DNA of 64,000 nt, from contig CAYHJF010000002.1 in assembly GCA_964356915.1 (NCBI GenBank), positions 148,522 through 212,521 on the forward strand, read 5' to 3'. Under the pieces are notes generated by a model that searched no databases, had not been told where the DNA came from, and saw nothing but the letters and a program-made list of their open reading frames with translations. This document shows, in pieces, positions 1 to 64,000 of this stretch. Each line of letters begins with the position of its first letter. Positions within the stretch are counted from its first letter, which is position 1. The translations under genes and the position numbers were made by a program. Source of the stretch: an uncultured Candidatus Saccharibacteria bacterium (lineage in GTDB: Bacteria; Patescibacteriota; Minisyncoccia; Ryanbacterales; GWA2-47-10b).

Positions 1-1166
1 CCTGCTGCACTAACTCGCCAGAATAAATACCCAACAAAAAGTGCGACTACTGGGGCGACCATCAAGCCATAGCGTACATTAAAAAGCGTCCACTCAAATG
101 TTGCTGGCGTAAGATGTGGGATAAAAATAACCGACTGCCCCAAGAAAAGTGTCGTTACGTTGAACACAAGCGGAGCGCTTAACACAAATAAAACAATCAA
201 TCGATGAGGAGTCTTGCGATCCTTCACATACAACCAGAAACCAACAATCGCGAGAGCAAATATCAAAACACCATTATTGCTCATTGCCGTCACAAAATAA
301 TACAAAAATGCAGAAATCGGGTTGTGATATGAAGGTAACTCACCTCTTGTCTTCCATGATTGTTGCTGGGACTTTGCGGAAAATTCGCTGTTTGTAAAAT
401 AAAGTGGATCACCAAGAATCAAAAAATCCCACATGAGCCAGAGAAAAATACCAAAAAACGCAAGCGAGGCGAAAAGAATAATTCTTCCCTGAGCCTTAGA
501 CCAATCTTTACGATTTGGTAAATAATAAAATCCTATGGCCGCTGCTTCAAACAGCACTAGAAACCATCCATCATATCGTGTAAGCACTGAAGCAAACCCA
601 AATAATGCAGCCATTAAAAGCGACGTAAGCTCTTCTTTTTGCTGTAAAAATTTTACAAAGAAATAAACCGAGAGGGTCTGAAACATAATCAAAAGCATCT
701 CTGTCATTGGCGTTGCCTGCATATACAGCGCATTTGGATTTGAGATAAAAACCAACGAAGCGATAAACCCAGCCCACTTATTTTCTGTAAATAGCATCGT
801 GAGTCGATATATAAAGACAGTAGAAACAACAAAAGCAAATCCCGATACTATAGATCCTGCAAGACCCGTTCGCCAGAGCCAATTAAAATATACAAAAGGT
901 GCCATCAAAAGATGTGGTAATGGAAGCCAAATACCTCCGAGCTGAGCAAATCCTGGAGTTAAACTATCAACTACGCGCTTTGCGATATTGAGGTGAGATT
1001 CTGCATCTCCATAGGCGACAATTACATCCTTTACGTAGGCCCATATAATCGCCGCAATGCTCATAACAATCGCGAAACGCTTCACAACACGCTCAAGATC
1101 AAGTGAACGACCCCAGGCAGTTATACGCTCAATGCGTTCTCGTTGAATTGTAATCACAAGATTCAT
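1..1166 (-). CDS. Partial GT-C-fold membrane glycosyltransferase-like protein; only the N-terminal ~388 aa are in the window, C-terminus lies past the window start
   Basis: Hand translation from ATG at 1164-1166 (minus) shows an uninterrupted frame to position 1. It is missing from the ORF track because no stop lies in the window. Many hydrophobic TM segments; acidic 'YGDAESH' motif in the first loop; same strand as the downstream glycosylation genes. The listed 571..777 ORF is an alternative frame inside it. Confidence 0.5.
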   Translation of the reverse strand, partial: MNLVITIQRERIERITAWGRSLDLERVVKRFAIVMSIAAIIWAYVKDVIVAYGDAESHLNIAKRVVDSLTPGFAQLGGIWLPLPHLLMAPFVYFNWLWRTGLAGSIVSGFAFVVSTVFIYRLTMLFTENKWAGFIASLVFISNPNALYMQATPMTEMLLIMFQTLSVYFFVKFLQQKEELTSLLMAALFGFASVLTRYDGWFLVLFEAAAIGFYYLPNRKDWSKAQGRIILFASLAFFGIFLWLMWDFLILGDPLYFTNSEFSAKSQQQSWKTRGELPSYHNPISAFLYYFVTAMSNNGVLIFALAIVGFWLYVKDRKTPHRLIVLFVLSAPLVFNVTTLFLGQSVIFIPHLTPATFEWTLFNVRYGLMVAPVVALFVGYLFWRVSAA

Positions 1167-2701
1167 AGTTTCTTTTCCTCAAATAACGGCAATATAAAAA
1201 GAACGACAGCAAAGACCATCGCTACAAGGGCCAGAATCATATAATAATACTGCTCCAAGGAAATGCCTTGATGAACAAAATAATGATTAAACAAAAAACT
1301 GCTACTTTCTTGTTTCTGAAAATATTCAAAAGCACGAGCAATACCATAGCGCGCACCTAATGGATCGGCCTCAATCTTGGGAGGCACCGCATTTGTCGTA
1401 AGCGCGCCCATGAGGCTTACCGCGGAAGAATATATTATAAACAAGAAAGCAGTCATGCGTCCCGTCCACTTCCACGATGCATGAGAAAGAAAATCAGCAA
1501 TAAAGAGACTTAATACGGCCATTGTTGGTATCAGATAACGCGGACCAAATGCCCAGCCCCCCCACGGATCACCCCAACTAGAATACAAAAAAACGTTGAT
1601 ACCGATGAGCGAGTACAAAATACCAAGCTCCAAGTTAACCCGTCCAGCACTCATGAATAACCCAAGAATGCCCAGCAAAAAAATAGGAGCGTACAAAAAT
1701 AGACCTCTATCACGCGAAAACATCAATACATTAAACCCGCGCGCGAGTTTTTCCTCTGCAAAAAACCGTACGATATTACTTTTACGTGTTGCCAGCTCTT
1801 TAAGTTTTTCTTTGCCCCCATCATCCTGAATAATGTTCTCTTCGATAATAGATTTGTATCCAACCAAGCTACCGCTTAATCTTTTCCAACTACCAAATTC
1901 TTGATGGTTATAATAACCATGTAACGCAATCAACATAATAAATATTACTGATGTAAGAAAAAAAGTTGGGCGCGCATTAATTTTCAATCCTTCATCATTC
2001 AATCTATATTTAACCGAAACAATAAAGAAATAAATAATAACGGGAAAGATTAAGAGTGCATTCGGATAGTCAATCGCAATACCGTACCCAAAACAGAACC
2101 AGACATAGACTCCCCAAAACCATGACCACCGACCGGCATCCTTGTATCGCCATACGGCATAAAAAGATGACAGAATAAAGAATGTAGTCACATGGTGTTG
2201 GTACAATGTAATAGCATAGCTCCATGAAGAAGCCGCAAACCCAAAAATTAATGCCGCGAGCAGCGCCAACGCAACAGACAAGTTAAGAATCTTACGCCCA
2301 ATTAGAAAAAGAAAAACTAAATTTAAAATCGCAAATAAAGAAATAACGGAGAAAGCACCGACTTGAGCAACCTGATAGCTCTTCCCAATCAAGTAGAATG
2401 GAAGCGCTAACAGTGAGATACCGGGCGCGAAATATACATAGAATCTACCTTCATAATATCCAACGTCTGGATAAGCCGCATCCGCAAGCTCTTTTGAAAG
2501 AGCAAAGGATTTATTCTCTGCTAATGACACGGTGAGCAGATAACGCCCACGCTCAGGCGAAAGCTCAAGAGGCTTTGTTGTCTGGTCAAGATTATTTTTT
2601 ACTTCACTCGATGCAAAATTGCCATATACGCCGCGCAAAGTAAGTCCGTAAAGCACGGCACCAAAGAAAATCAGAAATAATATCGCAAATACATTTTTCA
2701 T
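1163..2701 (-). CDS. GT-C-fold integral membrane glycosyltransferase (ArnT/PMT-like)
   Basis: 512 aa with more than 10 predicted TM helices, acidic/aromatic loop 'DVGYYEGRFY' near the N-terminus, and a C-terminal soluble domain. Its stop overlaps the start of the next gene. Confidence 0.5.
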   Translation of the reverse strand: MKNVFAILFLIFFGAVLYGLTLRGVYGNFASSEVKNNLDQTTKPLELSPERGRYLLTVSLAENKSFALSKELADAAYPDVGYYEGRFYVYFAPGISLLALPFYLIGKSYQVAQVGAFSVISLFAILNLVFLFLIGRKILNLSVALALLAALIFGFAASSWSYAITLYQHHVTTFFILSSFYAVWRYKDAGRWSWFWGVYVWFCFGYGIAIDYPNALLIFPVIIYFFIVSVKYRLNDEGLKINARPTFFLTSVIFIMLIALHGYYNHQEFGSWKRLSGSLVGYKSIIEENIIQDDGGKEKLKELATRKSNIVRFFAEEKLARGFNVLMFSRDRGLFLYAPIFLLGILGLFMSAGRVNLELGILYSLIGINVFLYSSWGDPWGGWAFGPRYLIPTMAVLSLFIADFLSHASWKWTGRMTAFLFIIYSSAVSLMGALTTNAVPPKIEADPLGARYGIARAFEYFQKQESSSFLFNHYFVHQGISLEQYYYMILALVAMVFAVVLFILPLFEEKKL

Positions 2702-3897
2702 ATAATCCCCCTCTTTGAAAGCACCTTATACAAACGATTTTTATTGTAGGCGCCATCAAAATACGTAACTCCATCTCGAATGCGCCGGAAAAAACTGATC
2801 TTTTCTGACTTTAAAAGTACGTCTCGCAAAACTTGCTGTAATTCCTCGTCTTGATTTTTGCGCTCCAGTTCGCAAAGGCTTGCCTCAAGGTGCACGCGCA
2901 CACCTGGAGAGCGTGCATCAATTTTACAAACTGCGCGCAAATCTAATGGTCGTGTAAAGGCTCCTGATTTATCTAAAACATTGGCAACTCGCAATTCAAT
3001 CATCGTACGTAAACATTTTTCACATGCACCACAATTATATTTACCGGCTACATTCTTATAGCATACCCTTAAATGCTCTAAAGCGTTATCGGAATTAGCA
3101 ATATATCGAGAAACCTTCTGAACACGGTTCGCTTCATTGCCATCATGAATAATTTTTGTAGCCTCTGTAGACCACAAAGGATCTAGCGCTGGGTGCGAAC
3201 CCCAAGGGAAAAGCTGCTCATAAGAATCAGTTGATGGTATATAAACCCTCTTTAACCCCGCTCTCAACATCAGTGCAACACCGCAGAGAGCTCCGCCATG
3301 TCCCCAATCCCAACTAATCATTTCATCCAAAATCTCTCGAATATTAGTACGCAAAAATATAACCTCTACATCCTCTGCCTCCGCAATTTTTCGAATACGT
3401 GCGGAAGTTTCCTCAAAAAGAGCTTTATTTAATAGATCAATATCAAAACCGTGCACAAAAATTAAATGAGTTATTTTTTCACCACCCTCTTTCTTATTTT
3501 TTAAAAAAGTATAAAAAGAATCCACCCCACCTGAGAAAAATGCACCTATGCACGTTGGCGAATAAGCACTGTCGTTGAAACTTCCTCTTGTATAGATCCG
3601 ACTATTAGAGTCGCGCCTGAATCCCCAAGAATTGTAAACTTCCTCGATCGATCTTAGGTTCTGATAATTTCTAGCATTAACTTGACCATCAATAATTAAG
3701 TCAAATCCTTTATTAGCAAACGCTGGGAAAAAACAAGCAAGAAAAATACTGGCATCAGATGCAAGGAAGGATTCGTATTTTTCATCAACTTCAAAATAGA
3801 GCTCTTTTTTCTTCCCAAAACCAAGTAGATCCGCTGAAAGCGCTACTGTCCCGTGTTTATTTGTTGTAATAATATTTTGTATTGTTATTGAATTCAT
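2698..3897 (-). CDS. PP-loop ATP pyrophosphatase superfamily protein, possibly an N-acetyl-sugar amidotransferase-like enzyme
   Basis: SGGVDS PP-loop motif ('FFSGGVDSFYTF'), C-terminal CGACEKC cysteine cluster, embedded in a glycosyltransferase operon. Confidence 0.55.
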   Translation of the reverse strand: MNSITIQNIITTNKHGTVALSADLLGFGKKKELYFEVDEKYESFLASDASIFLACFFPAFANKGFDLIIDGQVNARNYQNLRSIEEVYNSWGFRRDSNSRIYTRGSFNDSAYSPTCIGAFFSGGVDSFYTFLKNKKEGGEKITHLIFVHGFDIDLLNKALFEETSARIRKIAEAEDVEVIFLRTNIREILDEMISWDWGHGGALCGVALMLRAGLKRVYIPSTDSYEQLFPWGSHPALDPLWSTEATKIIHDGNEANRVQKVSRYIANSDNALEHLRVCYKNVAGKYNCGACEKCLRTMIELRVANVLDKSGAFTRPLDLRAVCKIDARSPGVRVHLEASLCELERKNQDEELQQVLRDVLLKSEKISFFRRIRDGVTYFDGAYNKNRLYKVLSKRGII

Positions 3898-5114
3898 ATG
3901 TTAGAAAATACTTTTTCCCAACGATTACGTTCGGCGATCTGGATTTCTGCCACCCTTTTATTTAGCGACTCCGATAGCATTGCCCGCGCTTCGTATGCTT
4001 TCTGTAGCAAATTATACAAAGCATCAACGGTTACCGCTTCACACGAAATAACATAGTCTTGCATCCCCAAATCCTCCCCGATACCTTCTGTTTTATATTC
4101 ATAGCTAATAGCAACAAATGGTATGCCCTGCGTTGCGGCAATAATATTCGAATGCATCCGCATCCCAAGCAATAATTCTAAACGACCGTAAGTATCTATG
4201 GCATCATCGACATCTTTCACAAAATGAACTGGCAATAAATTCACACCTAACTTTTCCAACTTACCCATAACACGTCTCACTACCCGTTCGTCGTCCTCTT
4301 CAATAAGTGTTGTGCTTACTTGCACAATAGGCTGGACATGCATGCCCCTCACCTTACAGAAAGTAGCCAAAGCTCTAACCACCTCCTCTTCAAAAAAAGA
4401 CTGTCGCTGCTTAGGCAACCAATTTCTCAATGTTAAACCAAGAACAAGATTTTCCCTTTTTGTAAGTAGTCGCTTCGACCCTAAGAGCGCGGAATCAAAA
4501 CCACGCCTTATATTAGAAAGTCTGTAACTTTCGAGCTTATGGTAAGAATAACCCTCACGCAAAATAACAAGGTTTAAATAAGACAAGGCTATAGCTGAAA
4601 TACGCTCTTGCCATTTATAATAAAATGGACCAAAGCTTATTGGCATTACAATAACTTTTTTACAAAGCAACCTAGCAGTGTAGATCATCAAAAGTTGCAT
4701 CATTAGATTTAGAGTCTGCTTGACCCCACTTTTTGACCGTAAATAACCTCCTCCGGGGAAAACTATTAGATCTGCCTGGGCATAATCATCAAGTAAATCT
4801 GCTAAATATGACTTCTTTGGTAAGCTAAAACTAAGTTGATAAAAAAATAGACGAACTAAAAATTCAAAGAACCTTAAAAAACGAACTCCTGCTTTAGGAT
4901 TATCAAAAACAACCCAAGAATATATTGTATGTTTAAGTGAACTAGCAAAAGAACTATCAGTATATAAATTTGGATCACTACTATGAACTACTGGCCGTAC
5001 GGATGGAAAAATATTTCTCAGCAGCTCTATTTCACTCAACAAAATAGCCTGATCTCCAGGATTTCTTGGACCAGTTGCGTGAGGAATCAAAATTTTTTTT
5101 ATTTCGTAGCTCAT
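3894..5114 (-). CDS. Polysaccharide pyruvyl transferase family protein (CsaB/WcaK-like)
   Basis: N-terminal 'GPRNPGDQAIL' (GxxNxGD) and C-terminal 'MRMHSNIIAATQGIPFVAISYEYK' motifs typical of the PS_pyruv_trans family. Confidence 0.7.
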   Translation of the reverse strand: MSYEIKKILIPHATGPRNPGDQAILLSEIELLRNIFPSVRPVVHSSDPNLYTDSSFASSLKHTIYSWVVFDNPKAGVRFLRFFEFLVRLFFYQLSFSLPKKSYLADLLDDYAQADLIVFPGGGYLRSKSGVKQTLNLMMQLLMIYTARLLCKKVIVMPISFGPFYYKWQERISAIALSYLNLVILREGYSYHKLESYRLSNIRRGFDSALLGSKRLLTKRENLVLGLTLRNWLPKQRQSFFEEEVVRALATFCKVRGMHVQPIVQVSTTLIEEDDERVVRRVMGKLEKLGVNLLPVHFVKDVDDAIDTYGRLELLLGMRMHSNIIAATQGIPFVAISYEYKTEGIGEDLGMQDYVISCEAVTVDALYNLLQKAYEARAMLSESLNKRVAEIQIAERNRWEKVFSNI

Positions 5115-6022
5115 CTTAATTCCTTCGATGACCTAGCAATATCCCATTTACTCCGCGTTGACTGCACATTAACAGGCAACAAGCGAGTTAATAACATTGC
5201 AAAACAATAATACAAAAAATAAATAGGGTGAGACACGAAGGTGCTTATAGTAAACTTTAATTTCAGTACAAGAGGAACCCTAAACTGCTCATCAATAAAT
5301 GCCTCTGAAAAATATTGAGAAAAAACTATTTTTGAATGCACAAAACGCTGGCTTTGTTTTAAATAGTCAAAGAAATTATCAGGAGATCGAAACATTACAA
5401 CAGCACTCTTCTGATAAGAAAAAGAATATTCTTGAGAGCGGCAACGCAAATAAGAGTAAACATCTTCTCCAACAACATCAACTGGCCACTTTAGCGTACT
5501 GGTAAATTCTTTTGAAAAGGCGCGAGCCGCTCCGCGACATAAATACAAATTATCTCTATTATTCATATTCAAAAATATATTCTCACGGAAATAAAAACCA
5601 AACGACATAACACGCTCAAAAAAAGTACCTCCCATCTGCGGCGACAAAGCAGCGCCTACAATACCTATATTCTCATTAGTATAAAATGGTTTTACTATTT
5701 CTCGTAAAAAATATTCGTTTGTTGGCAAAACGTCTGCATTCAACAAAACCAGAATATCGCCTTGAAAAAGTTTGAGAATATCATTTTGCCGCTCAGCCTG
5801 GCCTTTTCGATCTTTATTATCAACAACAAAAATTTTATCTGATGTTATAGACCGAGCCTCCACAACAGTCTTATCACTACTCCCATCTGAAATTACGATA
5901 ACTTCTTTCAGAACAAATCCTTCCTCTTTCTGACCTAAAAGAGCCGACAAGAGACGCTTGATGTTTGCCTCTTCATTGTAGGCGGGAATACCAATTGAAA
6001 GTGTAAAAAGATTCTTATTCAT
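5111..6022 (-). CDS. Family 2 glycosyltransferase (GT-A fold)
   Basis: 'SIGIPAYNEE' N-terminal motif and 'VISDGSSD' DXD-like region. Confidence 0.8.
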   Translation of the reverse strand: MNKNLFTLSIGIPAYNEEANIKRLLSALLGQKEEGFVLKEVIVISDGSSDKTVVEARSITSDKIFVVDNKDRKGQAERQNDILKLFQGDILVLLNADVLPTNEYFLREIVKPFYTNENIGIVGAALSPQMGGTFFERVMSFGFYFRENIFLNMNNRDNLYLCRGAARAFSKEFTSTLKWPVDVVGEDVYSYLRCRSQEYSFSYQKSAVVMFRSPDNFFDYLKQSQRFVHSKIVFSQYFSEAFIDEQFRVPLVLKLKFTISTFVSHPIYFLYYCFAMLLTRLLPVNVQSTRSKWDIARSSKELR

Positions 6023-6926
6023 ACGCTCTCCCTAAATTCTTTGTGGACAACGACACCCTCCAAAGCGGGTTTGCGGAGCCCCATAAAAAAGCGTGAAATC
6101 GTGCCCCAATATGCATTGCGCTATACGCGCCTACAAGTGTTGGAGATTCCCAGCCCGCCCGTACTAGAGCAATGAAATATTTTCTATGTGGAAAGTACTT
6201 ATGTCTTGCGATAACATCCGCAGATACATACTTTTGAAGTTGTTTATGGCTTGCAGCAAAACGTGCATACTTGTGAAAATAATCAAATACTGTCCCCGCG
6301 GAACGATAATATGTCACCGCGTCACCTTCAAACATCGTACGAAATCCAAGCTCTTTTGCTTTTAAAAATGTAAGTGCATCTTCAGGAGCATCAGGCATAA
6401 AACGCATCCTCTTTGCAAAAGACCGCGACAACGCTTTCCCAGAATGACAGAGAAAAAAATCACTCTCTACATTTTCCATGCATATGCGTTTCTTAACGCG
6501 ATCGGCGAGAGTCAGAGATCTTTCAATAAACCCTCCTCCTGACTGCGCCACGGAAAGCCCGAATACAAGATCTGCCGTACAGCTCCAAATCGGGTACGTA
6601 AGCAATGCAAGATAATCAACAGTCTCAAGCCTTGTGTCTGCTTCAAGAAATATAAGTGCATCGCTTTCAAATATTCCAAGAATTTCATTTTGACACTGCG
6701 CCTGACCAACACGTACATCTCTTTCGATCAAACGAACACGTACATCTGGCACCCCTCGAACAATATCTGCCGTTTCATCAGTACTTCCATCTGAAACAAC
6801 GATAATCTCTTTGATCATAAAATGTGGCGTTCGCTGAGTGCGCACCTCCTCAATAAGACGGGCGATATTCCCTTCTTCATTGTAAGCTGAAATGCCAATT
6901 GAAACGGTCAGCAGATTATTTTCCAT
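6015..6926 (-). CDS. Family 2 glycosyltransferase, tandem paralogue of 5111..6022
   Basis: 'SIGISAYNEEGNI...VVSDGSTDET', colinear with the neighbouring GT2. Start trimmed to the internal Met (MENNLL) so that it does not run deep into the upstream gene. Confidence 0.7.
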   Translation of the reverse strand: MENNLLTVSIGISAYNEEGNIARLIEEVRTQRTPHFMIKEIIVVSDGSTDETADIVRGVPDVRVRLIERDVRVGQAQCQNEILGIFESDALIFLEADTRLETVDYLALLTYPIWSCTADLVFGLSVAQSGGGFIERSLTLADRVKKRICMENVESDFFLCHSGKALSRSFAKRMRFMPDAPEDALTFLKAKELGFRTMFEGDAVTYYRSAGTVFDYFHKYARFAASHKQLQKYVSADVIARHKYFPHRKYFIALVRAGWESPTLVGAYSAMHIGARFHAFLWGSANPLWRVSLSTKNLGRAYE

Positions 6927-9327
6927 ACAAAATCTCCAGACACTCGGCTGATTTTTCATCCCACCCAAAATGACTTGCCCATAATACTGCTTCTCGTTCC
7001 ATGCCAGTACGGACTTCGCGACCATGGATAAGTTCGGAAATTTTTTCTGCAAACGCCTTGGCATCACCGTGCGGAACCAAATAACCAGTATGCGGGTTCC
7101 GTACTGAATCACGTAAACCCGGAACATCTGCGGCAACGACCGCTACTCCACATGCATTTGCTTCTATTGTTGTAATACCCCACCCCTCCATAAATGAGGG
7201 ATTTACAAAAACCCATGCGCGCTGTAACAAGCGCGTCTTTTCAGAGTCAGAAATACCTCCAGCGAATCGTACACTCTGACTAATTCCAAGTGTGCGCGTT
7301 AAATCTTTCAGTACCATCTCCTCCTCTCCTCGACCTGCAATCACCAATTCGGCTTCAGGAAATTTATGGACTACATACTTAAACGCGCGAAGAAGTACAT
7401 CGACAGATTTATATTTCTTGAGCCGGCCAACGTACACGACTAAGGGATGATCGCTCTTCTCACCCGGCCTCAACCGCGCGAGATCAACTCCAGGATGTAC
7501 CACTGAAATACGCGCCCCTCGAATACCCAGAAATCGCTCCATTCCTTTCTTTGTAGACTCAGAAATAGTGATAAATTCAACTCCTCGATATGCCCACGGC
7601 ATTACGGTGTTTTCAAGAAAGGCCGCAAAAAGCGCAAGAACTCTTGGTAACGAATGATAAAAAACATCTTGATGAACATGGAATAAAAGCGAATAAACTT
7701 TTTCCTTTGCGTATAGCGGAGCAAAAAATGGCACGCCGTTCTGACAGTCAACAATAATATCAAATTGCCCTCGAAAACGAAGTAGATAATAGAAAAATGC
7801 CCACACATACACAAAGTAAAACCCACCGCGCCGAATAATTCTTACCCCATCTATTTCTTCTTCGCGCTTTGATTTACCATCATTACCACAAAAAATTGTA
7901 ACGCTATTACCTGTAGCAACCCAACGCTTCGCAAATTCATGAATATGAATTTCAGCGCCTCCTGCAAATGCATGTTTGGTATCACGCCAATTAAAAATCA
8001 AAATACGCTTACCTGACTCTAGCGCCGGACGCTCACTCCGAAATGGTCGCGCGATATCAACAAGATCAATCAGCGCCCGTAAAATAAACTTTCCATTACG
8101 GAGTAATATGTGTAGCACCGTCATTACACCAAGCGTCAACACGCTTGAAAAAAGCATAACGTTTGAAATTGCAACGATAGAACTGTGCGATCGCATGATC
8201 CCAAGCGCCATCACGCACGCCATAACAAGCATTGTAAATGGAAACAGATAATGTTTGCGTGCAAGATGATACGCATTAAAGGCGCTGGCAAGCGTAAGAC
8301 ATGTGATCGCAAGCGCATACGTAGGCAAATACGGTAAAATGCCAAGCGCTCGCTCGCCGAGCAGTATGGGCACAATTTTACTGCCAAAAATACCAAGGGC
8401 GCTATACGCTCCAAACGTTAATACGCATGCCCCGGCAAAAATACGATAAAAGATTTTATTTGGATTCTTATGTGCGCCCTCAGCATTTGCAATAAACGTA
8501 ATCATGAATCCATTGAGCAACGAACCAAAAAAATAAATCATTTTCCCAACAAGAGACAATAAAGCATACTGACCCGCGAGTTCTGGATTGAGATAATGTT
8601 TGGCAAGCACTAAATCAAATGTTAAATATGCAATACCAGAAAATCCTGAAATAAACGAAGCTATGTAGAAAGTTTTTGGAAATACGAGTGGCTTTTCAAT
8701 ATCCTCGTCTTCTAACCGACGAGCCGCGCGCGATGCAAACCATTGCGCAACAAAAAGCCCCGCGATAAGTGAAGTAGGAAAAGACAATACAACCCACTCT
8801 CTCAATCCTCTCTCGACTAATATATATACAACGCCCAGTTTAACGATCGCTTCGACAAAAATCGCAAACCCAACTGCGGCAAAAAAGAACTGCCCTTGCA
8901 AGAACCCCTTACTCGCTGATGTGATAATAATAACCGGTAACACAAGCGCGAAAAGGCCAAGCACCCATGTATGCTCAATATGAAAAAACGCTCCTAACGC
9001 AGGAACAACGGCAAACCAAACAAGCGCCACCCCAAGCGATACAAAAAATGCTCTTCGCTGAATACGGCGAAAAAAAACAACGCTTGCCGATGCATGCCCC
9101 TCTCCAACTTCATATGAGGTTACATAATTAACAGTCGCCCCAAGCGCACCCGCCGCAATACCAATGAGCAATAATAATGTTCCAAAGAGCGTCAGTACAC
9201 CAAACTCTTCTGGAGCAAGTCTCCTACCGAGATATGCGTTAAAAACAAAATTCAAAAAATTTGCACCCATAAGTGCGCCCGTAAGAAATGCTCCTCCAGA
9301 AATTAGGCGCACAAATTGCTTTTTCAT
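6916..9327 (-). CDS. Fusion protein: N-terminal Wzx-like polysaccharide flippase (MOP superfamily, ~430 aa, multi-TM) joined to a C-terminal GT4 glycosyltransferase
   Basis: The N-terminus resembles polysaccharide-biosynthesis/flippase proteins with ~12 TM helices. The C-terminus carries the GT4 EX7E region 'PSFMEGWGITTIEANACGVAVVAADVPG'. The two halves form a single 803-aa ORF. Confidence 0.7.
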   Translation of the reverse strand: MKKQFVRLISGGAFLTGALMGANFLNFVFNAYLGRRLAPEEFGVLTLFGTLLLLIGIAAGALGATVNYVTSYEVGEGHASASVVFFRRIQRRAFFVSLGVALVWFAVVPALGAFFHIEHTWVLGLFALVLPVIIITSASKGFLQGQFFFAAVGFAIFVEAIVKLGVVYILVERGLREWVVLSFPTSLIAGLFVAQWFASRAARRLEDEDIEKPLVFPKTFYIASFISGFSGIAYLTFDLVLAKHYLNPELAGQYALLSLVGKMIYFFGSLLNGFMITFIANAEGAHKNPNKIFYRIFAGACVLTFGAYSALGIFGSKIVPILLGERALGILPYLPTYALAITCLTLASAFNAYHLARKHYLFPFTMLVMACVMALGIMRSHSSIVAISNVMLFSSVLTLGVMTVLHILLRNGKFILRALIDLVDIARPFRSERPALESGKRILIFNWRDTKHAFAGGAEIHIHEFAKRWVATGNSVTIFCGNDGKSKREEEIDGVRIIRRGGFYFVYVWAFFYYLLRFRGQFDIIVDCQNGVPFFAPLYAKEKVYSLLFHVHQDVFYHSLPRVLALFAAFLENTVMPWAYRGVEFITISESTKKGMERFLGIRGARISVVHPGVDLARLRPGEKSDHPLVVYVGRLKKYKSVDVLLRAFKYVVHKFPEAELVIAGRGEEEMVLKDLTRTLGISQSVRFAGGISDSEKTRLLQRAWVFVNPSFMEGWGITTIEANACGVAVVAADVPGLRDSVRNPHTGYLVPHGDAKAFAEKISELIHGREVRTGMEREAVLWASHFGWDEKSAECLEILYGK

Positions 9328-11552
9328 ACGTGTTCCTCCGCGGTTAATTGAGCATCAACCAATTCTTGCCCAATGATATTTCGTGCCTGAATCTGTGCCT
9401 TTTGATGTACGAGATGAAATCCATGGATCGTCTTCTGCCAATAATGTGGACGAACAACCATCTCATACATCGCCATCCACGCTGCCCCTGACATAGAAAG
9501 CCAATAAAAAGGCACGAAAAAAACATACATAATCAAATCGTCGTACCCGCGCTTTGCACATGCAACCATGTAATAGTACAAATACAAAAAATTCCCAAAC
9601 ACAAACGATAATACGCCCATAATGAGAATCGGTCCTGGGAAGAACGGCTCAATGATTGGACCAGCGATCGGACGAAACGCAAAGTAAGTAAAAGTAATAA
9701 CCCACATGAGCGGGTTAATAAACATCGAAAGAATCTTACCGCCAACAATAAACTGAAATGCGACGAGATGTGGCTCAGACATACTTTGCTTGAATGCGCG
9801 AGGGTTCCGCATATGAACAAGGTATGTTTGAATATAGCCCTTGATCCACCGAGAGCGCTGACGAAACCAGTTTTTATACCGACTCGTCCCCTCCTCCATT
9901 GTCATAGAATCAACGATCGCTGTCTTATGCCCTTGCTTCACAAGTCGCATACCAAGATCACAATCCTCCGTCACATTAAACGCATCCCAACCTTTAAGCT
10001 CTACGAGATCATCGGTACGGAAATGATTTGATGTACCTCCAAGTGGGATTGGCGCGTTGATGGACTGCAATCCCGTAAGAACTAAATCAAACCATAGTGA
10101 GTACTCTGCCGCAAAAATACGCGTCAAAATATTTTGATGCGAGTTATAAAAGTTTAACTTTGCCTGCACACACACAACATCGGGTCCCGATCTTTGAAAC
10201 GCAAGAACTGCTTTTTTTAGCTGATCGGAGTCAGGGACATCTTCCGCATCATAAATCACGGAGTAGTCTCCCGTCGCATAAATCAAACCGTAATTACATG
10301 CCTTTGGCTTTGTCTTTGGCATTGAATGTGGCACGACCGTAATTTCAAAATTCGGCGGCAAGTCATATGCCTTTGCTCGTTTTACCGTCTCAACATCATC
10401 TTCTTCAAGCAATAACATAATCTGCAATCTATCTTTTGGATAATCCAAACGACTCATAGCAGTCACGAACTGTGGTAATACTTGCCACTCTTTGTAGAGC
10501 GGACAAAAAATTGTATATGTCGGCCACGCCTCATCGGGTATCGCATCAATTTCTTCTTTTGTAACTTTGATTTCTGTAGGACGCGTAAAACTCCGGACGA
10601 TCAAGAATAAGTTGAAGATAAGATCAGCAAAATACAACGTCGTCAGCGCCGCTATCAATATTAAGAGCGTCATATGCCAGTTAGCTATTAGGCTCCCAAC
10701 AAAAAACACTCCGACTGCCATGAGCGTCAACATTTGTGGACGACTCATACGATAAAGAGCGCTTTCGGCATGGCTAAGTTCTGTATGATTCACAAATGGG
10801 CTCCCAGCGTGGTGAAAACCATTCCCCCGCTTTTTCATCATTTTTCCATGAAAAGGAATCGGTTCCGGACGAGTCAACTTTAAACGAAGCGCCGATATGC
10901 CGATTTCCCACGATGCTTTGAGCACATTAATTTTTGATTCTCCCGCGTATCGTTCTCCGAATACGATATCAACGTTCCCAATGCGATAACCTGCGCGCAT
11001 TGCTTTTACCAAAAATTCCATGTCGAACGCCCACGGAGCAGGGTTAAGCGTAATACGTTCAATGATCTCCTTTCGAAAAACCTTGAGACCAGACTGCGTA
11101 TCCACATCGAGACCGTGGAGTGCTCGCGCAAAAATAAAATGAAATGTCTTACTTACAAATGCACGGAGTGCTCCTTCGTGATGCTCTGTTCGATTCGCCA
11201 CAACAACATCACTCTCGCCATCTTCAATTGCCTCAACCATTTTAGGAATTGCTTCTGGAGGATATTGCAAATCGGCATCGATCATCGCGATGAAAGAATA
11301 TTTTGCGCAAGCAAATCCTTCGATCAGTGACTGTGCCTTGCCTCGCGCACCAATTTTACGAAACGAACGGATTGGATATGCTCGAGTAAGCCGCTTTAGC
11401 TCTGACCATGTCTCATCCTCTGAATGATCATCAATAAAAATAAGCTCATAATTGAGCTTAGCGAGTTCACACGTGCGATGAATACGCCGTACGAGCGGAG
11501 CGACATTTTCACCTTCATTACGAGTGGGGACAATGATTGAAATGCGGCGCAT
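9324..11552 (-). CDS. Bifunctional GT2-GT2 glycosyltransferase: DPM1-like N-terminal domain, then a processive QxxRW-type GT2 domain, with TM segments between and after
   Basis: 'IIVPTRNEGENV', 'DDHSEDET' and 'DADLQ' in domain 1; 'YDAEDVPD' and 'QRSRW' in domain 2. The first ATG is at 11552; the longer track ORF begins at an upstream TTG. Confidence 0.7.
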   Translation of the reverse strand: MRRISIIVPTRNEGENVAPLVRRIHRTCELAKLNYELIFIDDHSEDETWSELKRLTRAYPIRSFRKIGARGKAQSLIEGFACAKYSFIAMIDADLQYPPEAIPKMVEAIEDGESDVVVANRTEHHEGALRAFVSKTFHFIFARALHGLDVDTQSGLKVFRKEIIERITLNPAPWAFDMEFLVKAMRAGYRIGNVDIVFGERYAGESKINVLKASWEIGISALRLKLTRPEPIPFHGKMMKKRGNGFHHAGSPFVNHTELSHAESALYRMSRPQMLTLMAVGVFFVGSLIANWHMTLLILIAALTTLYFADLIFNLFLIVRSFTRPTEIKVTKEEIDAIPDEAWPTYTIFCPLYKEWQVLPQFVTAMSRLDYPKDRLQIMLLLEEDDVETVKRAKAYDLPPNFEITVVPHSMPKTKPKACNYGLIYATGDYSVIYDAEDVPDSDQLKKAVLAFQRSGPDVVCVQAKLNFYNSHQNILTRIFAAEYSLWFDLVLTGLQSINAPIPLGGTSNHFRTDDLVELKGWDAFNVTEDCDLGMRLVKQGHKTAIVDSMTMEEGTSRYKNWFRQRSRWIKGYIQTYLVHMRNPRAFKQSMSEPHLVAFQFIVGGKILSMFINPLMWVITFTYFAFRPIAGPIIEPFFPGPILIMGVLSFVFGNFLYLYYYMVACAKRGYDDLIMYVFFVPFYWLSMSGAAWMAMYEMVVRPHYWQKTIHGFHLVHQKAQIQARNIIGQELVDAQLTAEEHV

Positions 11553-11861
11553 AAAAAATAGAGACCGAGGGACATACCTACCTTGTATCTGTCCACTTGG
11601 AATCGATAAATTATTACATATATTGTCCGATATGTCAATATCTGGTTGCGCCAAAAAGTTGTTTATTTATAAGCAAAAAGTAAAAATCCGACCTCTTAAT
11701 AAGAAGCCGCGCATTATGGTGTATTGATTACAGCTGACTAAAGTTTGCTATTTTAATAAAATATCGACGTAGTAATGCCCTAGAAAATTCTTTACTGGCA
11801 AATAAAAAGGTCCGATTCCCCGTAGGAAACCAGACCTCAACTTCGGAGCTGAAAGCTCCTT

Positions 11862-13190
11862 TTAGTGAACGAAATTGACCTGAATGCTATTGCCTCCAGC
11901 CCGCCAAAGGCCGGTGGACGCCCACTCCTGATCATCGATGCTGACCTGAACGGTCAGATAGAGATCGGTAATGCCCGAGAATTCCTCGTAGGCACGAACG
12001 CGCACGATGTACTGGGTCGGGCCACCATGAGCACCGATACTGACCTCATAGAGGCCGCCTCGAATGCCGGGACCAGACTTTGCGGTTGGATCCTTGAACT
12101 TCCATCGCTTGGCCGTACCAGCTCCATGCACCAGATCTCCAGGCTGGAGACAGGCTGACCATATCTTGCCCTGCGTCGCATTGGCGAGCAGAAAGCAAAC
12201 CGTCTTGGTCTCAGGCGCAAAGGGCTCGCCGGGGATGATACCTCCCGAAGCCTTGAAGTGGTCCTTGGCCGGATTCCTTACATTGAATACGATCCGCGCA
12301 GGATCACGTTCGAACAAATCGCAATCACAGTCTGCGGCATCGACACAGTCGACGAGTCCATCGTCGTCATTGTCGTTGTTATCGTGGCAGACTTCCTGCT
12401 TGTTGCAGCTATTGTCGCACGCATCAGTATTGATCTGGTTGCCGTCATCGCACTCTTCATTTCCTTCGACGACGCCATTTCCACAGATCTGCTCGAACCC
12501 GCAACTCGCGCTACAGCCATCGCCACCGCGCATCGTGCAGAGCCCGTCGCCGATACCAACGCAATTTGCGTCGGCAACACACAACGTGCCATTGCTACAA
12601 TGCTTTCCATCATCGCACTGCTCACCACTCTGTGTGACTCCATCGCCACACAACGGGAAACACGGATAGAGATTCGAGTGAAGCGCGCTGGCAGGCAGCG
12701 AATTATTTGGATACGGCTCCCAAAACGGGACGTTCCAATCGTGACTATGCAACGCGCAGATCTCATCGCCAACGGCGTCCGAGCATGAATTGATGACGCT
12801 CCACTGCGTCTGGATCCCCCATCCATAGAGAGTCTGAGGGTTACCATTCACGATGATGGTTCGCGTATCCAAACCGCAGAAGCACTGCAACACTTCGTCG
12901 CAAGGATTTTGTGGATCGGTACCAACACAATATGTATCATCGACTCCAAGAACGTTATGTTGATGATTGTCGGGATCAGGTACGAGTAGCGGGATCACGG
13001 TGCCATCGGGAAGAATATCTCCGATGATGCCGTGCCAATCGTTGGGACCATGATGGGATGCGTGATCACCAAACACGAAATGTCCATTCTGATATTGAAC
13101 GTCAGCACATGTTGGAAAATCTGGTCGCGTGGTCGCGAGCGCAACGCTCGCTGCACAGATACTTGCTATGACAAGGTACTTCTTCAGCAC
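11862..13190 (-). CDS. Secreted cysteine-rich repeat protein (Myxococcus-type CGxGxxExGEECDDGN repeats) with a His-rich N-terminal domain
   Basis: Signal peptide 'MLKKYLVIASICAASVALA'. Repeats 'CGDGVTQSGEQCDDGKHC' and 'CGNGVVEGNEECDDGNQINTDACDNSC'. Strong RBS AAGGAGGG ahead of a GTG start. GC-rich relative to flanking sequence. Confidence 0.65.
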   Translation of the reverse strand: MLKKYLVIASICAASVALATTRPDFPTCADVQYQNGHFVFGDHASHHGPNDWHGIIGDILPDGTVIPLLVPDPDNHQHNVLGVDDTYCVGTDPQNPCDEVLQCFCGLDTRTIIVNGNPQTLYGWGIQTQWSVINSCSDAVGDEICALHSHDWNVPFWEPYPNNSLPASALHSNLYPCFPLCGDGVTQSGEQCDDGKHCSNGTLCVADANCVGIGDGLCTMRGGDGCSASCGFEQICGNGVVEGNEECDDGNQINTDACDNSCNKQEVCHDNNDNDDDGLVDCVDAADCDCDLFERDPARIVFNVRNPAKDHFKASGGIIPGEPFAPETKTVCFLLANATQGKIWSACLQPGDLVHGAGTAKRWKFKDPTAKSGPGIRGGLYEVSIGAHGGPTQYIVRVRAYEEFSGITDLYLTVQVSIDDQEWASTGLWRAGGNSIQVNFVH

Positions 13191-13343
13191 TTCTCCCTCC
13201 TTTTGTGAGAGAACAGCCTTCCTCGCATACTACGAGGTGACAAATCAATATATACAATTTACGATATTTTGTCAATACATCTCTTTCAAAAAGCAACTTT
13301 CATCTTCATTACTATCTATATGTTTTTATACTTTCTGTCTTTT

Positions 13344-13380
13344 TAAATAAAAATCCAATGGCACGCCTAGCATGCCATTG
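13344..13380 (-). terminator. Rho-independent terminator downstream of the 13405..14361 gene
   Basis: Inverted repeat CCAATGGCA/TGCCATTGG followed by a T-run on the minus strand. Confidence 0.5.
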
Positions 13381-13404
13381 GCTTGGGACTTCGATAGTTC
13401 TTGT

Positions 13405-14361
13405 TTAGAGAACCTTGCGATATTTACAGTACCGATGAAGGCTCATACAGAGACGCCCGATGTACCTCTTCTCGGCCCTTGTGATTCTGCCTGGGTAGAC
13501 AGCCATTTGACGATCTTTGCAATCCCAGAGCACATCCTTATGTTCAGGACGCACAACACATGGATCGTTATTCTGACATGGTGGTGTGATGATCACGGGA
13601 CAACAGGAGTTACACTCTTGCTGCGGAGGACAAGCTTCCGGACACTCGTCCGGCGGGGGGCACGTATTGTCGCACCCCTCAAGCGTGCAGTGATTGCTAC
13701 ACGCATCGCTGTCCACCCGATTACCATCGTCACATTCTTCATCATCTTCGACGATGCCATTACCACAACCCTTCTCGATATTGCAGTTGGCATCACAGCC
13801 ATCGCCGTCAACACGATTATCATCATCGCACACTTCTCCGACATTCAGCGTGCCATTACCGCACTGCGGGCGACACGAGTAGAATACCGAGTGAAATGCG
13901 ATGGCGGGAGGACCATTCGGTCCACCGTCATAGAACGGGAAGTTCCAGTTGCGCCCGTGAAGAGCACAAACCTCGGGGGCGACTGCCTCCAAACATGTAT
14001 TGGCGATACGCCACTGGGTCTGGATCCCGAGCCCATCAGGCACGTCGGGATCGCCCAACGAACAGTAGCACTGAACGAATCGATTGGGATTGTTTGGATC
14101 CCTATAGACATCGTCGACGCCAAACAGGTTGCGAGACGGCAGAATTGTGGTGTCGGGCAACCTGCCGCCAATGATGCCATGGGCATCACCTGGATTGTGA
14201 TGCGACGCATGGTCGCCCAGTACGAACCGTCCTCCATCGAACTGCATCTCGGGACACGTGATGAACCTCGGGATGCTCGGAATCGGCGTCGGCGGGAGCA
14301 CCACTGCTTGAGCGATACTCGCGACCATCGCGAGTATCATGACTGCAAAGAACTCTTTCAT
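13405..14361 (-). CDS. Secreted cysteine-rich repeat protein, paralogue of 11862..13190, with a distinct basic Cys-containing C-terminal tail
   Basis: Shares the N-terminal domain (GDHASHH...HGIIG...GIQTQW...CALH...WNFPF) and the CGNG..CDD repeats with the neighbouring paralogue. AAAGGAGG RBS 6 nt before the ATG at 14361. The longer track ORF starts further upstream and is probably an over-call. Confidence 0.65.
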   Translation of the reverse strand: MKEFFAVMILAMVASIAQAVVLPPTPIPSIPRFITCPEMQFDGGRFVLGDHASHHNPGDAHGIIGGRLPDTTILPSRNLFGVDDVYRDPNNPNRFVQCYCSLGDPDVPDGLGIQTQWRIANTCLEAVAPEVCALHGRNWNFPFYDGGPNGPPAIAFHSVFYSCRPQCGNGTLNVGEVCDDDNRVDGDGCDANCNIEKGCGNGIVEDDEECDDGNRVDSDACSNHCTLEGCDNTCPPPDECPEACPPQQECNSCCPVIITPPCQNNDPCVVRPEHKDVLWDCKDRQMAVYPGRITRAEKRYIGRLCMSLHRYCKYRKVL

Positions 14362-14458
14362 GTCTGTCTTCCTCCTTTTGGTAGACATAGACGTCTGCCG
14401 AGAATACGGCAATGCGACCCACTTCCTAAAGTGAACTATTTTTAGGATAATAGAACCC

Positions 14459-15280
14459 ATGACCTCCATTTCCTCTTATACTGCCGCACTTCTATTAGGC
14501 TTCTTACAAGGTATCACTGAATTTTTGCCTATCTCCTCTTCTGGGCATCTCATCGTCGCGGAAGAATTTATGGGCCTAAACCCCTCTGCGTGGCTTTCTT
14601 TTGACGTAGCACTCCACGTCGCAACCGCATGCGTTGTATTATTTTATTTTCGAAAAGAATGGCAAGAAATGATTAAAGCATTCTTTCAACGCTCATCTGA
14701 TAACTCTCGACGACTTTTACTTCTCAACATTATCATCGGGACGATTCCCGCAGGAATTGCCGGCATTCTTGCTGAAAAAATCATTAGCGAACATGTACGA
14801 AATATTCAAATTGTGGCAATTGGACTTATCCTTGGAAGCGGTATCATGTGGGGGGCAGAAAAACTTTACTCCATGCGTAAAAAAGAAGGTTCTGCAATTG
14901 AAAAACCATTCTCTCCATTTGAGAGCTTTCTTATTGGATGCTTTCAGGCGCTCGCCCTCTTTCCTGGACTATCACGTTCTGGAGCAACAATTTCCGGAGG
15001 CCTCATTCTTGGTCATGATCGATATCACGCGACTAAATATTCTTTTTTACTCGCCACGCCAATCATTATAGGAGCATCTCTCAAAACATTTTCAGACAAC
15101 CTCACGCATATTGGCTCACAGGATATACCGATTTTTTTTATCGGCTTTGTCACTGCATTTATCACTGGCTACGCATCACTGCACTATCTCATTCGTCTCA
15201 TGAAAACAAATACGCTCAGGCCGTTTATTATTTATCGACTTTGCCTGGCGGTAATACTCTTTGCAGTTGTCTTGTTTTAA
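14459..15280 (+). CDS. uppP: Undecaprenyl-diphosphate phosphatase
   Basis: 'GITEFLPISSSGHL' and 'PGLSRSGATISGGL' signature motifs of BacA/UppP. Confidence 0.9.
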   Translation: MTSISSYTAALLLGFLQGITEFLPISSSGHLIVAEEFMGLNPSAWLSFDVALHVATACVVLFYFRKEWQEMIKAFFQRSSDNSRRLLLLNIIIGTIPAGIAGILAEKIISEHVRNIQIVAIGLILGSGIMWGAEKLYSMRKKEGSAIEKPFSPFESFLIGCFQALALFPGLSRSGATISGGLILGHDRYHATKYSFLLATPIIIGASLKTFSDNLTHIGSQDIPIFFIGFVTAFITGYASLHYLIRLMKTNTLRPFIIYRLCLAVILFAVVLF

Positions 15281-15900
15281 TTTGAACTCTTGCGCTTCTT
15301 TTCGCTTTGATAGATTAAATATTCTTGCCCAACATGCCATACTGCTGGCAGTACTGAAATAACAACAATTGCAAGAATAATTGGTAACAAGTACTTATCT
15401 ATTCCGGGGATCATACTACCAAGAAAATATCCCAACACGGGCATACCAACGCCCCATAAAACTCCTCCGATAACATTATAAAAAAGAAACGTAGGATATT
15501 TCATTTTTCCGACTCCAGCGATAACGGGAGCAAATGTTCTAATAATCGGCATAAAGCGCGCCAAAATAATTGTCTTGGGTCCATGTTTTTCATAAAAACG
15601 CTCTGCTCGTTTCAAATGATCTTTATGAAATAATAAAGAATCCTCTCGCTTAAAAAGTCGCGGTCCTATGCGATATCCAAACGCATACCCAACATTGTCT
15701 CCTAAAATCGCGGCCACGAGTGTAAGTGGAATTAAATAACCAATATGTAAATATCCTTGAGACGCAAGAAATCCTGCAGTAAATAAAAGAGAGTCGCCAG
15801 GAAGGAAAAAACCAATCAATAATCCCGACTCCGCAAAGACAATAAAAAAAAGACCGACGTAACCCGCCGTACGTATGAGTGTTTCAGGATCAAGTAGCAT
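15277..15900 (-). CDS. DedA-family membrane protein
   Basis: 'FFLPGDSLLFTAGFLA' and the conserved Gly-rich re-entrant region typical of DedA/SNARE-associated proteins. Confidence 0.8.
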   Translation of the reverse strand: MLLDPETLIRTAGYVGLFFIVFAESGLLIGFFLPGDSLLFTAGFLASQGYLHIGYLIPLTLVAAILGDNVGYAFGYRIGPRLFKREDSLLFHKDHLKRAERFYEKHGPKTIILARFMPIIRTFAPVIAGVGKMKYPTFLFYNVIGGVLWGVGMPVLGYFLGSMIPGIDKYLLPIILAIVVISVLPAVWHVGQEYLIYQSEKKRKSSN

Positions 15901-16025
15901 ACCGCGAGTATATCATGTCTTTTACTATACGTAGAGACTCGGCCTTGCGTATTCTTTATTTTTATGGTATGAGTATTCCTAGGCTTGTTCATTTGAGCCA
16001 CAACAACCCAGAGGAGGAATACGCG

Positions 16026-16868
16026 ATGCGACTCAAAAACACGGGATGGATCGGGGCGATGGTCGCCACGATCTTCATTGCCTATGCCAACATGGCGGAG
16101 GCACGGCCAGCTCGCTGCGACGAGGCAGGCTGGATCACCAAATGCTGCGGTGTGTGCGCCATGATGCCAACGGCGGAAGCCTGCACCACAGAGAAGAACG
16201 ACGGCACTACGTTCGTCGACCGATGCTGTCCGGACGAAGCCAAGCTCGAAATCGAGCACATCACGTTCGACCCGATGAAGCCCAACGCCGGCATGTTCGC
16301 CAGCGCGTGGGTGTCCATCTCGAACGTCAGCGATGTCGAAACCTACGCCGACGTCACAATCAGCGTCACGTGTCATGCCTTCGGAAGCGACGTCCAGACG
16401 GACAGCGCAACGATGGCATTCATCGGCGAGTACTTCGGCCCCCTGCAGACGCGGCACGACTTCGTGCTGCAATGGATGACCACGGTCAAAGAAGACTGCT
16501 TGGTCACCGCCAAGGTCGCCTACACAGTCGCTTCGTGCGGCGACCAGAAGATCACCGTGGAGTCATCCCCGGTGCCCATGTGGGTACTCGACCCACTCCC
16601 ACCGAACACGTGCACGTGCGAAACCGAGCCCTGTCAGGAGTGCCAGACCTGCGAGATCTGCACTCCGCAAGAGCCCTGCAAGCCCGGCCCGGAGTGCACG
16701 AACAACGATCCATGTATCGTCCGCGATGGCTTCAAGGACGTCCTCTGGGACTGCAAGGAACGCCAGATGCGAGCCTGCCCCGGAAGAATCACGAAGGCCG
16801 AAAGCAAGCGGATCAAGCGAACCTGCATGGCACTGCTACGCTACTGCCGCGACCGCAAGATCCTCTAG
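16026..16868 (+). CDS. Secreted cysteine-rich protein sharing its C-terminal ~55-aa tail with the 13405..14361 paralogue
   Basis: GAGGAGG RBS before the ATG at 16026; signal peptide 'MRLKNTGWIGAMVATIFIAYANMAEA'; tail 'NNDPCIVRDGFKDVLWDCKERQMRACPGRITKAESK' is homologous to the tail of the paralogue. GC-rich. Confidence 0.6.
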   Translation: MRLKNTGWIGAMVATIFIAYANMAEARPARCDEAGWITKCCGVCAMMPTAEACTTEKNDGTTFVDRCCPDEAKLEIEHITFDPMKPNAGMFASAWVSISNVSDVETYADVTISVTCHAFGSDVQTDSATMAFIGEYFGPLQTRHDFVLQWMTTVKEDCLVTAKVAYTVASCGDQKITVESSPVPMWVLDPLPPNTCTCETEPCQECQTCEICTPQEPCKPGPECTNNDPCIVRDGFKDVLWDCKERQMRACPGRITKAESKRIKRTCMALLRYCRDRKIL

Positions 16869-16897
16869 AGGGACGCGAGTCTCTCTCAATATAATTC

Positions 16898-16937
16898 AAT
16901 GCTTCTATGCGCATATCGCGTAGAAGCATTTTTTATT
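16898..16937. terminator. Bidirectional rho-independent terminator between convergent genes
   Basis: AATGCTTCTA ... TAGAAGCATT stem followed by TTTTTTATTT. Confidence 0.55.
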
Positions 16938-16950
16938 TCTATATAAAAAA

Positions 16951-17466
16951 CTATCCTCTCTTATACATTAAGAATCCCATCGAGATACTTCCTAATATAA
17001 ACGCGCCAACCATTGGAATGATTGCGAGCGTTGTTTTTGTTTCTAACGCTGGCTGAACGTCAATCATATAATCAGGAAAAGAAATCCACACGCCAGGATT
17101 TGAAGCAAACGCCACATCAACGAAAATTTCATGAATTCCAGCGTCAGCAAATGTATATGAAAATTCATGAATTCCTCCCTCCGCTCTTCCCTCCATATGC
17201 GCAATCTCTTGAGAATGCCCTTGTTTTGTAATACGAATTTTTACTAATACTGGCTCATGTACTGCCTCGTGATGCATCTCCCCTTGCTTCAACCTCAAAA
17301 AAGAAACTAGCATATTATTTTGCACACCTTGTCGCGGCGTATAAGGAGCCTTGGAGAGAAGTGCTAAAAATTTTCCGTCGTCAGTCACGCGCATATCGCC
17401 GCCATTTGCGTAGGCAATCCCTGCACATAAAATGATTAAAGAAAAAATGCTAATCTTACGAATCAT
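16951..17466 (-). CDS. Hypothetical secreted protein with a C-terminal TM anchor, His-rich
   Basis: Signal peptide 'MIRKISIFSLIILCAGIAYA' and C-terminal hydrophobic helix; no family recognised. Confidence 0.4.
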   Translation of the reverse strand: MIRKISIFSLIILCAGIAYANGGDMRVTDDGKFLALLSKAPYTPRQGVQNNMLVSFLRLKQGEMHHEAVHEPVLVKIRITKQGHSQEIAHMEGRAEGGIHEFSYTFADAGIHEIFVDVAFASNPGVWISFPDYMIDVQPALETKTTLAIIPMVGAFILGSISMGFLMYKRG

Positions 17467-17470
17467 ATTT

Positions 17471-18304
17471 TTATGATACCACGCGCCATCGATTGTGATA
17501 GAACTCTAAAAGACCATCTTTTTGCATGTCATGTAAAATTGAGGGGATTTCTTTTGCCCGCTCACGTACGTACTTATCATGAGTGCTAAGTTTTTGAATA
17601 CTACTTATCGTAATCCCTTTCTTGCTTTTCACCGCAGAGTCCAATAACACCGCGCGTACATACCGACGGGATCCTTCAAATCGCGCTTGCCGAACATAAT
17701 GCTTACTCCGATGATTTGGATTTTCCTCTCCTTTTAACGCGCTCGATCCATAATCCATAAGTGCAAAGTACCATGCTCGATAATCTTTTTCTGGCAATGT
17801 ACGCTCGATAATTGGCAGTAACTCCCGATCTGTAACGTCATCGCGCCCATCAAAAAAATATTTTAAGTACACGCGACGAATATTTGTCTCAATGAATACT
17901 TCCCGCTGATCCCACGCAAAAACTAAAATCGCACGCGCGGTATATTTCCCAATACCTGGCAAATCTTCAAGCTCTGCGATACTTCTTGGGACAACGCCCT
18001 TGTGCTCGCGCTCAATAATATCTGCTGTACGTCTTAGATACAGAGCGCGGCGATTATATCCAAGCCCCTTCCAAACTCGCAAAACCTCCTTAGGAGGAGC
18101 GCCTGCGAGCGCGCGTATCGTCGGAAATATTTTCAAAAATTCCTTATACTTCTCTACCACACGTGGCACCTGCGTCTGCTGGAGCATTATCTCAGAGACA
18201 AGAATACGGTATGGATTACGCGTACGACGCCACGGCAAATTATGTCGAGCGTGCTTACGATACCATGCAAGAATCTTTTGCTGAAAAACGCTCTTGCGTT
18301 GCAT
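17471..18304 (-). CDS. HhH-GPD base-excision DNA glycosylase, MutY/Nth-like, lacking the 4Fe-4S cysteine loop
   Basis: N-terminus 'ILAWYRKHARHNLPWRRTRNPYRILVSEIMLQQTQV' matches the MutY family; HhH-GPD region 'LPGIGKYTA'. No cysteines in the C-terminal part. Confidence 0.65.
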   Translation of the reverse strand: MQRKSVFQQKILAWYRKHARHNLPWRRTRNPYRILVSEIMLQQTQVPRVVEKYKEFLKIFPTIRALAGAPPKEVLRVWKGLGYNRRALYLRRTADIIEREHKGVVPRSIAELEDLPGIGKYTARAILVFAWDQREVFIETNIRRVYLKYFFDGRDDVTDRELLPIIERTLPEKDYRAWYFALMDYGSSALKGEENPNHRSKHYVRQARFEGSRRYVRAVLLDSAVKSKKGITISSIQKLSTHDKYVRERAKEIPSILHDMQKDGLLEFYHNRWRVVS

Positions 18305-18957
18305 TAATACTCTTTCCCGCTCATGTTTGCGGGAATGGCGATACCATTTTCAGGAGCCTTATCTTTATATCGCTTAATAAAATCAAGAATACGATTCTCA
18401 TCAAACGATCCTTCTGCATTTAGATTGAATGTGTCCAAACGTTGCCATGCTGCAACTGCAATGTCAGTCGGATTTTGATCACGTAAAGTTAACACGACAC
18501 GGACCTGATGGCTTGCAAGATTACGAAGTTGTTCTTTTGCTGTGTCTGAAATTGATGATTTATACGAAATCCAAATTCGTCCATGCTCGAGAGAATGAAC
18601 GAGACCCTCATCAGGTTGCGCCTTATTATAGACGCCGTCTTTAACTGGTTGCTCATAGTGTGGACCTGATGTTGGAGGATTAGAATTGTATTCAATATGT
18701 GAATCTCCTACTGCAATATGATCTTGCCCTTGATTTGCATATTCCTTTGAATGATCTTCGCTGAGCCCCTGTTGAGGTTGTTTTTTAGCAACAACAAAGA
18801 TACCAGCAGCTCCCGCAACAACAACTACACAACCGATAACCCAAATTGCTATCTTTTTTGTGCGAGTGCGACGTAATGAGATCTCCATCTCCCCAGCTTT
18901 CATTTCACGCTTTAACTCTTTACGTTCTTTTTTTGTTAGATTTTGATCAGTATCCAT
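18304..18957 (-). CDS. Membrane-anchored DUF3105-like protein
   Basis: Single TM helix, then 'PTSGPHY...HSLEHGRIWISY' motifs. Start placed at the internal Met to avoid overlapping the upstream gene. Confidence 0.45.
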   Translation of the reverse strand: MDTDQNLTKKERKELKREMKAGEMEISLRRTRTKKIAIWVIGCVVVVAGAAGIFVVAKKQPQQGLSEDHSKEYANQGQDHIAVGDSHIEYNSNPPTSGPHYEQPVKDGVYNKAQPDEGLVHSLEHGRIWISYKSSISDTAKEQLRNLASHQVRVVLTLRDQNPTDIAVAAWQRLDTFNLNAEGSFDENRILDFIKRYKDKAPENGIAIPANMSGKEY

Positions 18958-18994
18958 ATTCGATAGAATACCTTCCTGGCCATCTCTTGTAAAC

Positions 18995-19783
18995 TTAATC
19001 GAAAAGTCCGCGCGGACGCTTGAACGCATCAAACGCCGTAGATGCCGCGCTTCGATAATTACAGTAGTCACAACTTGGGTCAGGAGTTGGAGGCGTGTCC
19101 TTTTCCAGACACTTCCGCGCCGCCTTAATTGCCTTCTCAACCCATGTATCACTCCCCGTATACGATATCACTTTAACATCAAACTCTAATTTACCATCGA
19201 ACGCTTTGCGATCGCGCCTGCCATTTGCATACACAAAGTATCCGGTATTAGAAACTTTGAACTTATTTTGACGTAGCAACCATTGATAAATTTCCATCTG
19301 ACGCTTATATCCATCCTGCCAATCAGCATCAAGATTTACTTCACTATCTTTACTTGTAGATTTATAATCTACAACCAACAACTCACCCCCTGGATTCACC
19401 CATACGTCATCCACCGCACCCGTAATCAAAAAATTAGTAGGAACGTACAAATATTGCACCCCTACAAAATTTTCGCGCCACTTATCAAGATCTTTGTGCT
19501 GAAATGGCACCGCATCAATACCGTACTCACTCATCAGTGGATGAGAGCTTTTCGCCGCGCGATGAATATCAAATTCTTTTTTCAAAAGTACATCTACTGC
19601 GGAGTTAAGATTAAATGGAAACCCTGGAGGCTGACCAACGCCCAAACGGACGTCGAGATAAAAACATAACTGACAACGAACAAAGTTTTCAATCTTTGAG
19701 CGTGAAAGTCGATATGTCTCCTTAGATTCAGGATTGAAAATATTGCGCGTTCGCTTTCCTTTGTACGCAGATGTAAATGTCAT
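18995..19783 (-). CDS. PD-(D/E)xK nuclease, Cas4/RecB-like, with probable Fe-S cysteines
   Basis: Motifs 'GAVDDVWV' (D), 'VVDYKST' (DxK) and 'RQMEIYQWL' (QxxxY); N-terminal CxxC and C-terminal 'CDYCNY'. No CRISPR array nearby. Confidence 0.55.
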   Translation of the reverse strand: MTFTSAYKGKRTRNIFNPESKETYRLSRSKIENFVRCQLCFYLDVRLGVGQPPGFPFNLNSAVDVLLKKEFDIHRAAKSSHPLMSEYGIDAVPFQHKDLDKWRENFVGVQYLYVPTNFLITGAVDDVWVNPGGELLVVDYKSTSKDSEVNLDADWQDGYKRQMEIYQWLLRQNKFKVSNTGYFVYANGRRDRKAFDGKLEFDVKVISYTGSDTWVEKAIKAARKCLEKDTPPTPDPSCDYCNYRSAASTAFDAFKRPRGLFD

Positions 19784-20247
19784 ATCATCGCTTCCAAATC
19801 AGCCAATACCTCAGCAGCGTGAAGCGCTGGTTTTACATCTTCATATATTTTCGCGATTTTACCCTTTGGATCAATCAAAAATGACCAGCGTCGAATTCCC
19901 ATATACTCGCGCCCCATAAATTTCTTCTTCCCCCACACCTCATACGCCTGTACTACTTCTTTTTCAATATCAGCAAGAAGTGGAAATGGTAAGTCATACT
20001 TTTGGGCAAATCGCTCGTGCTTTTCTACCGTATCGATACTTACACCAAGTACCACTGCTTTAATTTTTTTAAAACTACTATAATTATCGCGAAGCATGCA
20101 CGCCTCTTTTGTACATCCGGGCGTATCATCTTTTGGATAAAAATAAAGCAACACCCACTGACCCTTATAGCCAGCGAGCTTATGACTCTTCCCTTCTTGG
20201 TCTGGCAACGTAAAATCAGGCGCCTTATCTCCAATAGTTAATTTCAT
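19780..20247 (-). CDS. bcp: Peroxiredoxin, Bcp-type thiol peroxidase
   Basis: 'YFYPKDDTPGCTKEAC' peroxidatic-Cys motif; start taken at MKLTIGDKAPDF. Confidence 0.8.
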   Translation of the reverse strand: MKLTIGDKAPDFTLPDQEGKSHKLAGYKGQWVLLYFYPKDDTPGCTKEACMLRDNYSSFKKIKAVVLGVSIDTVEKHERFAQKYDLPFPLLADIEKEVVQAYEVWGKKKFMGREYMGIRRWSFLIDPKGKIAKIYEDVKPALHAAEVLADLEAMI

Positions 20248-20335
20248 AGATGAGATTATATCACGTCGGAGACAAGGCGCGAAAATCATTTGCCTACAAG
20301 AATTTTTAGGCTGACTTGATTTTTCAATAAAATCG

Positions 20336-20344
20336 TGCTATAAT
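20336..20344 (+). promoter_or_regulatory. Extended -10 promoter element (TGCTATAAT)
   Basis: TGnTATAAT consensus about 38 nt upstream of an RBS-preceded ATG. Confidence 0.35.
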
Positions 20345-20381
20345 AATAAAAATTAGTCCTTTGCCAAGGAGGGTGTAGCGG

Positions 20382-20543
20382 ATGAAAAAGTGGTGGCAAG
20401 AGTTGACTCCAAGTCAGCGGTACAGGTTTCGACGCGATATGTGGCTGATCATCTGGATCGGTTGCATACTTGCAATCTCATGGACGCTCGAACGTAACAT
20501 CGTCGCAAGCGCACAATGCTCGCGAACTGTCACACGGAGGTGA
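20382..20543 (+). CDS. Small (53 aa) single-TM protein
   Basis: AAGGAGGG RBS 8 nt upstream of the ATG; hydrophobic core 'MWLIIWIGCILAISW'. Below the ORF-track length cut-off. Confidence 0.4.
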   Translation: MKKWWQELTPSQRYRFRRDMWLIIWIGCILAISWTLERNIVASAQCSRTVTRR

Positions 20544-20545
20544 AT

Positions 20546-20812
20546 GTGAATCAACCGCACGTCGATCTCACACGACGCGAAGTCTGGATTCTAGTCGGGG
20601 GTATCAAGTGCCTCTGGCCAATCAAGGAAAACGGCCGACTCGGGAAAGTCCGAAAATCCCGCACTGGCTGGGGAAGAGACGAATCAAGCCTCTCGGTCCC
20701 CAGAACCGATTTCACGCGCGCAGTGCGTATATGCGCATCGGCCGCAGCCGATCACACGCGTCGCGCCGCCCTACGCGTAGGGAAAGCCCAGGGGGAACTC
20801 ATCCCTCAATGA
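20546..20812 (+). CDS. Possible small, basic, Arg-rich protein (88 aa), translationally coupled to the upstream small ORF; a structured RNA is an alternative reading
   Basis: GGAGG RBS 5 nt before a GTG that follows the upstream stop directly. GC-rich, with unusual composition. Confidence 0.25.
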   Translation: MNQPHVDLTRREVWILVGGIKCLWPIKENGRLGKVRKSRTGWGRDESSLSVPRTDFTRAVRICASAAADHTRRAALRVGKAQGELIPQ

Positions 20813-20840
20813 ATCCTCATCGTATCAAATCAATCACATA

Positions 20841-20878
20841 GCCCCGGCATGCAATACATGACCGGGGCGTTCTTTTTA
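20841..20878 (+). terminator. Rho-independent terminator
   Basis: GCCCCGG ... CCGGGGC stem followed by TTCTTTTT. Confidence 0.6.
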
Positions 20879-20980
20879 TGCGTACGTAAATTTATTGCAC
20901 TGCAATTGCTTTTTATATAAAATTATGTTTTAATGCTTGACGGAATGATAAAGTTTGATGTTCAAGCGAGACTGGATTAA

Positions 20981-21562
20981 ATGACAGAAGCGGAAAAATT
21001 GCTTATTGGAGAGTTAAAAAAGCTTGACATTATAGTACCTCTCCAAGAAGACCTTATTGAGTTAGATAATGGAGTGATCCTCATTGCTTGTGGCGACTGT
21101 GATAGGCTGCCATCACTCGAACAATGGATCAAAAGACTCTTTAGAAAACGTGGCCTCGAGCCACGCATTCACCGCATCTATCTGAACGGAGGCGGGGCTC
21201 TCATTCCATCTGAATCGCGTGTCGCTCGCTGTAATGAAGGAGCAACTATCATCCATCATGTTCAACAGGCATCACGCTTGCGAAACATCTATATCGTACT
21301 TGATGCAACACACTTCGAATGTGGCGCAGCCAAAGAAGTGGGCGTCAATCTGCGTGCACTCTTAAAATATAAAATCCTTGGTAAGCGCCGCCTCAAGCGT
21401 GGCGCTCGCGACATTAAGAAAGTCTATTCTCTTCTACACCTACACTACCAAGATTCGCGTGACCGCACATACATCGTACATACCAAGGAACTAGGTGCAT
21501 ACTTGCGACGTACCGCTCCTCCACCAGAAGAAGCGAAAAGGCGACGTCGACACGCCGCCTAA
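20981..21562 (+). CDS. Beta-carbonic-anhydrase-like domain protein (divergent)
   Basis: 'IACGDCDR', 'LNGGGA' and 'THFECGA' parallel the CxDxR / NAGN / HxxCGA motifs of beta-class carbonic anhydrases; paralogous to the convergent neighbour. Confidence 0.35.
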   Translation: MTEAEKLLIGELKKLDIIVPLQEDLIELDNGVILIACGDCDRLPSLEQWIKRLFRKRGLEPRIHRIYLNGGGALIPSESRVARCNEGATIIHHVQQASRLRNIYIVLDATHFECGAAKEVGVNLRALLKYKILGKRRLKRGARDIKKVYSLLHLHYQDSRDRTYIVHTKELGAYLRRTAPPPEEAKRRRRHAA

Positions 21563-21569
21563 CCTAACA

Positions 21570-21602
21570 CCTCGTAGGCACCGCCTACGAGGATTTTTAT
21601 TC
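21570..21602. terminator. Bidirectional terminator between convergent genes
   Basis: CTCGTAGGC ... GCCTACGAG stem followed by GATTTTTATT. Confidence 0.55.
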
Positions 21603-22013
21603 TACTGACTGTAATCCGTTAAAATCCGCGAAGTGCGCAACTACACTAACATTAGGAAATGCACTCGATACGACTGCCCGTGCTTTTATAAGTTCCGTAG
21701 AATAAAAATCCGGATCAGCAGAACCTCCATACGCACCACACTCTGAATGCGCCATAAGAACTACCTGCTCTGTATGATGAAGTTTTATTGACTTTGCAAT
21801 TTGGTCGAGAATATACGCGCGATTTGATTCAATTTCAGGACTTGCAAGATCTTTTGCGCCTCCAGCAACTTTTACTAAATCAATATGTGAAAACTGAAAT
21901 TTTTGAATGAACTGGTCAAGTAATTTTGAAAAGCGGCCATCAAAACACCACACAATGCACGCATCTGCTTTGTAATGCTGGGGATCGCTCTGATGGTCGA
22001 TAACTCTTTGCAT
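21597..22013 (-). CDS. Beta-carbonic-anhydrase-like protein (short, 138 aa)
   Basis: 'WCFDGRF' (CxDxR), 'VAGGAKD' and 'AHSECGAYGG' (HxxCGA) in the expected order and spacing. Confidence 0.45.
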   Translation of the reverse strand: MQRVIDHQSDPQHYKADACIVWCFDGRFSKLLDQFIQKFQFSHIDLVKVAGGAKDLASPEIESNRAYILDQIAKSIKLHHTEQVVLMAHSECGAYGGSADPDFYSTELIKARAVVSSAFPNVSVVAHFADFNGLQSVE

Positions 22014-22039
22014 AAATAATTTATACAGAAATAATTATT

Positions 22040-24611
<2,572 letters not shown>

Positions 24612-24612
24612 A

Positions 24613-26151
24613 TTAGAGATTCTCTGAGCGTTTAAACTCTTCGATCGCACCCTTAAGCATCGCCTCCATATCCGGCGTAAATTCACCAGTTTTTTGGATT
24701 GGCTCTAAAATCGTTTCTTTGTGGAGCGCGCGAAGATACTGGATAAACTTACCCTCTGTCTCTTTAATTTGCTGGAGCGGCATTCCATCAAAATATCCTC
24801 CCAACGCCGCGTAAAGCACAACAACCTCTTCTTCAATTGGCAACGGCTCACGATCATTTTGTTTTAAAATCTCTGTCAAAAGTTGCCCGCGTTCAATCCG
24901 TCGTTTTGTCTCAGGATCGAGGTCGGATGCAAATTGTACGAACGCGGCGAGTTCTCGAAATTGCGCGAGCTCCAAGCGGAGTTTACCTGCAACTTTTTTC
25001 ATTGCTTTCGTTTGAGCCGCAGATCCTACGCGAGAGACGGATAACCCAACGTTAACCGCGGGACGCACACCTTGATGAAAAAGCTGAGACTCAAGATAAA
25101 TCTGTCCATCGGTAATTGAAATAACATTCGTTGGCACATATGCGGAAACATCACCAAGCTGGGTCTCAATAATAGGAAGTGCCGTAAGAGATCCTCCTCC
25201 GTGTTTTTTATCAAGCTTTGCTGCACGCTCAAGAAGTCGTGAATGAAGATAGAAAATATCACCCGGATACGCCTCGCGACCTGGCGGTCGACGAAGTAAA
25301 AGTGAAAGTTCGCGGTATGCACCCGCATGCTTTGAAAGATCATCATACACAATGAGAGCATCCTGCCCCTGATCCATAAAATATTCTCCAATCGCGCAAC
25401 CCGCGTATGGCGCGAGAAACTGGAGGGAGGCTGGCGCGGAAGCGGGCGCGGAAACAACAACCGTATATTTCATAGCACCCGCTTCTTCGAGGACTTTTAC
25501 AATCTTTGCAACTTTTGATTCTTTTTGACCTACTGCAACATAAATACAAATTGGAGTCTTGCGCGCCGTATCGTTTTTTTGATTTAAGATAGCATCGAGT
25601 GCGATCGCCGTCTTACCCGTCTGACGATCACCGATAATAAGTTCTCGCTGACCACGACCAATCGGGATCATCGCATCAATTGCCTTGATACCGGTCTGAA
25701 TTGGCGCGTTCACTGATTCGCGATCTACTACCGAAGGCGCGCTTCGCTCAAGCAGATAATCATCTGCATCTTCGGGGTGATGAAATAATGCCCCCTTATC
25801 ATCAATAGGCCGTCCGAGCGGATCAACTACTCGACCAATGAGCTCTTTTCCCACCTTAATAGAAAGTACTCGACCAGTTGATTTTACTTTCGCACCAACA
25901 GAAACACTCTGAGCACTATCCAATACAACGGCGCCGATAAAGCTCTCTTCAAGATTAAACGCAATCGCGGGGATATCTTCGCCACGACTGTTTTCAATCA
26001 ATAGCAACTCCTGACTCATTGCTTCGGTAAGTCCCGATACGCGCGCGATGCCATCACCCGCCTCAACAACAGTCCCGATTTTTTCGAGCTTTACTGAATT
26101 ACGGTATCCCTGAAGTTCTTTCTTTAATTTTTCTACAAGATCGTAGTTCAT
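24613..26151 (-). CDS. atpA: F-type ATP synthase alpha subunit
   Basis: 'GDRQTGKT' Walker A. Confidence 0.95.
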
Positions 26152-26537
26152 AGTTCTTTCTTAAACATATCTTTCAATTTTCGAGCCATTGAGTTATCCA
26201 ATTCTCGCTCGCCATCGATCACAATACGAACGCCTGCAACAAGACTTGTATTAACGCTCACATCGATTCGATCAACTGCACGAAACCGCTTCTTTAACTC
26301 ATTTATAAGCGCTAAAGGAACAGGACGAGCAAACTCCAGTTGAACCTCCCTTCCTCCCTGTTTTTTTGTTATAAATCGTTCAATCTCACGTATGATTCTT
26401 TCTGCCCGTGACCAATCTCCATTTTTATCGATAACATCAAAAAGTCGCTTCGTAAACATGTTGCGAACATTCTCAGGCGCAGCCTCGTATACATCTGCAA
26501 ACGCGCGCGCATACATTTGAGGAGAAAGTTTACTCAT
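26148..26537 (-). CDS. atpH: F-type ATP synthase delta (OSCP) subunit, short
   Basis: Operon position; OSCP-like C-terminal region. Confidence 0.7.
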
Positions 26538-27040
26538 GCAAAGTTTTCTTTGGCCATACGAAGTGCATCTTTGATCAATTTTTCGTCAATCTTTGCAGGA
26601 TCCATCTCAACCGTCTTTGTAATCGCCTCTCTGATAAATCGCTCGGCACGACGCTCAAGCTTTGCAAACTCTTCTGTAGCTCTCTGCTCTACAATAAGAG
26701 CTCCTTCTTTCACAATTTCACCAGCACGGCTCTCAGCACTTTTAATAATTTCCCCTCCGCGCATCCCTGCTTCACGCTCCGCTTCAGTAATAAGCGCGGC
26801 AGCCTCATGATCCGCCTCCGCCATTCGTGCATCTCGTAACGTATCAATCTCTGCGAGTCGTTCTTTTGCTTTTTTTGCGTCCTCAAGCCCTTCCTCAATC
26901 TTAGCTCTCCGATCTGCCATGAGCCGCAAAAGGGGCTTATAAACAAATATCGTCAATACGACAAGAAGTATGCTGAAGTTGGCTGTCTGTGAGACAAGCA
27001 ACTTCCAATCAACGCCAAGTTGACTAAATAATCCTGCCAT
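26534..27040 (-). CDS. atpF: F-type ATP synthase subunit b
   Basis: N-terminal TM helix followed by a long charged helix. Confidence 0.8.
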   Translation of the reverse strand: MAGLFSQLGVDWKLLVSQTANFSILLVVLTIFVYKPLLRLMADRRAKIEEGLEDAKKAKERLAEIDTLRDARMAEADHEAAALITEAEREAGMRGGEIIKSAESRAGEIVKEGALIVEQRATEEFAKLERRAERFIREAITKTVEMDPAKIDEKLIKDALRMAKENFA

Positions 27041-27057
27041 ACTCTATAGCAATAAGC

Positions 27058-27306
<249 letters not shown>

Positions 27307-27326
27307 TTAATAACACCCGACCTCTA

Positions 27327-28076
27327 TTAATGAGCCGTCTCTTCGCTAGTCGCCATTGCGACAAACACGAGCGTCAGCATTGCAAAGATAAATGCCTGGA
27401 TCATACCTACGAATACCTCAAGAAAGAGAAACGGGAGCGGCACCACGTAAGGCACCAGAAACCCAACAATCGTAAGTAAAACCTCTCCAGCAAATACGTT
27501 CCCAAATAACCGAAATGAGAACGAGATAATCTTAACAAATTCCGACACAAATTCAAGGAGACCAACAAACGTATAGATTGGATTTTTAAGCGTAAAAAAT
27601 TTACTCATGTGCTTCCAAAAACCGATCGCGAGCACTCCTAAAATATTAACCGAAAGAATTGATATGATCGCAAGCCCAATAGTAAAATTCAAATCCGCAG
27701 AAGGAGCACGAAAGATGGGTACAAGACGATCATGTTCTCCGACAACCCCATGTTCCATAAGACCAATAGGACCCACTCCGGGCAAAAGACCGAACCAATT
27801 TGAAAACATCACAAACAAAAATATTGTCACGATAATCGGTAAATACTTCTCTGACTTATGTCGATCTCCGAGTACCGAATCCATAACATCTAAAAACTGT
27901 TCAATCAAAAGCTCAAAACTACTTTGAAGCATATTTGGCACAAGAGTAAATCGTCTCCATGCAACAACTGAAACCACTGTAAGCACCCCAACAACAATCA
28001 TTGCGGTTAAAAGTGAATTGGTTATAGGCCATCCAGCGATAGTAAAAATTTTTTCCGCAATAAGAGATATATGCAT
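27327..28076 (-). CDS. atpB: F-type ATP synthase subunit a
   Basis: 'FRLFGNVFAGEVLL' motif. Confidence 0.9.
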   Translation of the reverse strand: MHISLIAEKIFTIAGWPITNSLLTAMIVVGVLTVVSVVAWRRFTLVPNMLQSSFELLIEQFLDVMDSVLGDRHKSEKYLPIIVTIFLFVMFSNWFGLLPGVGPIGLMEHGVVGEHDRLVPIFRAPSADLNFTIGLAIISILSVNILGVLAIGFWKHMSKFFTLKNPIYTFVGLLEFVSEFVKIISFSFRLFGNVFAGEVLLTIVGFLVPYVVPLPFLFLEVFVGMIQAFIFAMLTLVFVAMATSEETAH

Positions 28077-28135
28077 AAAGCGCGCCCATCATACCAAAAA
28101 ATCATAAATAAAAAAAGCGTTAGATTTTTCATATC

Positions 28136-28666
28136 CTAACGCTTCAAAATTTCCTGAGCAAAACCGTAAGATATAGCCTCCGGTCCACGAATCTGCATTT
28201 CCTCTGCCATAAGACGGGCCATCTCAGAGATAGAATGCCCCGTACGTTCAGCATAAATCGCGTGACAACGCTGCTCGGTATCGCGACCCTCAGTAGCAAG
28301 CCTATCGAGCTCTCGAGGACTAAATCGTCCCTCCAAGTCACGCCCAACAGGATGAAGATAGAGTGCGGCTCGCTCACCCATATACCGATAATCTCCCGCG
28401 AGATATACTAGCACGGCAGCAGATGCAACCATGCCGGTCGCGACCATATTAAGACGCTTTACCGGTATGACATTTCGTACGAGATCATACATCGCAAGCG
28501 CAGCCTCAACGGCACCGCCATCCGAGTACATGATGACATTGATTGGCTTTTCGACATCAACCTCAACAAGCGCGCAATATTGCTTACGAAATCGATTGAG
28601 CTGACGCTCTGATATAGAGCCAGAAACAAAGATCGTCCGTCTCGGATCAAACTCGGTCTTTCCCAT
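28136..28666 (-). CDS. ClpP-family (S14) protease-like protein, short
   Basis: ClpP-like core 'SDGGAVEAALAMYDL...TGMVASAA...LHPVG'. Confidence 0.55.
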   Translation of the reverse strand: MGKTEFDPRRTIFVSGSISERQLNRFRKQYCALVEVDVEKPINVIMYSDGGAVEAALAMYDLVRNVIPVKRLNMVATGMVASAAVLVYLAGDYRYMGERAALYLHPVGRDLEGRFSPRELDRLATEGRDTEQRCHAIYAERTGHSISEMARLMAEEMQIRGPEAISYGFAQEILKR

Positions 28667-28743
28667 CTAATATCCCCTCCTCCGTCAAGATACCACTCCG
28701 CCTACAAAGTAACACATTTAAATAAGTAGTCAATATGACTCCT

Positions 28744-29607
28744 CTACCGTATGAGACTTTTTAAAATCTGAATATTCTTTTTATCTGGTCCTGTTTCATC
28801 AAATCCAGGAACTTCAAGAAGCCATGCGGGCTTTTGAAAATCTTTATTATTAATCAACGCCCGAAATGATTCTTTACCTAAATATCCTTCTCCAATATTT
28901 TCATGACGATCTCGATGAGAATCATATGGTGTTTTTGAGTCGTTAACGTGCATCGCGACTAATCGCTCAAGCCCAACCGTATCATTAATCTTTTTGGCGA
29001 GTTCCTTAACCGATGTGGGCGTATATTCGCGTACACTACCTGACTCAAATGCATGCGCCGTGTCAAAACACATTGCAAGACGCGAAGAATCAACAAGCCC
29101 CATAATATGCGCAACCTCTTCGAGACGGGAGCCGATTGTCTCTCCTCCTCCCGCGCTATTTTCAATAACAAGCAAACTCTTTCCGGAAACTTTTTTCAAA
29201 ACTTCTTTTAGCTTACTAACAACGAGCGGATAGGCATCCTCGCGCGGCATTTCTTTGCCAGATCCAATATGAAAAATTAATCCCTCAGCCTCTATAGCAT
29301 TCGCAATCTTAAAATGTCCCTCCAGCAACCCCGCAGACATTGCGCGCGATTGAGCATTTGGAGAGGCAAGATTGATTAAGTATGGCGCGTGTAAATATAC
29401 CGCCTTAATACCAGCCTTTTTACGCTCTTGTTTAAATCGTTCGATATCTTCAGACGAATGCTGCGTTACTTTCCACTGACGAGGAGAAGAGCCAAACATC
29501 TGGATTGATTCAGCGCCAATAGCCATAGCATTTTCAATTGCCCTATAGATACCGCCTGCGGCCGATACATGACCACCAATATATGGACCCCTATGCTTTA
29601 TCGCCAC
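28744..29607 (-). CDS. nfo: Endonuclease IV (AP endonuclease)
   Basis: 'HAPYLINLAS', 'LVIENSAGGG' and 'CFDTAHAF' motifs. Confidence 0.85.
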   Translation of the reverse strand: MAIKHRGPYIGGHVSAAGGIYRAIENAMAIGAESIQMFGSSPRQWKVTQHSSEDIERFKQERKKAGIKAVYLHAPYLINLASPNAQSRAMSAGLLEGHFKIANAIEAEGLIFHIGSGKEMPREDAYPLVVSKLKEVLKKVSGKSLLVIENSAGGGETIGSRLEEVAHIMGLVDSSRLAMCFDTAHAFESGSVREYTPTSVKELAKKINDTVGLERLVAMHVNDSKTPYDSHRDRHENIGEGYLGKESFRALINNKDFQKPAWLLEVPGFDETGPDKKNIQILKSLIR

Positions 29608-29656
29608 TAATATCGTTCTAAGAATTTTATAATCCCAATACTATCACTCTCTCGCA

Positions 29657-29944
29657 CTATGACAAAGCACCTTCGCGACGCAAAAGTTCCTGTTTTTTCT
29701 TGATACCACGGTTATACCCACCAAGTGTTCCATCCGAACAAATAACTCGATGGCATGGAATGTGTGGGTCATAATTTGTACCAATAATCGCGCCTACGGC
29801 ACGTGCCGCACGAGCATTCCCTGCGCGCCGCGCGACTTCGCCATAGGTCAGCACTGATCCACGTGGAATATGTCGAACAATATCAAGAACGCGACCTCTA
29901 AAGAGTTGCGAACGTGAGACCTTCTGTTGTTTTTTTGAGTACAC
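29657..29944 (-). CDS. MGMT-family protein (O6-alkylguanine-DNA alkyltransferase DNA-binding/active-site domain only)
   Basis: 'PCHRVI' active-site motif. The listed start overlaps the upstream ORF; the true start may be internal. Confidence 0.65.
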   Translation of the reverse strand: MYSKKQQKVSRSQLFRGRVLDIVRHIPRGSVLTYGEVARRAGNARAARAVGAIIGTNYDPHIPCHRVICSDGTLGGYNRGIKKKQELLRREGALS

Positions 29945-30347
29945 CTTCTTCTACAAGTTCTTCAATAATATGAGTAGCCGCACCCTCTGGTAAATCGAGA
30001 AGCGCAAATGCGTCACTAATTGGCACGAGACCTCGCTCTGAAACAAATGTTGTGAGCGCTTCTTTCAATTCCGCACGCTTCATCATCCACATATCAACTG
30101 GATCATCGAGCACATGATTATGTTCACCGCTCTCAACTTCTTTCTGCTGTACGTCTTTCGTGCCTCGCGCGATAAAATATAAATAATACATATCTAACAG
30201 CGCAAACGTATTGAGAAGCAGTAGTGCAATAAACCAGCCTCGATGCTCTCGCTGTGCCGCGCGCCACAATGCGATACCTTTCCACGGCAAAGACCAAAGC
30301 ACAATCAGTGCAATGATTTTTGGATCAATGTTCAAAAGTGCATCCAT
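29898..30347 (-). CDS. Hypothetical small membrane protein
   Basis: Two N-terminal TM helices; no family recognised. Confidence 0.35.
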   Translation of the reverse strand: MDALLNIDPKIIALIVLWSLPWKGIALWRAAQREHRGWFIALLLLNTFALLDMYYLYFIARGTKDVQQKEVESGEHNHVLDDPVDMWMMKRAELKEALTTFVSERGLVPISDAFALLDLPEGAATHIIEELVEEGVLKKTTEGLTFATL

Positions 30348-30353
30348 ATGTAA

Positions 30354-31127
30354 CTACTCTCTCATCTTATACCCCGTCTTGAAGAGATACCACACCGTCC
30401 ACCCAGAACCGAACATAAGCCCAAGAATAACAACCCACCCAACTACCGCGTTTGATTCACACACATTAATCATGGAACATCGAAGTCCATCTACAAAATA
30501 GAAAAATGGATTTACACGTACAACCCACTGTAAGCCTCTCGGCATCATTTCAATTGAGTTGAAAACACCTCCTAAAAATGTAAGCGGTGTAATGATGAAA
30601 ATACTGGGGAGTGAAAGTTGTTCGAAGTTCTTAGACCACAATGCAACCAACATACCAGCAAATGCAAAAATCATAGAAATTGAAACAACGTAAAAAATCA
30701 TAGCCCATACATGCGCAACCGTAGCCGCAGTAAAAAAGATTGCCATTACATAGACACCGAACCCAACAACAACAGCACGAATTACACCACTCACCATAAA
30801 CCCAATAATCATCTCAAGATATGAGAATGGAGCAATAAGAATCTCTTCGATAGAGCGTGTCCACTTCATAATATACACCGCAAACGATGTATGCATGAAC
30901 GCCGCAGACATAAGATTCATCATCACGAGCCCTGGCAAAACAAAATCGATATATGGCACTCCTTTAATGAGCGCGATGCGCTGACCCACAACGTGACCAA
31001 ATACAAGGATATAAAGAAGCGCACCGCTCCATGGCGCACCGAGCGTCTGAATCCATACGCGAAATACACGTCCTACTTCACGAGAGACAAATGTATATAA
31101 TCCGATCCAATTCACTTGATCTTTCAT
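30354..31127 (-). CDS. ABC-2 type transporter permease
   Basis: Six-TM ABC-2 topology; overlaps the stop of the ATPase gene. Confidence 0.7.
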   Translation of the reverse strand: MKDQVNWIGLYTFVSREVGRVFRVWIQTLGAPWSGALLYILVFGHVVGQRIALIKGVPYIDFVLPGLVMMNLMSAAFMHTSFAVYIMKWTRSIEEILIAPFSYLEMIIGFMVSGVIRAVVVGFGVYVMAIFFTAATVAHVWAMIFYVVSISMIFAFAGMLVALWSKNFEQLSLPSIFIITPLTFLGGVFNSIEMMPRGLQWVVRVNPFFYFVDGLRCSMINVCESNAVVGWVVILGLMFGSGWTVWYLFKTGYKMRE

Positions 31128-31849
31128 AACGTTTTTCCCTTCTGCGTAATATCAAGATATGTCTGTTCAAGTTTTTTTCCTCCCTCTGTAAAATCACTCT
31201 TACTCCCGATCGCAGCAATTTTTCCTTTATCAATGATCGCGATGCGCTTACAAAGCATCTCTACTTCTTCAAGATAGTGGGATGTAAAAAGAATAGTCTT
31301 CCCTGCGGCATTTAATTCTTGCAAATATCTCCATAAATCATGCCTCAACTCAACATCAACGCCCGCCGTCGGCTCATCAAGAATCAGAAGATCTGGATCA
31401 TGAATCATGGCGCGAGCTAACATTACTCGACGCTTCAGTCCACCGGAAAGTGCCTGAAATGGCTTTGAAGCATGCGCCGTAAGTTCAAAACGCTCCAAAA
31501 CCTCATCAATGCGCCGCAAACGCTCTAGACGCGGCATACCATAAAATCCACCGACATAATAAAGAATGTCACGAGGTTTTGCAAAAATATCAATATTAAA
31601 TTCCTGTGGGGCAAGACCGATTTTCTTTCGCGCCTCTCGATACTCTTTTACTACATCGATGCCAAACACACTGATAGACCCGGACTGAAAAAGACCGATT
31701 CCGGTTATGCATTTAATCGTTGTCGTCTTCCCTGCTCCATTTGGACCAAGAAACCCAAAAAAATCTCCCTGCTCAATAGTTAACGATATATCATCAACTG
31801 CAACCATTGAGTCATATTTTTTTGTTAGATGATTGATTTCGAGAGCATT
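31124..31849 (-). CDS. ABC transporter ATP-binding protein
   Basis: Walker A 'GPNGAGKTT', signature 'LSGGLKRR', Walker B 'LLILDEPT'. Confidence 0.85.
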   Translation of the reverse strand, partial: NALEINHLTKKYDSMVAVDDISLTIEQGDFFGFLGPNGAGKTTTIKCITGIGLFQSGSISVFGIDVVKEYREARKKIGLAPQEFNIDIFAKPRDILYYVGGFYGMPRLERLRRIDEVLERFELTAHASKPFQALSGGLKRRVMLARAMIHDPDLLILDEPTAGVDVELRHDLWRYLQELNAAGKTILFTSHYLEEVEMLCKRIAIIDKGKIAAIGSKSDFTEGGKKLEQTYLDITQKGKTL

Positions 31850-31922
31850 CATAGAAATATATTGCGTAGCATAGCGCAAAAATACTCTTGGGACAACCTT
31901 TGGAGCATGATATACTCTGAAA

Positions 31923-33140
31923 ATGAACGTAGATTTAGTAACGCAAGGATTTCTCTCAAGCTTTCAATTCGCCGACTTTCTCGACGTTATTATTATTGCC
32001 ATCCTCGTATACTCAGGCATTATATTTTTCAAACAAACGCGCTCTCTGCTCGTACTCACCGGCATCGGCATCATTCTTGGTCTCTATGGTTTTGCTCGCG
32101 TATTCAATCTTTATCTCACGACTATCGTTTTTCAATCCTTTTTCAGCGTTTTCCTTGTCATCCTTGCAGTTGTATTCCAGGACGAAATTCGACGCTACCT
32201 TGAATTCATCGCATCTCTGAGTACCCGCCAACGTCATGCTGAACCACTCCAAACAAACTCCGAATCCTTTGAAGCAATTCTGCAGGCCATCGCGCACCTT
32301 GCTCATCAAAAACATGGAGCACTTATTGTTATTCGAGGTCATGAGCCCATAGATCGACACCTTGAAGGCGGATCTCCGCTCGACGGAGTCATATCTGAAG
32401 AACTTATTGAAAGTATTTTTGATCCTACATCCCCTGGACATGACGGCGCTATCGTCATTAACCGCGAACGTATTGCTACCATGGGAACTCACCTACCACT
32501 TTCCAATAACTTTCCCGAAATCGGCAAACATGGCACACGACACTCCGCAGCTCTCGGCATCGCAGAACGTACGGATGCATTTGCAATCGTTGTCTCCGAA
32601 GAACAAGGAACAATTTCTATTGCGCGAGATGGAAAATTAGAAACCTGTGCTGACGTAGAAGCACTGCGACAAAACCTCAATGGCTTCCTTAAAATCAAGT
32701 GGCCCGAGGAGACATATCGTCCGTGGGAACGAATCATCAAACAAAATTCCGTAGAAAAGATCATTGCGACTGGGATCTCAGTCTCACTATGGTTTTTTGT
32801 AGCCCTCCGCGCAGACATCGTACAGCGAGAATTTACTGTACCAATCGCCTATCAAAATGTACCTGAAAATATTATTGTCGAGGAAGCTCGTCCCAAAGAA
32901 ATCACTGTCACCCTTGAAGGCCGAGGAACATCTGCATTTGAGCAACTCGTGCCCGAAGATCTTGGCGTCATCCTTGATGGTCAAACATTTCAGCCCGGTA
33001 CCACGGAGGTCACTGTTGGGGAAAACATGATTACGCATCCAAATACTTTTTCAGTAATCAAAATCCGTCCTCAAAAAATTAAAATCATCACCCGACTTGA
33101 CCAGCAAACTGAAATCAAGTCACAAAATACGCTCCGCTAG
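31923..33140 (+). CDS. cdaA: Diadenylate cyclase CdaA fused to a C-terminal YbbR/CdaR-like domain
   Basis: N-terminal TM helices; DAC motifs 'HDGAIVIN' and 'GTRHSAALGIAERTDAFAIVVSEEQGTIS'; an extra ~130-aa beta-rich C-terminal domain. Confidence 0.7.
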   Translation: MNVDLVTQGFLSSFQFADFLDVIIIAILVYSGIIFFKQTRSLLVLTGIGIILGLYGFARVFNLYLTTIVFQSFFSVFLVILAVVFQDEIRRYLEFIASLSTRQRHAEPLQTNSESFEAILQAIAHLAHQKHGALIVIRGHEPIDRHLEGGSPLDGVISEELIESIFDPTSPGHDGAIVINRERIATMGTHLPLSNNFPEIGKHGTRHSAALGIAERTDAFAIVVSEEQGTISIARDGKLETCADVEALRQNLNGFLKIKWPEETYRPWERIIKQNSVEKIIATGISVSLWFFVALRADIVQREFTVPIAYQNVPENIIVEEARPKEITVTLEGRGTSAFEQLVPEDLGVILDGQTFQPGTTEVTVGENMITHPNTFSVIKIRPQKIKIITRLDQQTEIKSQNTLR

Positions 33141-34306
33141 TTTTTCCGATATTCTTTCTCCAACTCCTCGAGCGCGCCTGCTTTGATGGCAGCTCGAATT
33201 TTACTCATCAAATCATTGAAAAAAAACACATTGTGCATCGTAGCAAAACGTCCTGCTTCGAGATTTTCTGCCTTAAACAACGCGCGTAATTCTCCTTTAG
33301 AAAGTTTCATGGTTCCGCACACAGGACATAAACACTCTGAATCAATCACCTCTCGGTCATCTTGATATCGTCCTTTGTGCAAATCAATACGTTCGCGACG
33401 CGTCCACAATGCCCCATGACGCGCCTCTCTCGTTGGAATGACGCAATCAAAAGTATCTATTCCGCGCTTTACTCCTTCAAAAATATCATCGATTTTTCCG
33501 ATACCTAATAAATGCCTATGCCTGTTTTCTGGCAACAACGGCACAGTCCAATCAAGCTCTCGAAATGTATCGCCTTTCTCACTCCCATATGAACTCCCGA
33601 AAGCTCCGCCAATAGCAAATCCCTCAAATGACATCGCGCCAATCGCGCGAGCGCTCTCACGACGCAAATCTTCAAAGACGCCTCCCTGGACAACGCCAAG
33701 CATCAGCTGATCTTTCCTTATTCGTGCTCGCAATGAACGTTCAGCCCAGCGATGTGTGCGCTCCATCGATTCTTTTGTATACTCGTATGAATGCACGGGC
33801 GAAGTACATTCATCAAACGCAACAATAAGATCGGCGCCTAGCCTTTCCTGGATAGCAACTGATTTTTCAGCATCTAAAAAATGTTGTTCTCCTTTCTGAT
33901 CTAAAAACGAAACTCCTTCTTCGGAGATCGTAACTCTGTTCTCTCGATTCTCTTTTTCAAATCGTGGCGAACCTCCGACTTTCCCCGCACCTCCTTCTCT
34001 GGCAGCACCGAAACTAAAAACCTGAAACCCACCTGAATCTGTCATGAGCGAACCACTCCATCCCATTGATTGATGTAGGCCGGGGTACTCTCCGAGCCCC
34101 TTCTCACCAAGTGCTTGCCATAAATGATATGTATTGGCAATAATCATCTGCGTATGCGTCGTCACAAGATCTTCGGGCGTGAGCGTACGTACTTTTGCAT
34201 GCGTACCAACAATTACATACGCAGGCGTTTCGACAACGCCATGAGTCGTATGTAATCTGCCTGTACGAGCGCGCGTATTTTTATCTTTTGTGGTTACTTC
34301 AAACAT
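33137..34306 (-). CDS. tgt: Queuine tRNA-ribosyltransferase
   Basis: High conservation, including 'DCVIPTREARHG' and the zinc site 'CLCPVC'. Confidence 0.9.
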   Translation of the reverse strand: MFEVTTKDKNTRARTGRLHTTHGVVETPAYVIVGTHAKVRTLTPEDLVTTHTQMIIANTYHLWQALGEKGLGEYPGLHQSMGWSGSLMTDSGGFQVFSFGAAREGGAGKVGGSPRFEKENRENRVTISEEGVSFLDQKGEQHFLDAEKSVAIQERLGADLIVAFDECTSPVHSYEYTKESMERTHRWAERSLRARIRKDQLMLGVVQGGVFEDLRRESARAIGAMSFEGFAIGGAFGSSYGSEKGDTFRELDWTVPLLPENRHRHLLGIGKIDDIFEGVKRGIDTFDCVIPTREARHGALWTRRERIDLHKGRYQDDREVIDSECLCPVCGTMKLSKGELRALFKAENLEAGRFATMHNVFFFNDLMSKIRAAIKAGALEELEKEYRKN

Positions 34307-34332
34307 GGAATATCATCATAGCAGGAGTTCAC

Positions 34333-34524
34333 GTGCCAAAAAAGCCACGCGTAAAACCGCATCTCAAGTCTGTTCACGTAAAATCATTACGTGACCCAGT
34401 TTCTCAAAGGCGCTTCAAAAAAGCGCGCGCATATTGGACCGAGCAAGCACGTCCTCTCATCGAAGCGTGCGAAAACGCAGAACGTCTTACTGCCGCGGAT
34501 TACGCCATCCGTATCACTATATAG
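34333..34524 (+). CDS. Small basic hypothetical protein (63 aa)
   Basis: AGGAG RBS 6 nt before a GTG; followed directly by a terminator hairpin. Confidence 0.3.
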   Translation: MPKKPRVKPHLKSVHVKSLRDPVSQRRFKKARAYWTEQARPLIEACENAERLTAADYAIRITI

Positions 34525-34531
34525 GGAAAGA

Positions 34532-34560
34532 CCCAATCTCTGATTGGGTTATTTTTTAAT
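34532..34560. terminator. Bidirectional terminator hairpin
   Basis: CCCAATC-tct-GATTGGG followed by TTATTTTTT. It sits just 3' of the plus-strand small ORF and overlaps the last codons and stop of the minus-strand RT gene. Confidence 0.5.
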
Positions 34561-35565
34561 CCCCAAAGCCTGCGTCCCAAGATAACTTCTCACTTTTTCT
34601 GTAAGCCGGTAACAATTTCCATGCTTCAAAATACCGAAATACGATTGGATCGTTTCCTCATTTCTTTGTTTTCGTTCAAGCATTCGAAATATTCTCTTTC
34701 TCGTAACAGTTCTCAATATTCGATGGTAGGGAAAATGCAACCACCCAAGAAAATCTACACCCGAAGCAAATGTTTGTATAAATACCTTGTCGGGGTGTAG
34801 CTGAAGGCGCAATCGCTCCCATAAATAATTGCTGATTTTGGGAAGAATGACTTTAAGATACTCTTTATCTTGCGACAAAATCACAAAATCATCAGCATAG
34901 CGGGTATAGTATTTAGCTTTGAGTTTGTGTTTCATAAATTGGTCAAACTCATTCATATAGATATTTACAAGAAGCTGGCTCGTGAGATTGCCGAGCGGCA
35001 GCCCCTTGCCTTTTTCTGTTGAGTAAAAACTGTCGACGATTTGAGATATCAGCCAGACAATATCTTTATCGAGAATATAGCTATTAATTACCTCCGTGAG
35101 GACTTTCTGGTCAACGGAAGCAAAGAACTTGCGTATGTCGCATTTCAAAACCCAAATGGTTTTTGTGTTATTTTCTGATGCTCGATAGGCAAACTCTCGA
35201 AACCTATCCATTGCCTTGTGTGTTCCCTTACCCAATCTGCATGAATACGAATCGACCACGAATGTCTTACCAAAAAATGAATAAAGTTTTCGATATAGAG
35301 CATGGTGGAGTAGTCTGTCTCTCACACTTGCTTTGTGAATATTTCTCGGTTTTGGGTCGGAAATATTGAATGCTTCGTAAGAGGAATGCGTGTAGGTTTT
35401 TGCTTTTAAATCATTGTGAAGCAAGATGATGTTGCTTATGAGATAGAGCTCAAATTGCTGGACATCCTTGCGATGCCGTTTGCCACGCACAAATTCTCTC
35501 CACGCATCAAGGAAATTTTCGAGAGAAATGATATCATCGTAGGTATGAGTGAATTGCCGTTTCAT
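34549..35565 (-). CDS. Reverse transcriptase of a diversity-generating retroelement
   Basis: RT motifs including 'YTRYADDFVIL' (YADD). Motif 4 is 'LGNLTSQ', the DGR-type [ILV]GxxxSQ rather than the GxxxSP of group II and retron RTs. 338 aa. Adjacent TR/VR pair. Confidence 0.8.
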   Translation of the reverse strand: MKRQFTHTYDDIISLENFLDAWREFVRGKRHRKDVQQFELYLISNIILLHNDLKAKTYTHSSYEAFNISDPKPRNIHKASVRDRLLHHALYRKLYSFFGKTFVVDSYSCRLGKGTHKAMDRFREFAYRASENNTKTIWVLKCDIRKFFASVDQKVLTEVINSYILDKDIVWLISQIVDSFYSTEKGKGLPLGNLTSQLLVNIYMNEFDQFMKHKLKAKYYTRYADDFVILSQDKEYLKVILPKISNYLWERLRLQLHPDKVFIQTFASGVDFLGWLHFPYHRILRTVTRKRIFRMLERKQRNEETIQSYFGILKHGNCYRLTEKVRSYLGTQALGIKK

Positions 35566-35601
35566 AGAAATCTCGCCGGTACGCCCCCCCCCCGACAGGT
35601 T

Positions 35602-35964
35602 TTGCCTGTTTTACAGAAGCTGAAGGGCGCATATTTACTGTGGTACCAATATTACCAAGCATTACCCAAACTCCATCGGTATTCTCTCGGCAAAAGGGTA
35701 GATAATCTTTTTATAGAAAGCATTGAAGCTATCGCAAGTGCAAGCTTTCTTGTGCGAGAAGAAAAGATGCCGTATGTGCGTCTTGCCATTCGTAAAGTTG
35801 ATACACTCAAGATATTGTTGATGATTTTGTGGGAGACAAAATCTCTTGATAACAAGAAGTATGTGGCTGTTTCCATAAAGATTGATGAGATTGGGAAAAT
35901 GCTTGGAGGATGGAACGGACAGCTTACGAAACAAAACTCCCCGCCAAAAGCTAGGGAGAAATGA
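35602..35964 (+). CDS. Avd-like four-helix-bundle protein (23S-rRNA-IVS protein family), DGR accessory protein, on the opposite strand to the RT
   Basis: 'LPKLHRYSLGKRVDNLFIESIEAIASA' and the C-terminal 'EIGKMLGGW' match the Avd/IVS family pattern (FPK.E.Y.L..Q.RRAA.SI..NIAEG ... EI.KML). Start uncertain: TTG at 35602 or ATG at 35545. Confidence 0.6.
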   Translation: MPVLQKLKGAYLLWYQYYQALPKLHRYSLGKRVDNLFIESIEAIASASFLVREEKMPYVRLAIRKVDTLKILLMILWETKSLDNKKYVAVSIKIDEIGKMLGGWNGQLTKQNSPPKAREK

Positions 35965-35970
35965 AGAGAG

Positions 35971-36092
35971 TTGCGAGCCGCGCCGCAGGGTTGTTGTCGT
36001 TCCAGTCGTTGTCGAGCCAGCTATAGTTCCAGTTCCACCTGTCGTCATTGAAGTAGAGGTAGCGGACGTACAGGTTGCCATCCGAGTTGCGG
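35971..36092 (-). repeat. DGR template repeat (TR); sense strand is minus
   Basis: About 122 nt, near-identical to the 3' end of the 36454..36972 gene. Every one of the 19 mismatches sits where the TR has an adenine. Contains many AAC codons. Confidence 0.75.
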
Positions 36093-36330
36093 TGATGTAA
36101 AGCGTGCCGTCTGTGCCACTGCCCTTTGAATACTCTCGAGGCTGTATCGAATTCGGCATCTTCAATGCCTTAACACGCAATACCAAGTATCTTCATTTTT
36201 TAAGAGTTACCATCGTACCACTCTGCCTGAAACCGTAATCGCAGACACTCTCGGTATCGGGGATACTGGGTTCGGTAGCAAGAAACCATAGTCTCTCACA
36301 TATTCACCTACTGCCAAGAATATTTTAGCA

Positions 36331-36366
36331 TAAAAAATTACCCCCACATCGCGATGATGTGAGGGC
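36331..36366 (-). terminator. Rho-independent terminator downstream of the DGR target gene
   Basis: GGGGGTG-like stem CCCTCACATC/GATGTGGGGG followed by TAATTTTTTAT on the minus strand. Confidence 0.45.
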
Positions 36367-36453
36367 ACCCGTCAGAGGCTATTCGGGAAAGCCTTTTGCC
36401 GTTCAAAGGACCCAGTTCCAAGGTCAGAGACCAAAGGAACCGAGTCCCAAGAA

Positions 36454-36972
36454 CTAACTTGCGAGCCGCGCCGCAGGGCCGATGTCGTCCCAGTCGTCGT
36501 CGAGCCAGCTACAGGACCAGTCCCACCTGCCGCCATCGAAGTAGAGGCAGCGGACGAACAGGCGGCCACCCGAGCGGCGGTAGATGGTGCCCCAGAAGAA
36601 GACGGCTTTGCCTTTCCATTCCTCGGGGATGAGGTACTGGTTGGCGAGGAAGTAGTCGAGGACATTGGCGTTGAGCATCGGCTCACGCGCGAGCTCCTTT
36701 CGGAGCTTGTTGCCCTCGATGACCTTGCCGTCCTTCTGGTTCGGGGAGAGGTGGAGCGAGACCTTAGCGGGGCCCCACTCGAACTGGCCACCCTTCTTGT
36801 GCTCCTCGACCTTCCAGCCATCGGGCGTGAAAGGATCGACATCACAGTCGATGATGTGGCGGACGATGGTGACCTCCGCACGTCCTGAGAGGAGGCGGTG
36901 TACACCTTCCATACCACCCAGCTTGTTGACAATGGCTTCCACCTGTCCGAGATCCAGTTCTCCGTACTTCAC
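36454..36972 (-). CDS. DGR target protein (172 aa) with the variable repeat at its C-terminus; function unknown
   Basis: AAGGAG RBS 6 nt before a GTG at 36972; the longer track ORF begins at an upstream ATG. The C-terminal ~40 codons are the VR. GC-rich. No signal peptide. Confidence 0.65.
   Translation of the reverse strand: MKYGELDLGQVEAIVNKLGGMEGVHRLLSGRAEVTIVRHIIDCDVDPFTPDGWKVEEHKKGGQFEWGPAKVSLHLSPNQKDGKVIEGNKLRKELAREPMLNANVLDYFLANQYLIPEEWKGKAVFFWGTIYRRSGGRLFVRCLYFDGGRWDWSCSWLDDDWDDIGPAARLAS
36459..36580 (-). repeat. DGR variable repeat (VR)
   Basis: Counterpart of the TR; differs from it only at TR-adenine positions (A to G, C or T). Ends in the GC-rich 'CCCTGCGGCGCGGCTCGCAA' segment just before the stop. 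Confidence 0.75.
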
Positions 36973-37126
36973 GGTTATCTCCTTTCGAGCTGTTTGCCCG
37001 ATTGCTTCTTGCTTCCCGCAAGCTGAGGGGCGTATGGCGTTCATGCCACAGCAGAAAATGTCCTAGAAATGAGGCGCTTTCTGCTGTGGCAAGTCGCAAA
37101 TAGATATTTAAAGAGCTAACGGTTGC

Positions 37127-37155
37127 ATTGTACTATATAATCAGTATAATGTCAA
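37127..37155 (-). promoter_or_regulatory. Sigma-70-like promoter upstream of the DGR target gene
   Basis: TTGACA, then a 17-nt spacer, then TACAAT on the minus strand, about 150 nt upstream of the target start. The resulting 5' UTR contains a 12-bp inverted repeat (37037..37082). Confidence 0.4.
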
Positions 37156-37274
37156 TGGCTAAAATTGGCCTTATTTCTAGGGCTTTTTTGAATAAAAATC
37201 ATACGGATAAAAAACAAACGCTAGATATATTGGAGATTATTTGAGAAAAAGATTTTAAGTTGGGGAATATACGT

Positions 37275-37466
37275 TCAATCCCCAAAACTTGCTTCTTGTG
37301 GCTTGTCGTCGTCATGTGCATCAAACGCGCCATTATGTTTACCGCCCGTACAACGACACTCCGTGAGCGGTAATCCATGCTTTGGACAATGCGTTGCCTG
37401 ACATACGCCTGGCTTTTCTGATTCCCCTCGACATCCACCGGTACAAATATAATGAATATCTTCCAT
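37275..37466 (-). CDS. Small Cys/His-rich protein (63 aa), possibly metal-binding
   Basis: 'CTGGC...C..HC..H....C.C' arrangement; a terminator-like hairpin (GGGGATT...ATTCCCC plus T-run) follows on the minus strand. Confidence 0.35.
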   Translation of the reverse strand: MEDIHYICTGGCRGESEKPGVCQATHCPKHGLPLTECRCTGGKHNGAFDAHDDDKPQEASFGD

Positions 37467-37480
37467 AGGATTAGTATATA

Positions 37481-37684
37481 TTATTTTGATTGAGCAATCA
37501 TGCGCGCTACTTCATCGCGACTCATGAGATTGCGCTTCGTCACTTCTTCAGCAACAAGTTTTTTAACCATATCTTCCATCATACTTTTTGAATCCTGCGC
37601 CTGCTTCATAAGACCCTGAATTTGTTCGGGTGACATATTTTTCATCATTTCCTGTGCCGCACGTAACTGATCAAACATTCCCAT
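37481..37684 (-). CDS. Small hypothetical protein (~67 aa), Met/Gln-rich
   Basis: Trimmed to the internal Met to remove overlap with the upstream gene; no family recognised. Confidence 0.3.
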   Translation of the reverse strand: MGMFDQLRAAQEMMKNMSPEQIQGLMKQAQDSKSMMEDMVKKLVAEEVTKRNLMSRDEVARMIAQSK

Positions 37685-37697
37685 GATATTTTTATTT

Positions 37698-38018
37698 TTA
37701 CTTGATAATAACGCCTGAGATAACTTGTTTATCCGGAGTAAGAAGAACGGGACCATCAACGCCATCGGCCGCAAGAAGCATGCCTTGGCTCTCAAGACCC
37801 ATCAACGACCGTGGCGCTAGATTTGCAACAACAACGATCTGCCTACCAATAAGACTTTCTGGCTCATACGCCTTTCCGATACCCGCAACAAGCTGTCGTT
37901 CTTCTCCACCAATACGAATTTGAAGCTTTAAAAGTTTTTCGGAACCTTCAACTCGCTCAGCGGAAAGTACATCAGCAATTTTTAATTCTGTATTTTTAAA
38001 TTCATCATAAGAAATCAT
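37698..38018 (-). CDS. tRNA-binding domain protein (CsaA/Trbp111-like)
   Basis: 'ELKIADVLSAERVEGSEKLLKLQIRIGGEERQLVAGI...GRQIVVVANLAPRSLMGLESQGMLLAA' matches the OB-fold tRNA-binding domain. Confidence 0.7.
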   Translation of the reverse strand: MISYDEFKNTELKIADVLSAERVEGSEKLLKLQIRIGGEERQLVAGIGKAYEPESLIGRQIVVVANLAPRSLMGLESQGMLLAADGVDGPVLLTPDKQVISGVIIK

Positions 38019-38410
38019 ATACCACTCTTTGTACCAAATGCGAGCCGATACGCAAGCATCCCTGTAACCGCAAGCTGAACTGTTGGAGAAAGCCCCGTAC
38101 GAATAATGGGAATAATTGGCATCGTGGACGCATATGCCCATCTTCCCGTTTCAAGCGCCCACCACTCAATGCCAATCGCAAAAATAATCCATATGGGCAC
38201 AGCCCACAATAGCACGTTCTGTATTTTCAAGAACCGCAACACAACCAGCGTAAACCCAAGATACAGCATATCGACAAATGACGCGTGCAATAAAACAAAT
38301 TCAGTGATTAGACTTCCTTTATAGTGCACGTACAACACGTAATGTAGATTTTCCCATACCACATTGCAAAGAAACGCAACTCCAAAAAACGACGTCACGC
38401 GTCCACTCAT
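38015..38410 (-). CDS. Hypothetical integral membrane protein
   Basis: Four hydrophobic helices. Confidence 0.4.
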   Translation of the reverse strand: MSGRVTSFFGVAFLCNVVWENLHYVLYVHYKGSLITEFVLLHASFVDMLYLGFTLVVLRFLKIQNVLLWAVPIWIIFAIGIEWWALETGRWAYASTMPIIPIIRTGLSPTVQLAVTGMLAYRLAFGTKSGI

Positions 38411-39228
38411 GATTCAAGATTGTGTCCCACCCAAAAAGCGATCTCTTCAGAAACTCGATCTCCATCCAACGCATTTTTCCGTATGCTTTGCCCCTCAATC
38501 GTACGATCGAGATCGCTCAACGCGCGCTCATATACTGAAGCAACGTCCGGATTCTTACATACGACGCGCGCAAAACGTTCAAACGCCTCTACTTGAACCC
38601 TCGTTTCAAGCAACACCCGATCCCTCATGAGATGATGTCGCATATCCTCACCCTGTACCCAGGATCGCGCAACATTGTGCGTGGACTGTCGATCTCCTCC
38701 AACCACAACTCGAGGGACTCCTGACATCTCGCCTCTCATACCCAAAAAATTAGACTCAAAATATTTAATGCGAGTTAAATCACCAGAGCGTACTTCGTCT
38801 CGAATACGAAGAAGTTTTTCGGAAATATTTTTGCTGTACGTTACGTCAAACGCAAGCGCCATGTAAGACGCTGAGCGATCACCACGCTGAAACTCAATTG
38901 CCGCATCAACGCCATTAACAATGTCATCGAAGCGCGAAGTTTTTATCGTTGAAACCTGATCACCAAACCATTTACTAGTACGCACTCCGTCATGAACCAC
39001 CGCCTCTAAAACTGCCGCGAGTTTTGCGTTCTCTCTATCTTCAGGAGTTGCCCGTTCCGCGAATTGCTCCTCCCAACGCTTTACGCGCATAAGATCACGC
39101 TCAACATTATCTTGACCGTATAAATCAGCAAACACTAATGGATCGATCATGTCTTCGCGAAGCACTTCTTGAGCCCGTACATACGCGGTATCTAAAGGTG
39201 AAACGATTTCCATACCTCCTTCTTTCAT
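38407..39228 (-). CDS. Hypothetical protein (273 aa)
   Basis: Protein-like composition, operonic with neighbours; no family recognised. Confidence 0.4.
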   Translation of the reverse strand: MKEGGMEIVSPLDTAYVRAQEVLREDMIDPLVFADLYGQDNVERDLMRVKRWEEQFAERATPEDRENAKLAAVLEAVVHDGVRTSKWFGDQVSTIKTSRFDDIVNGVDAAIEFQRGDRSASYMALAFDVTYSKNISEKLLRIRDEVRSGDLTRIKYFESNFLGMRGEMSGVPRVVVGGDRQSTHNVARSWVQGEDMRHHLMRDRVLLETRVQVEAFERFARVVCKNPDVASVYERALSDLDRTIEGQSIRKNALDGDRVSEEIAFWVGHNLES

Positions 39229-39282
39229 ATGTTTTTCAGAAAAAATGATTATGATGCTAACGAATTTCTATAGAATAACCGC

Positions 39283-41301
39283 CTAGATCTCAATTTCCTG
39301 AACTGATTTTTCTTGCACTTTTCCATATCCACATGGTGGCCCCGGATCTGGAACACGCGTCTGATCCGTTGCACTGACAAGACCCGTTGCTGCGTGCCAA
39401 TGAAGTTCACCGCACCCTCCGGGGCCATGGTCTCCCTCCTGAATCAACTGATCAACAGGTAAATATTTTCCGTTATAACTAATTACTTTGATTTTTTTCT
39501 TTCCTACATTGGTACCGCCTGCAGCACCAGTCTCACTACCTCCCGCTGATCCGCCGGACGTGCCCGTACTTCCAGTCGGCGAAGTTACACTTGTTCCAGT
39601 TTTTTTCTCAACATCAGGACATTTCTTTGTACCCAATTGACCATCATTGCCATTTGGTTTGCCCGCCCCACCCTTACCACCATTGCCCGGACCACACCCA
39701 TCTCCACCGTTACCTCCATTACCACCCGTTTCATCTATAACAGTTCCCTCGGCACCATCACCTGAAGTCCCCTTACCACCCTTACCAGCTTTTGCGACCG
39801 CTCCTCCTCCGCCTCCACCATTGCCACCGGTAGGCTTGAGTTCGCACATGCCACCAGCTCCACCATCGCCCCCATGCGCATCAGCATTGCCACCCGCGCC
39901 ACCGTTTGCTACTCCTGTCGCACCAACAAGCTTCACGGATGCATCTCCCCCCAAACCACCGGTTGCCTCTGCGTTACCGCCCTTACCACCAGCACACTTA
40001 CATCCCGTGCCATTACCTCCTTTACCTGGACTTGCAACAGCCTGGCCTCCCCAACCACCATCTACCTGATCAATGGAAACATTTGAAATACCAGCGACCG
40101 AACCAAGTGCTGATAGTTCTTTTTTGTTGTTACCTCCCTTACCTGCGATTGCATTGGCGTCAGCACCCTTTTTCCCAGGACACGCATCTGTGCCATCCTT
40201 ACCATACGCAGTTGCGTTTCCTCCGTTACCTCCAACGCCCGGCACAACATGGAAGGAAACAATTTCAATCGTTCCCTCGGCAGTCATTTTAAAATTACCA
40301 GCCTCTCCTCCATCGCCACCCGTTGCCCGAGCAACTGGGTCACAATCTTTTAGCGTCTCGGCCGTACCTCCCACTCCTCCATCACCAAGCTCGAGACGAA
40401 AATTATTTAAGTGAATGTTGCCTGCCTTCATACGAAAACGAAAAGCATCTTCACCTCGATCACCCTGCACAGCGCACCCCTCTCCAATCGTAGAGCGCCC
40501 CTCACGTCCGTCAGGTCCTACAAGATGAAAATTTTCTAACGCAACATTGCCATCTTGTCCAAAATCAAAATTCAAAACAATTTTTTTAATATCTTGAGGG
40601 ACTCCTGGAATCTCAATGCCTTCTGGAGGAGTCGCCCCATCTCCAATGTGCCATGTACCTCCAATAACAATATTTGGAACACTCTTACCATCTTTATCAC
40701 GAGGCTCTTGTGCATGTGCCTCTGTTATCAAAGAAATTTTGCGCGAGCTATCACCGGATGGAATAACAGCAACCTGTTGAGTAACACCTTCCGCCACAAA
40801 CGGACCAATGCGCGTTCCTTTGCCTTCATTTTTCCCAGTCTCTTCATAGAGCGCGTCAAGGGCTCCTTCGCTCATGACTAGCCGATCGGGTGAAGAAACA
40901 ATCTGGACAGTTCCATTGGCAACAACAACCGCATCATTACCAAATTGGATACCATCAGTTGCTACAAGAGTGATTGCATTACTCGAACGCGTTGCGTCAC
41001 TCATATTCTCTCCGATTCCGCATCCAAGAACGCCATCAACCTTTATCGCGCCATTTACGATAATATTCAGCGGAGTCTCTTTACACACAAGAGCGCCCGT
41101 AATCCTCAGATTACCATTCACCGTCAATCGTCCTCCCTCAACAATCGCTTTTTCTTTCCCCGTGATCTCCTGATCCCCCTCGAGAGTTGCAACGGAAATT
41201 GTTCGAACGATCGTGTATGCGTCTTCCGACCGCGACCGATACCACCAAACACCCCCTCCGATCAATAAAATCATGCACAAACCTAAAATAATTTTTTTCA
41301 T
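39283..41301 (-). CDS. Secreted glycine-rich repeat protein with a beta-helix-like N-terminal region and a Cys-containing C-terminal domain
   Basis: Signal/TM 'MKKIILGLCMILLIGGGVWW'; long GGxGGxG stretches (GGNGGNGG, GGDGGAGG); C-terminal 'GPGGCGELHWH...PPCGYGK'. The proline-rich plus-strand ORFs across this region are antisense artefacts. Confidence 0.55.
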   Translation of the reverse strand: MKKIILGLCMILLIGGGVWWYRSRSEDAYTIVRTISVATLEGDQEITGKEKAIVEGGRLTVNGNLRITGALVCKETPLNIIVNGAIKVDGVLGCGIGENMSDATRSSNAITLVATDGIQFGNDAVVVANGTVQIVSSPDRLVMSEGALDALYEETGKNEGKGTRIGPFVAEGVTQQVAVIPSGDSSRKISLITEAHAQEPRDKDGKSVPNIVIGGTWHIGDGATPPEGIEIPGVPQDIKKIVLNFDFGQDGNVALENFHLVGPDGREGRSTIGEGCAVQGDRGEDAFRFRMKAGNIHLNNFRLELGDGGVGGTAETLKDCDPVARATGGDGGEAGNFKMTAEGTIEIVSFHVVPGVGGNGGNATAYGKDGTDACPGKKGADANAIAGKGGNNKKELSALGSVAGISNVSIDQVDGGWGGQAVASPGKGGNGTGCKCAGGKGGNAEATGGLGGDASVKLVGATGVANGGAGGNADAHGGDGGAGGMCELKPTGGNGGGGGGAVAKAGKGGKGTSGDGAEGTVIDETGGNGGNGGDGCGPGNGGKGGAGKPNGNDGQLGTKKCPDVEKKTGTSVTSPTGSTGTSGGSAGGSETGAAGGTNVGKKKIKVISYNGKYLPVDQLIQEGDHGPGGCGELHWHAATGLVSATDQTRVPDPGPPCGYGKVQEKSVQEIEI

Positions 41302-41457
41302 AAGTATAGTAAAAGCGTAAAAAGTCCTTTCATTTGAGCGTATCAAGCAACCTCATAAAAGTCGAGTACGAAACGATTTTTAGTATATTGTTTGCAAATT
41401 AGCCAAAGCCCGTTAGCATGGGGGCAGATTCCCTAACAAACGGAGGAATATCATACG

Positions 41458-42834
41458 ATGTGCGGGATCGTAGGAATCGCTAACGCAGCTGGAGCGGCAG
41501 AATATACTTATGTTGGACTTCACGCCATCCAACACCGCGCCATTGAATACGCGGGCATGGTAACTACGGATGGCAGTGACGCATTTACTCATCATGGGAC
41601 AGGAGTTGTGCGTCAAGTTTTCAATCAACCAATACTCGATAATCTGCATGGACGTTTTGCTCTCGGACATATCCGCTATGCGACAGTTGAAGACAAGAAT
41701 TCTCATCAACGGAACATCCAACCTCTCATCGCTACTGTTGGAGATTCGTTTGTCGCCATTGCGCACAACGGCAATCTAACAAACGCGGACTCCTTGCGCC
41801 AAGAACTTCTGAATGACGGCGCTCTCTTCGCAACATCACTCGATACAGAGGTTATTCTTCATCGGTTTATGCGTGCATCGGGCACACCGACCGAACGCCT
41901 CATCAAAGCACTCGATGGCGTGCGAGGAAGTTACACTCTCGTTCTTCTTATGCCAGACATGATGATCGCAACTGTCGACCCGTCTGGTAACCGACCTCTA
42001 ATGCTCGGACAAAAAGATGGCGGATACTTTATCGCATCAGAAAGCGCCGCATTCCAGGCGATGGGAGTAACACGCATGCGCGAGATTGAACCACGGGAAA
42101 TTATCGCTATCACAAAAGATACGATCAAGACTTCTTTTCTTCCCGATTGGACGGCAGGAGTACGTCGTCGTTGTCGATTTGAACACGTATACTATGCCCT
42201 ACCATCCAGTATTATGTTCGGCCAAGATGTTGCGAACTTTCGTCTGCGACTTGGCAGAGCGCTCGAACTCACATCCCCCACATTAGACGCAGACTATGTC
42301 TTTGGAGTACCTGATAGCGCAACATTCATCGCCTATGGGTACGGAGCTTCTGGTCGAAGTGGCATCTATGTACCAGGGATCTTACGTAACCATTACGTGG
42401 GACGCACCTTCATTCAAGGTCGCCAAGGTCTTCGCGATACTGGCGTCAGCCGTAAATTCAGCGTTGTGCCAGAATTTGTACGCGGAAAAAAAATAGCTCT
42501 CATTGATGACTCTATCGTTCGACTTACGACAATGCCACGACTTGTCGAACGTCTCAGAGCGCTCGACGCAAAAGAAATTCATGTACGCATCGGCTCTCCT
42601 CAAGTTATCAGCCCGTGTCACTATGGTATCGATACCCCGACTCACAGTGAATTAGCAGCAGCTATGATGTCACTCGATGCCATGAAAACTCGCATCAACT
42701 GCGATTCACTCGAATTTCTTTCGTTAAAAACTCTCCGCTCTTTATCCTCAAAACCCGATGATTACTGCTATGCGTGCTGGACAGGACAATATCCGGCTTG
42801 CATGGAACCACAAGAAAACGCCGCCCCTACCTAA
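41458..42834 (+). CDS. purF: Amidophosphoribosyltransferase
   Basis: N-terminal 'MCGIVGI' Ntn-hydrolase start and strong overall conservation; GGAGG RBS. Confidence 0.9.
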   Translation: MCGIVGIANAAGAAEYTYVGLHAIQHRAIEYAGMVTTDGSDAFTHHGTGVVRQVFNQPILDNLHGRFALGHIRYATVEDKNSHQRNIQPLIATVGDSFVAIAHNGNLTNADSLRQELLNDGALFATSLDTEVILHRFMRASGTPTERLIKALDGVRGSYTLVLLMPDMMIATVDPSGNRPLMLGQKDGGYFIASESAAFQAMGVTRMREIEPREIIAITKDTIKTSFLPDWTAGVRRRCRFEHVYYALPSSIMFGQDVANFRLRLGRALELTSPTLDADYVFGVPDSATFIAYGYGASGRSGIYVPGILRNHYVGRTFIQGRQGLRDTGVSRKFSVVPEFVRGKKIALIDDSIVRLTTMPRLVERLRALDAKEIHVRIGSPQVISPCHYGIDTPTHSELAAAMMSLDAMKTRINCDSLEFLSLKTLRSLSSKPDDYCYACWTGQYPACMEPQENAAPT

Positions 42835-42867
42835 CGGGGCGGTTTTTATATCTTTATATGAAAAAGC

Positions 42868-43293
42868 CTACTCCTGTTTTTTAAGATCAAGCGAGACTGA
42901 GTTAATGCAAAAACGCTTACCAGATGCTGGAGCACCATCGGGCATCTTTGTTGGCCCATCATCAAAAACATGTCCTAAGTGAGCACCACATCGTCCACAC
43001 TGCACTTCAGTTCTCATCATCCCATGTTCATGATCTTCTTCAAATTTTATATGCTCACGATTCACTGGATCAGTAAAACTCGGCCATCCTGTACCTGAAT
43101 CAAATTTTGTCTCAGACGAAAAAAGCTCTTGCCCACACGCGGCACATACATACATGCCTGTATCTTTTGTTTTATAGTATTTGCCAGTAAACGCTCGCTC
43201 CGTCCCCTTTTCGCGCGCAATATGATAAAGCTCTGGCGGTAATTCTTTACGCCACTCTTCTTCTGCTTTCGTAATAATATCTTTTGAATCCAT
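42868..43293 (-). CDS. msrB: Peptide methionine-(R)-S-oxide reductase
   Basis: Two CxxC pairs and '[17 protein letters not shown]'. Confidence 0.85.
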
Positions 43294-43298
43294 ATCTA

Positions 43299-43955
43299 TT
43301 ATTCTTGTTCTTCTGTTGTTGATACTTTTAATGTAGCCCCCTCTAGTAACTCCTCGAAATGAATATCGAGCGGGCGGAGAAATCGCTCTGGCGTTGCATA
43401 AAACGGACCGCCAAATTTCAAAAAGCCATCATGAATTGGAAACACGATACGCGGTTTTATTTGTTTTGCAAATTCAATCACCTCCGATGTTTTAACCCAT
43501 GGAGCGCAAACCGGCAACGCAAGGGCGATAACTTTTTTCGGAGGCACAAACAATGCGTCTCCTGGATGATATAAAATGGAGTTAATAAGATATCCCGTAT
43601 TAATAACTAAATCAGCACCATCACAGATAAATGCATGGTCCTTACCAAAGCCCTCAATCGGGACTCCCTGTATCTCAACTCGCTCTCCATCTTCTACAAT
43701 TTCACATGAGACCCCGGCAGAATGTAAGATCGCCCCAACTCCTTTATTACATATGACTCGAACCATCGGATTGCGCTCCCGTACTTTTTCAAGCGAGTCA
43801 AGATCTAAGTGATCAGGATGTTCATGCGTAACAATCACCGCATGAATATTCTCTACGTCATTTTGAGCTGCCGAGTAACGCCCTGGGTCAGTCATGATTC
43901 GAATACCACCAGTTTCAACTACAAGGCAACTATGCCCAATCTTTGTTACACGCAT
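43299..43955 (-). CDS. MBL-fold metallo-hydrolase
   Basis: '[12 protein letters not shown]' motif; start taken at MRVTKIGHS. Confidence 0.7.
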
Positions 43956-44004
43956 ACCTATGAGTATATCGTTTCTTTGGAAAAATAAAAAAGGCCCCAA
44001 AAAT

Positions 44005-44409
44005 TTATGGAGCCGTAGCAGACTGAGCACCCTTGGGGCGCTGAAGACGTTCGCTCGCTCGACGAGCTACCTTCTTATTGTGTGTCAGAAACTTTGGAGC
44101 AAGGCGTGGGTAACGCTCTCCATCACATTTTCTAAGTATTTCAAACTGAATCTGGGCATGACCACGAGAATGAAGAAATGCCTGCACATCACCAAACGTA
44201 CACAACCAAAGATTGCGAGGGATGCCATCGGCACACCGCACCCCCTCCTCGGCAATGTCCGTCTTCCCAGCGAGGAATACTGCAATTACTTCATTCGTAT
44301 GAGCATTATTATATCTTGCAGCAATATACCACTGGCAATGACGAGCTCGACGCCTCTTCGAATTCTTTAGTACGTCTACCACCGCAGACCTCCGAAAGCC
44401 ATAATACAA
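44005..44409 (-). CDS. Hypothetical protein (134 aa)
   Basis: ORF only; weak, unconvincing resemblance to small DNA-repair proteins. Confidence 0.3.
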   Translation of the reverse strand: MYYGFRRSAVVDVLKNSKRRRARHCQWYIAARYNNAHTNEVIAVFLAGKTDIAEEGVRCADGIPRNLWLCTFGDVQAFLHSRGHAQIQFEILRKCDGERYPRLAPKFLTHNKKVARRASERLQRPKGAQSATAP

Positions 44410-44452
44410 TATTTTTATAAAAAATCAAGCCTACTCGCGCACCTTGCCGACC

Positions 44453-45490
44453 CTATCGAACCAACATCCCATCCCCAAAAGAAAATAATCGAAACTTTGC
44501 TTTTATAGCCATTTGATAAAGCTCCAAAAGTTTTTTACGCCCCACAAATGCCGAAACGAGCATCATCAAACTAGAACGCGGCACATGAAAATTAGTAACG
44601 AGTGCGTCAACAAAGCGCATCTTGTCATGCTCCCGAATAAACATGCGAGTTGTACCTGATAACTTTGTAATATTCCCTCGCGCGTCTGTCGCCGATTCAA
44701 GCGTACGCGTAACTGTCGTTCCAATGGCAACAATCTGTCTTTTAGATTTTTTTGCTTCATTTAGTCGTTTTTGTGTCCTTGCCTCTATATAAAAATATTC
44801 TCCGTGTAACTCTCCTTTGTGCCACTGCTCTTCTGTAAGTGACGCGAACGTCCCACGTCCCACATGGAGCGTTACATATTCAATATGAAAACCTTGACGT
44901 TTCAAACGAGCAATAAGACGTTTTGTAAAATGGAGAGATGCCGTGGGCGCCGCAACTGATCCCTTTGTTTCTGCAAAAACCGTCTGATACTCACTCTTTA
45001 ACTCGCGCCCTGACAGCGGTGACTGCTTAATATAAGGCGGAATGGGCATCGTTCCATGCTTCTCAAAAAATGGGATGACTCGCAAAGCGGTCATACGAAA
45101 CTCAAATACCCATTCACCTCCTTCACGCGCCTTTACTTGAGCAATGTATTTCTTTTTGAAAAAAAGTTTTGAGCCGAGGACAAGCGGGCGATCCGCGAGA
45201 CATCGGACACGTGGGCCTTGATGAGAAAGATATACTATCTTCACTCGTCCTCCTGTTTCTTTTTGTAACTCCAGTCGCGCGGGAATAACTTTTGTCTTAT
45301 TAAAAACAAGCACCGCATGCTTTGGAAGGTATGCGTCAAGATGAGCAAACGTGTCTAAAGAAACCGCGCCTGTCGCACGATTAAAAACTAAGAGCCGTGC
45401 GCTATCGCGTGGACGCGCAGGCTTTTGTGCGATAAGTTCTGAGGGTACTAAATAATTAAAACGCGCAATCTCACGCCGAAACGCGTTCAT
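44453..45490 (-). CDS. queA: S-adenosylmethionine:tRNA ribosyltransferase-isomerase
   Basis: 'FNYLVPSELIAQKPARPRDSARLLV' N-terminus and overall conservation. Confidence 0.85.
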   Translation of the reverse strand: MNAFRREIARFNYLVPSELIAQKPARPRDSARLLVFNRATGAVSLDTFAHLDAYLPKHAVLVFNKTKVIPARLELQKETGGRVKIVYLSHQGPRVRCLADRPLVLGSKLFFKKKYIAQVKAREGGEWVFEFRMTALRVIPFFEKHGTMPIPPYIKQSPLSGRELKSEYQTVFAETKGSVAAPTASLHFTKRLIARLKRQGFHIEYVTLHVGRGTFASLTEEQWHKGELHGEYFYIEARTQKRLNEAKKSKRQIVAIGTTVTRTLESATDARGNITKLSGTTRMFIREHDKMRFVDALVTNFHVPRSSLMMLVSAFVGRKKLLELYQMAIKAKFRLFSFGDGMLVR

Positions 45491-45494
45491 CGTA

Positions 45495-46901
45495 CTACAC
45501 TCGACCGATAAAAATAAGATTCGTACTGCCTCTCGTTCCAAACGGGACTCCCGCACTCACGACAAACAGCTCCCCCTTCTTAAGTCCTTGGGTCACCGCA
45601 ACACGATGCGCGAGCGGCATTGCTTCATCGAATGTCTTAATGGGTTTTTCAAGAAACGTTGTCACTCCCCACGTAACAGAAAGTTGATGAAGTGTCGCAA
45701 CACTCGTTGTTAGTGCAGTAATCGGCTGCTGATGTCGATGCCGAGAAATGCGACGCGCAGTTGAACCGGTTTCCGTAAATACAATGATGAGTTTTGCAGC
45801 CACTTGATCGGCGATACTACATGCGGAGGCAGCGACCGCATCAGCGGTGTGATTGTTGTCAGAAAAAATCCTTCGTACAATTTTTGGTGTCGAAGTTTTT
45901 ATAATATCCGCCATCGTACGTACTGCCTCTTCAGGGAATTTTCCTGCGGCAGTTTCACCGGAAAGCATAACGGCATCAGAACCATCCAAAATTGCTTTTG
46001 TAACGTCTGTTACTTCAGCGCGTGTTGGTAAGGGATTATGGATCATAGACTCAAGCATTTGCGTTGCCGTAATAACAGGTTTTGCATGCGCCATACATTT
46101 TATGATCAATTCTTTTTGAATAAATGGAATCTCTGGCATAGGAACGGAAAGTCCAAGATCGCCTCGCGCGATCATAAGACCATCGGCAGCCTCTAAGATG
46201 CCATCCACTTCTCGCACAGCATCAGCTGTCTCAATCTTTGCGATAACCTGAGGACGAGAACCATTTTTTGGCAATAACACTTTCACTGCTTCGATATCTC
46301 GAGCATCTTGTACAAATGAAACTGCAAGAAAATCTGCACCAAGTTTCACCATCGCCTTAATATCTGTCTTATCTTTTTGGGAAAGCTGAAAACGTCCCAT
46401 ACTCAAACCTTGGACGGAAAAACCCTTCCGCGATTTCAGAAGACCTCCGATAAGTACCCGAGCCTTCACGCCCTCTTTTGTCTTTTCAAGAACCTGAAAT
46501 TTCAAGAGTCCATCGTCAAGGTAAATTTCCATACCCTTCTCAAGACGCTTTAGTATATCAGGAAAATTAAGGTTGATGCCTCCATCAAGAGTTCCATTTA
46601 CCTTTTTAGAGACCAGACTTACCGTTTGACCACTATGCAATTCGAGCGGTGGCTCAACCATCCCGATACGAATTTTTGGTCCCGCAAGATCCCCAAGCAC
46701 AGCGAGTTGAGTATTCAGTTCTTTTCCAACACTACGAATCCATGCGATCGTCTGAACGCATTCCTCCTCAGTGCGATGCGACAAATTAAGCCGAAAAACA
46801 TTAACGCCCGCTTGCGCGAGCTTTTTTATCATGATTTTATTGTCACTCGCCGGTCCCAGCGTTGCGACAATCTTAACCTGCTTTCGCATCATGAACGCCA
46901 T
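45495..46901 (-). CDS. pyk: Pyruvate kinase
   Basis: 'KIVATLGPAS' N-terminus and a conserved catalytic core. Confidence 0.9.
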   Translation of the reverse strand: MAFMMRKQVKIVATLGPASDNKIMIKKLAQAGVNVFRLNLSHRTEEECVQTIAWIRSVGKELNTQLAVLGDLAGPKIRIGMVEPPLELHSGQTVSLVSKKVNGTLDGGINLNFPDILKRLEKGMEIYLDDGLLKFQVLEKTKEGVKARVLIGGLLKSRKGFSVQGLSMGRFQLSQKDKTDIKAMVKLGADFLAVSFVQDARDIEAVKVLLPKNGSRPQVIAKIETADAVREVDGILEAADGLMIARGDLGLSVPMPEIPFIQKELIIKCMAHAKPVITATQMLESMIHNPLPTRAEVTDVTKAILDGSDAVMLSGETAAGKFPEEAVRTMADIIKTSTPKIVRRIFSDNNHTADAVAASACSIADQVAAKLIIVFTETGSTARRISRHRHQQPITALTTSVATLHQLSVTWGVTTFLEKPIKTFDEAMPLAHRVAVTQGLKKGELFVVSAGVPFGTRGSTNLIFIGRV

Positions 46902-46924
46902 TATCCCACACGATCTTTAATCTA

Positions 46925-47569
46925 TCAAGACATCACCTCAATGGCACGCGCGATATCACGAAAAATTTTATATACATCTTTTACTGTCTGGGCAATTTTT
47001 TCAAAATCACTCTTTACTGAAGCGGTCGGATGTTCTATACGCCCAATACGCGCAACATTTGCATGTGCATCCTTCAATAGCATCTCCGCGGAGTGAAGTT
47101 TTTGTTTAAGCGCGAGAACATCGCGTCCCTCGCTCGCACGCGCATCGAGCGCTTGAGCAATCTGCTCTCTACGAGCATCTGCAACGACAAGCGTATGCTG
47201 TTCAATGGTCTCCACGAGCTCTCTTACAATTTCTTTTCGAATACGTGCGTATTCGCCCACTCGATACTCGCGAAGCTCACTAGTAATATCTTTGATATCC
47301 TGATCTGAGGTAGCGGCCTCTGCTTTTATACGAACTGCGTCCAATACTTTCGCATCGATGCTCGACTCTTCATTAAATCGCTCCCGATTTTTCTTAAATG
47401 CTTCTATCTGCTTATGCAACGCGCCAATGGCTTTCATGAGTGACTCGTGCCGTATACTAGAATTCTTCACCGGCCGTATACTTGGCATTTCGGCAGCATA
47501 TATATTCCCGGCACCACACAATAAAAATGCGGCAACGATATATATTTTAATTTTAGTGTTTCGTTTCAT
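46925..47569 (-). CDS. Secreted coiled-coil protein, last gene of the ECF sigma operon
   Basis: Signal peptide followed by heptad-rich sequence. Confidence 0.4.
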   Translation of the reverse strand: MKRNTKIKIYIVAAFLLCGAGNIYAAEMPSIRPVKNSSIRHESLMKAIGALHKQIEAFKKNRERFNEESSIDAKVLDAVRIKAEAATSDQDIKDITSELREYRVGEYARIRKEIVRELVETIEQHTLVVADARREQIAQALDARASEGRDVLALKQKLHSAEMLLKDAHANVARIGRIEHPTASVKSDFEKIAQTVKDVYKIFRDIARAIEVMS

Positions 47570-48111
47570 TACTGTAACTCTCCAAACGCAGCATCGATCG
47601 CCCCTTCATCGAGTAAATCGGTGAGGTCAAGACTAAAATCAATGGCCACTTCTTCTTCATCGATCGTAGCAACGGAAAGATTTTCAGCAGTCAATGGTGC
47701 TACCTTCATCATCATAGTGCCGCCGCCTGTCGGCACACTAAGACTCTCAAATGAAGGTGGCATCTGATTTTCTAGCCCATCCACTGAAACTGACGACTCA
47801 CTTGATTCATTCTTTATATCTCTTTTTTGAGGTTGCACCGATCCCTTTGGAAACATCACGGCAACTAAAGCTACTGCCAATATACTTACCGGTAATGCAA
47901 ATCGCCATGAAAACGCGCTTCCATGAACGTGTGAATATTTGAAAGAAGAAATTACCTTTTTTGCCAATGATCGAGTAGGCAAGTGAGACTGAAGAACGTA
48001 TATCGTATCAAAATACTCTTTTGTCTCTGGATACTGACGCACGACATCCTCAATAGAACTCCCTTCATCAAAGAGTTTTAATGCCGCTTCAAGTTTTATA
48101 TCCTCATTCAT
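47569..48111 (-). CDS. Putative anti-sigma factor (single-pass membrane protein)
   Basis: Sits directly downstream of, and overlapping, the ECF sigma gene; a central TM helix. Confidence 0.4.
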   Translation of the reverse strand: MNEDIKLEAALKLFDEGSSIEDVVRQYPETKEYFDTIYVLQSHLPTRSLAKKVISSFKYSHVHGSAFSWRFALPVSILAVALVAVMFPKGSVQPQKRDIKNESSESSVSVDGLENQMPPSFESLSVPTGGGTMMMKVAPLTAENLSVATIDEEEVAIDFSLDLTDLLDEGAIDAAFGELQ

Positions 48112-48671
48112 AGTAATTTTGATTCTTTCAATTGTACGCGTAAAACCTTGAGCGCTCGGCTTTGCATCTGACGTACCGCATCTTCTGATTGTCCTGTAGA
48201 ACGCGCGACTTCTTTTGAAGACTTCCCTTCAATGAAGCGGAGGCGCACAATTTCTCGCTGTGCTTCTGGCAACAAAAGAAGTGCTCTCTCAACAAGTCTC
48301 ACATGCTCCATATGTTCAGCGTATGCTTTTGGGCCCGAGCTATCATCTGCGGCAAAATCCTCAAGCATCTCGGGTTCATCGGGGATAATATCTTTTTTCT
48401 TTTTATAATGATCAATCGTTGAATTACGAGCAATGCGATATAGCCACGCAGAGAAAGGCATGCCACGATTCTCATATCGTCCGAGTGCTTTCCACGCCTT
48501 CACGAATACTGACTGAGTGATATCTTCTGCATCATGTCGATTGCGAACACGTACAAATACGTATCGAAAAATTGGAGCAACGAATGAGCTATAGAGCTCT
48601 CCGAATGCATCCTCATCCCCGGCTTGCGCCCGCTCAACAAGGGTGATTACTGTCTCGTCAGTATGTGCCAT
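48108..48671 (-). CDS. ECF-type RNA polymerase sigma-70 family factor
   Basis: Sigma-2 region 'DAEDITQSVFVKAWKAL' and sigma-4 'EAQREIVRLRFIEGKSSKEVA'. Confidence 0.75.
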   Translation of the reverse strand: MAHTDETVITLVERAQAGDEDAFGELYSSFVAPIFRYVFVRVRNRHDAEDITQSVFVKAWKALGRYENRGMPFSAWLYRIARNSTIDHYKKKKDIIPDEPEMLEDFAADDSSGPKAYAEHMEHVRLVERALLLLPEAQREIVRLRFIEGKSSKEVARSTGQSEDAVRQMQSRALKVLRVQLKESKLL

Positions 48672-48684
48672 AGATAATAACGAT

Positions 48685-49389
48685 TTAACTTTGTGAATGT
48701 GACACGAGATATGTAGCAATAATTGCCGCCGTTTCAGCGCGAAGCGTCAGCACGCCAAGGCCTGTTTCGCGAACATCATACTCGCGAGCTTGAATGAGCT
48801 CCTCCTCAGCCCATCCTCCTTCCGGCCCAATAAAAAGCCCCGCCGACACAATAGATCCCTGAGCAATCAAGGGAGGTGCCCCGATATTAAAAAAAAGACA
48901 GATATCATGATCCCGCGACGCAGCTACTAACGCTTCATTAAAAATTATTGGTTCACGAATTTCAGGGACTACGCCACGACCCGATTGCTCTGCAGCCTCT
49001 CGCGCGATCACCCGCAATCGATCAAGCTTCAATGCCTGCTTTACCGTGCGCTGCGTAAGTACGGGAACAATACACGCCACGCCCGCCTCAGTTGTTTTCT
49101 CGACTGCAAAATCAACATGCTCTCGCTTCAGTATAGCAAGATATAATGTCGTCCGAAGTCGAGGCTCTCTTGTGTTATGAATGCGCTCTTGTATGCGTGC
49201 TGTAAGAGCTGTTTTACTGACCAAAACAATAGAAACAATAACCTCATCAAGCGTACCGTTTGCAAGAATGATAGTATCTCCAACACCAAGCCTCAGAACT
49301 CTTATTATCTGATGAATCAACTTGGCATCCGTGAGGATAACCTCACTGCCTTCAAATGAATTTTGAACAAAGAAACGATGAAGCCTCAT
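48685..49389 (-). CDS. rsmE: 16S rRNA (uracil1498-N3)-methyltransferase
   Basis: PUA-like N-terminus, 'GPEGGW' and SPOUT-family features. Confidence 0.75.
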   Translation of the reverse strand: MRLHRFFVQNSFEGSEVILTDAKLIHQIIRVLRLGVGDTIILANGTLDEVIVSIVLVSKTALTARIQERIHNTREPRLRTTLYLAILKREHVDFAVEKTTEAGVACIVPVLTQRTVKQALKLDRLRVIAREAAEQSGRGVVPEIREPIIFNEALVAASRDHDICLFFNIGAPPLIAQGSIVSAGLFIGPEGGWAEEELIQAREYDVRETGLGVLTLRAETAAIIATYLVSHSQS

Positions 49390-49702
49390 ATATGACTAGT
49401 ATACCGTAAACGACAACGCCCCTTGAAAGGGGCGCCAAAAACTAAGGAAACCAAACCTGACTACTCAAAAAATCTGACGTTGATGAAAAACATCCACACG
49501 ATACTGCTGGCGACAAGCCCTGCAAGAAAACCTGAAAGTGAAGAAGCGACAACGCTTCCAAGCTTAAATTTGTAATCGCGACTTTCGTGCGATACGAAAT
49601 CTCGTACGAGTTGATCCATAGTTGGAAAATGATGATTTATGAAGTTTGAGGCGACTTTCTATTATTGTATCACGATTTATCCTCACAAGCAGGTACTAAG
49701 GC

Positions 49703-50026
49703 CTAATCTGTGGACAATGTAACCCATCGTTCCAATTCCTCTCTATTTTCAAGTACATCCAAGGGCACTTCATAATATGACTTGAGCACTTGCGACGAAC
49801 GCGGACTAAATGGCTTCATGCCAGCAGCAAGATAATAGCCCCTCGTCCTCTCACTAACTTTCATGTAAAACCTCCCTTTTGAAATAATTCCGAAAAACTT
49901 TGCACCATGATACAATCCCCACCCACCAAACATTCGCCGTGCCCAAATGCCGGACAAATTCGATAATTGCTCAAGCACGTATATCTGAAACTCATCGCTC
50001 TGAATCGTTATTTTCTTCTTAATCAT
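49703..50026 (-). CDS. TfoX N-terminal domain protein
   Basis: 'MFGGWGLYHGAKFFGII..GRFYMK' matches the TfoX_N pattern. Confidence 0.55.
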   Translation of the reverse strand: MIKKKITIQSDEFQIYVLEQLSNLSGIWARRMFGGWGLYHGAKFFGIISKGRFYMKVSERTRGYYLAAGMKPFSPRSSQVLKSYYEVPLDVLENREELERWVTLSTD

Positions 50027-50101
50027 ACTCGTACGCCTAATATGTCCCTTGATAAACTTATTCTATCCCTCTGTACGCAGCGATGCTATACTAGTACTGA
50101 C

Positions 50102-50398
50102 ATGGATACACTCATAAAATCAGATGTCTTTTTCTTTATAACATCCATCGCCGTTATTGTGCTGGGTGCTCTTATTGGAGCCGCCACAGTATACCTGATT
50201 CGAATTCTGCGCGATGTAAAAGCAATTTCCGAACGAGTAAAAGAAGAAACTACCGCAACAGCTGATGATTTCCGTGAAGTACGCTCACATCTCAAAGCTC
50301 AAGGCTTGGGATTTGCCGCGTTATCAAAATTGAAGAAACTTTTCCGAATGGATAGAAAAGGTCGTTCATCACATACAAAAAATACTCGCAATGGCTAA
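50102..50398 (+). CDS. Small membrane protein
   Basis: ATG at 50102, N-terminal TM helix, charged tail. Confidence 0.35.
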   Translation: MDTLIKSDVFFFITSIAVIVLGALIGAATVYLIRILRDVKAISERVKEETTATADDFREVRSHLKAQGLGFAALSKLKKLFRMDRKGRSSHTKNTRNG

Positions 50399-50717
50399 AA
50401 AACACACAGGGGCAAAGATCGCAGCAGGAGTTGGAGTCGGACTTGCAGCCGCGGCAGCAGCCGGATCACTATTTCTCTATGGAAGGCAAGGAGCAAAAAA
50501 TAGAAAAGTAGTTACATCATGGGCACTCAAAGCAAAGGCTGAAGTACTTGAACAGGTTGAGAAAATGAAAAAACTTGACCGCAAAGATTTTGAGCAAGTC
50601 GTGGATACCATCACAAAACGCTACGCGAAAGCAAAGCGTACAAGCGTCAAAGAGGCCGCAACTCTTGCGCATGAATTGAAAAGTCACTGGAAAGACATCC
50701 AGAAAAAAATTAAGTAA
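50391..50717 (+). CDS. Small membrane-anchored coiled-coil protein
   Basis: Gly/Ala-rich TM segment followed by a charged helical region; a terminator follows. Confidence 0.35.
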   Translation: MAKKHTGAKIAAGVGVGLAAAAAAGSLFLYGRQGAKNRKVVTSWALKAKAEVLEQVEKMKKLDRKDFEQVVDTITKRYAKAKRTSVKEAATLAHELKSHWKDIQKKIK

Positions 50718-50724
50718 CAAAAAA

Positions 50725-50750
50725 CCCCCGACTGTCGGGGGTTTTTGTTT
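50725..50750 (+). terminator. Rho-independent terminator
   Basis: CCCCCGAC-t-GTCGGGGG followed by TTTTTGTTT. Confidence 0.65.
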
Positions 50751-50778
50751 ATACCTAAAATCAAGTACACTGTAGACA

Positions 50779-51816
50779 ATGAATGAGCGGAACGTACAAA
50801 TTGGCTTTTTTCTTACGTTACTTAGCGCTGCGTTTCTCGCAACGATTATTATGCTCGCTCCCTACCTCTCACCCCTATTGATCGCGGGGACCCTCGCGCT
50901 CATCTTTCGTCCGATCCATCGGCGTATCACAAAAATATTAGGAGGCTGGGAAGGGCTTGCGACACTCCTCACCTTACTTCTTGTCATACTGCTCGTTCTT
51001 ACTCCACTGACCATACTCGCGCTCAAAATTTTTGAAGAAGCTCGCAACCTCTACATTTCAACGCTTACCACAAATGGCGAAAGCACATTCTCTATCATCA
51101 ATACAACTATACATAATTTTGAATTATCGCTCCGCCAATTCGCTCCAAATCTTACCCTCAACATACGCAGCGCGTTTGCTCAGCTGGCAGGAATTCTCGT
51201 ACAAAACATCGGATCACTCTTTTCAAGCCTCATTAAAACACTTGTAAATCTCTTCTTGATGCTTGTTACTCTTTTCTACCTCCTTAAAGATGGTACTCGC
51301 TTTCGAAAGATTATTATCATGGCGAGCCCCCTTCCTGATGTACACGATGAAGAAATTCTTGCGCGCCTAGAGGCAACCGTAAGCTCCGTAGTAAAAGGGT
51401 CAATTTTTACGGCAATTATCCAAGGAATCTTAGCAGGAGTAGGGTTCATGCTCTTTGGAGTACCAAGCCCATTTCTCTTCGGCACCGCCGCAGCATTTGC
51501 CGCACTCATTCCTGGCATAGGCACGGCTCTCGTGCTCATACCTATCATACTCATACTTTTTTTTAGTGGACAAACCTCCTCGGCGATTGGACTTCTCTTG
51601 TGGAGCGCTCTCATCGTGGGCCTCATTGATAATTTCCTCGGACCCATCATTATGAATCGTCAAATTAAGATTCATCCAATGGCTGTGCTTCTCGCAGTAC
51701 TTGGAGGCATTACACTCTTTGGACCTATGGGAATTTTGGTCGGCCCTCTTATTGTGAGTTTACTTTTTACCCTTATTCATATTTACGCAACGCTCGTACA
51801 TCGTACGCTCGACTAA
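50779..51816 (+). CDS. AI-2E family transporter (PerM/UPF0118)
   Basis: Eight-TM topology and the conserved C-terminal 'GILAGVGFMLFGVPSPFLFG...IPGIG' region. Confidence 0.75.
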   Translation: MNERNVQIGFFLTLLSAAFLATIIMLAPYLSPLLIAGTLALIFRPIHRRITKILGGWEGLATLLTLLLVILLVLTPLTILALKIFEEARNLYISTLTTNGESTFSIINTTIHNFELSLRQFAPNLTLNIRSAFAQLAGILVQNIGSLFSSLIKTLVNLFLMLVTLFYLLKDGTRFRKIIIMASPLPDVHDEEILARLEATVSSVVKGSIFTAIIQGILAGVGFMLFGVPSPFLFGTAAAFAALIPGIGTALVLIPIILILFFSGQTSSAIGLLLWSALIVGLIDNFLGPIIMNRQIKIHPMAVLLAVLGGITLFGPMGILVGPLIVSLLFTLIHIYATLVHRTLD

Positions 51817-51822
51817 TTACCT

Positions 51823-52791
51823 ATGCTCGTTGATGATATTACAATCTATATAAAAGCCGGTAATGGTGGGCGCGGGGCTGTCGCGTTTCAAAAAAATAAA
51901 ATGGCCTTGGGGCCAACTGGCGCACGCGGGGGTAATGGTGCCAATGTATACCTTGAAGGCGTAGCCGATCTTGGCGCGCTTCGACAATTTCGCAACAAAA
52001 AAGACTTTCTTGCTCCAAATGGAGAACAAGGCAAGAGTCAATTTAACGACGGACATAAAGGCGACGATCTTACATTAAGAATCCCCGTCGGCACAGTCAT
52101 ACACAACCTAACAACCAAAACTCAATCCGAACTCATAAAAATTGGCGAACGACTCCTTGTGGCGCGGGGAGGATTTGGGGGTAAGGGTAACTTTCACTTT
52201 CGCTCTCCGACAAACCGCAGTCCGAAAGAATTCCAACCAGGACTACCCGGCGAAGCATTCGATGTCCGCCTTGAGCTTAAATTAATTGCAGACGTAGGAT
52301 TTGTAGGCCTCCCCAATATTGGCAAATCAAGCCTCATCAACGTACTGACAAATGCTCAAAGTAAAGTAGCAAACTATCAATTCACAACACTCGAACCAAG
52401 TTTGGGCGCGTATTATGATCTCATACTTGCTGACATCCCCGGTCTTATTGAGGGCGCATCAACGGGGAAAGGTCTCGGAATTAAATTTTTGCGTCACGTC
52501 GAGCGAACACGCACACTCTTTCATTTTATCGCCGCGGACTCAGACCATCCTGCCGCAGACTACAAAACAATACGCAAAGAACTTGGGACATACAATAAAG
52601 CTCTCTTAAAAAAAGAAGAGTACATCATTATCAGCCGCTCCGATATGCGCTCTCCCGCTGAAGTAAAAAAAATCGTAGCGCTATTCAAGCGCCTTAAAAA
52701 AACCGTCATCGCGCTCTCAATTTACGATGATGAGAGCCTTAAAGAGCTTAAGAAAACTCTCGCCTTGCTCAATAAGGCAAAACATATTTAA
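51823..52791 (+). CDS. obg: GTPase Obg
   Basis: Obg fold N-terminus 'IYIKAGNGGRGAVAF'; G1 'GLPNIGKSSL'; G3 'DIPGLIEGA'. Confidence 0.9.
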   Translation: MLVDDITIYIKAGNGGRGAVAFQKNKMALGPTGARGGNGANVYLEGVADLGALRQFRNKKDFLAPNGEQGKSQFNDGHKGDDLTLRIPVGTVIHNLTTKTQSELIKIGERLLVARGGFGGKGNFHFRSPTNRSPKEFQPGLPGEAFDVRLELKLIADVGFVGLPNIGKSSLINVLTNAQSKVANYQFTTLEPSLGAYYDLILADIPGLIEGASTGKGLGIKFLRHVERTRTLFHFIAADSDHPAADYKTIRKELGTYNKALLKKEEYIIISRSDMRSPAEVKKIVALFKRLKKTVIALSIYDDESLKELKKTLALLNKAKHI

Positions 52792-53366
52792 TCGGCAGTC
52801 TCCTCCGCACGAACGTATCGAAAAAAACCGATCAAGACAAAGACTGTTACAACTCCCAATATAACCGCGTATCTTCCAAAAACATCCGCGCTTTTTCCAA
52901 AAAAATACCCTATAGCGAGAAACCCGCACGCCCATAGATATGACGTGGTAAGGGTAATAATTCCAAAAACTCCTCGATGCATTTTTCCAAGCCCCGCAGG
53001 AATTGGGACAAACACCTTTATTGCAGGAAGTAACTTTCCTACAAACAAAAACCACGCGCCCCTTTTTTCAAACGCTCTACTAACCCTTCTAACTTCTCGC
53101 TCAGGAAACATAAAAAAACGCGTAATATACTTCTCGCCTTTTTTTCGTGCAAGCTCATAAAGAACTATATTGCCAATCGTATTAGCAACCGCTCCAACAA
53201 GCGCAATAATAAAAAAATCAAAAAAACCAGTAGACACAAAATACCCCGCAATAATATATAGAACTTGACTCGAAGGAAATGAAACAACGCCATTCGCAAT
53301 CATCATCAAAAATACGCCACCATAACCAAGTCCTACAAGAATATATTCAACTGAATACCCTATCAT
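52788..53366 (-). CDS. DedA-family membrane protein (second copy)
   Basis: DedA core plus 'KLLPAIKVFVPIPAGLGKM'. Confidence 0.7.
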   Translation of the reverse strand: MIGYSVEYILVGLGYGGVFLMMIANGVVSFPSSQVLYIIAGYFVSTGFFDFFIIALVGAVANTIGNIVLYELARKKGEKYITRFFMFPEREVRRVSRAFEKRGAWFLFVGKLLPAIKVFVPIPAGLGKMHRGVFGIITLTTSYLWACGFLAIGYFFGKSADVFGRYAVILGVVTVFVLIGFFRYVRAEETAD

Positions 53367-53428
53367 ATAAGTACCTACAGTATACGCTCTAGGAGCTAAC
53401 TTGTCGTCAATTTTTTAAAAATACCGCC

Positions 53429-53971
53429 TTATGGGGCGGTATAAAAAATCCACTGTCTCTTTCCTGCCTGCCACTCAAAAAACCAATCATCTTCGTGCGC
53501 ATCCACACCGGAAGTCACAAAGAAATCTTTCATTGCCGACTGATAGCTCTTACAGTCATCCGAAAAAATAAAATGAGCAAAAATTCTAAGAAAATATTCA
53601 AGACGCACGTAATGAACTGATCGTGGAAGTACTTTCGTTCGCCATGCGCGAGATTGCGTCCGCCGCACAGTTAACTCCGGAGTCTGCGTAACACGCGCGA
53701 GATGTTGCAAACTTATTCCAAGTCCCTTACGAAGAAAGGTAAACTCCTCTCCAGTAAATGGGGTAACCTTTTGAGAAACGGCTCGCGACATGACTCTCAA
53801 AAGCGGACCAAGACTAGGAATTGTTGGCGCCTCCTCAGAACACCGAGGACACCGAGATACCGTAATCCCTACAAACCGAGCTTTCGACAACCCCATAAGC
53901 AGAGATCGATACGCTGTTTGACACGTTGTTTTGCGCGATATAAGCCATACCTGACAACGATCACACTTCAT
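53429..53971 (-). CDS. Zinc-ribbon/HTH-like hypothetical protein
   Basis: N-terminal CxxC...CxxC pair; a bidirectional terminator follows its 3' end. Confidence 0.35.
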   Translation of the reverse strand: MKCDRCQVWLISRKTTCQTAYRSLLMGLSKARFVGITVSRCPRCSEEAPTIPSLGPLLRVMSRAVSQKVTPFTGEEFTFLRKGLGISLQHLARVTQTPELTVRRTQSRAWRTKVLPRSVHYVRLEYFLRIFAHFIFSDDCKSYQSAMKDFFVTSGVDAHEDDWFFEWQAGKRQWIFYTAP

Positions 53972-54024
53972 CGCTATTCTCCCTGTACGACTTCCGCCGC
54001 CCTGTATGATGCGAAACCCTTTCA

Positions 54025-54414
54025 TTAATATTCAGCGTATCCTTGGCTTGATTCCGCCATCCATACATGACACTCAACGCGAGCGACTCGAAATATTTGT
54101 GGAACGGCATCACGTACAAAGATCTCTCCCAACGCTCTCCCAATCGCATCGGCAAGCTTATGAAAAGGAGCATCCATTCTTCTACCCTCCACTTCAAGAA
54201 ACCAACGAACCTCCGCAATCACTTCGCGTTGACTGCGATTCGGCCCAAGCTCATAATCTTCTTTGTGAAAAAATATACTCACTTGAGAAGGCTCGGAAAG
54301 CCCAAGCTCCACAACATCAAGAATATCTCTGACCAATCGTGGCCGCACAACATCACGTAGATATGGGTTTATACCTTCAGCATGTGGTACACCATAGACA
54401 TGAAGAATTGGCAT
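54025..54414 (-). CDS. Hypothetical protein; possible tautomerase-superfamily member (N-terminal Met-Pro)
   Basis: Starts 'MPILHVYG'; weak. Confidence 0.25.
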   Translation of the reverse strand: MPILHVYGVPHAEGINPYLRDVVRPRLVRDILDVVELGLSEPSQVSIFFHKEDYELGPNRSQREVIAEVRWFLEVEGRRMDAPFHKLADAIGRALGEIFVRDAVPQIFRVARVECHVWMAESSQGYAEY

Positions 54415-54527
54415 GAGTGCCTCCTTAAAAAGCTATACCATGATATTTCTTTGCTGCATAGGCTATAGTTCAAAAAATAAAAAACCCCGCAAAAAAAGCA
54501 GGGCTCATAGATAAAGAACAAAAAAGA

Positions 54528-56132
54528 TCATTGTGGAGGGGAAAGTCCGAGTTCACGTTCAATTTGCGCACCCCATTCATCCGGCTTCGCAGGATTTACC
54601 CACGCGAGTCTACCGGTCGCCGCGTCAGTTGCTGCAATCTCCGGCAATGCACCCGCAATGAATCGTCGCTCTCCTTCTGAGGTATCGGAGACTGGCTTCT
54701 CAAGTGTAATCACGGTCGTAAGCCAGCATAGTCGATGCTTGCCTCCGATCATACGAACAAGTGGACGATGCTCGACAGGTCGATGTCGATTCCAGTCATA
54801 CATCTTCTTCGACCCAATCACCTGTGACGCGATCGCGCTCACACCAAGCAAACTCTCGCCACGACGATGATGCGAATATATGTAGACAACATTTGCCATA
54901 TCTCCCGGAACCCAAAGACTGGTATTCAACCCTTGCTTATCCGTATCAAACGGCTCAAGAGCAAAATACTGATAAAACATACCTCCCTGCCCTGGTATAT
55001 CAGCATGAATTGCGAATGGCTGAGGATTAACGTCATCCGCTAAATCTGCGATACGAACATCGCCCCGATGACTCCACGGCGCTGGTGCGAAGAATCCATC
55101 TTGGAAACGAAATGAATTCGCCATGTATCGTGTGACTGTATAAGGCGCAATATTTTGCCCCGCGAGAAACGGATAATTACGAATATGCTCTGGCGCAATC
55201 CATGTCCCCGCTCCAAAAATCGTAAGCCGCAAATCTGCGATCACTGATTCTTGTTCTTGGCGGATGATCTGTACACCCCCAAACTCCGGCTGCGGAAATA
55301 GCAATCCCGTCCACCGAATAAGCGTGACAACTTGAACCCACTCATTAGAATCATCTCGTAGATAAATCGTACCTGCGGGCTCATAATTCAAATACCGCAA
55401 TGGACCAAATGTCTTCACGGTAGCTGTTGCATTATTACGACCAAAGAGTAAATGCTCTCCTGTCATAAAGTTTACACGCATATGATGCTTTGAGTTTGAG
55501 AAATCCGGCGTCGGCTCCGTCCCCGGCACATCGAAAAGTTGATGCACGCCTTCACGGATTCTTGGCAACCAATACACTGGTTCCACGCCAAGAGTCCAAT
55601 GTCGCTCATCACCAATCCGCACAAATCGCGGAATCTGCGGCTGGAGATTCTCACTCATCGCCTGATGCGCATTTGAATGAACGGCATTGAGCGGCTGAAT
55701 ACGCTCGAACCCCGTAAGTGGTAGCTCTGTGAGCTCAATTTTCTGGAGCGTATAGTATCGCTTATACAATGCAAGATATTCATGCAAATCATCTCCCCAT
55801 TGGATCACTCCAAATGAAAGTGGGATCGCAAGCGCAGTAGCGATCAATCGACGACGATATGATCCTCGAAACAATGCGTGCCACAAACCATATGTGTACG
55901 GAATACCAAGAATCACAAGAAAGATACGCGTACGTACCATCAATATGTATGGATGTACAATTGCTCGCGCGAGAAATAAAATCGCAAGAACAACGAAGCA
56001 CAGCACCAGAAACCATACCCGATGTCTTTTGAGAAAGTCTTTCAGGCGCTCTTGTGCGTGAACGAACGTCCAGTAGATACGCCCTCTATTATCTTTTTTA
56101 CTAGAATCGCTTATCGCCGTCATTCGGCTCAC
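54528..56132 (-). CDS. Membrane-anchored hypothetical protein with a large extracytoplasmic domain
   Basis: Two N-terminal TM helices followed by a ~450-aa soluble domain; a terminator follows its 3' end. Confidence 0.4.
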   Translation of the reverse strand: MSRMTAISDSSKKDNRGRIYWTFVHAQERLKDFLKRHRVWFLVLCFVVLAILFLARAIVHPYILMVRTRIFLVILGIPYTYGLWHALFRGSYRRRLIATALAIPLSFGVIQWGDDLHEYLALYKRYYTLQKIELTELPLTGFERIQPLNAVHSNAHQAMSENLQPQIPRFVRIGDERHWTLGVEPVYWLPRIREGVHQLFDVPGTEPTPDFSNSKHHMRVNFMTGEHLLFGRNNATATVKTFGPLRYLNYEPAGTIYLRDDSNEWVQVVTLIRWTGLLFPQPEFGGVQIIRQEQESVIADLRLTIFGAGTWIAPEHIRNYPFLAGQNIAPYTVTRYMANSFRFQDGFFAPAPWSHRGDVRIADLADDVNPQPFAIHADIPGQGGMFYQYFALEPFDTDKQGLNTSLWVPGDMANVVYIYSHHRRGESLLGVSAIASQVIGSKKMYDWNRHRPVEHRPLVRMIGGKHRLCWLTTVITLEKPVSDTSEGERRFIAGALPEIAATDAATGRLAWVNPAKPDEWGAQIERELGLSPPQ

Positions 56133-56733
56133 CCTTTACCGCCGTAACAGTTGGCTCCTCAGAACCATGTCGTACAAAGCGTCCGACGAGTTCAGTAGGA
56201 GATGGTACAGGATCGGCAGGTGCGGAAACGACAACATCACTTGGAGGCACGGGCACGGATACCGCAGCCTTTTCGCTCACACGACGCGCGCGACGCCAAC
56301 GAGCCAAAAAGGCCCCTGCTCGTTCTCTGATATCGATTTCACCAGACTCAATACGGTCAACCGCATCGAGAAGCGGCTGCTTACGACTCCATAGCCGAGC
56401 AAACCACGGTCCTGCATAAAAACCAACGATCATGAAGATACCTTCAAACGGTATGCTAAAGATCAGTCTCAATATACTTGCGGCGCCAACCCAAAATCCG
56501 AGCGCGCTCTGCGCAAGCACGATCATCAGCGCAACCGTAAAGCGCGAACTAAATCGCTGACCATGCACAAACCCGAGATTAATATTATCTCCGAGTTTTT
56601 CTCCATGTGTAAAGTCATACCATACACGATAAGCCGTTCGACCATAGTGATAGTCAACCATATACACAACAATGCCTTCGACGATACAACCAACCACAAA
56701 AGCAAAAAGACCATAGTCGATAGAAGATGCCAT
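56101..56733 (-). CDS. Hypothetical membrane protein
   Basis: Four TM helices; overlaps the downstream gene by 32 nt. Confidence 0.35.
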   Translation of the reverse strand: MASSIDYGLFAFVVGCIVEGIVVYMVDYHYGRTAYRVWYDFTHGEKLGDNINLGFVHGQRFSSRFTVALMIVLAQSALGFWVGAASILRLIFSIPFEGIFMIVGFYAGPWFARLWSRKQPLLDAVDRIESGEIDIRERAGAFLARWRRARRVSEKAAVSVPVPPSDVVVSAPADPVPSPTELVGRFVRHGSEEPTVTAVKGEPNDGDKRF

Positions 56734-56893
56734 GGCACTCCCTCTATTTTCGAAGTACGCTCCACATAACACATGGAGCATCTGAACGCATTCTTACAAT
56801 AAATAATACCTTTTGTCAATGATTCCTTCGAAAAAAGAGAAAGAAAAAAGCCGAGCGTAATGCTCGGCCTTGAGTTATTCCTAATGAACTTTA

Positions 56894-58144
56894 TTACTGA
56901 CTCATTCGCGGCACATAGTGCTTACGAATAACGTCGACGGCCCATGCGCGCTTCGCGTCGGGCCATGTCTGATACTCAGCAAAGAACCTATTTCTATCGG
57001 AGAGATAAAATCGATACATATCGATTAGCTGAAGTCTGCACAAGAGCATCCATACAGCCTCTTGATCAGTCTCCGACAGATCATCGTGAGGACGGAGAAG
57101 GATCGCGGAGAGTTGTGGATCAAGTTTTTCGATTTTCGGACGTCCACCATTACGCAGATCGAGTGAAAATCGTTCAAGCATATGATAGACCTCGGGCAAC
57201 TCATCTGCATGACGAGCGGCGAATGCTCGTCGCTGCGCCATCTTGAGTTCTCCAAAGTTAATCTCGGGAGAAATTCGTCCGAGTAAGTCTGCCAAAATGC
57301 TATCGCATTTTTCGCGCAGCACCTCTGGATGCTTGCGATACCATCGAAGATTGATCTCAACAAGCCCTTCTTTCAACACATGTTCCGCGAGATTCGAATC
57401 ATCGAGTGCATATTCTTCGCACCCACCAAGTTTCCGAAGCTGGGAAGCATCTACCGCAATAAGAAGAGCTTTATCAACAGCACGCGATCGAAGAATGAAT
57501 ACTCCTCCAAACGCATTTGTGTAGTAAGACGACACTGGGACTTGAAACGGCGGAATATCAATACGCCGCATCCGAAGATCGCCCCACGTACGCCCGCTCT
57601 CTACGAGCTGTGCTCGTAGAGACGCATCAAACCATCCTGTCGGCTCTTCCTGAAAGCGTTCGATAAGCCCATGCTGCTCGTGCGCCGCGTCAAAAAGTCC
57701 TCCGGCTACTGATCGCAGCACGACATACCGCACGCGCAGTAAGTCATAAGGACTCTCATATCGTGTCAGCTCTTGATCAATATCAAGCCCCAGAAATGTC
57801 GTTGCTGTAATATCGGTAATCGCATTATGATGACGCTCGAAATATGCTCCCAAGAGTTGACGTTCGTAAGAAGAGAATGGCATCCAAATCGGTTTACTTC
57901 GCTGACTGGGTGTTAGGATGACGCCCATAGGGTTAGTGGGTCCTGCGCACAAGTAGGACATATTTCCCTTTTCGCGCGCAATCTGCCAACTCCATCCAAT
58001 ACCATCAACCTCAAACGATGTAAGTGTGGTTGGCTCAATACCAAGCTGCCTCAGAGCATCATTGTACCGACCAACCATCTTCGGTGTAGAGATTGATACG
58101 AGACCCTTACCAAAGAGTCCTGCTTGTACCAAGCGTTGCATCAA
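56894..58144 (-). CDS. Hypothetical protein (416 aa), within the AAA-ATPase operon
   Basis: Overlaps the stop of the AAA ATPase gene by 4 nt; no family recognised. Confidence 0.4.
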   Translation of the reverse strand: MMQRLVQAGLFGKGLVSISTPKMVGRYNDALRQLGIEPTTLTSFEVDGIGWSWQIAREKGNMSYLCAGPTNPMGVILTPSQRSKPIWMPFSSYERQLLGAYFERHHNAITDITATTFLGLDIDQELTRYESPYDLLRVRYVVLRSVAGGLFDAAHEQHGLIERFQEEPTGWFDASLRAQLVESGRTWGDLRMRRIDIPPFQVPVSSYYTNAFGGVFILRSRAVDKALLIAVDASQLRKLGGCEEYALDDSNLAEHVLKEGLVEINLRWYRKHPEVLREKCDSILADLLGRISPEINFGELKMAQRRAFAARHADELPEVYHMLERFSLDLRNGGRPKIEKLDPQLSAILLRPHDDLSETDQEAVWMLLCRLQLIDMYRFYLSDRNRFFAEYQTWPDAKRAWAVDVIRKHYVPRMSQ

Positions 58145-60099
58145 CGCGCCTTTTCGCCGACTAGCTGATGAGCCGCTACTGCGATACGCAAACGCTCTGC
58201 TTCTCGTTCGACTTCGCGACGATACCCCGCGTCCTGGATGCGAACCATACTATCGAGATATCGGAATGTCTCTTGTAAGCGGATTTCCGCAAACGAAAGT
58301 CCCCTCATGTTTACCTGCATAAGCTCTCGAATCATTGCAACTTTTCGGGCGTACTCCCGTCTATAGAAAGTTTCGGGAGAGTCGAGCCAATCAGCCGGAA
58401 AGTCGAAGTCCATAACTCGGGCATCTACTGCCTTCTGAATATTGCGAACATCACGAGAACTAAACTCGGGGTATCGCGCGAGAACACCAGCGTAAAACTC
58501 TGCGAAAAACATCTGTTCATTTGGCTGATGTTTCGTCAGCGCTGTCTCGTACACTTCCCGAATCGATGCTTCTTTCGGCTCCGTATAGGTAGCCGAAATT
58601 TGCGAAAGTGACGTGAGTTCTCCCTGCGCTGAAAGATACGCATACCCAGATGGGTCAAGCATACCAACAAATGCAGGATCAAGTGCATGATATCGTCGCC
58701 ACCAAAGATAATCTTGATCAAGAAAATCTGTTGCAGTAGTTGCACCATTAATCATAGTACGGCTTTGAATTCTTGAGAGCACCGCCTTATCGATCTGATC
58801 GGGAATATTTGTACACACATGAATGACTGCGTTGCCATACTGCACGGCAGATGCACCTTCAGTGCGCCGCAAAAATACTCCAATCACCTCTCGCACACCA
58901 GCGGATACTCCTTGCCGAGTACGTTCTTCAAGAGTATTTTCCGCATCATCGATAGCGCCATACACGATACTCATTGGATCACTAAACGCACGCATATATG
59001 CGTCCATGTGTTCCGCTGACCCACCTTGAAACGTTGAAACAATTGTTTCGGGTAAAGGATGAAATTTGAATCTCAATCCAAGCCACTGACACCGATCAGC
59101 GAGCGCAGTCGCAATTGCTGCAATCTGCATCGACTTACCGGTTCCAGGCTTTCCATGTCCGAGCGTAAGAAATACGAATCCCCCAAGCTCAAACATAGGG
59201 TTTTTCTTGACTGTCGGATCATAGCAAGCTAATCGGTCAATAAGACGCCGGCCTGCGTGCTTTGCATCGCGATTGCCAACAATCTCATTAAACTCGACCC
59301 TACGAAATTCGACACTCCCACCTGATACATGTTCAACATCAAATCCACTGACAGTAAACTCACTGCCTTCGAGTTTATAATGTCGGCATGTAAAGGCATC
59401 GCTATGCTTAAATGAATCAAGCCGAAGCTTAAGTTCCTCAAGCACAGCACGGAAATATACAAGCGTCATCTTAAGGAATTCTTTTTCAGTCATGACCGAT
59501 CCAGAATCCTCAAGATACGCGCCGTAGTAATACATAACGCACGAGAGTGCATCAACACGATTTTTGAATGGAAGCTCTGGGATCCCCTGAAAATTCACAG
59601 GGATAGCGCCAATATCATCCTCCATTGATTCAATCATCCAAACAACGTAATACGCTGCTACGAAAATTGAAATCGCTGCATACGTTGCTGTCTTTTCATG
59701 AAATTCGGTACTCTGCACCTCGGGCAGTTTGCCTCGCTGATTCTGCTCGCGCAAAAGCGCGAGTCCAGAAGCCCGATCGTAAAGCTCTGACAGATGTCCT
59801 CCCATCTGGAGACCCTTTCGCAATGCAAGTAATGCGCGATTGATCTGCTCAGGAAAAATCACTGGGTCATTAGCAATTCGTGCTGCTGACTTCATGATTG
59901 AAACTGGCTTTTCGATGGTAGGTGCCGCAGTTGATTCACGCCACGCTGGACGATCACTACCACTCGCACCTCCACCTTTCGCCAAACTCGCGACATCCTT
60001 GATAGGTCGCCATTTGACTGACTGCAGTAATACATTTGCTGAACTACGATATGGTGCGATATCTGTCTCCCTAATCGGTAGCAGTTCTTTAGACGCCAT
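58141..60099 (-). CDS. Classic-clade AAA ATPase (652 aa) with a ~300-aa N-terminal domain of unknown function
   Basis: Walker A 'GHGKPGTGKS'; Walker B-like 'IVYGAIDDAE'; second region of homology 'VCTNIPDQIDKAVLSR', comparable to ATNRPD.ID.ALLR. Confidence 0.7.
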   Translation of the reverse strand: MASKELLPIRETDIAPYRSSANVLLQSVKWRPIKDVASLAKGGGASGSDRPAWRESTAAPTIEKPVSIMKSAARIANDPVIFPEQINRALLALRKGLQMGGHLSELYDRASGLALLREQNQRGKLPEVQSTEFHEKTATYAAISIFVAAYYVVWMIESMEDDIGAIPVNFQGIPELPFKNRVDALSCVMYYYGAYLEDSGSVMTEKEFLKMTLVYFRAVLEELKLRLDSFKHSDAFTCRHYKLEGSEFTVSGFDVEHVSGGSVEFRRVEFNEIVGNRDAKHAGRRLIDRLACYDPTVKKNPMFELGGFVFLTLGHGKPGTGKSMQIAAIATALADRCQWLGLRFKFHPLPETIVSTFQGGSAEHMDAYMRAFSDPMSIVYGAIDDAENTLEERTRQGVSAGVREVIGVFLRRTEGASAVQYGNAVIHVCTNIPDQIDKAVLSRIQSRTMINGATTATDFLDQDYLWWRRYHALDPAFVGMLDPSGYAYLSAQGELTSLSQISATYTEPKEASIREVYETALTKHQPNEQMFFAEFYAGVLARYPEFSSRDVRNIQKAVDARVMDFDFPADWLDSPETFYRREYARKVAMIRELMQVNMRGLSFAEIRLQETFRYLDSMVRIQDAGYRREVEREAERLRIAVAAHQLVGEKAR

Positions 60100-61240
60100 G
60101 TATCTCTACCCTCCCTCGGTCGTCGTAGGTGATCTTTCGGCAAGTGCCGAATATCGGCATTGCCTTAATCACAGCTGCGTCTACTTCTTGAAGCACGCTG
60201 TGAGGCATCAGAACATTGTGCGCGACGACCGTCGCACCACGCCTGAAGCACTCCTCATCCCTATGATTAATAGCAAATACTTCTCGAACCTTGCCACGCG
60301 GCGCAAGAATGCTTCGCGTAACTTGCTGGTCACGAGAAAATATCATTTCATCACGGACAAATAATACGAAGTCGTTCGGGTCTTGAGCGCCTCTCATAAG
60401 CTCGCGGATTACCCTCGTCTCTTCATCTTCTTCTCCGACAGGATACTCATCAAAGAGTAATCGTGAATAAAGAGGTCCCACTGCAAGACGCTTGAGCATT
60501 TTTGGATGGATCGGCTCGAGAGCATCATCAATACCCGCAAGCACAATCGCAACCTTTTCGGGCGCTCGAGAACCTTCAGCCCTCACTTTTGCGATGAACT
60601 GCAGGTAATTAGGACCCTGATCTTCAAGCGGTTGTTCCGTAAGATCCTGATGAAACACCATGACATGAATATGCGGAATACTTGTGGTGAAATCGAAGTT
60701 CCCCCACGAAAAAAAGTATTCGCGCGCGTTTGCGGTATCACCCTTCGGATGACGTATGAGCGCCCCCGGAGTAAACGGCAAAAGCACGCTATCTTCTTTC
60801 AGCATTTCGAGATAACTTCTTTCAGCCAACTGCCACAATACTTCCGATCGCTCACGACCCTCTTTCAAAAGGCCGTCGAGTACTTCACGCACCAAAATGG
60901 CACGGGCTGGAAGTATTTTGAGACGTTCATCTCGTACACGAAGATCATCGGCAATTCCATAGAATTCCTGTGCATTTGGGAATCCGGAATTGATCATATC
61001 AACCCAGAGAGATCGCCCGATATTTGCTGAACGCGAAACATATTTTATCCGCAAAAGCTGAACCGTAAAGAGCAGCTTTTCAATAAACGTTCGGATCACA
61101 TCTACTTCATGACTTTTACGAGTGTCTGCTGGATATGCTGCAAGCGCTCGCCTGCACATCTCACCAAGCATATTGAAGTATCGCGCATACGCGTCCTCAC
61201 CACTCAACGTCCTGAAATCAAACCCTTCGCGCTCTACCAC
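60089..61240 (-). CDS. Hypothetical protein (383 aa), within the AAA-ATPase operon
   Basis: Overlaps the AAA gene start by 11 nt; no family recognised. Confidence 0.4.
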   Translation of the reverse strand: MVEREGFDFRTLSGEDAYARYFNMLGEMCRRALAAYPADTRKSHEVDVIRTFIEKLLFTVQLLRIKYVSRSANIGRSLWVDMINSGFPNAQEFYGIADDLRVRDERLKILPARAILVREVLDGLLKEGRERSEVLWQLAERSYLEMLKEDSVLLPFTPGALIRHPKGDTANAREYFFSWGNFDFTTSIPHIHVMVFHQDLTEQPLEDQGPNYLQFIAKVRAEGSRAPEKVAIVLAGIDDALEPIHPKMLKRLAVGPLYSRLLFDEYPVGEEDEETRVIRELMRGAQDPNDFVLFVRDEMIFSRDQQVTRSILAPRGKVREVFAINHRDEECFRRGATVVAHNVLMPHSVLQEVDAAVIKAMPIFGTCRKITYDDRGRVEIHGV

Positions 61241-61306
61241 ACAGCTCTCCTTTCGTGAACAAAAACGGGAGGTGACCCTGTTGGGCCCCTCCCGCGTGGG
61301 TTTGCA

Positions 61307-62704
61307 CTAGAACGAACGCGGCCTATCAGGGCGAGAATCTTCTCCGCCCGATGCACCGGTCTCTTCTCCCTCGAAACGAAAGAACGAACTATTTGTGGGA
61401 TCAATTCCATATTGAGCCTTGAACGCCGCAATCGCTTCACGTTCACGATGACGAATCTGTGCGACCGCCTCCGCCTGCGCTGCTGCGATTCCTGCGAGCT
61501 GGCGTATGATATCCGGATGTTTTTCGACGCGATCCATCCGAAGACGATCTGACAGAGCACCAGCACTTGCCATATACTCTGCGTTGCGTAAATCCACTTC
61601 AACACCAACCTCATCGAGCCGCCGAGCAATGTCCTGATCGGCCATACCCTTCTGCGCCTCGAGTCGGGAACGGAATGTAATTACCCGTGCCTCGGTATCA
61701 GACCGAAGCATCGTGATCCACATACGCATGTTATCGCGGAGCTTCATTTGAGTACGCTCATGGATGAGCATATCTTCCGCAAATCGCTCCTTTGACTGGA
61801 AGTAAATCAACGCCGTATTATGTTCACCTCGAACCTGCTCAACCTTGGCACGCAATGCTGCGATTGCCTCGGTTTGGCGAGCATGATCAGGGGTCCCATT
61901 TTCGAGACCACGGAGCTTTTCTTCTTCGGTCTGCAACTCCGCCTCAACCTCTGTGAGACCGCCTTGGAGTTTTTCGAGCGCCTGTGCGGCACGGCCCTTC
62001 TCTTCGAAGGTTCGTACGCGCGCAGCACCGACAACCTGCACTTGCGTATTGATCTCTTCGCGACGCGCTTCCATGATCTGCACGGTACGCTCAACACGAA
62101 GAGTGAACTCCTGCAAAGATGCTTCCATATCAGCCCCCTGAAGACGTGCTCGCATTTTGCGTTGTGCATCTTCAGTCGCCGTCTTAATCGCCCCTTTTGC
62201 AACTCTGATATTTTCTTCAGCAGCCGCTATTGCACGACCCTTGAAGAACGTCTTTTGCTTAGCCACTTCGAGCTCAGCTTCACCAGCCGTCTGATCAGCA
62301 GTTGCCTTATCAATAGGCGCCTGCTCATTGGTATTAAACTTACCAAGATTTGTATATTCGGCTCCCATTTGCTCGATAATCGTATTGAGACCAAAAACTG
62401 CCGCGGCGAGATCTTTCTCCTCCGTAGCAGCGTCTTGCTCAAGCGCTTCGAGCGTAGTCTCGAGTACACGAAGACGCGCATCTCGCACGCCCTTATCGCG
62501 GATTTTTACCGCTTCCTTGATTTGATCTTCTACACCTGCGATCTGACGTTCAAGCGCGTTTGCACTCCCCGTCCTATCACGAACTCGATCGATCGCCTGG
62601 TTCGTATTTCCCAAGAGATCCTGAAGAATTTGAGACGAATCAACGACGGCAGCACCCTGTTCGGGCATCGCTATCTCCTTGTTCGTTGCCAAGTTTTCAA
62701 GCAA
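61307..62704 (-). CDS. Long coiled-coil protein (465 aa), first gene of the AAA-ATPase operon
   Basis: Highly charged, heptad-rich E/K/R/A composition throughout. Confidence 0.4.
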   Translation of the reverse strand: MLENLATNKEIAMPEQGAAVVDSSQILQDLLGNTNQAIDRVRDRTGSANALERQIAGVEDQIKEAVKIRDKGVRDARLRVLETTLEALEQDAATEEKDLAAAVFGLNTIIEQMGAEYTNLGKFNTNEQAPIDKATADQTAGEAELEVAKQKTFFKGRAIAAAEENIRVAKGAIKTATEDAQRKMRARLQGADMEASLQEFTLRVERTVQIMEARREEINTQVQVVGAARVRTFEEKGRAAQALEKLQGGLTEVEAELQTEEEKLRGLENGTPDHARQTEAIAALRAKVEQVRGEHNTALIYFQSKERFAEDMLIHERTQMKLRDNMRMWITMLRSDTEARVITFRSRLEAQKGMADQDIARRLDEVGVEVDLRNAEYMASAGALSDRLRMDRVEKHPDIIRQLAGIAAAQAEAVAQIRHREREAIAAFKAQYGIDPTNSSFFRFEGEETGASGGEDSRPDRPRSF

Positions 62705-62772
62705 CGGTCTAGAAGAATTCTTACAACATTATAAGCAAAAAGTCAAGGTTATACACGCACCACCAAAACCCG

Positions 62773-63420
62773 CTATCCTCCTGCCTGCCAACGTAAAATC
62801 GCCTGTGCTGGGTAAACGAGCATAATGATATTAAGTGTAAGATTATCGCGGATAAAATAGGCCACGCCAACCTCCATAATGACGGTCAGCGCAATCGTCA
62901 GCCATACAGGCATCCGAGAAACAAGCCAAAAACCAAAAATCATTGCGAGCACATCAAACGTTGAATTAAGAATACTATCACCATAATACCCCCATGAAAT
63001 CGTCACCTCTCGATACCGATTAATGACCATTGGAGTATTTTCAAAAACTTCCCATGCTACTTCAAATGCTGTAGCAATCGCAAGACGTACCCTAATTGGT
63101 ATCCGACGAGCGAATAGCCACAAGAGCGCATAAAATCCAAATCCATGAATAACGTGAGAAAATGTATACCAATCAGAAATGTGCTGTGAATTTTCCGCGC
63201 TCGCGACGACTCCCTGCCATAATTTTATATATCCACATTGGCATATAACAACACGGCCCATTACAAATTCAAAAAACGCGCCCAATATAATAATAGAAAA
63301 AACGAGCACCGCATCTACGTACCACGCGGCAGATCGTCCACGCCAATACCCTAAGCGAATTGCCACTAACGCGCCCGTGATACCAAGTATAAAAAGAGGA
63401 GCACTATATCCATCAAGCAT
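62773..63420 (-). CDS. Hypothetical integral membrane protein (DUF2585-like?)
   Basis: Five or six TM helices; 'HISDWYTFSHVIHG' motif. Confidence 0.35.
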   Translation of the reverse strand: MLDGYSAPLFILGITGALVAIRLGYWRGRSAAWYVDAVLVFSIIILGAFFEFVMGRVVICQCGYIKLWQGVVASAENSQHISDWYTFSHVIHGFGFYALLWLFARRIPIRVRLAIATAFEVAWEVFENTPMVINRYREVTISWGYYGDSILNSTFDVLAMIFGFWLVSRMPVWLTIALTVIMEVGVAYFIRDNLTLNIIMLVYPAQAILRWQAGG

Positions 63421-63461
63421 AATCTTAGTATATCAAAATAAAAATGCCGCATCGATTGCGG

Positions 63462-63689
63462 CTATTTATATGCAGATCCCTCCCAACACTCAAAAACGGT
63501 ATTGCCCTTTTCCGCTGCTACACGCGTCATAATTCCCTCACAAGCAACTTTCGTATCAAAGGGGCCAATAACCATATAGATTCGAGGAGAAAAATTACCA
63601 GCAGGACCAGCCATTAAAAACCACCACGCAAAAAATATACTCAATGAACTATGAAAGCACCGTTCAATTATTTTATGTGGATTGAACAC
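63462..63689 (-). CDS. Small hypothetical protein
   Basis: ORF only. Confidence 0.2.
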   Translation of the reverse strand: MFNPHKIIERCFHSSLSIFFAWWFLMAGPAGNFSPRIYMVIGPFDTKVACEGIMTRVAAEKGNTVFECWEGSAYK

Positions 63690-63749
63690 CTCTCATCACC
63701 TCTCTCTATACTGTGTACCATGCTCCTCCCTACAAATTCAAGACAACCT

Positions 63750-64000
63750 CTACCTGCGCCAATAATCAATAAAGGCAATATAAAAATAAGCAACACCGAC
63801 TTGATACATGAGCTTCACGCGCTCTTTTGTACCCTCTAAAAACCCATACTTTTGCTCTTTAATAGTTTGACGATAAGAAAATACTTTATATCCGAGCTTT
63901 CCTCCCCGTTTTTTTACAAATACATTAAGTCCTGTTTCTATTCGAAATCCTTTTTTATAAAATACCGGCAACGCATCCCAGTCACCTCGTAATACACATC
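63750..64000 (-). CDS. C-terminal fragment of a gene whose start lies beyond the window end
   Basis: The minus-strand frame of the listed 63750..63971 ORF stays open up to position 64000, so the TTG at 63971 is probably not the true start. Confidence 0.3.
   Translation of the reverse strand, partial: CVLRGDWDALPVFYKKGFRIETGLNVFVKKRGGKLGYKVFSYRQTIKEQKYGFLEGTKERVKLMYQVGVAYFYIAFIDYWRR

Follow-up and report, generated by a model that had tools for sequence, protein, structure and literature searches.

Organisation of the locus

The window is the whole stretch of DNA analysed here, 64,000 nucleotides from an uncultured Candidatus Saccharibacteria bacterium (GCA_964356915.1 CAYHJF010000002.1:148522-212521), and positions are counted from its first letter. 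Two adjacent genes on the minus strand, which we call B (9324–11552) and A (6916–9327), had been described in the first-pass annotation as fusion enzymes; both ORFs are present, and neither is interrupted by a stop codon or frameshift. Gene A starts with ATG and encodes an 803-aa protein (identical to P0001) that joins a MOP transporter domain to a GT4 transferase. Gene B encodes two GT2 domains with a membrane hairpin between them (AF2 model). Mechanical ORF calling extends B to a TTG codon (9324–11654, minus strand; 776-aa translation), but the ATG at 11552 is the better start, because the resulting 742-aa protein is identical to the NCBI-called P0121, alignments to homologues begin at its first residue, and a near-consensus promoter sits downstream of the TTG. 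This promoter-like site before B (11610–11638, minus strand) consists of TTGACA, a 17 nt spacer and AATAAT, with 11 of 12 matches and a TG before the -10 element. Since it comes after a terminator-like hairpin (11838–11807) that follows the DUF4215 gene upstream of B, we take B to be the first gene of the operon.

Stop and start codons of B and A overlap by 4 nt (ATGA, within the junction GTATGA, at 9324–9327 on the minus strand), and a GGAGGA is located 8 nt upstream of the ATG of A. The overlapping stops and starts reported for the rest of the operon are likewise real. Immediately downstream, a gene for a small GT2 of 303 aa (6015–6926; Pfam, and called as a gene in L001 and L002) shares 11 nt with the 3' end of A, and is followed by a gene for a second small GT2, also of 303 aa (5111–6022; Pfam). 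Next come genes for a CsaB/WcaK-like polysaccharide pyruvyl transferase (3894–5114), a 399-aa protein with the PP-loop motif SGGVDS (2698–3897), a 512-aa multi-pass membrane protein (1163–2701), and the start of a 941-aa protein (1–1166) that runs off the window and is listed in the gene table of L001, which covers the same DNA. All of these genes are on the minus strand. BacA and a DedA/VTT protein, which are associated with lipid-carrier recycling, adjoin the locus. The operon has at least nine genes, so the first-pass description of a minimal gene set is not apt.

The pyruvyl transferase matches PF04230 (E 8.7e-32) and also the CsaB model (E 4e-25, under the cut-off), and 10 of 83 related loci contain it. 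A homologue of the downstream small GT2 is found in 56 of the 83 loci, and in P0244 it forms a fusion with MOP-GT4. For the 399-aa protein, which had been called a PP-loop amidotransferase-like enzyme, the motif is present, the only other Pfam signal is QueC (E 0.015), and the 83 related loci contain no homologue. The 512-aa protein is a conserved partner of the module formed by B and A: it occurs in 34 of the 83 loci (28–54% identity), in 33 of them downstream and on the same strand. It has approximately 10 hydrophobic segments and an invariant P78-D79, and matches the LA_3751/LA_3752 putative glycosyltransferase model (E 5e-11, under the NCBIfam cut-off). Among its homologues, 3 of 23 match PMT_2 and 1 of 23 matches an Alg9-like family; a search of PDB sequences with the 512-aa protein gave no match. 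The 941-aa protein, with PMT_2-like and CarboxypepD_reg domains, is present in 10 of the 83 loci. We keep the two GT-C enzymes of the first-pass annotation as tentative assignments.

Domains of genes B and A

The N-terminal domain of B (Bn; residues 1–240, positions 10833–11552, minus strand) is a polyprenyl-phosphate glycosyltransferase resembling DPMS, GtrB and ArnC, as indicated by both sequence and structure matches. Residues 39–201 of the 776-aa translation match Glycos_transf_2 (Pfam, E 1e-42), and the domain contains the motifs DDHSED (41–46) and DADLQYPPE (92–100). The DPM1-like assignment of the first-pass annotation is borne out by the Pyrococcus furiosus DPMS structure 5mlz, which is matched at E 4.6e-32 by sequence and with an rmsd of 2.1 A and 32% identity by the structure model (Foldseek); the next sequence matches are ArnC (~1e-15) and GtrB (9e-14). 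On the strength of its GT-A domain, its DxD motif and its similarity to solved members, Bn belongs to the DPMS/GtrB/ArnC-type GT2 group. We leave its sugar unassigned, because Bn scores under every NCBIfam equivalog cut-off (78 against 325 for AglJ, 75 against 529 for ArnC, 36 against 370 for PpgS, and 48 against 375 for the Dol-P-hexose transferase). Like DPMS/DPM1, GtrB, ArnC and archaeal AglJ/AglD, Bn has the GT-A fold, the DAD(LQ) metal/donor motif, and juxtamembrane helices that precede a membrane hairpin. By contrast with these enzymes, the hairpin in B does not close the chain but continues into another GT2, of the synthase type. This hydrophobic stretch (residues 274–319, positions 10596–10733, minus strand; hydropathy and AF2 model) probably forms a two-helix membrane hairpin, since both GT domains must draw on nucleotide sugars of the cytoplasm and Arg and Lys are abundant on either flank.

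The C-terminal domain of B (Bc; residues 241–742, positions 9327–10832, minus strand) is a membrane-embedded GT2 of the BcsA/HAS type. Residues 378–658 of the 776-aa translation match two general synthase-type GT2 families, Glyco_tranf_2_3 (E 8e-34, 118 bits) and Glyco_trans_2_3 (E 1e-22, 81 bits), and Bc also matches the ceramide glucosyltransferase family Glyco_transf_21 (E 2.2e-13, 50 bits, above the cut-off). Its motifs are PKTKPKACNYG (412–422), YDAED (434–438), PLGGTSNHF (503–511), VTEDCD (527–532) and QRSRW (565–569), the last as expected for the QxxRW-type enzyme that had been proposed. The Escherichia coli BcsA profile matches Bc at E 3e-19 with every catalytic motif in register, the two pairing at PxYxE, K(A/P)xN, DxD, (F/L)xGxS, TED and QRxRW, and BcsA 4p00 is the top structural match (E 4.8e-16), with HAS also among the best. 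In an alignment of 37 sequences, more than 120 columns, including the catalytic motifs, are invariant. The D, DxD, TED and Q(R/Q)xRW motifs and the flanking membrane helices place Bc among the processive membrane GT2 enzymes; it falls under the equivalog cut-offs for BcsA and PgaC proper (CelA, 78 against 699; PgaC, 99.6 against 422), and PilZ is absent from the Pfam matches of B.

The membrane topology of Bc was considered using the AF2 model of gene B (pLDDT 87.5, pTM 0.82). DSSP analysis of this model assigns an N-terminal hydrophobic helix or hairpin at residues 271–323 and helices at 595–625, 640–667 and 671–700; in this single model and in hydropathy profiles, nothing membrane-like follows residue 711. 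After the last interface helix lies HYWQKTIHG (703–711, positions 9420–9446, minus strand), which is invariant among B homologues and kept in most fused ORFs. Gating-loop motifs are FxVTxK in BcsA and WGT(R/K) in HAS and chitin synthase, and HYWQKTIHG is a candidate for the equivalent element. Bc therefore appears, from the model, to have only about four membrane helices, with none past the putative gating loop. The tail after residue 700 is rich in Arg, Lys and His, and together with the hydropathy profile and the modelled structure suggests that the C-terminus is cytoplasmic. Relative to BcsA, HAS, chitin synthase and PgaC, Bc is distinguished by the lack of PilZ, by its approximately four predicted helices, and by always preceding a MOP transporter, in many cases within one chain. 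NodC likewise has a small number of membrane helices and relies on a separate transporter for export, and is for these reasons the nearest functional precedent for Bc.

The N-terminal domain of A (An; residues 1–430, positions 8038–9327, minus strand) is a 12-TM transporter domain of the MOP superfamily, probably of the PST/Wzx-like kind. Pfam annotation recovered the three GT domains of B and A, with matches far beyond chance, but not this one: residues 1–429 of A match no Pfam family even at E<=10, and homologues and a structure model were needed. The AF2 model of A has a pLDDT of 87.4 and a pTM of 0.85, and Foldseek matches An to MATE 6hfb, MurJ 9ukv and WzxE 9g95 with a probability of 1.0 and TM scores of 0.62–0.77. 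Against the PDB as a whole, 49 matches had E<=0.001 over 420–470 columns (TM 0.5–0.77), and all are MATE, MurJ or WzxE proteins except 5c6n, which is titled only "protein A". This twelve-helix fold, shared with Wzx/PST proteins, MurJ and archaeal AglR, puts An in the MOP superfamily, in agreement with the flippase-like domain of approximately 12 TM helices described earlier. Among 25 homologues of An, 8 match Polysacc_synt (PF01943; best E 7.6e-8) and one matches MatE; matches to Polysacc_synt_3 were also found. In the test against PF01943 and PF13440, homologue P0246 scored 32.0 bits where the cut-off is 28.2, and PF13440 is passed by P0249. An appears to be PST/Wzx-like, with the proviso that Foldseek does not separate MATE-type exporters from lipid-linked-sugar flippases, since MATE entries rank top. 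It forms a subfamily of its own (891 representatives at E<=1e-30), with R35, H244 and G252 among its invariant residues. Unlike An, known Wzx and MurJ proteins stand alone.

The remainder of A (Ac; residues 431–803, positions 6919–8037, minus strand) is a cytoplasmic GT4 transferase of the GT-B fold. Residues 456–780 match Glyco_transf_4 and Glycos_transf_1 (E 1.6e-42), with scores of 145.4 bits for PF00534 and 71.4 bits for PF13439, and the EX7E motif, EGWGITTIE (residues 714–722, positions 7162–7188), is kept in nearly all related ORFs. With both Pfam domains over the gathering score and the motif present, Ac belongs to GT4. Two of the NCBIfam GT4 models that it matches are PelF and phosphatidylglycerol GlcNAc transferase, and all NCBIfam equivalog matches at this locus are far under their cut-offs. 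The linker between An and Ac is conserved, with D421, P428 and K440 almost invariant.

Conservation of the module across CPR/Patescibacteria

Among the matches listed, at least 120 full-length homologues were found for A (42–52% identity, 93–100% coverage) and at least 120 for B (56–70% identity), nearly all labelled Patescibacteria. The order Bn-Bc-An-Ac is unchanged in 83 related loci. In at least 20 untruncated loci all four domains are encoded by a single ORF of approximately 1,550–1,750 aa, so that the position of the B/A junction is occupied by an in-frame linker in at least 20 related genomes; 16 loci are split as here, and 16 have Bc-An-Ac, with Bn the one domain missing. Chimeric assembly of the four-domain ORFs is very unlikely given that they come from at least 20 independent genomes, and the fused forms keep their catalytic motifs. 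The distance from the HYWxKTxHG motif of Bc to the first motif of An is 62 residues when summed over the split in the window, and has a median of 74 (range 41–225) in the fused proteins. The fusions had been called unusual, which is so by comparison with textbook bacteria but not within CPR, where comparison of homologous loci indicates that they are the norm.

The module is also variable. Bn is missing from about a fifth of the related loci, and some Parcubacteria have another DPM1-type GT2 ("MDADNSV") at the same N-terminal place. Other exceptions lack GT4, have Bn-Bc beside a GT4-less MOP protein, or have An-Ac with Bc absent within 7 kb. The absence of Bn, GT4 or Bc from some loci argues that the four activities are not strictly interdependent. 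The MOP domain is fused elsewhere to transferases of the operon, as MOP-GT2, MOP-GT4-GT2 and MOP-GT2-GT4, and serves as a hub for covalently attached GT4, GT2 and synthase domains. The main new result is that B and A are two halves of one module, a split copy of a four-part membrane machine that is conserved across the ultra-small CPR/Patescibacteria and that probably builds part of their cell envelope. With about even confidence, we read it as an inner-membrane glycan-assembly module whose two halves are translationally coupled here. A literature search found no paper describing this four-domain architecture.

Several known systems contain some of the same parts. In Pel polysaccharide secretion, PelF is a cytosolic GT4, PelG is a MOP/PST-like membrane protein and the glycan is secreted; PelF/PelG comes closest to being an unfused counterpart of gene A. 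However, the locus lacks PelD/PelE partners, its GT4-MOP pair is also coupled to two GT2 domains, the GT4 falls under the PelF cut-off, and PelG matches neither An in the window nor its 25 homologues, so that A does not belong to Pel by sequence. The three-component extracytoplasmic glycosylation systems GtrA/GtrB/GtrC, CsbB-GtcA-YfhO and Haloferax AglD-AglR-AglS share with the locus a DPM1-like donor synthase, a flippase and GT-C-like transferases, and mycobacterial LM/LAM synthesis (Ppm1, PimA/B, GT-C) shares these parts and also cytoplasmic GT4 steps. The three-component systems and LM/LAM synthesis rely on separate proteins and are not known to include a BcsA-type GT2. In mycobacteria, the partner to which Ppm1 is joined is instead an Lnt-like domain.

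Models for glycan assembly and export

The first-pass annotation suggested a lipid-linked glycan pathway, and we infer the same logic. The model that we prefer, with middling confidence, is that a lipid-linked glycan is made inside the cell, carried across by the attached MOP domain, and then completed by GT-C enzymes on the outer side. At the cytoplasmic face, the glycan would be built by Bc, Ac and the small GT2 enzymes on polyprenyl monophosphate or another membrane lipid, acceptors that are probable because the gene tables of L001, L003 and L005 contain no WecA/WbaP-type phosphoglycosyl transferase. The glycan may also be pyruvylated at this locus. With approximately four membrane helices, Bc would probably be unable to export its own product, and would pass it to the MOP domain, whether neighbouring or covalently linked, for transfer across the membrane. 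Bn would make a polyprenyl-phosphate monosaccharide that, once outside, could serve as donor for the GT-C-like enzymes, which would extend or attach the glycan there. Most likely, the pathway makes a cell-envelope glycopolymer or glycoconjugate. As counterpoints, BcsA-type synthases usually export their own polymer without a flippase, and NodC-type relatives release soluble oligosaccharides.

A first alternative, which we consider rather improbable, is that two independent export systems have merely been compacted. Bc would then be a self-sufficient synthase that both makes and extrudes a cellulose-, chitin- or PNAG-like homopolymer, and the separate MOP-GT4 protein would combine the roles of PelG and PelF in one chain and would make and export a second, lipid-carrier-independent polymer, with Bn supplying only a decorating sugar. 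Consistent with this, Bc has all the catalytic motifs of a processive synthase and matches BcsA and HAS best in structure and profile; some loci have MOP-GT4 but no Bc, and others pair Bn-Bc with a MOP protein that lacks GT4; and CPR genomes are compact, gene overlap being the rule in this operon. However, unless Bc and MOP cooperate physically, it is hard to account for the fixed order and for their repeated fusion in many lineages, and Bc is predicted to have about four membrane helices as opposed to eight in BcsA, with none after the putative gating loop. Although PelF is among the GT4 models matched, it scores 40.6 bits where the cut-off is 100, and Pfam PelG is matched by no member.

A second alternative, also unlikely in our judgement, is a glycolipid or lipoglycan pathway built on a diacylglycerol-type anchor instead of a polyprenyl-linked repeat unit. 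Here Bc, as a GT21-like enzyme, and the GT4 (compare PimA/PimB and Acholeplasma MGS/DGS) would glycosylate a membrane lipid, the resulting glycolipid would be flipped by the MOP domain, and GT-C enzymes would extend it outside with the polyprenyl-phosphate sugar made by Bn, as Ppm1, PimA/B and the GT-C mannosyltransferases do for mycobacterial LM/LAM. The presence of a DPM1-like domain alongside a GT4 and GT-C-like partners resembles that logic; the D,D,D,QxxRW set is also found in non-polymerising lipid glucosyltransferases; the match of Bc to Glyco_transf_21, that of Ac to phosphatidylglycerol GlcNAc transferase, and the lack of a phosphoglycosyl transferase in the operons examined point the same way. 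Nevertheless, the GT21 score is far below those for the general GT2 families of synthase type, Bc matches BcsA best in both structure and profile, and a CsaB-type pyruvyl transferase points to a cell-wall polymer. Finally, the idea that the fusions are artefacts of assembly or gene calling, with two genes merged through a missed stop or frameshift, has in its favour that the source is a metagenome-assembled genome and that in related locus L036 the GT4 part lies in another frame, but it is refuted by the uninterrupted ORFs, the identical A protein in independent ENA, Logan and NCBI MAG assemblies, more than 100 collinear homologues per gene from many studies, the conserved linker, and AF2 models of A and B that are confident across the domain junctions.

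We also consider a more novel reading of the four-domain protein, here split in two, that we regard as distinctly doubtful: a new mode of bacterial glycan export, in which a BcsA-type synthase that has lost the distal part of its channel is docked, often covalently, to a MOP transporter that completes translocation, with the initiating polyprenyl-phosphate transferase and the GT4 working within one polypeptide. CPR bacteria would make their core envelope glycopolymer in this way, and it might be a pyruvylated wall polymer to which the S-layer is anchored. If true, this would be an export mode beside the Wzx/Wzy, ABC-transporter and synthase-dependent routes.

Domain composition and integrity of the two fusion proteins

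Gene B (window 9324..11552, minus strand) encodes two GT2 domains. Residues 3-209 (Bn, the DPM1-like N-terminal GT2) matched the dolichyl-phosphate mannose synthase of P. furiosus (E 4.6e-32), with ArnC and GtrB as the next matches, and in an AlphaFold2 model of the protein (pLDDT 87.5) this domain superposed on dolichyl-phosphate mannose synthase with an rmsd of 2.1 Å and 32% identity. The second half (Bc, the BcsA/hyaluronan synthase-like GT2) matched the Pfam families Glyco_tranf_2_3 and Glyco_trans_2_3 and contains more than 120 invariant positions. A profile of Bc aligned with E. coli BcsA (E 3e-19) with all catalytic motifs in register (CPLYKE/VPTYNE, KPKAxN/HAKAGN, YDAED/FDCDH, LGGTS/FCGSC, VTEDCD/VTEDAH and QRSRW/QRIRW), and its closest structural matches were BcsA (4p00, E 4.8e-16) and hyaluronan synthases. 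Equivalog scores all fell far under their cut-offs, so no sugar can be assigned from scores.

Gene A (6916..9327, minus strand, 803 aa, ATG start) ends in a GT4 domain (Ac; Pfam Glycos_transf_1, E 1.6e-42, and Glyco_transf_4, E 1.2e-19), with the EX7E motif EGWGITTIE at residues 714-722. Residues 1-429 (An) contain about ten to twelve hydrophobic helices and had no match in Pfam, even with the cut-off relaxed to E<=10. A single-sequence search of the PDB with this half returned only noise, and orexin-receptor matches in a PDB profile search covered one hydrophobic stretch and were rejected as compositional. Because neither the Pfam nor the PDB sequence searches gave a meaningful match, recognition of the fold required structure prediction. 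Among 25 aligned homologues of gene A, eight matched Polysacc_synt (best E 7.6e-8) and one matched MatE. An AlphaFold2 model of the N-terminal half, built on the homologue alignment, had a pLDDT of 87.4 and a pTM of 0.85. Apart from one entry titled only 'protein A', the significant Foldseek matches of this model in the PDB were all members of the MOP superfamily (MATE 6hfb, MurJ 9ukv and WzxE 9g95, with TM-scores of 0.62-0.77 over ~420-470 columns). An is accordingly modelled as a transporter with the MOP fold, of the PST/Wzx kind; fold comparison by itself does not distinguish lipid-linked-sugar flippases from MATE proteins of the drug type. Membership of gene A in the Pel system was rejected on Pfam and NCBIfam scores, including those of the 25 homologues. 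Taken over Pfam, homologues, profiles and AlphaFold2/Foldseek comparisons, the four assignments of the first-pass annotation (flippase, GT4, DPM1-like GT2 and processive-type GT2) all stand.

We found a protein identical to that of gene A in an NCBI MAG labelled Patescibacteria, in an ENA groundwater assembly (ERZ1292625) and in the Logan assembly of ERR3858121. At least 120 homologues of gene A align at 42-52% identity over 93-100% of the query (most over at least 97%), and they also conserve the linker that joins the MOP and GT4 domains; the 120 homologues of gene B listed from 3,404 matches have 56-70% identity. Together, the separate assemblies, the near-full-length homologues and the conserved linker exclude an uncalled frameshift or stop between the halves of the two proteins that had been read as fusions, and they count against misassembly, so that an artefactual origin of the fusions is extremely improbable.

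A four-domain module in related loci

Roughly one quarter of the gene A homologues among the matches listed are 1,300-1,400 aa long and carry a synthase-type GT2 ahead of the MOP domain. We retrieved 80 loci from species-representative genomes with the MOP-domain alignment, and placed Bn, Bc, An and Ac on the loci by tblastn and stop-to-stop ORF analysis. The domain order Bn-Bc-An-Ac was constant in all loci mapped, and covalent linkage was frequent. Counting untruncated cases only, with conservative thresholds, all four domains lie in one ORF (~1,550-1,750 aa) in 20 loci, and are split into Bn-Bc and An-Ac as in the window, usually in overlapping or abutting genes, in 16. A further 16 loci have Bc-An-Ac, several of the longer ORFs of this type holding a divergent Bn under the detection threshold; three have Bn-Bc and An without the GT4, and three have An-Ac without Bc nearby. 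Genes B and A are one module rather than two separate oddities. No second copies of the four domains were found elsewhere in the window, which contains one copy of the module only.

In the fused proteins, 41-225 residues (median 74) separate the invariant Bc motif HYWxKTxHG from the first motif of the MOP domain, and the 62 residues in the window, summed over the stop/start overlap, fall inside this range. The fused proteins keep the catalytic motifs YDAED, TED, QxxRW and EX7E intact, and most keep the Bn motif as DADLQ or DGDLQ. The window's Bn motif is of the IDADLQYPPE type; that of one related locus (L055) is degenerate (IDPESEYPPE). A different DPM1-type GT2, with the motif MDADNSV, takes the first position in Parcubacteria-type four-domain ORFs (L024, L034, L051, L053, L062, L075 and L076), and from its motif it looks like a replacement that keeps the function of the N-terminal slot.

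Fused forms occur in Roizmanbacteria, Woesebacteria, Curtissbacteria, Amesbacteria, several Parcubacteria, Doudnabacteria and Saccharibacteria, and split forms in Gottesmanbacteria, Levybacteria and the window's genome. This interleaving of architectures among lineages points to repeated fusion or fission. Since many related contigs have uninformative or doubtful taxon labels, the description of the module as CPR-wide rests on the named loci, which belong to Microgenomates, Parcubacteria, Doudnabacteria and Saccharibacteria. L006 (a 1.57-Mb contig), L013, L015, L017 and about 30 other contigs with a CPR-type module have TPA titles such as 'uncultured Gammaproteobacteria', 'Bdellovibrionales' or 'Pseudomonadales', and lone matches are labelled Verrucomicrobiia, Limnocylindria or Methylomirabilota; the non-CPR titles probably reflect placeholder labelling or errors in binning. 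Some CPR genomes contain two copies of the module, sometimes of unlike architectures (L012/L016 in one MAG, L042/L048 in another), and the proteins P0158/P0185 are listed as a further such case (contigs both 157,864 bp).

A search of 1.84 billion representative proteins with the MOP-domain profile yielded 891 representatives at E<=1e-30. The best 150 matches fall into length classes of 400-530 aa (stand-alone or truncated), 700-775 aa (MOP-GT2) and 776-865 aa (MOP-GT4), and also include three-domain and four-domain forms. Pfam scans confirmed MOP-GT2, MOP-GT4-GT2, MOP-GT2-GT4, Bn-Bc-MOP and MOP-GT4-acyltransferase proteins, so that the MOP domain serves as a hub for fused partners; in one related protein (P0244), a GT2 is fused after MOP-GT4, in the position of the window gene at 6015-6926. 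Individual proteins carry other combinations: P0116 continues from MOP-GT4 into an Acetyltransf_6 (FemAB-like) domain, P0286 has APH-kinase-like and GrpB domains after the MOP domain, and P0205 and P0212 have the two GT2 domains together with GT4 Pfam domains within ~1,155 aa, which leaves no room for a full MOP domain.

Operon structure and partner genes

The mechanical ORF of gene B (9324..11654, minus strand, 776 aa) has a TTG start at 11654, which we rejected because it lies upstream of a promoter-like site and because both the homologues and the protein called by NCBI start from the ATG at 11552. The latter start, used in the first-pass annotation, gives the 742-aa protein called by NCBI (P0121), with which homologues align from residue 1. 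The near-consensus promoter-like site, downstream of the TTG (11638-11610, minus strand), consists of TTGACA and AATAAT separated by 17 nt, with a TG before the latter (11 of 12 matches), and a terminator-like hairpin at 11838-11807 lies at the end of the upstream DUF4215 gene. Given the ATG start, the promoter-like site and the hairpin, gene B is the first gene of an operon, which extends along the minus strand to the edge of the window with overlaps of 4-11 nt between successive genes. Genes B and A meet at GTATGA, and GGAGGA lies 8 nt ahead of the ATG.

Directly upstream of the operon promoter, and ending in its own hairpin, is the gene for a Cys-rich, secreted-looking DUF4215-repeat protein (11862-13190, minus strand, 442 aa), of which we found no homologue among 83 related loci. 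G+C content is 0.52 at 12001-14000, around this gene, and 0.37 at 4001-6000, in the distal operon (second small GT2 and pyruvyl transferase), the window being typically at ~0.44-0.45. Two ORFs on opposite strands, 13372-14445 (plus, 357 aa) and 13405-14469 (minus, 354 aa), overlap almost completely; the plus-strand ORF is the gene called in L002, a contig with the same DNA, and has no Pfam family, and its antisense counterpart is probably a side effect of the high local G+C. Just outside the operon, the L002 gene table assigns by Pfam an undecaprenyl-diphosphatase (BacA) gene (14459-15280, plus strand) and a DedA/VTT-domain gene (15277-15900, minus strand), which are convergent with a 4-nt overlap.

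Partner genes were counted over the 83 related loci; contig ends truncate many of these. A ~300-aa GT2 like those encoded by the window's third and fourth genes is conserved in 56 loci, and a homologue of the 512-aa membrane protein in 34 (28-54% identity), lying downstream on the same strand in 33. Members of the 512-aa family share an invariant Pro-Asp in an early loop; three of 23 matched PMT_2 and one matched an Alg9-like family, and a PDB sequence search found no relative, so that sequence comparison weakly suggests a GT-C-like protein. A pyruvyl transferase and the 941-aa PMT_2/CarboxypepD_reg protein each occur in 10 of the 83 loci. The PP-loop protein (2698-3897, minus strand, 399 aa), encoded between the pyruvyl transferase and GT-C-like genes, has the motif FFSGGVDSFY and, in its C-terminal part, a CxxC pair; its sole Pfam assignment was a weak match to QueC (E 0.015), and we found no relative in the PDB and no homologue in the 83 loci. 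It appears from these searches to be a lineage-specific member of the operon. The distal, less conserved genes may represent a variable, exchangeable part.

A proposed assembly route and its significance

We propose a composite model for the module, covering topology, hand-off from Bc to the MOP domain, assembly on a polyprenyl or other lipid, and a donor role for Bn, and give it about even chances. Both GT2 domains and the GT4 would need cytoplasmic nucleotide sugars, for which reason the hydrophobic stretch at residues 274-319 of B would form a two-pass hairpin. The Arg/Lys/His-rich tail of B after residue 700 would be cytoplasmic, placing the C-terminus of B and the N-terminus of the 12-helix MOP domain on the same side of the membrane, as the fused proteins require. 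Judging from the secondary structure of one model and from analogy, Bc has about four apparent membrane passes and none past a putative gating loop, a provisional count, compared with eight membrane helices in BcsA and six in hyaluronan synthase. Where Bc and the MOP domain are fused, the latter starts exactly at the position of the helices missing from Bc. The few passes and this start position suggest that Bc would hand its product to the MOP domain rather than export it alone. Two independent systems, with Bc a self-exporting synthase beside a Pel-like MOP/GT4 pair, are an unlikely explanation of the locus. About as unlikely is a route of the LM/LAM type to a glycolipid or lipoglycan anchored on diacylglycerol, which would draw on the GT21 match of Bc, above threshold but comparatively weak.

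Under the composite model, the glycan would probably be assembled on polyprenyl monophosphate, in the style of archaeal Agl systems, or on another membrane lipid, since the operon lacks a phosphoglycosyl transferase; the gene tables of three loci contain no WecA- or WbaP-type initiating transferase. Assembly would be carried out by Bc, the GT4 and the small GT2s, with pyruvylation added in the window's genome, and Bn would supply a polyprenyl-phosphate monosaccharide that the GT-C-like enzymes would use as donor on the outer side. The BacA and DedA/VTT genes relate to the recycling and re-flipping of polyprenyl-phosphate, the carrier presumably used by the operon.

The four domains all come from well-known families, and the combination is new as far as the literature searched extends, in which we found no published description of the four-domain architecture, an absence that is not proof. 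To our knowledge, Wzx, MurJ and PelG occur as stand-alone proteins and BcsA-type synthases have no paired MOP transporters, and we know of no fusion of a DPM1-type enzyme to a synthase-type GT2. The module is not categorically new, because it shows no new fold or chemistry. Database names of its proteins are generic ('glycosyltransferase', 'glycosyltransferase XagB', 'glycosyltransferase.../O-antigen/teichoic acid export membrane protein').

Envelope formation and structure were described as unclear for all CPR studied in a Parcubacterium genome paper (PMC5220378), and the module is among the few envelope-related gene sets that combine strong conservation with a wide distribution across the radiation. 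Like a Rosetta stone, the natural fusions indicate that four activities usually studied apart act together, namely the synthesis of lipid-sugars, polymerisation by a synthase-type enzyme, transport by a MOP protein and transfer by a GT4. Natural four-domain orthologues include the 1,575-aa ORF of L010 and P0248 (1,563 aa), and a single protein of ~1,570 aa is an expressible target for biochemistry and cryo-EM, and cultivable Saccharibacteria carry the module, making genetics possible. If the hand-off from synthase to MOP domain is true, it would bear on how MOP transporters obtain their substrates.

What the first reader, a model, noticed from the sequence alone, without database searches (positions are those of the whole stretch)
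11862..16868. Three GC-rich paralogous secreted cysteine-rich repeat proteins, two of them sharing a conserved basic C-terminal tail
The genes at 11862-13190, 13405-14361 and 16026-16868 each have a signal peptide and a strong AAGGAGG-type RBS. Each is markedly GC-richer than its flanks, and this produces long spurious antisense ORFs. Two share an N-terminal His-rich domain (GDHASHH, HGIIG, GIQTQW, CALH, WN.PF) followed by Myxococcus-type CGxGxxExGEECDDGN repeats. The second and third share a ~55-aa tail 'NNDPC[IV]VR...KDVLWDCK[DE]RQM...PGRIT[RK]AE[KS]K...C..L.RYC..RK[IV]L'. The nucleotide sequences of the tails are only ~70% identical, so this is an old duplication with amelioration rather than a recent one. 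The tail could be a surface-anchoring or sorting module. The adjacent glycosylation locus could be modifying these proteins.
Basis: partly seen in the sequence, partly recalled or inferred. Interest (0 to 1): 0.6.

Follow-up and report, generated by a model that had tools for sequence, protein, structure and literature searches.

The report
Mosaic secreted cysteine-rich proteins, GC-rich
Three separately transcribed genes in a groundwater Patescibacteria genome encode small secreted, disulfide-rich modular proteins built from shuffled parts (a new His-rich head, known Myxococcus-type Cys repeats, and a basic helical tail found in no other genome), and their codon composition is foreign to the host; they are probably surface binding proteins, a kind already suspected in these bacteria.

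Summary
Three real, secreted, 6-8% cysteine proteins lie at 11862-13190(-), 13405-14361(-) and 16026-16868(+). Each has an AGGAGG ribosome-binding site and its own terminator.

They are a mosaic, not three paralogues:
- A and B share a 140-aa His/Asp/Cys head (43% identity) plus DUF4215/TIGR02232 repeats.
- B and C share a 33-aa Cys-Pro hinge plus a 57-aa basic tail (65% identity).
- A and C share nothing, and C has no repeats.

An exhaustive HMMER search of 1.84 billion representatives found the tail only in B and C. The head has only four other known carriers, all on groundwater metagenome contigs.

GC3 is 0.58, 0.59 and 0.82, against 0.386 ± 0.043 for the host. All four homologues elsewhere are likewise GC-richer than their flanks.

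Both gene pairs are old (dS > 2) and under purifying selection (dN/dS 0.10-0.17). Independent assemblies reproduce gene A and its neighbours, so chimerism is excluded.

The tail has no hydrophobic segment and matches no known sorting signal. It is modelled as two helices.

Most likely reading: horizontally mobile, modular surface or adhesion proteins, with the hinge and tail acting as a non-covalent attachment or oligomerisation module. A link to the neighbouring glycosylation genes is not supported. Function remains inferred, because the structure models were poor.

The parts
11862..13190 (-). Gene A. 442 aa, GTG start, NCBI MEK7643434.1. Layout: signal peptide, His-rich head, DUF4215 repeats, Asp-rich Cys motif, C-terminal beta-rich domain.
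   Evidence: ORF. PF13948 scores 44.9 bits (cut-off 27) and TIGR02232 scores 36.8 bits (cut-off 20.8). 6.1% Cys, pI 4.4. The identical protein occurs in independent Hainich assemblies.
12651..13124 (-). A head domain, residues about 23-180. A new His/Asp/Cys-conserved domain.
   Evidence: Alignments A1 and A3. Invariant residues: GDHAxHH, P-x-D-x-HG, DD-x-Y, QC-x-C, GIQ-x-x-W, WN-x-P, HS, and 4 Cys. No Pfam or PDB sequence match.
12396..12650 (-). A DUF4215/TIGR02232 Cys-rich acidic repeats, residues about 181-265.
   Evidence: 2-3 matched stretches.
11865..12395 (-). A Asp-rich Cys motif (VCHDNNDNDDDGLVDCVDAADCDC) followed by a C-terminal beta-rich domain of about 150 aa.
   Evidence: The C-terminal domain is shared only with P0002, P0003 and P0004 among the 121 retrieved proteins. 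The AF2 model shows beta strands but at low confidence.
13195..13202 (-). Ribosome-binding site of A, AAGGAGGG.
   Evidence: Sequence. Only 7 of 47 naive ORF starts in the window carry GGAGG.
13247..13275 (-). Promoter-like site upstream of A (TTGACA, 17 nt spacer, TATATT).
   Evidence: 11 of 12 matches. This is a consensus match only.
11807..11838 (-). Terminator-like hairpin after A.
13405..14361 (-). Gene B. 318 aa from the ATG at 14361. NCBI MEK7643435.1 is annotated 36 aa longer. Layout: signal peptide, head, 2 DUF4215 repeats, Cys-Pro hinge, basic tail.
   Evidence: PF13948 scores 34.8 bits and TIGR02232 scores 68.8 bits. The ribosome-binding site and signal peptide favour the 318-aa start.
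13861..14274 (-). B head domain, residues 30-167.
   Evidence: 49-64% identical to the other five heads.
13678..13860 (-). B DUF4215 repeats, residues 168-228.
13576..13674 (-). B Cys-Pro hinge: 33 aa, 8 Cys, 9 Pro.
   Evidence: Weak SPRR2 resemblance only.
13408..13578 (-). B basic tail: 57 aa, pI 9.5, 5 Cys.
   Evidence: Unique to B and C among 1.84 billion representatives.
14370..14377 (-). Ribosome-binding site of B, AAGGAGGA.
   Evidence: Sequence. The 19-nt region is 84% identical to that of A (D6).
13355..13381 (-). Terminator-like hairpin after B.
   Evidence: 12-bp stem followed by a T run.
16026..16868 (+). Gene C. 280 aa. NCBI MEK7643438.1 is annotated as 291 aa. Layout: signal peptide, Cys-rich N-terminal segment, Ig-like beta-sandwich, Cys-Pro hinge, basic tail.
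   Evidence: No Pfam or NCBIfam family. No homologue other than itself in the word-indexed search. GC3 0.815.
16239..16580 (+). C beta-sandwich body, residues about 72-185.
   Evidence: AF2 pLDDT 55-74. Foldseek finds only generic Ig-like sandwiches: ApaG, GH2 sandwich, adhesin repeat domains, E about 4e-4, TM-score up to 0.57 on the target's length.
16599..16697 (+). C Cys-Pro hinge: 33 aa, 8 Cys, 7 Pro.
16695..16865 (+). C basic tail: 57 aa, pI 9.6, 6 Cys. Modelled as two helices, residues 239-249 and 257-276.
   Evidence: dN/dS against the B tail is 0.10.
16011..16018 (+). Ribosome-binding site of C, GAGGAGGA.
   Evidence: Sequence.
16898..16930 (+). Terminator-like hairpin after C.

Best explanation
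The locus encodes three independently transcribed, Sec-exported, disulfide-rich modular proteins of a groundwater Patescibacteria MAG (GCA_038065535.1). They are built from shuffled modules.

**Modules**
- A new 140-aa head with invariant His, Asp and Cys residues. It is probably a metal-dependent binding or catalytic site. Present in A and B.
- Myxococcus-type DUF4215 Cys repeats acting as a rigid stalk. Present in A and B.
- A family-specific beta-rich C-terminal domain. Present in A.
- An orphan Ig-like sandwich. Present in C.
- A 90-aa C-terminal module made of a 33-aa Cys-Pro hinge and a 57-aa basic two-helix tail. Present in B and C.

**Most likely function (inferred)**
They are extracellular or cell-surface binding (adhesion-type) proteins. 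The hinge and tail would keep an otherwise very acidic ectodomain (pI 4.2) on the anionic envelope, or join subunits through hinge disulfides and helix packing. This would give different heads one common mode of attachment.

**Origin**
The genes are compositionally foreign, self-contained cassettes, each with a strong ribosome-binding site and its own terminator. They were acquired or exchanged horizontally, and the same holds for their four homologues in other low-GC groundwater contigs.

**Shown versus inferred**
- Shown: gene reality, secretion signals, the mosaic architecture, purifying selection, the composition anomaly, and the rarity of head and tail.
- Inferred: adhesion, metal binding, the tail's role, and horizontal origin.
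For: **Architecture and homology**
-.
- The same 33-aa hinge format recurs in P0005, in front of another basic Cys tail (pI 10.3).

**Real genes under selection**
- dN/dS is 0.10-0.17 with dS above 2.
- The tail sits on two unrelated bodies, the pattern expected of an attachment or sorting module rather than an effector.
- The tail is modelled as two helices at pLDDT 66-81.

**Extracellular setting of DUF4215 repeats**
- In other proteins these repeats are joined to C-type lectin, PA14/fibro-slime, PPC, FG-GAP and thioredoxin-like domains (Pfam columns).
- Cys-rich extracellular proteins with weak Myxococcus-repeat similarity were already proposed as attachment proteins in CPR Peribacteria (PMC4736985).
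- DUF4215 occurs in a diatom adhesive-trail protein (bioRxiv 10.1101/2023.03.06.531300).

**Foreign composition**
- GC3 lies 4.5 to 10 sd above background, while the ATP synthase genes are normal at 0.39.
- Homologues have GC3 0.55-0.74 in flanks of GC 0.40-0.46.
- All homologues have AGGAGG sites and terminator hairpins and sit in unrelated neighbourhoods.

**Not an artefact**
- The identical gene A with the same neighbours is present in separate assemblies.
Against: - There is no direct functional evidence.
- The AF2 models are poor (mean pLDDT 44 for A, 54 for C). No fold could be assigned to the head, and the metal-site idea rests only on invariant residues.
- No homologue of the head was found in any GC-rich genome that could be a donor, so horizontal origin is inferred from composition alone.
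- With dS saturated between A and B, lasting GC-richness is hard to reconcile with a long stay in a low-GC genome.
- No insertion scars, flanking repeats or tRNAs were found.
- The tail could equally be an oligomerisation module or a released cationic peptide.
- One of my searches failed, and the metagenome scan depends on two peptide patterns, so the family size is a lower bound.
Confidence: 0.5

Rival explanations
1. The basic tail is a cationic, disulfide-stapled helical-hairpin effector (antimicrobial or membrane-active peptide). It would be carried as the C-terminus of an anionic pro-protein, the way anionic pro-pieces neutralise defensins, and released by proteolysis to act on a host or competitor membrane.
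For: - Charge split: tail pI 9.5-9.6, body pI 4.2-4.3.
- Two predicted helices with conserved Cys.
- Strong purifying selection on the tail (dN/dS 0.10).
- Patescibacteria are thought to live on host cells (general knowledge; PMC4736985).
Against: - The same tail sits on two unrelated, large, structured bodies. Effector systems usually keep the carrier constant and vary the C-terminal toxin.
- No processing site or dedicated protease is evident.
- Hydrophobic moments are unremarkable (about 0.9-1.0).
- No similarity to any known peptide family.
Confidence: 0.12
2. The head domain of A and B is a secreted metallo-enzyme, for example a cell-wall or glycan hydrolase aimed at a host envelope. On this view these are enzymes on stalks rather than adhesins.
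For: - Five invariant His, four invariant Asp and one invariant Glu across six sequences at 40-64% identity. These include an H-x3-D element within GDHAxHHxPxDxHG.
- The homologue in L001 lies about 1 kb downstream of a Fur-family regulator and a ZIP metal transporter, with two ORFs between.
Against: - No Pfam, NCBIfam or PDB sequence match, even at E = 10.
- The model is too poor for fold assignment.
- The resemblance to LAS-type HxxxD motifs is from memory and was not tested.
- The metal-gene neighbourhood is seen in only one of five loci.
Confidence: 0.2
3. The GC-richness is not a mark of recent import. It is maintained within Patescibacteria, for instance by GC-biased gene conversion in frequently recombining surface-protein genes, or by selection on the mRNA. 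The family would then be native to these bacteria.
For: - All six known head-domain genes are GC3-rich in low-GC contexts, even though they have diverged to 40-58% identity and dS is saturated.
- No GC-rich-genome homologue of the head, the tail or the C body was found in 5.8-15 billion proteins.
- The domain mosaic itself shows recombination.
- An unrelated hypervariable gene in the window, the DGR target, also has GC3 0.78.
Against: - No direct evidence of gene conversion.
- GC3 differs strongly between B (0.59) and C (0.82), and between their homologous tails (0.51 against 0.79).
- The best matches to the repeats come from high-GC Myxococcota and Binatia.
Confidence: 0.25
4. The proteins are substrates of the adjacent glycosyltransferase / UppP / DedA envelope locus. 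They would be glycosylated surface proteins.
For: Adjacency to GT2, GT4 and pyruvyl-transferase genes and to UppP and DedA.
Against: - None of the four homologues has glycosylation neighbours.
- Each gene is its own transcription unit.
- The proteins have a different composition from the locus.
- No Ser/Thr-rich glycosylation tracts are evident.
Confidence: 0.07
5. Assembly chimera or contamination: GC-rich reads from another organism were stitched into a low-GC contig.
For: A sharp composition contrast.
Against: - The GC-rich genes form two separate blocks (A-B and C), split by the host-like uppP and dedA genes, on one contig.
- The identical gene A with the same glycosyltransferase neighbours is present in independent assemblies ERZ1292625 and ERZ1292619 and in a Logan run.
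- Four homologues show the same pattern in other assemblies.
Confidence: 0.02

Closest known systems
DUF4215 (PF13948) / TIGR02232 'myxo_disulf_rpt' cysteine-rich acidic repeat proteins of Myxococcota and others
   Same: A and B carry 2-3 repeats scoring above both curated cut-offs. They are secreted, acidic and Cys-rich. The repeats link other extracellular modules, as in the many hits.
   Different: The head, the A-type C-terminal domain, the hinge and the tail are not part of that family. C has no such repeat. The proteins are small (280-442 aa), lie in a low-GC Patescibacteria genome, and have few repeats. The function of DUF4215 itself is unknown.
Cysteine-rich extracellular proteins of CPR Peribacteria (Anantharaman et al. 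2016, PMC4736985)
   Same: CPR bacteria from groundwater, with signal peptides and about 7% Cys. They show weak similarity to Myxococcus Cys-rich repeat proteins and were proposed to act in attachment.
   Different: Those proteins average 1,655 aa and lie in a 14-gene cluster. No sequence comparison with them was made here. No head or tail domain like these was reported.
C-terminal protein-sorting or anchoring modules (LPXTG/sortase, PEP-CTERM/exosortase, GlyGly-CTERM/rhombosortase, T9SS CTD; amphipathic C-terminal helix of PBP5-type carboxypeptidases)
   Same: A conserved C-terminal module on otherwise different secreted proteins of one genome, rich in basic residues at the very end.
   Different: No hydrophobic transmembrane stretch (KD19 at most -0.14 in the last 60 aa). 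No signature motif. No NCBIfam or Pfam hit. Four to six Cys and a Cys-Pro hinge. Only two copies are known anywhere.
Hinge-type Cys-Pro regions (immunoglobulin hinge, SPRR / small proline-rich proteins)
   Same: A 33-aa segment with 45-52% Cys+Pro, placed between a structured body and a terminal module. Weak SPRR2 hit, E = 0.012, below the cut-off.
   Different: No homology. Interchain disulfide formation is only an analogy from memory.

Membership tests
DUF4215 (PF13948) / TIGR02232 cysteine-rich acidic repeat | Score above the curated gathering or trusted cut-off of the family model. | tested here: met
   A: 44.9 bits (cut-off 27) and 36.8 bits (cut-off 20.8). B: 34.8 bits (cut-off 27) and 68.8 bits (cut-off 20.8).
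DUF4215 (PF13948) / TIGR02232 cysteine-rich acidic repeat | The same criterion applied to gene C. | tested here: not met
   No hit at E <= 1 in Pfam or NCBIfam. C is not a member.
DUF4215 (PF13948) / TIGR02232 cysteine-rich acidic repeat | Tandem CGNGxxExGExCDDGNxxxxDGCxxxC units. | tested here: met
   Visible in A (residues about 181-265) and B (168-228). 2-3 matched stretches.
Sortase / exosortase / rhombosortase-type C-terminal sorting signals | Signature motif, then a hydrophobic transmembrane helix, then a basic cluster at the C-terminus. | tested here: not met
   The best 19-aa Kyte-Doolittle window in the last 60 residues is -0.14 (B) and -0.35 (C). No LPXTG, PEP or GlyGly motif in the sequence. 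No NCBIfam hit.
T9SS C-terminal domain | A beta-sandwich CTD of about 80 aa matching the TIGR04183 or Pfam models. | tested here: not met
   No NCBIfam or Pfam hit. The tail is modelled as helical.
MopE-like / thrombospondin-type-3-like Asp-rich metal-binding motif (PF11617), for the CxDxxDNDxDGLVDCxDxxDC segment of A | Match to the family model. | tested here: not met
   PF11617 was not reported for A at E <= 1. The resemblance is by eye only. The motif is shared with P0003 and P0004.
New His-rich head family (A, B, P0002-P0005); provisional, not a curated family | A domain of about 140 aa with invariant C...GDHAxHH.P.D.HG...DD.Y...QC.C...GIQ..W...WN.P...HS...C, following a signal peptide. 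| tested here: met
   Alignment A3 has 41 invariant columns. The profile scores all members at 1e-67 to 1e-77 and none of the other 116 DUF4215 proteins.
CARDB / Ig-like adhesin domains (C body) | Pfam match, or a confident specific structural match. | tested here: inconclusive
   No Pfam hit (DUF5067 E = 0.099). Foldseek gives only generic sandwiches at E about 4e-4 from a model with pLDDT 55-74.
Diversity-generating retroelement (seen in passing at 34.5-37.0 kb) | Reverse transcriptase, Avd, and a TR/VR pair differing only at TR adenines. | tested here: met
   RVT_1 and bAvd hits. 123-nt repeat at 85% identity. 19 of 19 mismatches fall at TR adenines.

The most novel reading that the evidence does not exclude
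The His-rich head family and the hinge-tail module are parts of a small, mobile 'adhesin cassette' system specific to groundwater Patescibacteria.
- The cassettes would be single-gene units, each with its own strong ribosome-binding site and terminator.
- They would move and recombine among low-GC genomes while keeping a high GC3, through biased gene conversion or capture from high-GC hosts.
- The head would be a previously undescribed metal-dependent binding or lytic domain used to engage host cells.
- The hinge and tail would be a new kind of non-covalent, disulfide-stapled envelope anchor.
Probability: 0.15. Interest if true: 0.6.

Novelty: new variant of a known kind. Interest (0 to 1): 0.36.

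Why it matters
Patescibacteria (CPR) are thought to live attached to other cells, yet the proteins that make contact are almost unknown. Small secreted modular proteins with a conserved new head and a lineage-specific attachment-type tail are candidate contact molecules. They could be looked for in Hainich groundwater metaproteomes.

All six known genes of the head family keep a GC3 far above their low-GC hosts despite saturated divergence. This is a small, well-defined puzzle about how composition is kept or how often such genes move.

Practically, the locus shows how GC-rich genes in AT-rich genomes mislead gene callers. One antisense ORF was called as a gene, and two start codons were placed too far upstream.

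If the proteins turn out to be ordinary DUF4215 surface proteins acquired by transfer, the finding adds two unannotated domains to catalogue and little more.

Tried and rejected
**Searches that found nothing or failed**
- The profile search of the head alignment in the 5.8-billion-protein index returned nothing, not even its own members. The same profile scores them at 1e-67 to 1e-77 locally, so I treat as a tool failure, not as evidence.
- Head pattern scans: GTDB species genomes gave no relative. JGI metagenomes gave only L001, which is P0004. Viral contigs gave none. Plasmids gave none.
- Tail: viral contigs gave none. hhalign against the P0005 tail was not significant. The similar format of P0005 (33-aa hinge plus basic Cys tail) is therefore analogy, not shown homology.
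- Gene C: no homologue in the word-indexed search or in plasmids.
- A search for close relatives of the neighbouring UppP, meant to define insertion boundaries by synteny, found none in GTDB genomes.
- PHROGs and PADLOC gave no hits. There is no sign of phage or defence origin.
- Literature searches found only the Peribacteria precedent and a diatom adhesive protein with DUF4215.

**Structure**
- The AF2 models were poor.
- Foldseek against the PDB gave nothing for A and only generic sandwiches for C.

**Readings rejected**
- Integrated island with att-like repeats or tRNA: no flanking repeats and no tRNA genes.
- Expression-linked codon bias as the cause of high GC3: the ATP synthase alpha and beta genes have GC3 0.39.
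- Amino-acid composition alone as the cause: the excess is at third codon positions.

Full report
**1. What is there**

- A, 11862-13190(-), 442 aa, GTG start.
- B, 13405-14361(-), 318 aa.
- C, 16026-16868(+), 280 aa.

Each gene has the marks of an independent, exported product:
- Each starts with a hydrophobic signal-peptide-like segment. This is the only hydrophobic stretch in the protein.
- Each has a canonical Shine-Dalgarno site: AAGGAGGG, AAGGAGGA and GAGGAGGA (sequence).
- Each is followed by its own hairpin and T-run, at 11838-11807(-), 13381-13355(-) and 16898-16930(+). They are therefore three separate transcription units.
- Strong GGAGG sites are not the rule here. Only 7 of 47 naively called ORF starts have one, and three of those are A, B and C. 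Start calls were naive, so this is a rough count.

The proteins are 6.1-8.2% Cys, against at most 3% for every other ORF in the window. They are acidic, pI 4.4-5.0.

The source is a Patescibacteria MAG, GCA_038065535.1, contig JBBTQU010000013.1. The proteins are MEK7643434.1, MEK7643435.1 and MEK7643438.1. NCBI's B (354 aa) and C (291 aa) start further upstream than the ribosome-binding site and signal peptide indicate.

**2. Composition**

| Gene | GC | GC3 |
|---|---|---|
| A | 0.540 | 0.580 |
| B | 0.545 | 0.589 |
| C | 0.609 | 0.815 |
| 44 other ORFs | – | mean 0.386, sd 0.043, max 0.483 |

- The ATP synthase alpha and beta genes, which are highly expressed, have GC3 0.39. The excess is therefore not an expression-linked codon bias.
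- The excess sits at third codon positions, so amino-acid content does not explain it.
- The GC-rich sequence does produce long antisense and alternative-frame ORFs.
- In an ENA assembly of the same organism, the gene caller picked the ORF antisense to B (L006 2-877).

**3. Relationships: a mosaic, not three paralogues**

- A and B align over 262 aa at 43% identity, E = 3e-62.
- B and C align over their last 89 aa at 54% identity, E = 3e-25.
- A and C share nothing.

A and B carry DUF4215 (PF13948) and TIGR02232 repeats above the curated cut-offs. C carries none.

The A-B shared part begins with a head of about 140 aa. Its invariant residues are C, GDHAxHH, P.D.HG, DD.Y, QC.C, GIQ..W, WN.P, HS and C.

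The B-C shared part has two pieces:
- A 33-aa Cys-Pro hinge with 8 Cys and 7-9 Pro.
- A 57-aa tail, 65% identical, pI 9.5-9.6, with 5-6 Cys.

A ends differently. It has an Asp-rich Cys motif followed by a beta-rich domain of about 150 aa.

C has a Cys-rich N-terminal segment and a beta-sandwich body.

Both pairs are old and constrained:

| Pair | dS | dN/dS |
|---|---|---|
| B-C tail | 3.0 | 0.10 |
| A-B head | 2.4 | 0.17 |

Tail nucleotide identity is 65.5%, and 46% at third positions.

**4. How rare are the parts**

- **Tail.** An exhaustive HMMER profile search of 1.84 billion representatives, standing for about 15 billion proteins, found only B and C.
- **Gene C.** As a whole it found only itself.
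- **Head.** It occurs in four other proteins, P0002-P0005.
  - All four are on short groundwater metagenome contigs. One comes from the same Hainich H41 sample as the window organism, and one from an 'ANAN16' ENA aquifer assembly.
  - None was found in GTDB species genomes, viral contigs or plasmids.
  - The head profile matches no Pfam family or PDB sequence, even at E = 10.
- **A-type C-terminal domain.** It is confined to A, P0002, P0003 and P0004 among the 121 retrieved DUF4215 proteins.
- **P0005.** It has the B-type layout: head, one repeat, a 33-aa Cys-Pro hinge and a basic Cys tail of pI 10.3. Its tail is not detectably homologous.

One search returned nothing at all and is treated as a tool failure.

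**5. The family behaves the same everywhere**

- All four homologues are GC-richer than their flanks: gene GC 0.52-0.61 and GC3 0.55-0.74, against flanks of 0.40-0.46.
- All have AGGAGG-type sites and a downstream hairpin.
- All sit in unrelated neighbourhoods:
  - Fur, ZIP and YibE_F.
  - Beta_propel.
  - PBP and YchF.
  - Peptidase_A4 and DUF5666.
- There is therefore no conserved link to the glycosyltransferase, UppP and DedA genes that surround A, B and C in the window.
- No flanking repeats or tRNAs mark an insertion.
- Independent assemblies carry the identical gene A with the same neighbours, which excludes a chimera.

**6. Structure**

- The model for A was poor, with mean pLDDT 44. 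Foldseek found nothing for it.
- For C, mean pLDDT was 54.
  - The body (residues 72-185) is a beta-sandwich with pLDDT 55-74. It matches only generic Ig-like sandwiches.
  - The tail is modelled as two helices, residues 239-249 and 257-276, with pLDDT 66-81.
- The tail has no hydrophobic stretch and no match to any known sorting-signal model.

**7. Interpretation**

*Shown:* three real, exported, disulfide-rich, modular proteins. They have shuffled domains, are under purifying selection, and are compositionally foreign. The head and tail are not catalogued anywhere.

*Inferred:* they act outside the cell as binding or adhesion proteins. This rests on three points:
- DUF4215 repeats elsewhere join lectin, PA14, PPC and FG-GAP type modules (Pfam columns).
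- Cys-rich extracellular proteins with similarity to Myxococcus repeats were already proposed as attachment proteins in CPR Peribacteria (PMC4736985).
- A DUF4215 protein is part of diatom adhesive trails.

A conserved C-terminal module on two unrelated bodies is the pattern of an attachment, sorting or oligomerisation module. The charge split (pI 9.5 tail on a pI 4.2 body) and the Cys-Pro hinge fit electrostatic retention on an anionic envelope, or disulfide-linked oligomers.

The head's invariant His and Asp residues suggest a metal site. Whether it binds or cleaves something is open.

Horizontal origin is the simplest reading of the composition. But no donor was found, and the GC-richness has outlasted saturated divergence. 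Maintained GC-richness, for example by biased gene conversion in recombining surface genes, is therefore a live rival.

**8. Verdict**

'Three paralogous repeat proteins' should read 'a three-gene domain mosaic'.

On the interpretation:
- The old divergence is supported.
- 'Amelioration' is not shown.
- The tail as an anchor is plausible, but it is not a known sorting signal.
- The glycosylation link is unsupported.

In kind this is a variant of known DUF4215-type secreted Cys-rich proteins, already noted in CPR. It has two or three uncatalogued modules and a consistent composition anomaly. Interest is moderate.

Noticed in passing
window 34549-37044: A complete diversity-generating retroelement. 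Parts: reverse transcriptase 34549-35565(-) (RVT_1); a bAvd-like ORF within 35416-35964(+); template repeat 35971-36093; variable repeat 36459-36581 at the 3' end of a 196-aa target gene 36454-37044(-). The repeats are 123 nt and 85% identical, and all 19 mismatches fall at adenines of the template. The target gene has GC3 0.78, as anomalous as gene C, while the RT is host-like at 0.42.
   Followed up: yes
window 13372-14469 and 15993-16028; L006 2-877: Annotation problems caused by the GC-rich genes. NCBI starts B 36 aa and C 11 aa upstream of the start that has the ribosome-binding site and signal peptide. The long version of B overlaps the uppP start on the other strand. In an ENA assembly the ORF antisense to B was called as the gene.
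   Followed up: partly
window 14459-15900: uppP/bacA (14459-15280, +) and a DedA/VTT-family gene (15277-15900, -) lie convergent and overlap by 4 nt, between the GC-rich genes. This pairs an undecaprenyl-diphosphate phosphatase with a member of the family that contains undecaprenyl-phosphate flippases (the flippase point is from general knowledge). They sit next to a GT2/GT4/pyruvyl-transferase cluster at 2.7-11.7 kb.
   Followed up: no
L001 637-3027 (upstream of the homologue P0004 at 4074-5189): The head-domain homologue in another Hainich contig lies about 1 kb downstream of a Fur-family regulator, a ZIP metal transporter and a YibE/F protein, with two further ORFs (3033-3350 and 3355-3936) in between. 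This is a possible hint at a metal link for the His-rich head, but it is seen in only one of five loci.
   Followed up: partly
window about 35648: By arithmetic, NCBI contig JBBTQU010000013.1 (59,292 bp) would end near window position 35648, inside the DGR region. The window may therefore join two contigs or come from a longer assembly. Gene A is also recorded on a 217-kb contig. No N-run is visible at that position.
   Followed up: partly
window 16951-17466 (-): A 171-aa protein with a signal peptide, several His residues and a C-terminal membrane helix lies directly downstream of C on the other strand. It has no Pfam or PHROGs hit.
   Followed up: no
window, all ORF starts: Only 7 of 47 naively called ORF starts have a GGAGG within 22 nt upstream. 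Shine-Dalgarno use looks low in this genome, which makes the perfect sites of A, B and C stand out. Start codons were not curated.
   Followed up: partly

Follow-up and report, generated by a model that had tools for sequence, protein, structure and literature searches.

The locus at positions 34549-37160 is very probably a complete and intact chromosomal diversity-generating retroelement (DGR) of the Patescibacteria (CPR) type, judging from its sequence, and its TR is part of a conserved predicted RNA unit of ~390 nt, which is new here. DGRs are gene cassettes in which error-prone reverse transcription serves to rewrite the tip of a single small protein. Taken as a DGR, the element contributes little, as CPR DGRs of the same layout have been catalogued by the thousands. 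What the comparison yields is a covariation-supported secondary structure for the TR-carrying RNA of a widespread family, with exact window coordinates for the promoter, the helices, the long-range duplex, and the 3′ hairpin. The window is the whole stretch of 64 kb that was analyzed, from a Patescibacteria MAG obtained from groundwater. All components named in the initial annotation as making up a complete DGR, that is, an RT, an inverted Avd-like gene, and a TR/VR pair, were found:

34549..35565, minus strand: DGR RT gene, 338 aa, with the motifs LGNLTSQ and YADD
35584..35593, no strand assigned: C10/G10 homopolymer, in the 36 nt that separate the divergent starts of avd and RT
35602..35964, plus strand: avd accessory gene, 120 aa, TTG start, on the strand opposite to RT, TR, and target
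35971..36093, minus strand: TR, 123 nt, with 33 adenines and 8 AAC codons
36339..36367, minus strand: terminator-like hairpin downstream of the target, 12-bp stem followed by ATTTTTT
36400..36453, minus strand: array of CTTNG-like units directly 3′ of the target stop
36454..36972, minus strand: target gene, 172 aa, GTG start
36459..36581, minus strand: VR, 41 codons near the 3′ end of the target that leave out the final 2, the VR end being 2 codons before the stop
37127..37155, minus strand: promoter-like site TTGACA-17-TACAAT upstream of the target, 11 of 12 consensus positions matched, by consensus match only

The order is target/VR, TR, inverted avd, and RT, with RT, TR, and target on the minus strand and avd on the plus strand, and the RT, avd, and target ORFs are all intact. 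The neighboring genes have housekeeping functions (TGT, CdaA, tRNA-binding protein), and a 20-mer from the RNA leader described below matched >120 metagenome contigs versus only 4 IMG/VR contigs. The layout had been taken for atypical; it is not, since architecture B3, TR-(avd)-RT with avd on the reverse strand, is reported for 90% of CPR DGRs in the accessible text of Wu et al. (2018, NAR 46:11, PMC5758913). By window coordinates the B3 core order is present here, and both order and orientation are identical wherever avd and RT were both detected (~28 of the species-representative loci).

On the coding (minus) strand, TR 36093..35971 and VR 36581..36459 align without gaps over 123 nt; the duplicate reported earlier as ~122 nt is confirmed, its true length being one base more. 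Every one of the 19 mismatches is at a TR adenine (13 A>G, 3 A>C, and 3 A>T), with zero differences at non-A template bases, which bears out the earlier claim of mismatches confined to adenines in a template rich in AAC codons. The chance of placing 19 out of 19 mismatches on the 33 adenines is ~8e-14 (hypergeometric P). The mismatches affect only codon positions 1 or 2 of the target and are spread over 16 codons. With every A masked, the TR pattern matches only the TR and VR places in the 64-kb window. Among 39 related cassettes, 635 of the 674 TR/VR mismatches (94%) are at TR adenines. The GC-rich 3′ end CCCTGCGGCGCGGCTCGCAA is invariant and common to TR and VR, an IMH-like stretch of 20 nt is identical in both, and a hairpin (z = -5.5) then follows only the VR. 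Such a GC-rich, IMH-like VR end with an inverted repeat after it fits what is expected of a DGR, the IMH role being putative.

The GTG start of the target at 36972 has an AGGAG 8 nt upstream and agrees with the NCBI annotation and with all homologues; the protein is identical to NCBI MEK7642999.1. Its AlphaFold model has a pLDDT of 94.7, and no family was matched in Pfam or NCBIfam. Both the length of 172 aa and the absence of a recognized family stand as first annotated. The target family has >1,500 homologues of 172-190 aa, and 38 of 80 species-representative target loci have an adjacent TR. The target is apparently a small cytoplasmic protein. Its small size and lack of a signal peptide or family had been offered as unusual; the accessible text of Roux et al. 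(2021, PMC8144416) describes small targets with no signal peptide and no known domain as the norm in DGR clade 2 (CPR). The specific family was not found named in the accessible text of Wu et al. (2018) and Roux et al. (2021), and may correspond to one of the published "unknown VR" classes. As had been noted, target and TR are GC-rich (61 and 57%, respectively, against 45% in the whole window and ∼60 versus ∼45% in the initial annotation); the RT and avd have a GC content of 39 and 41%. The GC3 of the target is 0.79, and high GC3 is conserved among targets.

In the window, the CTTNG-like array can form a 13+4 bp hairpin rich in G.U pairs (RNA MFE -28.5 kcal/mol, z = -5.5). In the family, CTTNG occurs 2.8-3.7 times per 80 nt, compared with a background of 0.36, at a spacing of 7-8 nt, after the VR and not after the TR. 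RNAalifold gave no consensus structure for the post-VR region; as the hairpins are out of register between species, we describe a CTTNG periodicity and not a structure. The target-specific array is a candidate for recipient-site recognition.

The ~390-nt RNA unit has a predicted promoter of the extended -10 type, a folded leader of 220 nt, a duplex that brackets the TR at long range, and a terminator-like hairpin inside antisense avd:

36320..36330, minus strand: predicted extended -10 promoter-like box TGCTAAAAT of the TR RNA
36212..36308, minus strand: two 5′ leader hairpins (36308-36274 and 36261-36212)
36190..36198, minus strand: 5′ strand of the long-range duplex, AAATGAAGA, inside the invariant motif AAAAAATGAAGATACTTGG
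36097..36183, minus strand: multi-helix RNA domain whose 12-bp closing stem surrounds one hairpin plus another stem; it ends ~4 nt short of the TR
35959..35967, minus strand: 3′ strand of the long-range duplex, TCTTCATTT, 3 nt past the TR, pairing with 36190-36198
35927..35958, minus strand: GC hairpin (CTCCCTAGC/GGCGGGGAG) with TTTTGTTTCG after it, resembling a terminator on the TR strand, in the last ~10 codons of antisense avd

Over 40 sequences, 95.2% of cells are paired in the predicted structure, compared with 82.2% after shuffling and 39-51% when slid, and 51 of 69 pairs show compensatory changes; none of 500 shuffles reached any of these measures. With 127 sequences, 91.2% of cells are paired (79.0% shuffled) and 57 of the 69 pairs are compensatory. 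Compensatory pairs number 23 out of 30 in the leader hairpins, whose helices were confirmed on the 127 sequences, 10 out of 12 in the closing stem of the multi-helix domain, 4/5 and 4/4 in its inner helices, and 4 out of 7 in the GC hairpin. In the 9-bp long-range duplex, 6 pairs have changed on both sides, and 92.8% of cells are paired. The GC hairpin is predicted in ~36 of 38 family loci and is kept in loci without a detected avd; it is followed by GAGTTT or a T-run in 114 of 133 cassettes. A TGnTAnnnT box is present in 102 of 130 distinct cassettes, in 77 of these at the same distance from the leader motif. Both the promoter box and the U-tract keep their position among the cassettes. The part of the RNA 3′ of the TR comprises only a 15-nt linker, one hairpin, and the U-tract (~45 nt), beyond which lies the antisense avd coding sequence. 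No family of Rfam 15, including the RT motifs, matched positions 34300-37300 at E up to 1, and we found no published description of a TR-containing folded RNA of this kind.

Several candidate features were rejected. The leader is not taken for a small ORF: over the 40 sequences its stop-free runs are inconsistent and only 30-78 codons long, and its substitutions maintain base pairing by compensation. A helix proposed by RNAalifold between CCAG of the leader and CTGG inside the TR, as well as a 3-bp helix inside the TR, were dropped, as neither had changes on both sides. The alignment gave no support to priming through pairing of the TR 3′ end with UACUUGG or with the U-tail of the hairpin.

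The ORF between the RT and the repeat, initially called Avd-like, passes the cut-off of Pfam bAvd (PF22296; 42.7 bits, cut-off 40) with the full profile covered. With NCBIfam DivGenRetAVD (NF033474) it scores 64 bits over profile positions 1-102 of 104, below the equivalog cut-off of 80. The C10/G10 tract in the gap between avd and RT is the sole G/C run of at least 8 nt in the 64-kb window. A G/C homopolymer occupies the same place in nearly all species loci having both avd and RT; overall, it was found in 71 of 109 distinct cassettes, with lengths of 6-14 and a chance expectation of ~0.01 per window, and its length varies between contigs that are otherwise identical. No clear promoters for RT or avd were found in the 36-nt gap. 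The conserved tract is a candidate for regulation.

From the conserved sequence elements, we infer that the TR RNA would be a transcript of its own of ~390 nt, starting at the extended -10 promoter (~36315) and ending at the hairpin and U-tract (~35928) inside antisense avd. The duplex of 36198-36190 with 35967-35959 would form a loop holding the TR and the multi-helix domain, much like the avd:Sp duplex in the DGR RNA of the Bordetella phage. An RT-Avd complex would bind the TR RNA and copy the TR into cDNA, misincorporating opposite adenines, and the cDNA would replace the VR. The recipient could be marked by the common GC-rich 3′ end together with the hairpin and the CTTNG array, both of which are specific to the VR. 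As a result, up to ~21 C-terminal codons of the target would be diversified.

We tentatively propose that in CPR B3, the largest natural DGR lineage, the DGR RNA might be a stand-alone, permuted non-coding RNA gene of ~390 nt, with the protein-binding, cDNA-stop, and possibly priming elements located 5′ of the TR and not in a 3′ spacer, and that the hypermutable G/C homopolymer between avd and RT might control the entire mutagenesis machinery as a slipped-strand switch or rheostat; at present we regard this as a possibility to be entertained. If true, a permuted stand-alone RNA frees avd and RT for separate expression. A rather unlikely alternative is an RNA of the Bordetella kind, with the TR co-transcribed with the RT through antisense avd, the post-TR hairpin being only the Avd-binding stem-loop, priming and RT-binding elements lying downstream, and the upstream conserved region being a 3′UTR or regulatory element of the target. 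In its favor, Handa et al. (bioRxiv 10.1101/2023.10.23.563531) report that 207 of 278 DGRs, among them CPR elements, have upstream/downstream duplexes and predicted Avd-binding stem-loops immediately 3′ of the TR; in addition, a separate RT promoter was not detected here, and the hairpin with its U-tract could be a leaky terminator. Still, the target terminator and the positionally conserved extended -10 box part the target from the leader, and the covarying helices are upstream of the TR. Past the hairpin, the constraint on the sequence is that of avd coding on the opposite strand. Moreover, TR, leader, and hairpin persist together in loci without detected avd or RT.

A second alternative, which we consider improbable, is that the VR was diversified in the past and the cassette no longer works in this population. 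Two independent assemblies of the same population have no VR differences, though they differ at 2 other positions. Similarly, no VR differences were found in four near-identical pairs of related cassettes from different samples, and the strain-specific adenine-masked VR pattern yielded 0 matches to further VR copies in metagenome contigs; exact-protein look-ups return identical VRs only, by construction. However, identical consensus VRs are weak evidence, as minority VR variants are hidden in consensus assemblies. Loss of the element does occur in this family, as in other species TR, avd, and RT are all missing within 4 kb of about half of the target homologues, loci L030, L047, L054, and L066 retain the TR with no avd or RT detected, and locus L002 has only a partial TR adjoining a recombinase. 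In the window, by contrast, the ORFs are intact, the catalytic motifs are present, no non-A mismatch is seen across 123 nt, and the RNA helices, promoter box, and hairpin are all preserved.

The RT matches Pfam RVT_1 (E 5.4e-23), and its relatives in related loci are 47-67% identical. Its best solved relative is bRT of the Bordetella phage (8ub7, E 5.5e-44, residues 5-309), while group II and retron RTs score 3e-16, so that the enzyme is nearer to DGR RTs than to either of these. Both motifs given in the initial annotation, YADD and the DGR-type LGNLTSQ, are present and align with YMDD and IGSLTSQ of bRT. The motif 4 ending in SQ, the YxDD, and the closeness to bRT point to an RT of the DGR clade. 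That the locus is instead a retron, group II, or defence RT lying by chance beside an ordinary duplicated segment is hardly credible: the top NCBIfam score of the RT is to a group II intron model (137 bits), but NCBIfam appears to contain no DGR RT model and this score is far under the cut-off of that group II model (300), bRT ranks first among the solved relatives by 28 orders of magnitude, the mismatches are adenine-restricted with an Avd adjacent, and no group II or retron RNA family was found with Rfam.

Among known systems, the CPR B3 DGRs (PMC5758913) and DGR clade 2 (PMC8144416), as far as their accessible descriptions go, show target/VR, TR, inverted avd, and RT in an identical order and orientation, with no difference in gene layout, and likewise have a Patescibacteria groundwater host, a chromosomal location, and a small target lacking both a TM segment and any known domain. 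The conserved structured RNAs next to DGR RTs, RT-10 and other RT-associated motifs (Weinberg et al., 2017, PMC5737381; Rfam), are comparable in their position, yet they differ in that Rfam 15 gave no match to them in the window at 34300-37300. A further known class is that of the DGR variable proteins with a C-type-lectin fold (Mtd, 1yu0; TvpA, 2y3c).

The BPP-1 DGR (mtd-avd-TR-brt) shares with this element an RT that is ~40% alignable and has the conserved motifs, an Avd, A-to-N changes between TR and VR at codon positions 1 and 2 with AAC codons, and a GC-rich invariant VR 3′ end followed by an inverted repeat. The present element departs from BPP-1 in the inverted avd placed between TR and RT, in the IMH-like 20 nt being the same in both repeats, and in having a small cellular protein as target instead of a phage tail fibre; 3′ of the TR it has antisense avd in place of a 140-nt spacer.

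The Bordetella DGR RNA (avd 3′ end, TR, Sp; bRT-Avd, PDB 8ub7 series) likewise has an upstream/downstream duplex closing the TR and a stem-loop beside it, just 3′ of the TR. Its large structured part, with Avd-binding and bRT-binding stem-loops and the priming A56, lies 3′ of the TR, whereas in the RNA described here the covarying helices precede the TR, over ~220 nt, and only ~45 nt follow it; the ~140-nt structured 3′ spacer with priming and RT-binding elements is absent. The upstream duplex strand is here ~100 nt before the TR, outside the 40-nt window analyzed by Handa et al., and this RNA seemingly has its own promoter and terminator. To our knowledge, the Bordetella phage element is the only DGR for which it is known in detail what reverse transcription requires of the RNA. 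The present family offers a differently organized RNA on which the Bordetella RNA rules can be tested directly.

The template repeat (TR) and variable repeat (VR) of this diversity-generating retroelement (DGR) align without gaps on the minus strand (TR 36093..35971, VR 36581..36459). The repeat of the initial annotation is thus real, at a length of 123 nt and not ~122 nt. As had been claimed, the mismatches are restricted to TR adenines (19/19; 13 A>G, 3 A>C, 3 A>T), with none at C, G or T, and in the target frame all of them are at codon position 1 or 2. The chance of 19 random positions all hitting the 33 adenines of the TR, which contains eight AAC codons, is ~8e-14. Homology stops at the invariant GC-rich CCCTGCGGCGCGGCTCGCAA, after which the VR continues with GTTAG (stop codon) and the TR with CTCTCTTCATTT. 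The adenine-masked TR pattern matched only the TR and the VR, and hence there is no second target within the 64-kb window. Over 39 cassettes, that is, related DGR loci, TR adenines account for 635 of 674 TR/VR mismatches (94%).

The cassette comprises the following genes and intergenic run:

34549-35565, minus strand: reverse transcriptase (RT) ORF, 338 aa, matching Pfam RVT_1
35584-35593: C10/G10 homopolymer, taking up a large part of the 36 nt that separate the starts of the divergent genes avd and RT
35602-35964, plus strand: accessory gene avd, matching Pfam bAvd (42.7 bits, above the cut-off of 40)
start GTG at 36972, minus strand: target gene, 172 aa, with AGGAG 8 nt upstream of the start

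The solved structure closest to the RT is the Bordetella phage DGR RT (bRT, 8ub7; E 5.5e-44, residues 5-309), while group II and retron RTs yielded 3e-16 or worse, in agreement with the DGR type assigned initially. The LGNLTSQ and YADD motifs align with IGSLTSQ and YMDD of bRT. The top NCBIfam match of the RT is a group II intron model at 137 bits, far under the cut-off of 300. The Avd-like gene is upheld by the Pfam model; the ORF also covers the NCBIfam DGR-Avd model entirely, at 64 bits, under the cut-off of 80. The target start agrees with the NCBI annotation (MEK7642999.1) and with all homologues. The target had been described as matching no recognised family, and indeed neither it nor 74 relatives matched any in Pfam or NCBIfam.

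The layout, on the other hand, had been called atypical. However, the order TR-(avd)-RT with a reverse-strand avd is architecture B3 of Wu et al. 2018 (PMC5758913), which comprises 90% of their set from Patescibacteria (CPR). Roux et al. 2021 (PMC8144416) described a Patescibacteria-restricted DGR clade, whose targets typically have no recognisable domain, transmembrane or other. We found 1,508 database homologues of the target (170-200 aa), nearly all unnamed and from Patescibacteria, and 383 species-representative genomes encoding a relative. Among the best 80 loci of these 383 genomes, 38 carry a TR of ~123 nt roughly 320-400 nt past the target stop, and avd(-) and then RT(+) come next in every locus with both genes within reach (~28). 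In the remaining loci, the 4 kb around the target homologue contain none of TR, avd and RT. The window DGR is an ordinary member of a well-populated CPR DGR class, of which the features called atypical are the norm; the finding itself is real and was correctly interpreted.

The genes flanking the DGR are housekeeping ones, encoding TGT, diadenylate cyclase CdaA and a tRNA-binding protein. An ORF at 39283-41346 (minus strand, 687 aa) has a hydrophobic N-terminal segment and long Gly/Asn/Ala-rich GGxGG repeats, with local GC up to 60% and no Pfam match. In related loci L005-L007 (~4055-6147), a ribosomal-protein/secY/adk cluster ends in two ORFs matching Peptidase_M24 (methionine aminopeptidase) with the target homologue between them, and no TR, avd or RT is present within 4-5 kb. 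In loci L002-L004 (~5873-6933), it is followed by just the first 55 nt of the TR (9/9 mismatches at A), and a serine recombinase and a LAGLIDADG-like ORF occupy the expected place of avd and RT; this looks like a disrupted cassette.

In an alignment of the window and 39 related cassettes (40 sequences), the ~220 nt 5' of the TR (the leader) are highly conserved and vary by compensatory changes. On the minus strand, we identified:

36367-36339, minus strand: terminator-like hairpin and T-run of the target
36330-36322, minus strand: promoter-like extended -10 box, TGCTAAAAT
36308-36274 and 36261-36212, minus strand: two leader hairpins
3' of these hairpins and before the closing-stem domain, minus strand: A-run and nearly invariant motif AAAAAATGAAGATACTTGG
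36198-36190, minus strand: AAATGAAGA, 5' strand of a long-range duplex, complementary to TCTTCATTT
36183-36097, minus strand: domain closed by a 12-bp stem, ending ~4 nt before the TR
between the TR and TCTTCATTT, minus strand: linker CTC
35967-35959, minus strand: TCTTCATTT, 3' strand of the long-range duplex
35958-35937, minus strand: GC hairpin, then TTTTGTTTCG

The -10 box (TGnTAnnnT) is present in 102 of 130 distinct cassettes, in 77 of these at one fixed distance, and 114 of 133 have GAGTTT or a T-run after the 3' hairpin. This hairpin lies within the last ~10 codons of avd on the opposite strand; loci in which no avd was detected still have it, along with the TR and the leader. As the promoter-like box is conserved and a terminator-like hairpin is present, we infer from the sequence a stand-alone TR RNA of ~390 nt. 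An Rfam 15 search of the region yielded no family match, and no conserved ORF was found in the leader.

Covariation was counted over 69 pairs of the 40-sequence alignment, with shuffling and sliding of partners as controls. Paired cells comprised 95.2%, compared to 82.2% in shuffled and 39-51% in slid controls; 51 of the 69 pairs had changes on both sides, compensatory cells numbered 410 against 110 expected, and none of 500 shuffles reached the alignment on any of five measures. With metagenome contigs added (127 distinct sequences), the values were 91.2% versus 79.0%, 57 of 69 pairs, and 1,153 versus 323 compensatory cells. Since these contigs were chosen by a 20-mer that includes the 5' strand of the long-range duplex, only the 40-sequence alignment is informative for the latter. 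The two strands AAATGAAGA and TCTTCATTT covary: for instance, G-C is replaced by A-U in L037, L040 and L059, U-A by C-G in L059 and L060, and A-U by G-C in L034 and L071. A leader 20-mer matched four contigs classed viral in IMG/VR (L211-L214) and, among the matches listed, >120 metagenome contigs. Some loci have two leader-motif copies or a leader several kb away from the target homologue or on the opposite strand (L096, ~4034 and ~6401; L021, ~7708; L075, the latter case), which hints at multi-cassette or remote-target arrangements.

The window locus is also present in a Patescibacteria MAG from groundwater of Hainich well H41 (GCA_038065535.1). For this population, the public contig (L001/L090; GCA_038065535.1, ENA ERZ1292624) stops inside avd, indicating an assembly break at the DGR. 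The independent H41 assembly and the window are identical over 4,429 nt save two SNPs, 36179 and 36173, both within the 12-bp closing stem, where the H41 alleles strengthen pairing (U.U to A-U, U.G to C-G). The VR is identical in the two assembled consensus sequences, and a masked-VR scan of metagenome contigs found no further copies. The intact ORFs, intact RNA and absence of non-A mismatches argue, at the level of sequence, for a functional DGR.

Three further features are conserved. The C10/G10 homopolymer is the sole such run in the window, and of the species loci that have both avd and RT, nearly all carry a G/C run of 6-14 (mode 9-10) at this site, as do 71 of 109 distinct cassettes (~0.01 expected). 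Its length differs between contigs that otherwise match exactly: across 2,284 nt, L188 and L207 differ only in having G10 and G9, and the pair L131/L210 has G10 and G11. Slipped-strand variation is a reasonable reading, while assembly error at homopolymers may also account for such differences. The avd frame is open through the run in every locus checked; in several loci, neither side has a canonical start codon in frame.

Directly 3' of the target stop lies an array of CTTNG motifs, conserved in targets with or without an adjacent TR. The 80 nt past the stop contain 2.8-3.7 motifs (background 0.36), spaced mostly by 7-8 nt; none follow the TR. In the window (36400-36453, minus strand), the array forms a strong, G.U-rich hairpin (z = -5.5). 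Finally, GC3 of the non-VR part of the target (36582-36972, minus strand) is 0.79, compared to 0.37-0.42 for RT, avd and neighbouring genes. An excess of this kind recurs in 70 of 73 species (loci L002-L089; mean +0.245, p = 8e-13), including in homologues without an adjacent DGR, while the RT resembles the host. Strand-specific adenine depletion was ruled out as its cause.

The RNA anatomy and these three features are what the analysis adds, and we found no description of them in Rfam or the DGR literature searched. In the Bordetella DGR RNA, a duplex between the final 20 nt of avd and spacer nt 59-70 loops out the TR. Next after the TR comes an Avd-binding stem-loop, and the 140-nt downstream spacer holds the priming adenosine and an RT-binding stem-loop. 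Handa et al. (bioRxiv 10.1101/2023.10.23.563531) report that comparable stem-loops and duplexes are predicted for 207 of 278 DGRs, among them CPR ones, by single-sequence folding of just 40 nt 5' and 100 nt 3' of the TR. The window's family shares with Bordetella a duplex bracketing the TR and a stem-loop adjoining it. Unlike in Bordetella, however, most structure lies 5' of the TR, with the upstream duplex strand ~100 nt before it and only ~45 nt following it.

Follow-up and report, generated by a model that had tools for sequence, protein, structure and literature searches.

A conserved six-gene bacterial cassette built around a classic-clade AAA ATPase, probably encoding a membrane-associated machine

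Results

Organization of the locus

In the window, the whole 64,000-nucleotide stretch of DNA that was analysed, the minus strand carries in order gene A (a helical protein), B, C (an AAA ATPase) and D, followed by the membrane-protein genes E and F (Table 1). An ORF check places the four co-directional frames A to D at 56,894–62,704, as described in an earlier note on this DNA, with overlaps of 11 nt between B and C and 4 nt between C and D and a gap of 66 nt between A and B. The stop/start codon overlaps couple B/C and C/D tightly. ORF and hydropathy analysis likewise bears out the two membrane-protein frames that come next. The four-gene unit is real, but the conserved unit is wider, as E and F belong to it, giving six genes at 54,528–62,704. 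The earlier note recognised none of the partners; this stands in that none falls into a characterised family, but D is a member of Pfam DUF6638. The cluster lies far beyond chance, because C has full-length homologues at 46–56% identity and the gene order recurs across phyla in dozens of genomes.

The start of gene A is most likely the ATG at 62,668 rather than the TTG at 62,704, as AAGGAG (SD) lies 7 nt upstream of it and a database copy (P0121) is 453 aa long. The most likely start of E is the ATG at 56,733, since E homologues begin at TM1. The six genes are predicted to form two transcription units, ABCD and EF. Promoter-like sites lie upstream of A and E, in a region where the number of such sites in the consensus scan is not above shuffled expectation. 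The predicted terminator after D is consistent with the occurrence of ABCD without EF in some lineages. Downstream of F, the ORFs at 54,025–54,414 and 53,429–54,025 are not conserved beside the cassette in related loci.

Table 1 Genes, protein segments and predicted signals of the cassette, in window coordinates.
Feature	Position	Strand	Description
Promoter-like site TTGACT-18-AAGAAT with TG	62717-62746	-	Upstream of A; consensus scan, prediction only
Gene A	61307-62668; ORF to TTG 62704	-	453 aa from ATG 62668; 465 aa from TTG
A conserved motif YGIDPTxSSFF	61373-61411	-	Disordered C-terminal tail after it
Gene B	60089-61240	-	383-aa soluble protein, no known family
Gene C	58141-60099	-	652-aa classic-clade AAA ATPase
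C N-domain	59305-60099	-	Residues 1-265
C Walker A	59131-59154	-	
C pore loop STFQGGS	59017-59037	-	
C Walker B AIDDAEN	58936-58956	-	
C sensor-1/SRH	58759-58818	-	
C AAA module	58750-59304	-	Residues ~266-450
C C-terminal extension		-	Residues 451-652
Gene D	56894-58144	-	416-aa DUF6638 protein
Intrinsic-terminator-like hairpin	56847-56871	-	10-bp stem and T run, directly 3' of D; prediction only
Promoter-like site TTGACA-18-AAGAAT with TG	56790-56819	-	Upstream of E; consensus scan, prediction only
Gene E	56101-56733; ORF to 56781	-	Small N-out 3-TM membrane protein
E tail short motif SPTELVGRFVRHG	56164-56202	-	Family consensus DPxELxxRYTxR or DWRxGVxxFLxK; family alignment
Gene F	54528-56132	-	534-aa membrane protein, N-in, 3 TM
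Intrinsic-terminator-like hairpin	54482-54506	-	3' of F; predicted module end

The AAA ATPase C

Pfam, family alignment and PDB profile searches agree with the earlier note in placing C in the classic clade of AAA ATPases and in giving it an N-domain (residues 1–265) specific to its family. Pfam AAA (PF00004) matches at E = 1e-10, with 42.6 bits against a cut-off of 21.2, and both motifs quoted earlier, GHGKPGTGKS and VCTNIPDQIDKAVLSR, are found in C. The Walker A GKPGTGKS is invariant across the family alignment, T430, N431, R443 and R447, among them the sensor-1 Asn and both SRH arginines, are fully or almost fully invariant, and the pore loop, of the form S-x-(F/Y)-Q-G, aligns to KWMG of Vps4. 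The AAA motifs are kept even in the most distant copies aligned. With Walker A, the aromatic pore-loop residue (F/Y), the sensor-1 Asn and the two SRH arginines, C thus has the motif set of a remodelling ATPase that forms a ring and threads its substrate. The Walker B is invariantly IDD (D384, D385), with Asp instead of the catalytic Glu; D385 aligns to the catalytic Glu of Vps4, and E387, two residues further on, is invariant only in the main branch of the family. Such an Asp may indicate slow hydrolysis or a switch-like rather than processive role.

The nearest solved relatives in the PDB profile search are substrate-threading AAAs: Vps4 (E = 1.3e-3), whose match is confined to the AAA core, and Pch2 (E = 2.9e-3), whose match spans a slightly longer stretch; Pch2, Rpt4 and spastin all score close to Vps4. 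The proposed homology of the N-domain to MIT-like domains and Vps4 is not borne out at the sequence level. No MIT domain is detectable in C (no Pfam match at E ≤ 0.1; hhalign probability 0.15% against the yeast Vps4 MIT), Pfam gives no Vps4_C match, and the NCBIfam CdvC score is 17.5 bits against a cut-off of 650. A candidate transmembrane helix in the N-domain (residues 138–156) was rejected, 78 of 79 homologues lying under the hydropathy threshold. The C and D families are both uniform in length, with no domain fusions hinting at function.

The helical protein A

The AF2 model of A (pLDDT 77) is an elongated all-helical bundle of eight helices, ending in a disordered C-terminal tail. The most conserved stretch comprises residues ~280–345, and A has neither a hydrophobic segment nor a signal peptide. 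A Pfam scan of 36 family members finds no shared family, and a profile search against PDB sequences returns only coiled-coil noise (keratin, IFT20). The homology to ESCRT-III/Snf7, PspA or TelA raised in the earlier note leaves no Pfam, profile-comparison or Foldseek signal. None of the 36 members matches Snf7, PspA_IM30 or TelA in Pfam at E ≤ 0.1, A itself has no Pfam match to TelA, and hhalign probabilities are 0.5% for PspA and 0.35% for Snf7. Foldseek of the model against the PDB yields no match at E ≤ 1e-3, and its 50 best hits include no chain of ESCRT-III, PspA or Vipp1; this negative is moderate and not absolute, because long helical models are hard to compare. With 453 aa, A is about twice the length of ESCRT-III, whose alpha1-alpha2 hairpin core measures about 200–260 aa. 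Non-significant matches concern HBL, SipB and SctB (Pfam, E ≥ 0.0028) and AhlC, MakA, YaxA and PaxB (Foldseek, E ≥ 0.12, TM ≤ 0.32).

The soluble partners B and D

B is present in nearly all related loci and has seven invariant residues in the family alignment (Y21, E45, D81, S85, D238, H347 and Q351). It has no match in Pfam, NCBIfam, PADLOC or the PDB profile search, and a Pfam scan of all alignment members shows no shared family. D matches Pfam DUF6638 (PF20343) over residues 11–411 at E = 4.4e-42, with 144.9 bits against a gathering threshold of 27; the Sinorhizobium meliloti copy scores 256 bits. The DUF6638 family comprises only 529 representative clusters, is always stand-alone, and is mentioned in no paper found under either name. 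The AF2 model of D (pLDDT 91.4, pTM 0.88) has an alpha/beta domain at its N terminus and a helical one at its C terminus, and Foldseek finds it no neighbour at E ≤ 1e-3 in either the PDB or BFVD; the best profile match among PDB sequences reaches only E = 0.48. Paralogy of B and D was rejected (hhalign probability 0.15%).

The membrane proteins E and F

Hydropathy and K/R distribution in 26 homologues give E an N-out topology with three TM segments, and its cytoplasmic, disordered tail carries the conserved short motif. F has three TM segments in 29 of 32 homologues, with a high-low-high-low K/R pattern pointing to N-in, followed by a highly conserved domain of ~400 aa that the predicted topology places outside the cytoplasm. 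E has no family match and F no Pfam or PDB relative, nor do all F alignment members share a Pfam family. Homology of F to DUF2333 is not supported (probability 1.5%), the sole match being ten residues, YFGL(E/N)PF.

Distribution and gene order

Gene order is strongly conserved: 50 of the 62 related loci with enough flank, from at least seven phyla, have A-B-C-D-(E)-F with order and strand unchanged, 31 as ABCDEF and 19 as ABCD-F, where E is missed because it is too divergent for tblastn. Of 21 loci from Flavobacteriaceae, 20 do have an E-like gene. One contig (L089) carries the same six genes permuted, F-E-D-A-B-C, with F and E verified by hhalign (E = 8e-38 and 4.5e-20). In one branch, DUF2333 or DUF1523 membrane proteins stand in place of E and F: ABCD is joined by a DUF2333 protein in Rhizobiaceae (S. 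meliloti 1021, genes around SMc02729–SMc02735) and two metagenomic contigs (L091, L092), and by a 2-TM protein and DUF1523 in L086. Trueperaceae, Desulfonema and the ~0.9-Mb megaplasmids of Vibrio have ABCD with no adjacent membrane gene, so the membrane link may be optional. With gene order conserved and the partners of C matching no characterised family, the suggestion of an uncharacterised system holds.

The cassette ranges from Patescibacteria to marine Flavobacteria, with a shorter form in rhizobia and Vibrio, and its carriers include S. meliloti and cultured Polaribacter, Tenacibaculum, Algibacter and Lacinutrix. Relatives of C are patchy (523 of 185,579 species genomes). In an NJ tree that has no support values, the copies from Patescibacteria do not form one clade but are scattered among other phyla, a pattern suggestive of horizontal transfer. 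Within Bacteroidota, inheritance looks vertical; the cassette is stable across many Flavobacteriaceae genera, and the tree is congruent with taxonomy.

Genomic neighbourhood

The flanks in the window are housekeeping genes (Obg, QueA, pyruvate kinase, RsmE), and those of related cassettes are ordinary and variable: 150 flanking ORFs from 25 loci hold 160 different Pfam families and no recurrent neighbour, with generic defence-model domains in about five. Against PADLOC-DB v2, A, B, D, E and F match nothing and no component passes any model; the match of C to IetA (E = 0.0062, 14 bits) is generic AAA similarity. None of A to F exceeds an NCBIfam cut-off, and no phage-borne copies were found. 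In Flavobacteriaceae, variable small genes occupy the cassette junctions. The junction genes that were identified comprise four-helix-bundle IVS-type genes, one for an adenine methyltransferase, one for a NudK-like NUDIX protein and, judging by its motif only, a putative MazF-like toxin gene; they look selfish or housekeeping rather than like effector/immunity pairs.

Discussion

Proposed function and its alternatives

The region is best explained as a self-contained six-gene module with a cytoplasmic core, ABCD, and a membrane unit, EF, and the cassette is probably an undescribed membrane-associated machine. A tentative reading of the sequences sees a remodelling machine that is driven by the AAA and docks to a membrane complex, ESCRT-III/Vps4-like in logic and not in ancestry. 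C would use ATP to remodel or disassemble an assembly made of A, the substrate being a guess, and B and D would be its dedicated adaptors or co-substrates. C may engage disordered tails or short motifs, such as the tails of A and E, and the reaction would be sited at the membrane complex of E and F. Hydrolysis of ATP in the cytoplasm would in this way be coupled to an envelope process, be it maintenance, remodelling or control of the external domain of F. The machine reading is supported by the co-occurrence of six genes across phyla, even permuted and with alternative membrane partners, by the conserved AAA motifs, the soluble and membrane assignments and topology, the E tail motif and the helical model of A, and by the codon overlaps and the housekeeping, non-recurrent flanks. 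It is weakened by the ABCD lineages with no adjacent membrane gene and by the Walker-B Glu being invariably Asp.

An export, membrane-extraction or quality-control device, in which C threads a client through a channel or platform made of E/F or DUF2333, is unlikely but fits an aromatic pore-loop AAA whose membrane partners are almost always adjacent, as well as the large predicted external domain of F. The client could be A, a helical bundle that faintly recalls alpha-pore-forming and translocon proteins, and variable small junction genes also occur at some secretion loci. The toxin and translocon matches of A are all above significance thresholds, however, and the sequence of A shows neither a signal peptide nor a hydrophobic stretch; cassettes of diderm hosts have no outer-membrane component, and the identified junction genes do not resemble effector/immunity pairs. 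The probability is lower still for an anti-phage or conflict system, such as abortive infection, with the AAA sensing or remodelling an invader protein and the membrane proteins as effectors. The patchy spread of C, the polyphyly of the Patescibacteria copies, the Vibrio megaplasmids, the weak IetA-like match and, in few loci, the methyltransferase and putative toxin-antitoxin genes at the junctions would suit it. Against the defence module considered earlier stand the failure of every component to pass a PADLOC model, the housekeeping flanks with few defence domains and no recurring Pfam family, the lack of phage copies, the cassette's lack of a nuclease, protease, NTase or other effector domain, and a stability across Flavobacteriaceae genera that differs from strain-variable defence genes.

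Least probable is genuine but far-diverged homology to ESCRT-III/Vps4 (Cdv) or PspA/Vipp1, with A as an ESCRT-III-like polymer. Vps4 is the top solved relative of the AAA module, C has a weak CdvC match, the tail of the helical protein A could play the part of a MIM, and other bacterial Vps4-like contexts are reported in the PSP literature (PMC11237479). In that paper, the ATPase is paired with a TPR+6TM protein and not with this cassette, and the cassette is absent from the PSP and ESCRT surveys. The scores of Pch2, Rpt4 and spastin come close to that of Vps4, and neither the length of A and its Pfam, hhalign and Foldseek searches nor the MIT, Vps4_C and CdvC results for C favour common descent. 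The ESCRT/Vps4-like pairing of the earlier note accordingly falls as homology and survives as a possible functional analogy to AAA/coiled-coil remodelling pairs.

Significance

No description of the cassette was found in the literature. It could represent, at somewhat below an even chance, a new class of bacterial AAA-powered, membrane-coupled machine, an ESCRT-like invention of independent origin reaching from Patescibacteria to Bacteroidota and Proteobacteria. The same reading, held with the same reserve, would combine a Walker-B DD AAA, a long helical bundle and two relative-less proteins, of which D also has no structural neighbour, in a machine that signals to, or is recruited by, the interchangeable membrane modules E/F, DUF2333 and DUF1523. 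To our knowledge, classic-clade AAA ATPases are rare in bacteria (FtsH and few others), and every characterised one defines a major cellular process. C is a new classic-clade family inside a tightly conserved cassette, with five partners that have no assigned function, and for one of them (D) the confidently predicted fold has no neighbour among solved structures; even genome-reduced Patescibacteria retain the cassette. Since its carriers include tractable organisms, the function of the machine, plausibly envelope-related, is directly testable by genetics and biochemistry, and such work would for the first time place Pfam DUF6638 and DUF2333 in a functional context.

Comparison with known systems

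As judged from its sequence, C shares with Vps4/CdvC the single-ring classic-clade architecture, the aromatic pore loop and the SRH arginines; as in Vps4 with ESCRT-III (CdvB), its gene adjoins one for a helical protein whose C-terminal tail is flexible, in a module that is probably membrane-associated. Unlike Vps4/CdvC, C combines the AAA core with an unrelated ~265-aa N-domain and a ~200-aa C-terminal extension, with no detectable MIT or Vps4_C, and its Walker B is DD, not DE; A differs from ESCRT-III in its 453 aa and in giving no Snf7/PspA signal in sequence or fold, and the further partners B, D, E and F have no ESCRT counterparts. The PspA/Vipp1 systems with AAA+ ATPases (PMC11237479) likewise join a bacterial helical scaffold, an ATPase and membrane proteins under an envelope-linked theme, but the cassette lacks PspA_IM30, PspB/C, Toastrack and LiaIF domains. 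Pch2/TRIP13, the second-best match to the AAA module, is likewise a classic AAA and acts through an adaptor to remodel its own dedicated partner protein (HORMA), as C may do; in contrast to Pch2/HORMA, the confident model of D gives no HORMA-like signal and the cassette holds no CD-NTase or other CBASS gene. FtsH, Msp1/ATAD1 and Bcs1 are classic-clade AAAs working at the membrane on membrane or translocating proteins, whereas C has no TM segment or protease domain and its membrane contact would go through separate proteins (E/F, DUF2333, DUF1523). Although its parts are homologous to none of them, the cassette would share its logic with Vps4/ESCRT-III, NSF/SNAREs and ClpV/T6SS sheath.

Organization and conservation of the cassette

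The cassette consists of six genes in a row on the minus strand, at 54.5-62.7 kb of the window, encoding a helical protein (A), two soluble proteins (B and D), an AAA ATPase (C) and two membrane proteins (E and F). As the earlier note had described, A to D are consecutive and co-directional, and two membrane proteins trail them. B/C overlap by 11 nt and C/D by 4 nt, and the membrane proteins, E and F, have three predicted transmembrane (TM) helices each. Translation of A probably begins at ATG 62668, giving 453 aa, because a Shine-Dalgarno sequence (AAGGAG) lies upstream and the database copy has this length; that of E probably begins at ATG 56733, since the first TM helix is where its homologues start. 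Two promoter-like and two terminator-like signals, predicted by consensus scan, would make ABCD one transcription unit and EF another. A copy of C with 100% identity is on record, which puts the window in a Patescibacteria MAG.

Coordinates of the cassette, its neighbours and genes at related loci (window positions unless a locus handle, L0xx, is given)
Feature	Position	Strand	Length	Remark
DUF2585 membrane protein	62773-63420	-		2.3e-73; directly upstream of cassette
Promoter-like site				upstream of A; predicted
A ORF	61307-62704	-	465 aa
B ORF	60089-61240	-	383 aa
C ORF	58141-60099	-	652 aa
Walker B of C	58936-58956			residues 382-388
D ORF	56894-58144	-	416 aa
Strong terminator-like hairpin	56847-56871			directly after D; predicted
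Promoter-like site				ahead of E; predicted
E ORF	56101-56781	-	226 aa
F ORF	54528-56132	-	534 aa
Terminator-like hairpin	54482-54506			after F; predicted
Window neighbour	54025-54414
Window neighbour	53429-54025
NUDIX insert	L066, L067, L068, L070, L072, L074, L076, L078, L079, L082, L083		~200 aa	between C and D
DUF1963 protein gene	L073 12027-12797			insert
278-aa ORF + D12-class adenine methyltransferase	L024 12087-14053			insert
DUF559 endonuclease-domain gene + ISRm16 transposase	L084 7060-8805			between C' and D'
Type VI secretion cluster	L086 1-4128			divergent, directly upstream of cassette

When one genome for each species was scanned with a pattern, relatives of C turned up in 523 of them, spread over several Patescibacteria classes, Deinococcota (Trueperaceae), Desulfobacterota including Desulfonema magnum, Gammaproteobacteria, Verrucomicrobiota, Bdellovibrionota and many Bacteroidota, including cultured Polaribacter, Tenacibaculum, Aquimarina and Leptobacterium; the search with D adds Algibacter, Lacinutrix, Tamlana and Flavivirga. 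Among 62 loci with enough flank, 31 carry ABCDEF, 19 ABCD-F, five only ABCD and seven other partial patterns, and gene order and strand are unchanged in all 62. The neighbourhood of the proposed operon is conserved, and the six genes form a co-inherited module. Where E appears to be missing, it has escaped detection: an E-like gene of 173 aa occurs in 20 of 21 Flavobacteriaceae loci. The three window neighbours in the table are not kept beside the cassette in other loci.

In S. meliloti, counterparts A'B'C'D' (HMM E-values 6e-23 to 1e-94) are followed by a DUF2333 membrane protein, a layout seen again on metagenomic contigs, and in another genome (L086, GCA_947501025.1) ABCD precedes a 2-TM protein and DUF1523. 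One contig carries the six genes permuted as F-E-D-A-B-C (hhalign: F 8e-38, E 4.5e-20). No membrane gene adjoins ABCD in Vibrio megaplasmids, Trueperaceae or Desulfonema. The retention of the gene set through rearrangement, together with the swapping of membrane partners, argues for one functional unit, comprising a cytoplasmic ABCD core and a membrane partner. The type VI secretion cluster of L086 (TssF, gp25, VipB, VipA) is a single case of adjacency and probably a coincidence.

In a neighbour-joining tree of C, drawn without support values, the Bacteroidota form one clade following taxonomy, the Patescibacteria copies are dispersed among other phyla, and the branch to Sinorhizobium is very long. 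Within Bacteroidota such a pattern points to vertical descent, and between phyla to some transfers of old date. The AAA gene of L044, a MAG contig labelled Saccharospirillaceae, falls within the Bacteroidota clade beside a Flavobacteriales sequence; either the contig is misbinned or it stems from a recent transfer.

Genes inserted at cassette junctions

In 21 Flavobacteriaceae loci (L053, L062-L083) extra genes are found inserted at the junctions of the cassette, with inserts of at least 450 bp at C/D in 13 loci, D/E in seven, B/C in five and A/B in two. These extra genes are each confined to particular lineages, whereas every one of the six core genes occurs in 20-21 of the 21 loci. In 11 of them a NudK/ADP-ribose-pyrophosphatase-like NUDIX hydrolase (PDB 1viu, 4e-38; nudK, 7e-38) lies between C and D. 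The B/C and D/E junctions of L066, L074, L076, L079 and L082 hold four-helix-bundle-type genes of 105-121 aa (PDB 2gsc, 5e-11; two each in L074 and L079), presumably of the '23S rRNA intervening sequence protein' type, which look like small mobile genes. Between A and B of two Polaribacter loci, L066 and L078, stands a putative MazF/PemK-like toxin, recognized by motif only, with a ~80-aa partner. A NUDIX hydrolase also adjoins a DUF2333 gene at a published P. fluorescens locus (PMC5256989); this may be coincidence, or the NUDIX inserts may tie the cassette to the metabolism of nucleotide sugars or of the envelope. The sequence holding L084 (S. meliloti Ak57, CP090106.1) is labelled 'plasmid pSymB', yet looks like a mislabelled chromosome, because it measures 3.7 Mb and has the genes tdk, fhs and trpE.

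Properties of the six proteins

AAA is the sole Pfam domain recognized in C (1e-10). Its profile matches Vps4 (E 1.3e-3), Pch2/TRIP13 (2.9e-3), Rpt4, Cdc48, spastin and katanin, confined to residues ~296-450; over this region the matches support the claimed classic-clade assignment, and C is therefore a classic-clade AAA, yet outside each of these families. Both motifs quoted for it by the earlier note are found. Conserved, threading-type features comprise Walker A GKPGTGKS, the pore loop S-T-F-Q-G, sensor-1 N431 and R443/R447. Walker B reads IDD without exception in all homologues, placing Asp where Vps4 has the catalytic Glu, also in the Sinorhizobium and Vibrio copies. The N-domain (~265 aa), rightly called novel, and the C-terminal extension (~200 aa) are both family-specific; the MIT-like fold considered for the former finds no support, as no MIT domain is detected in C. 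A Vps4_C domain is not detected either. The hydrophobic stretch at residues 138-156 is no TM helix: 78 of 79 homologues stay under the hydropathy threshold.

The partners had been called unrecognized, which holds for A, B, E and F, without a match in Pfam, NCBIfam or PADLOC, even when every member of the A, B and F families (alignments of 32-38 sequences) was scanned against Pfam. It does not hold for D, which is DUF6638 (Pfam, 4e-42). Against PDB sequences, the profiles of B and F match no solved structure, that of A gives coiled-coil noise only, and that of D nothing meaningful (best E 0.48).

The AlphaFold2 model of A (64-sequence alignment, pLDDT 77) is all helical, with eight helices, the longest of 124 residues, and a flexible, disordered tail beyond residue 420. 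Foldseek against the PDB returns nothing at E <= 1e-3 (best E 0.017, TM <= 0.32). The D model, of very high confidence (pLDDT 91.4, pTM 0.88), combines an alpha/beta N-domain with a helical C-domain; Foldseek places nothing near it, whether from the PDB (best E 0.88, TM <= 0.14) or from viral models (BFVD). A DUF6638 profile search of 1.84 billion representatives yields only 529 clusters, all stand-alone proteins of about 410-440 aa without fusions.

Hydropathy and the positive-inside rule, in agreement across homologues, predict three TM helices with N-out for E and N-in for F. The cytoplasmic tail of E is of low complexity and ends in a 12-residue motif conserved in the alignment, while the three helices of F are followed by an extracytoplasmic domain of ~400 residues with many invariant Pro, Gly and Trp.

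Possible function and comparison with known systems

Tentatively, C would remodel or disassemble an assembly made of A, with B and D as adaptors or co-substrates, the reaction being docked at E/F (or DUF2333/DUF1523) and serving an envelope-associated process; we regard this joint model as possible, somewhat short of probable. What it chiefly leaves unexplained are the DD variant of Walker B and the genomes with ABCD alone. An export, extraction or quality-control device is an unlikely alternative reading of the same genes. Still less probable is a defence system, as the earlier note had ventured: A, B, E and F match nothing in PADLOC, a search for phage-borne copies found none, and the genes that flank the cassette in the window have housekeeping roles (Obg, AI-2E transporter, DedA/VTT, RsmE, ECF sigma factor, pyruvate kinase, QueA). 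Across 25 loci, only about five of 150 flanking ORFs touch generic PADLOC models, their 160 Pfam families include none that recurs, and no integrase or transposase family is among the 25 most frequent.

That the cassette is a true ESCRT-III/PspA homologue is very improbable. No ESCRT-III, PspA or Vipp1 chain is among the top 50 Foldseek matches of A, which are generic long-helix proteins, and when the A family is aligned by hhalign with PspA of E. coli and Snf7 of yeast (hand-entered reference sequences), the probability is <= 0.5%. A Pfam search for TelA, the other fold considered for A, was likewise negative.

In S. meliloti, SMc02726 is presumably shmR, and SMc02729 and SMc02730 are annotated 'hypothetical transmembrane protein' and 'conserved hypothetical'. 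ChvI is an envelope-stress regulator. A published screen yielded a DNA fragment bound by ChvI that lies inside SMc02733 of strain 1021 (PMC3687685); by locus-tag adjacency this gene should be a putative cassette gene, a weak lead.

The literature searched holds no mention of DUF6638, and large comparative PSP and ESCRT surveys describe other bacterial AAA contexts without this cassette. Tests of membership in Vps4, ESCRT-III/PspA, TelA and known defence systems were all negative, and the cassette was rated as assignable to no known kind, folds being compared by Foldseek against PDB and BFVD. In conclusion, what stands of the suggested ESCRT-III/Vps4 or PspA comparison is a possible likeness in working, and it is in working at most that the cassette would resemble Vps4/ESCRT-III, NSF/SNARE and ClpV/sheath.
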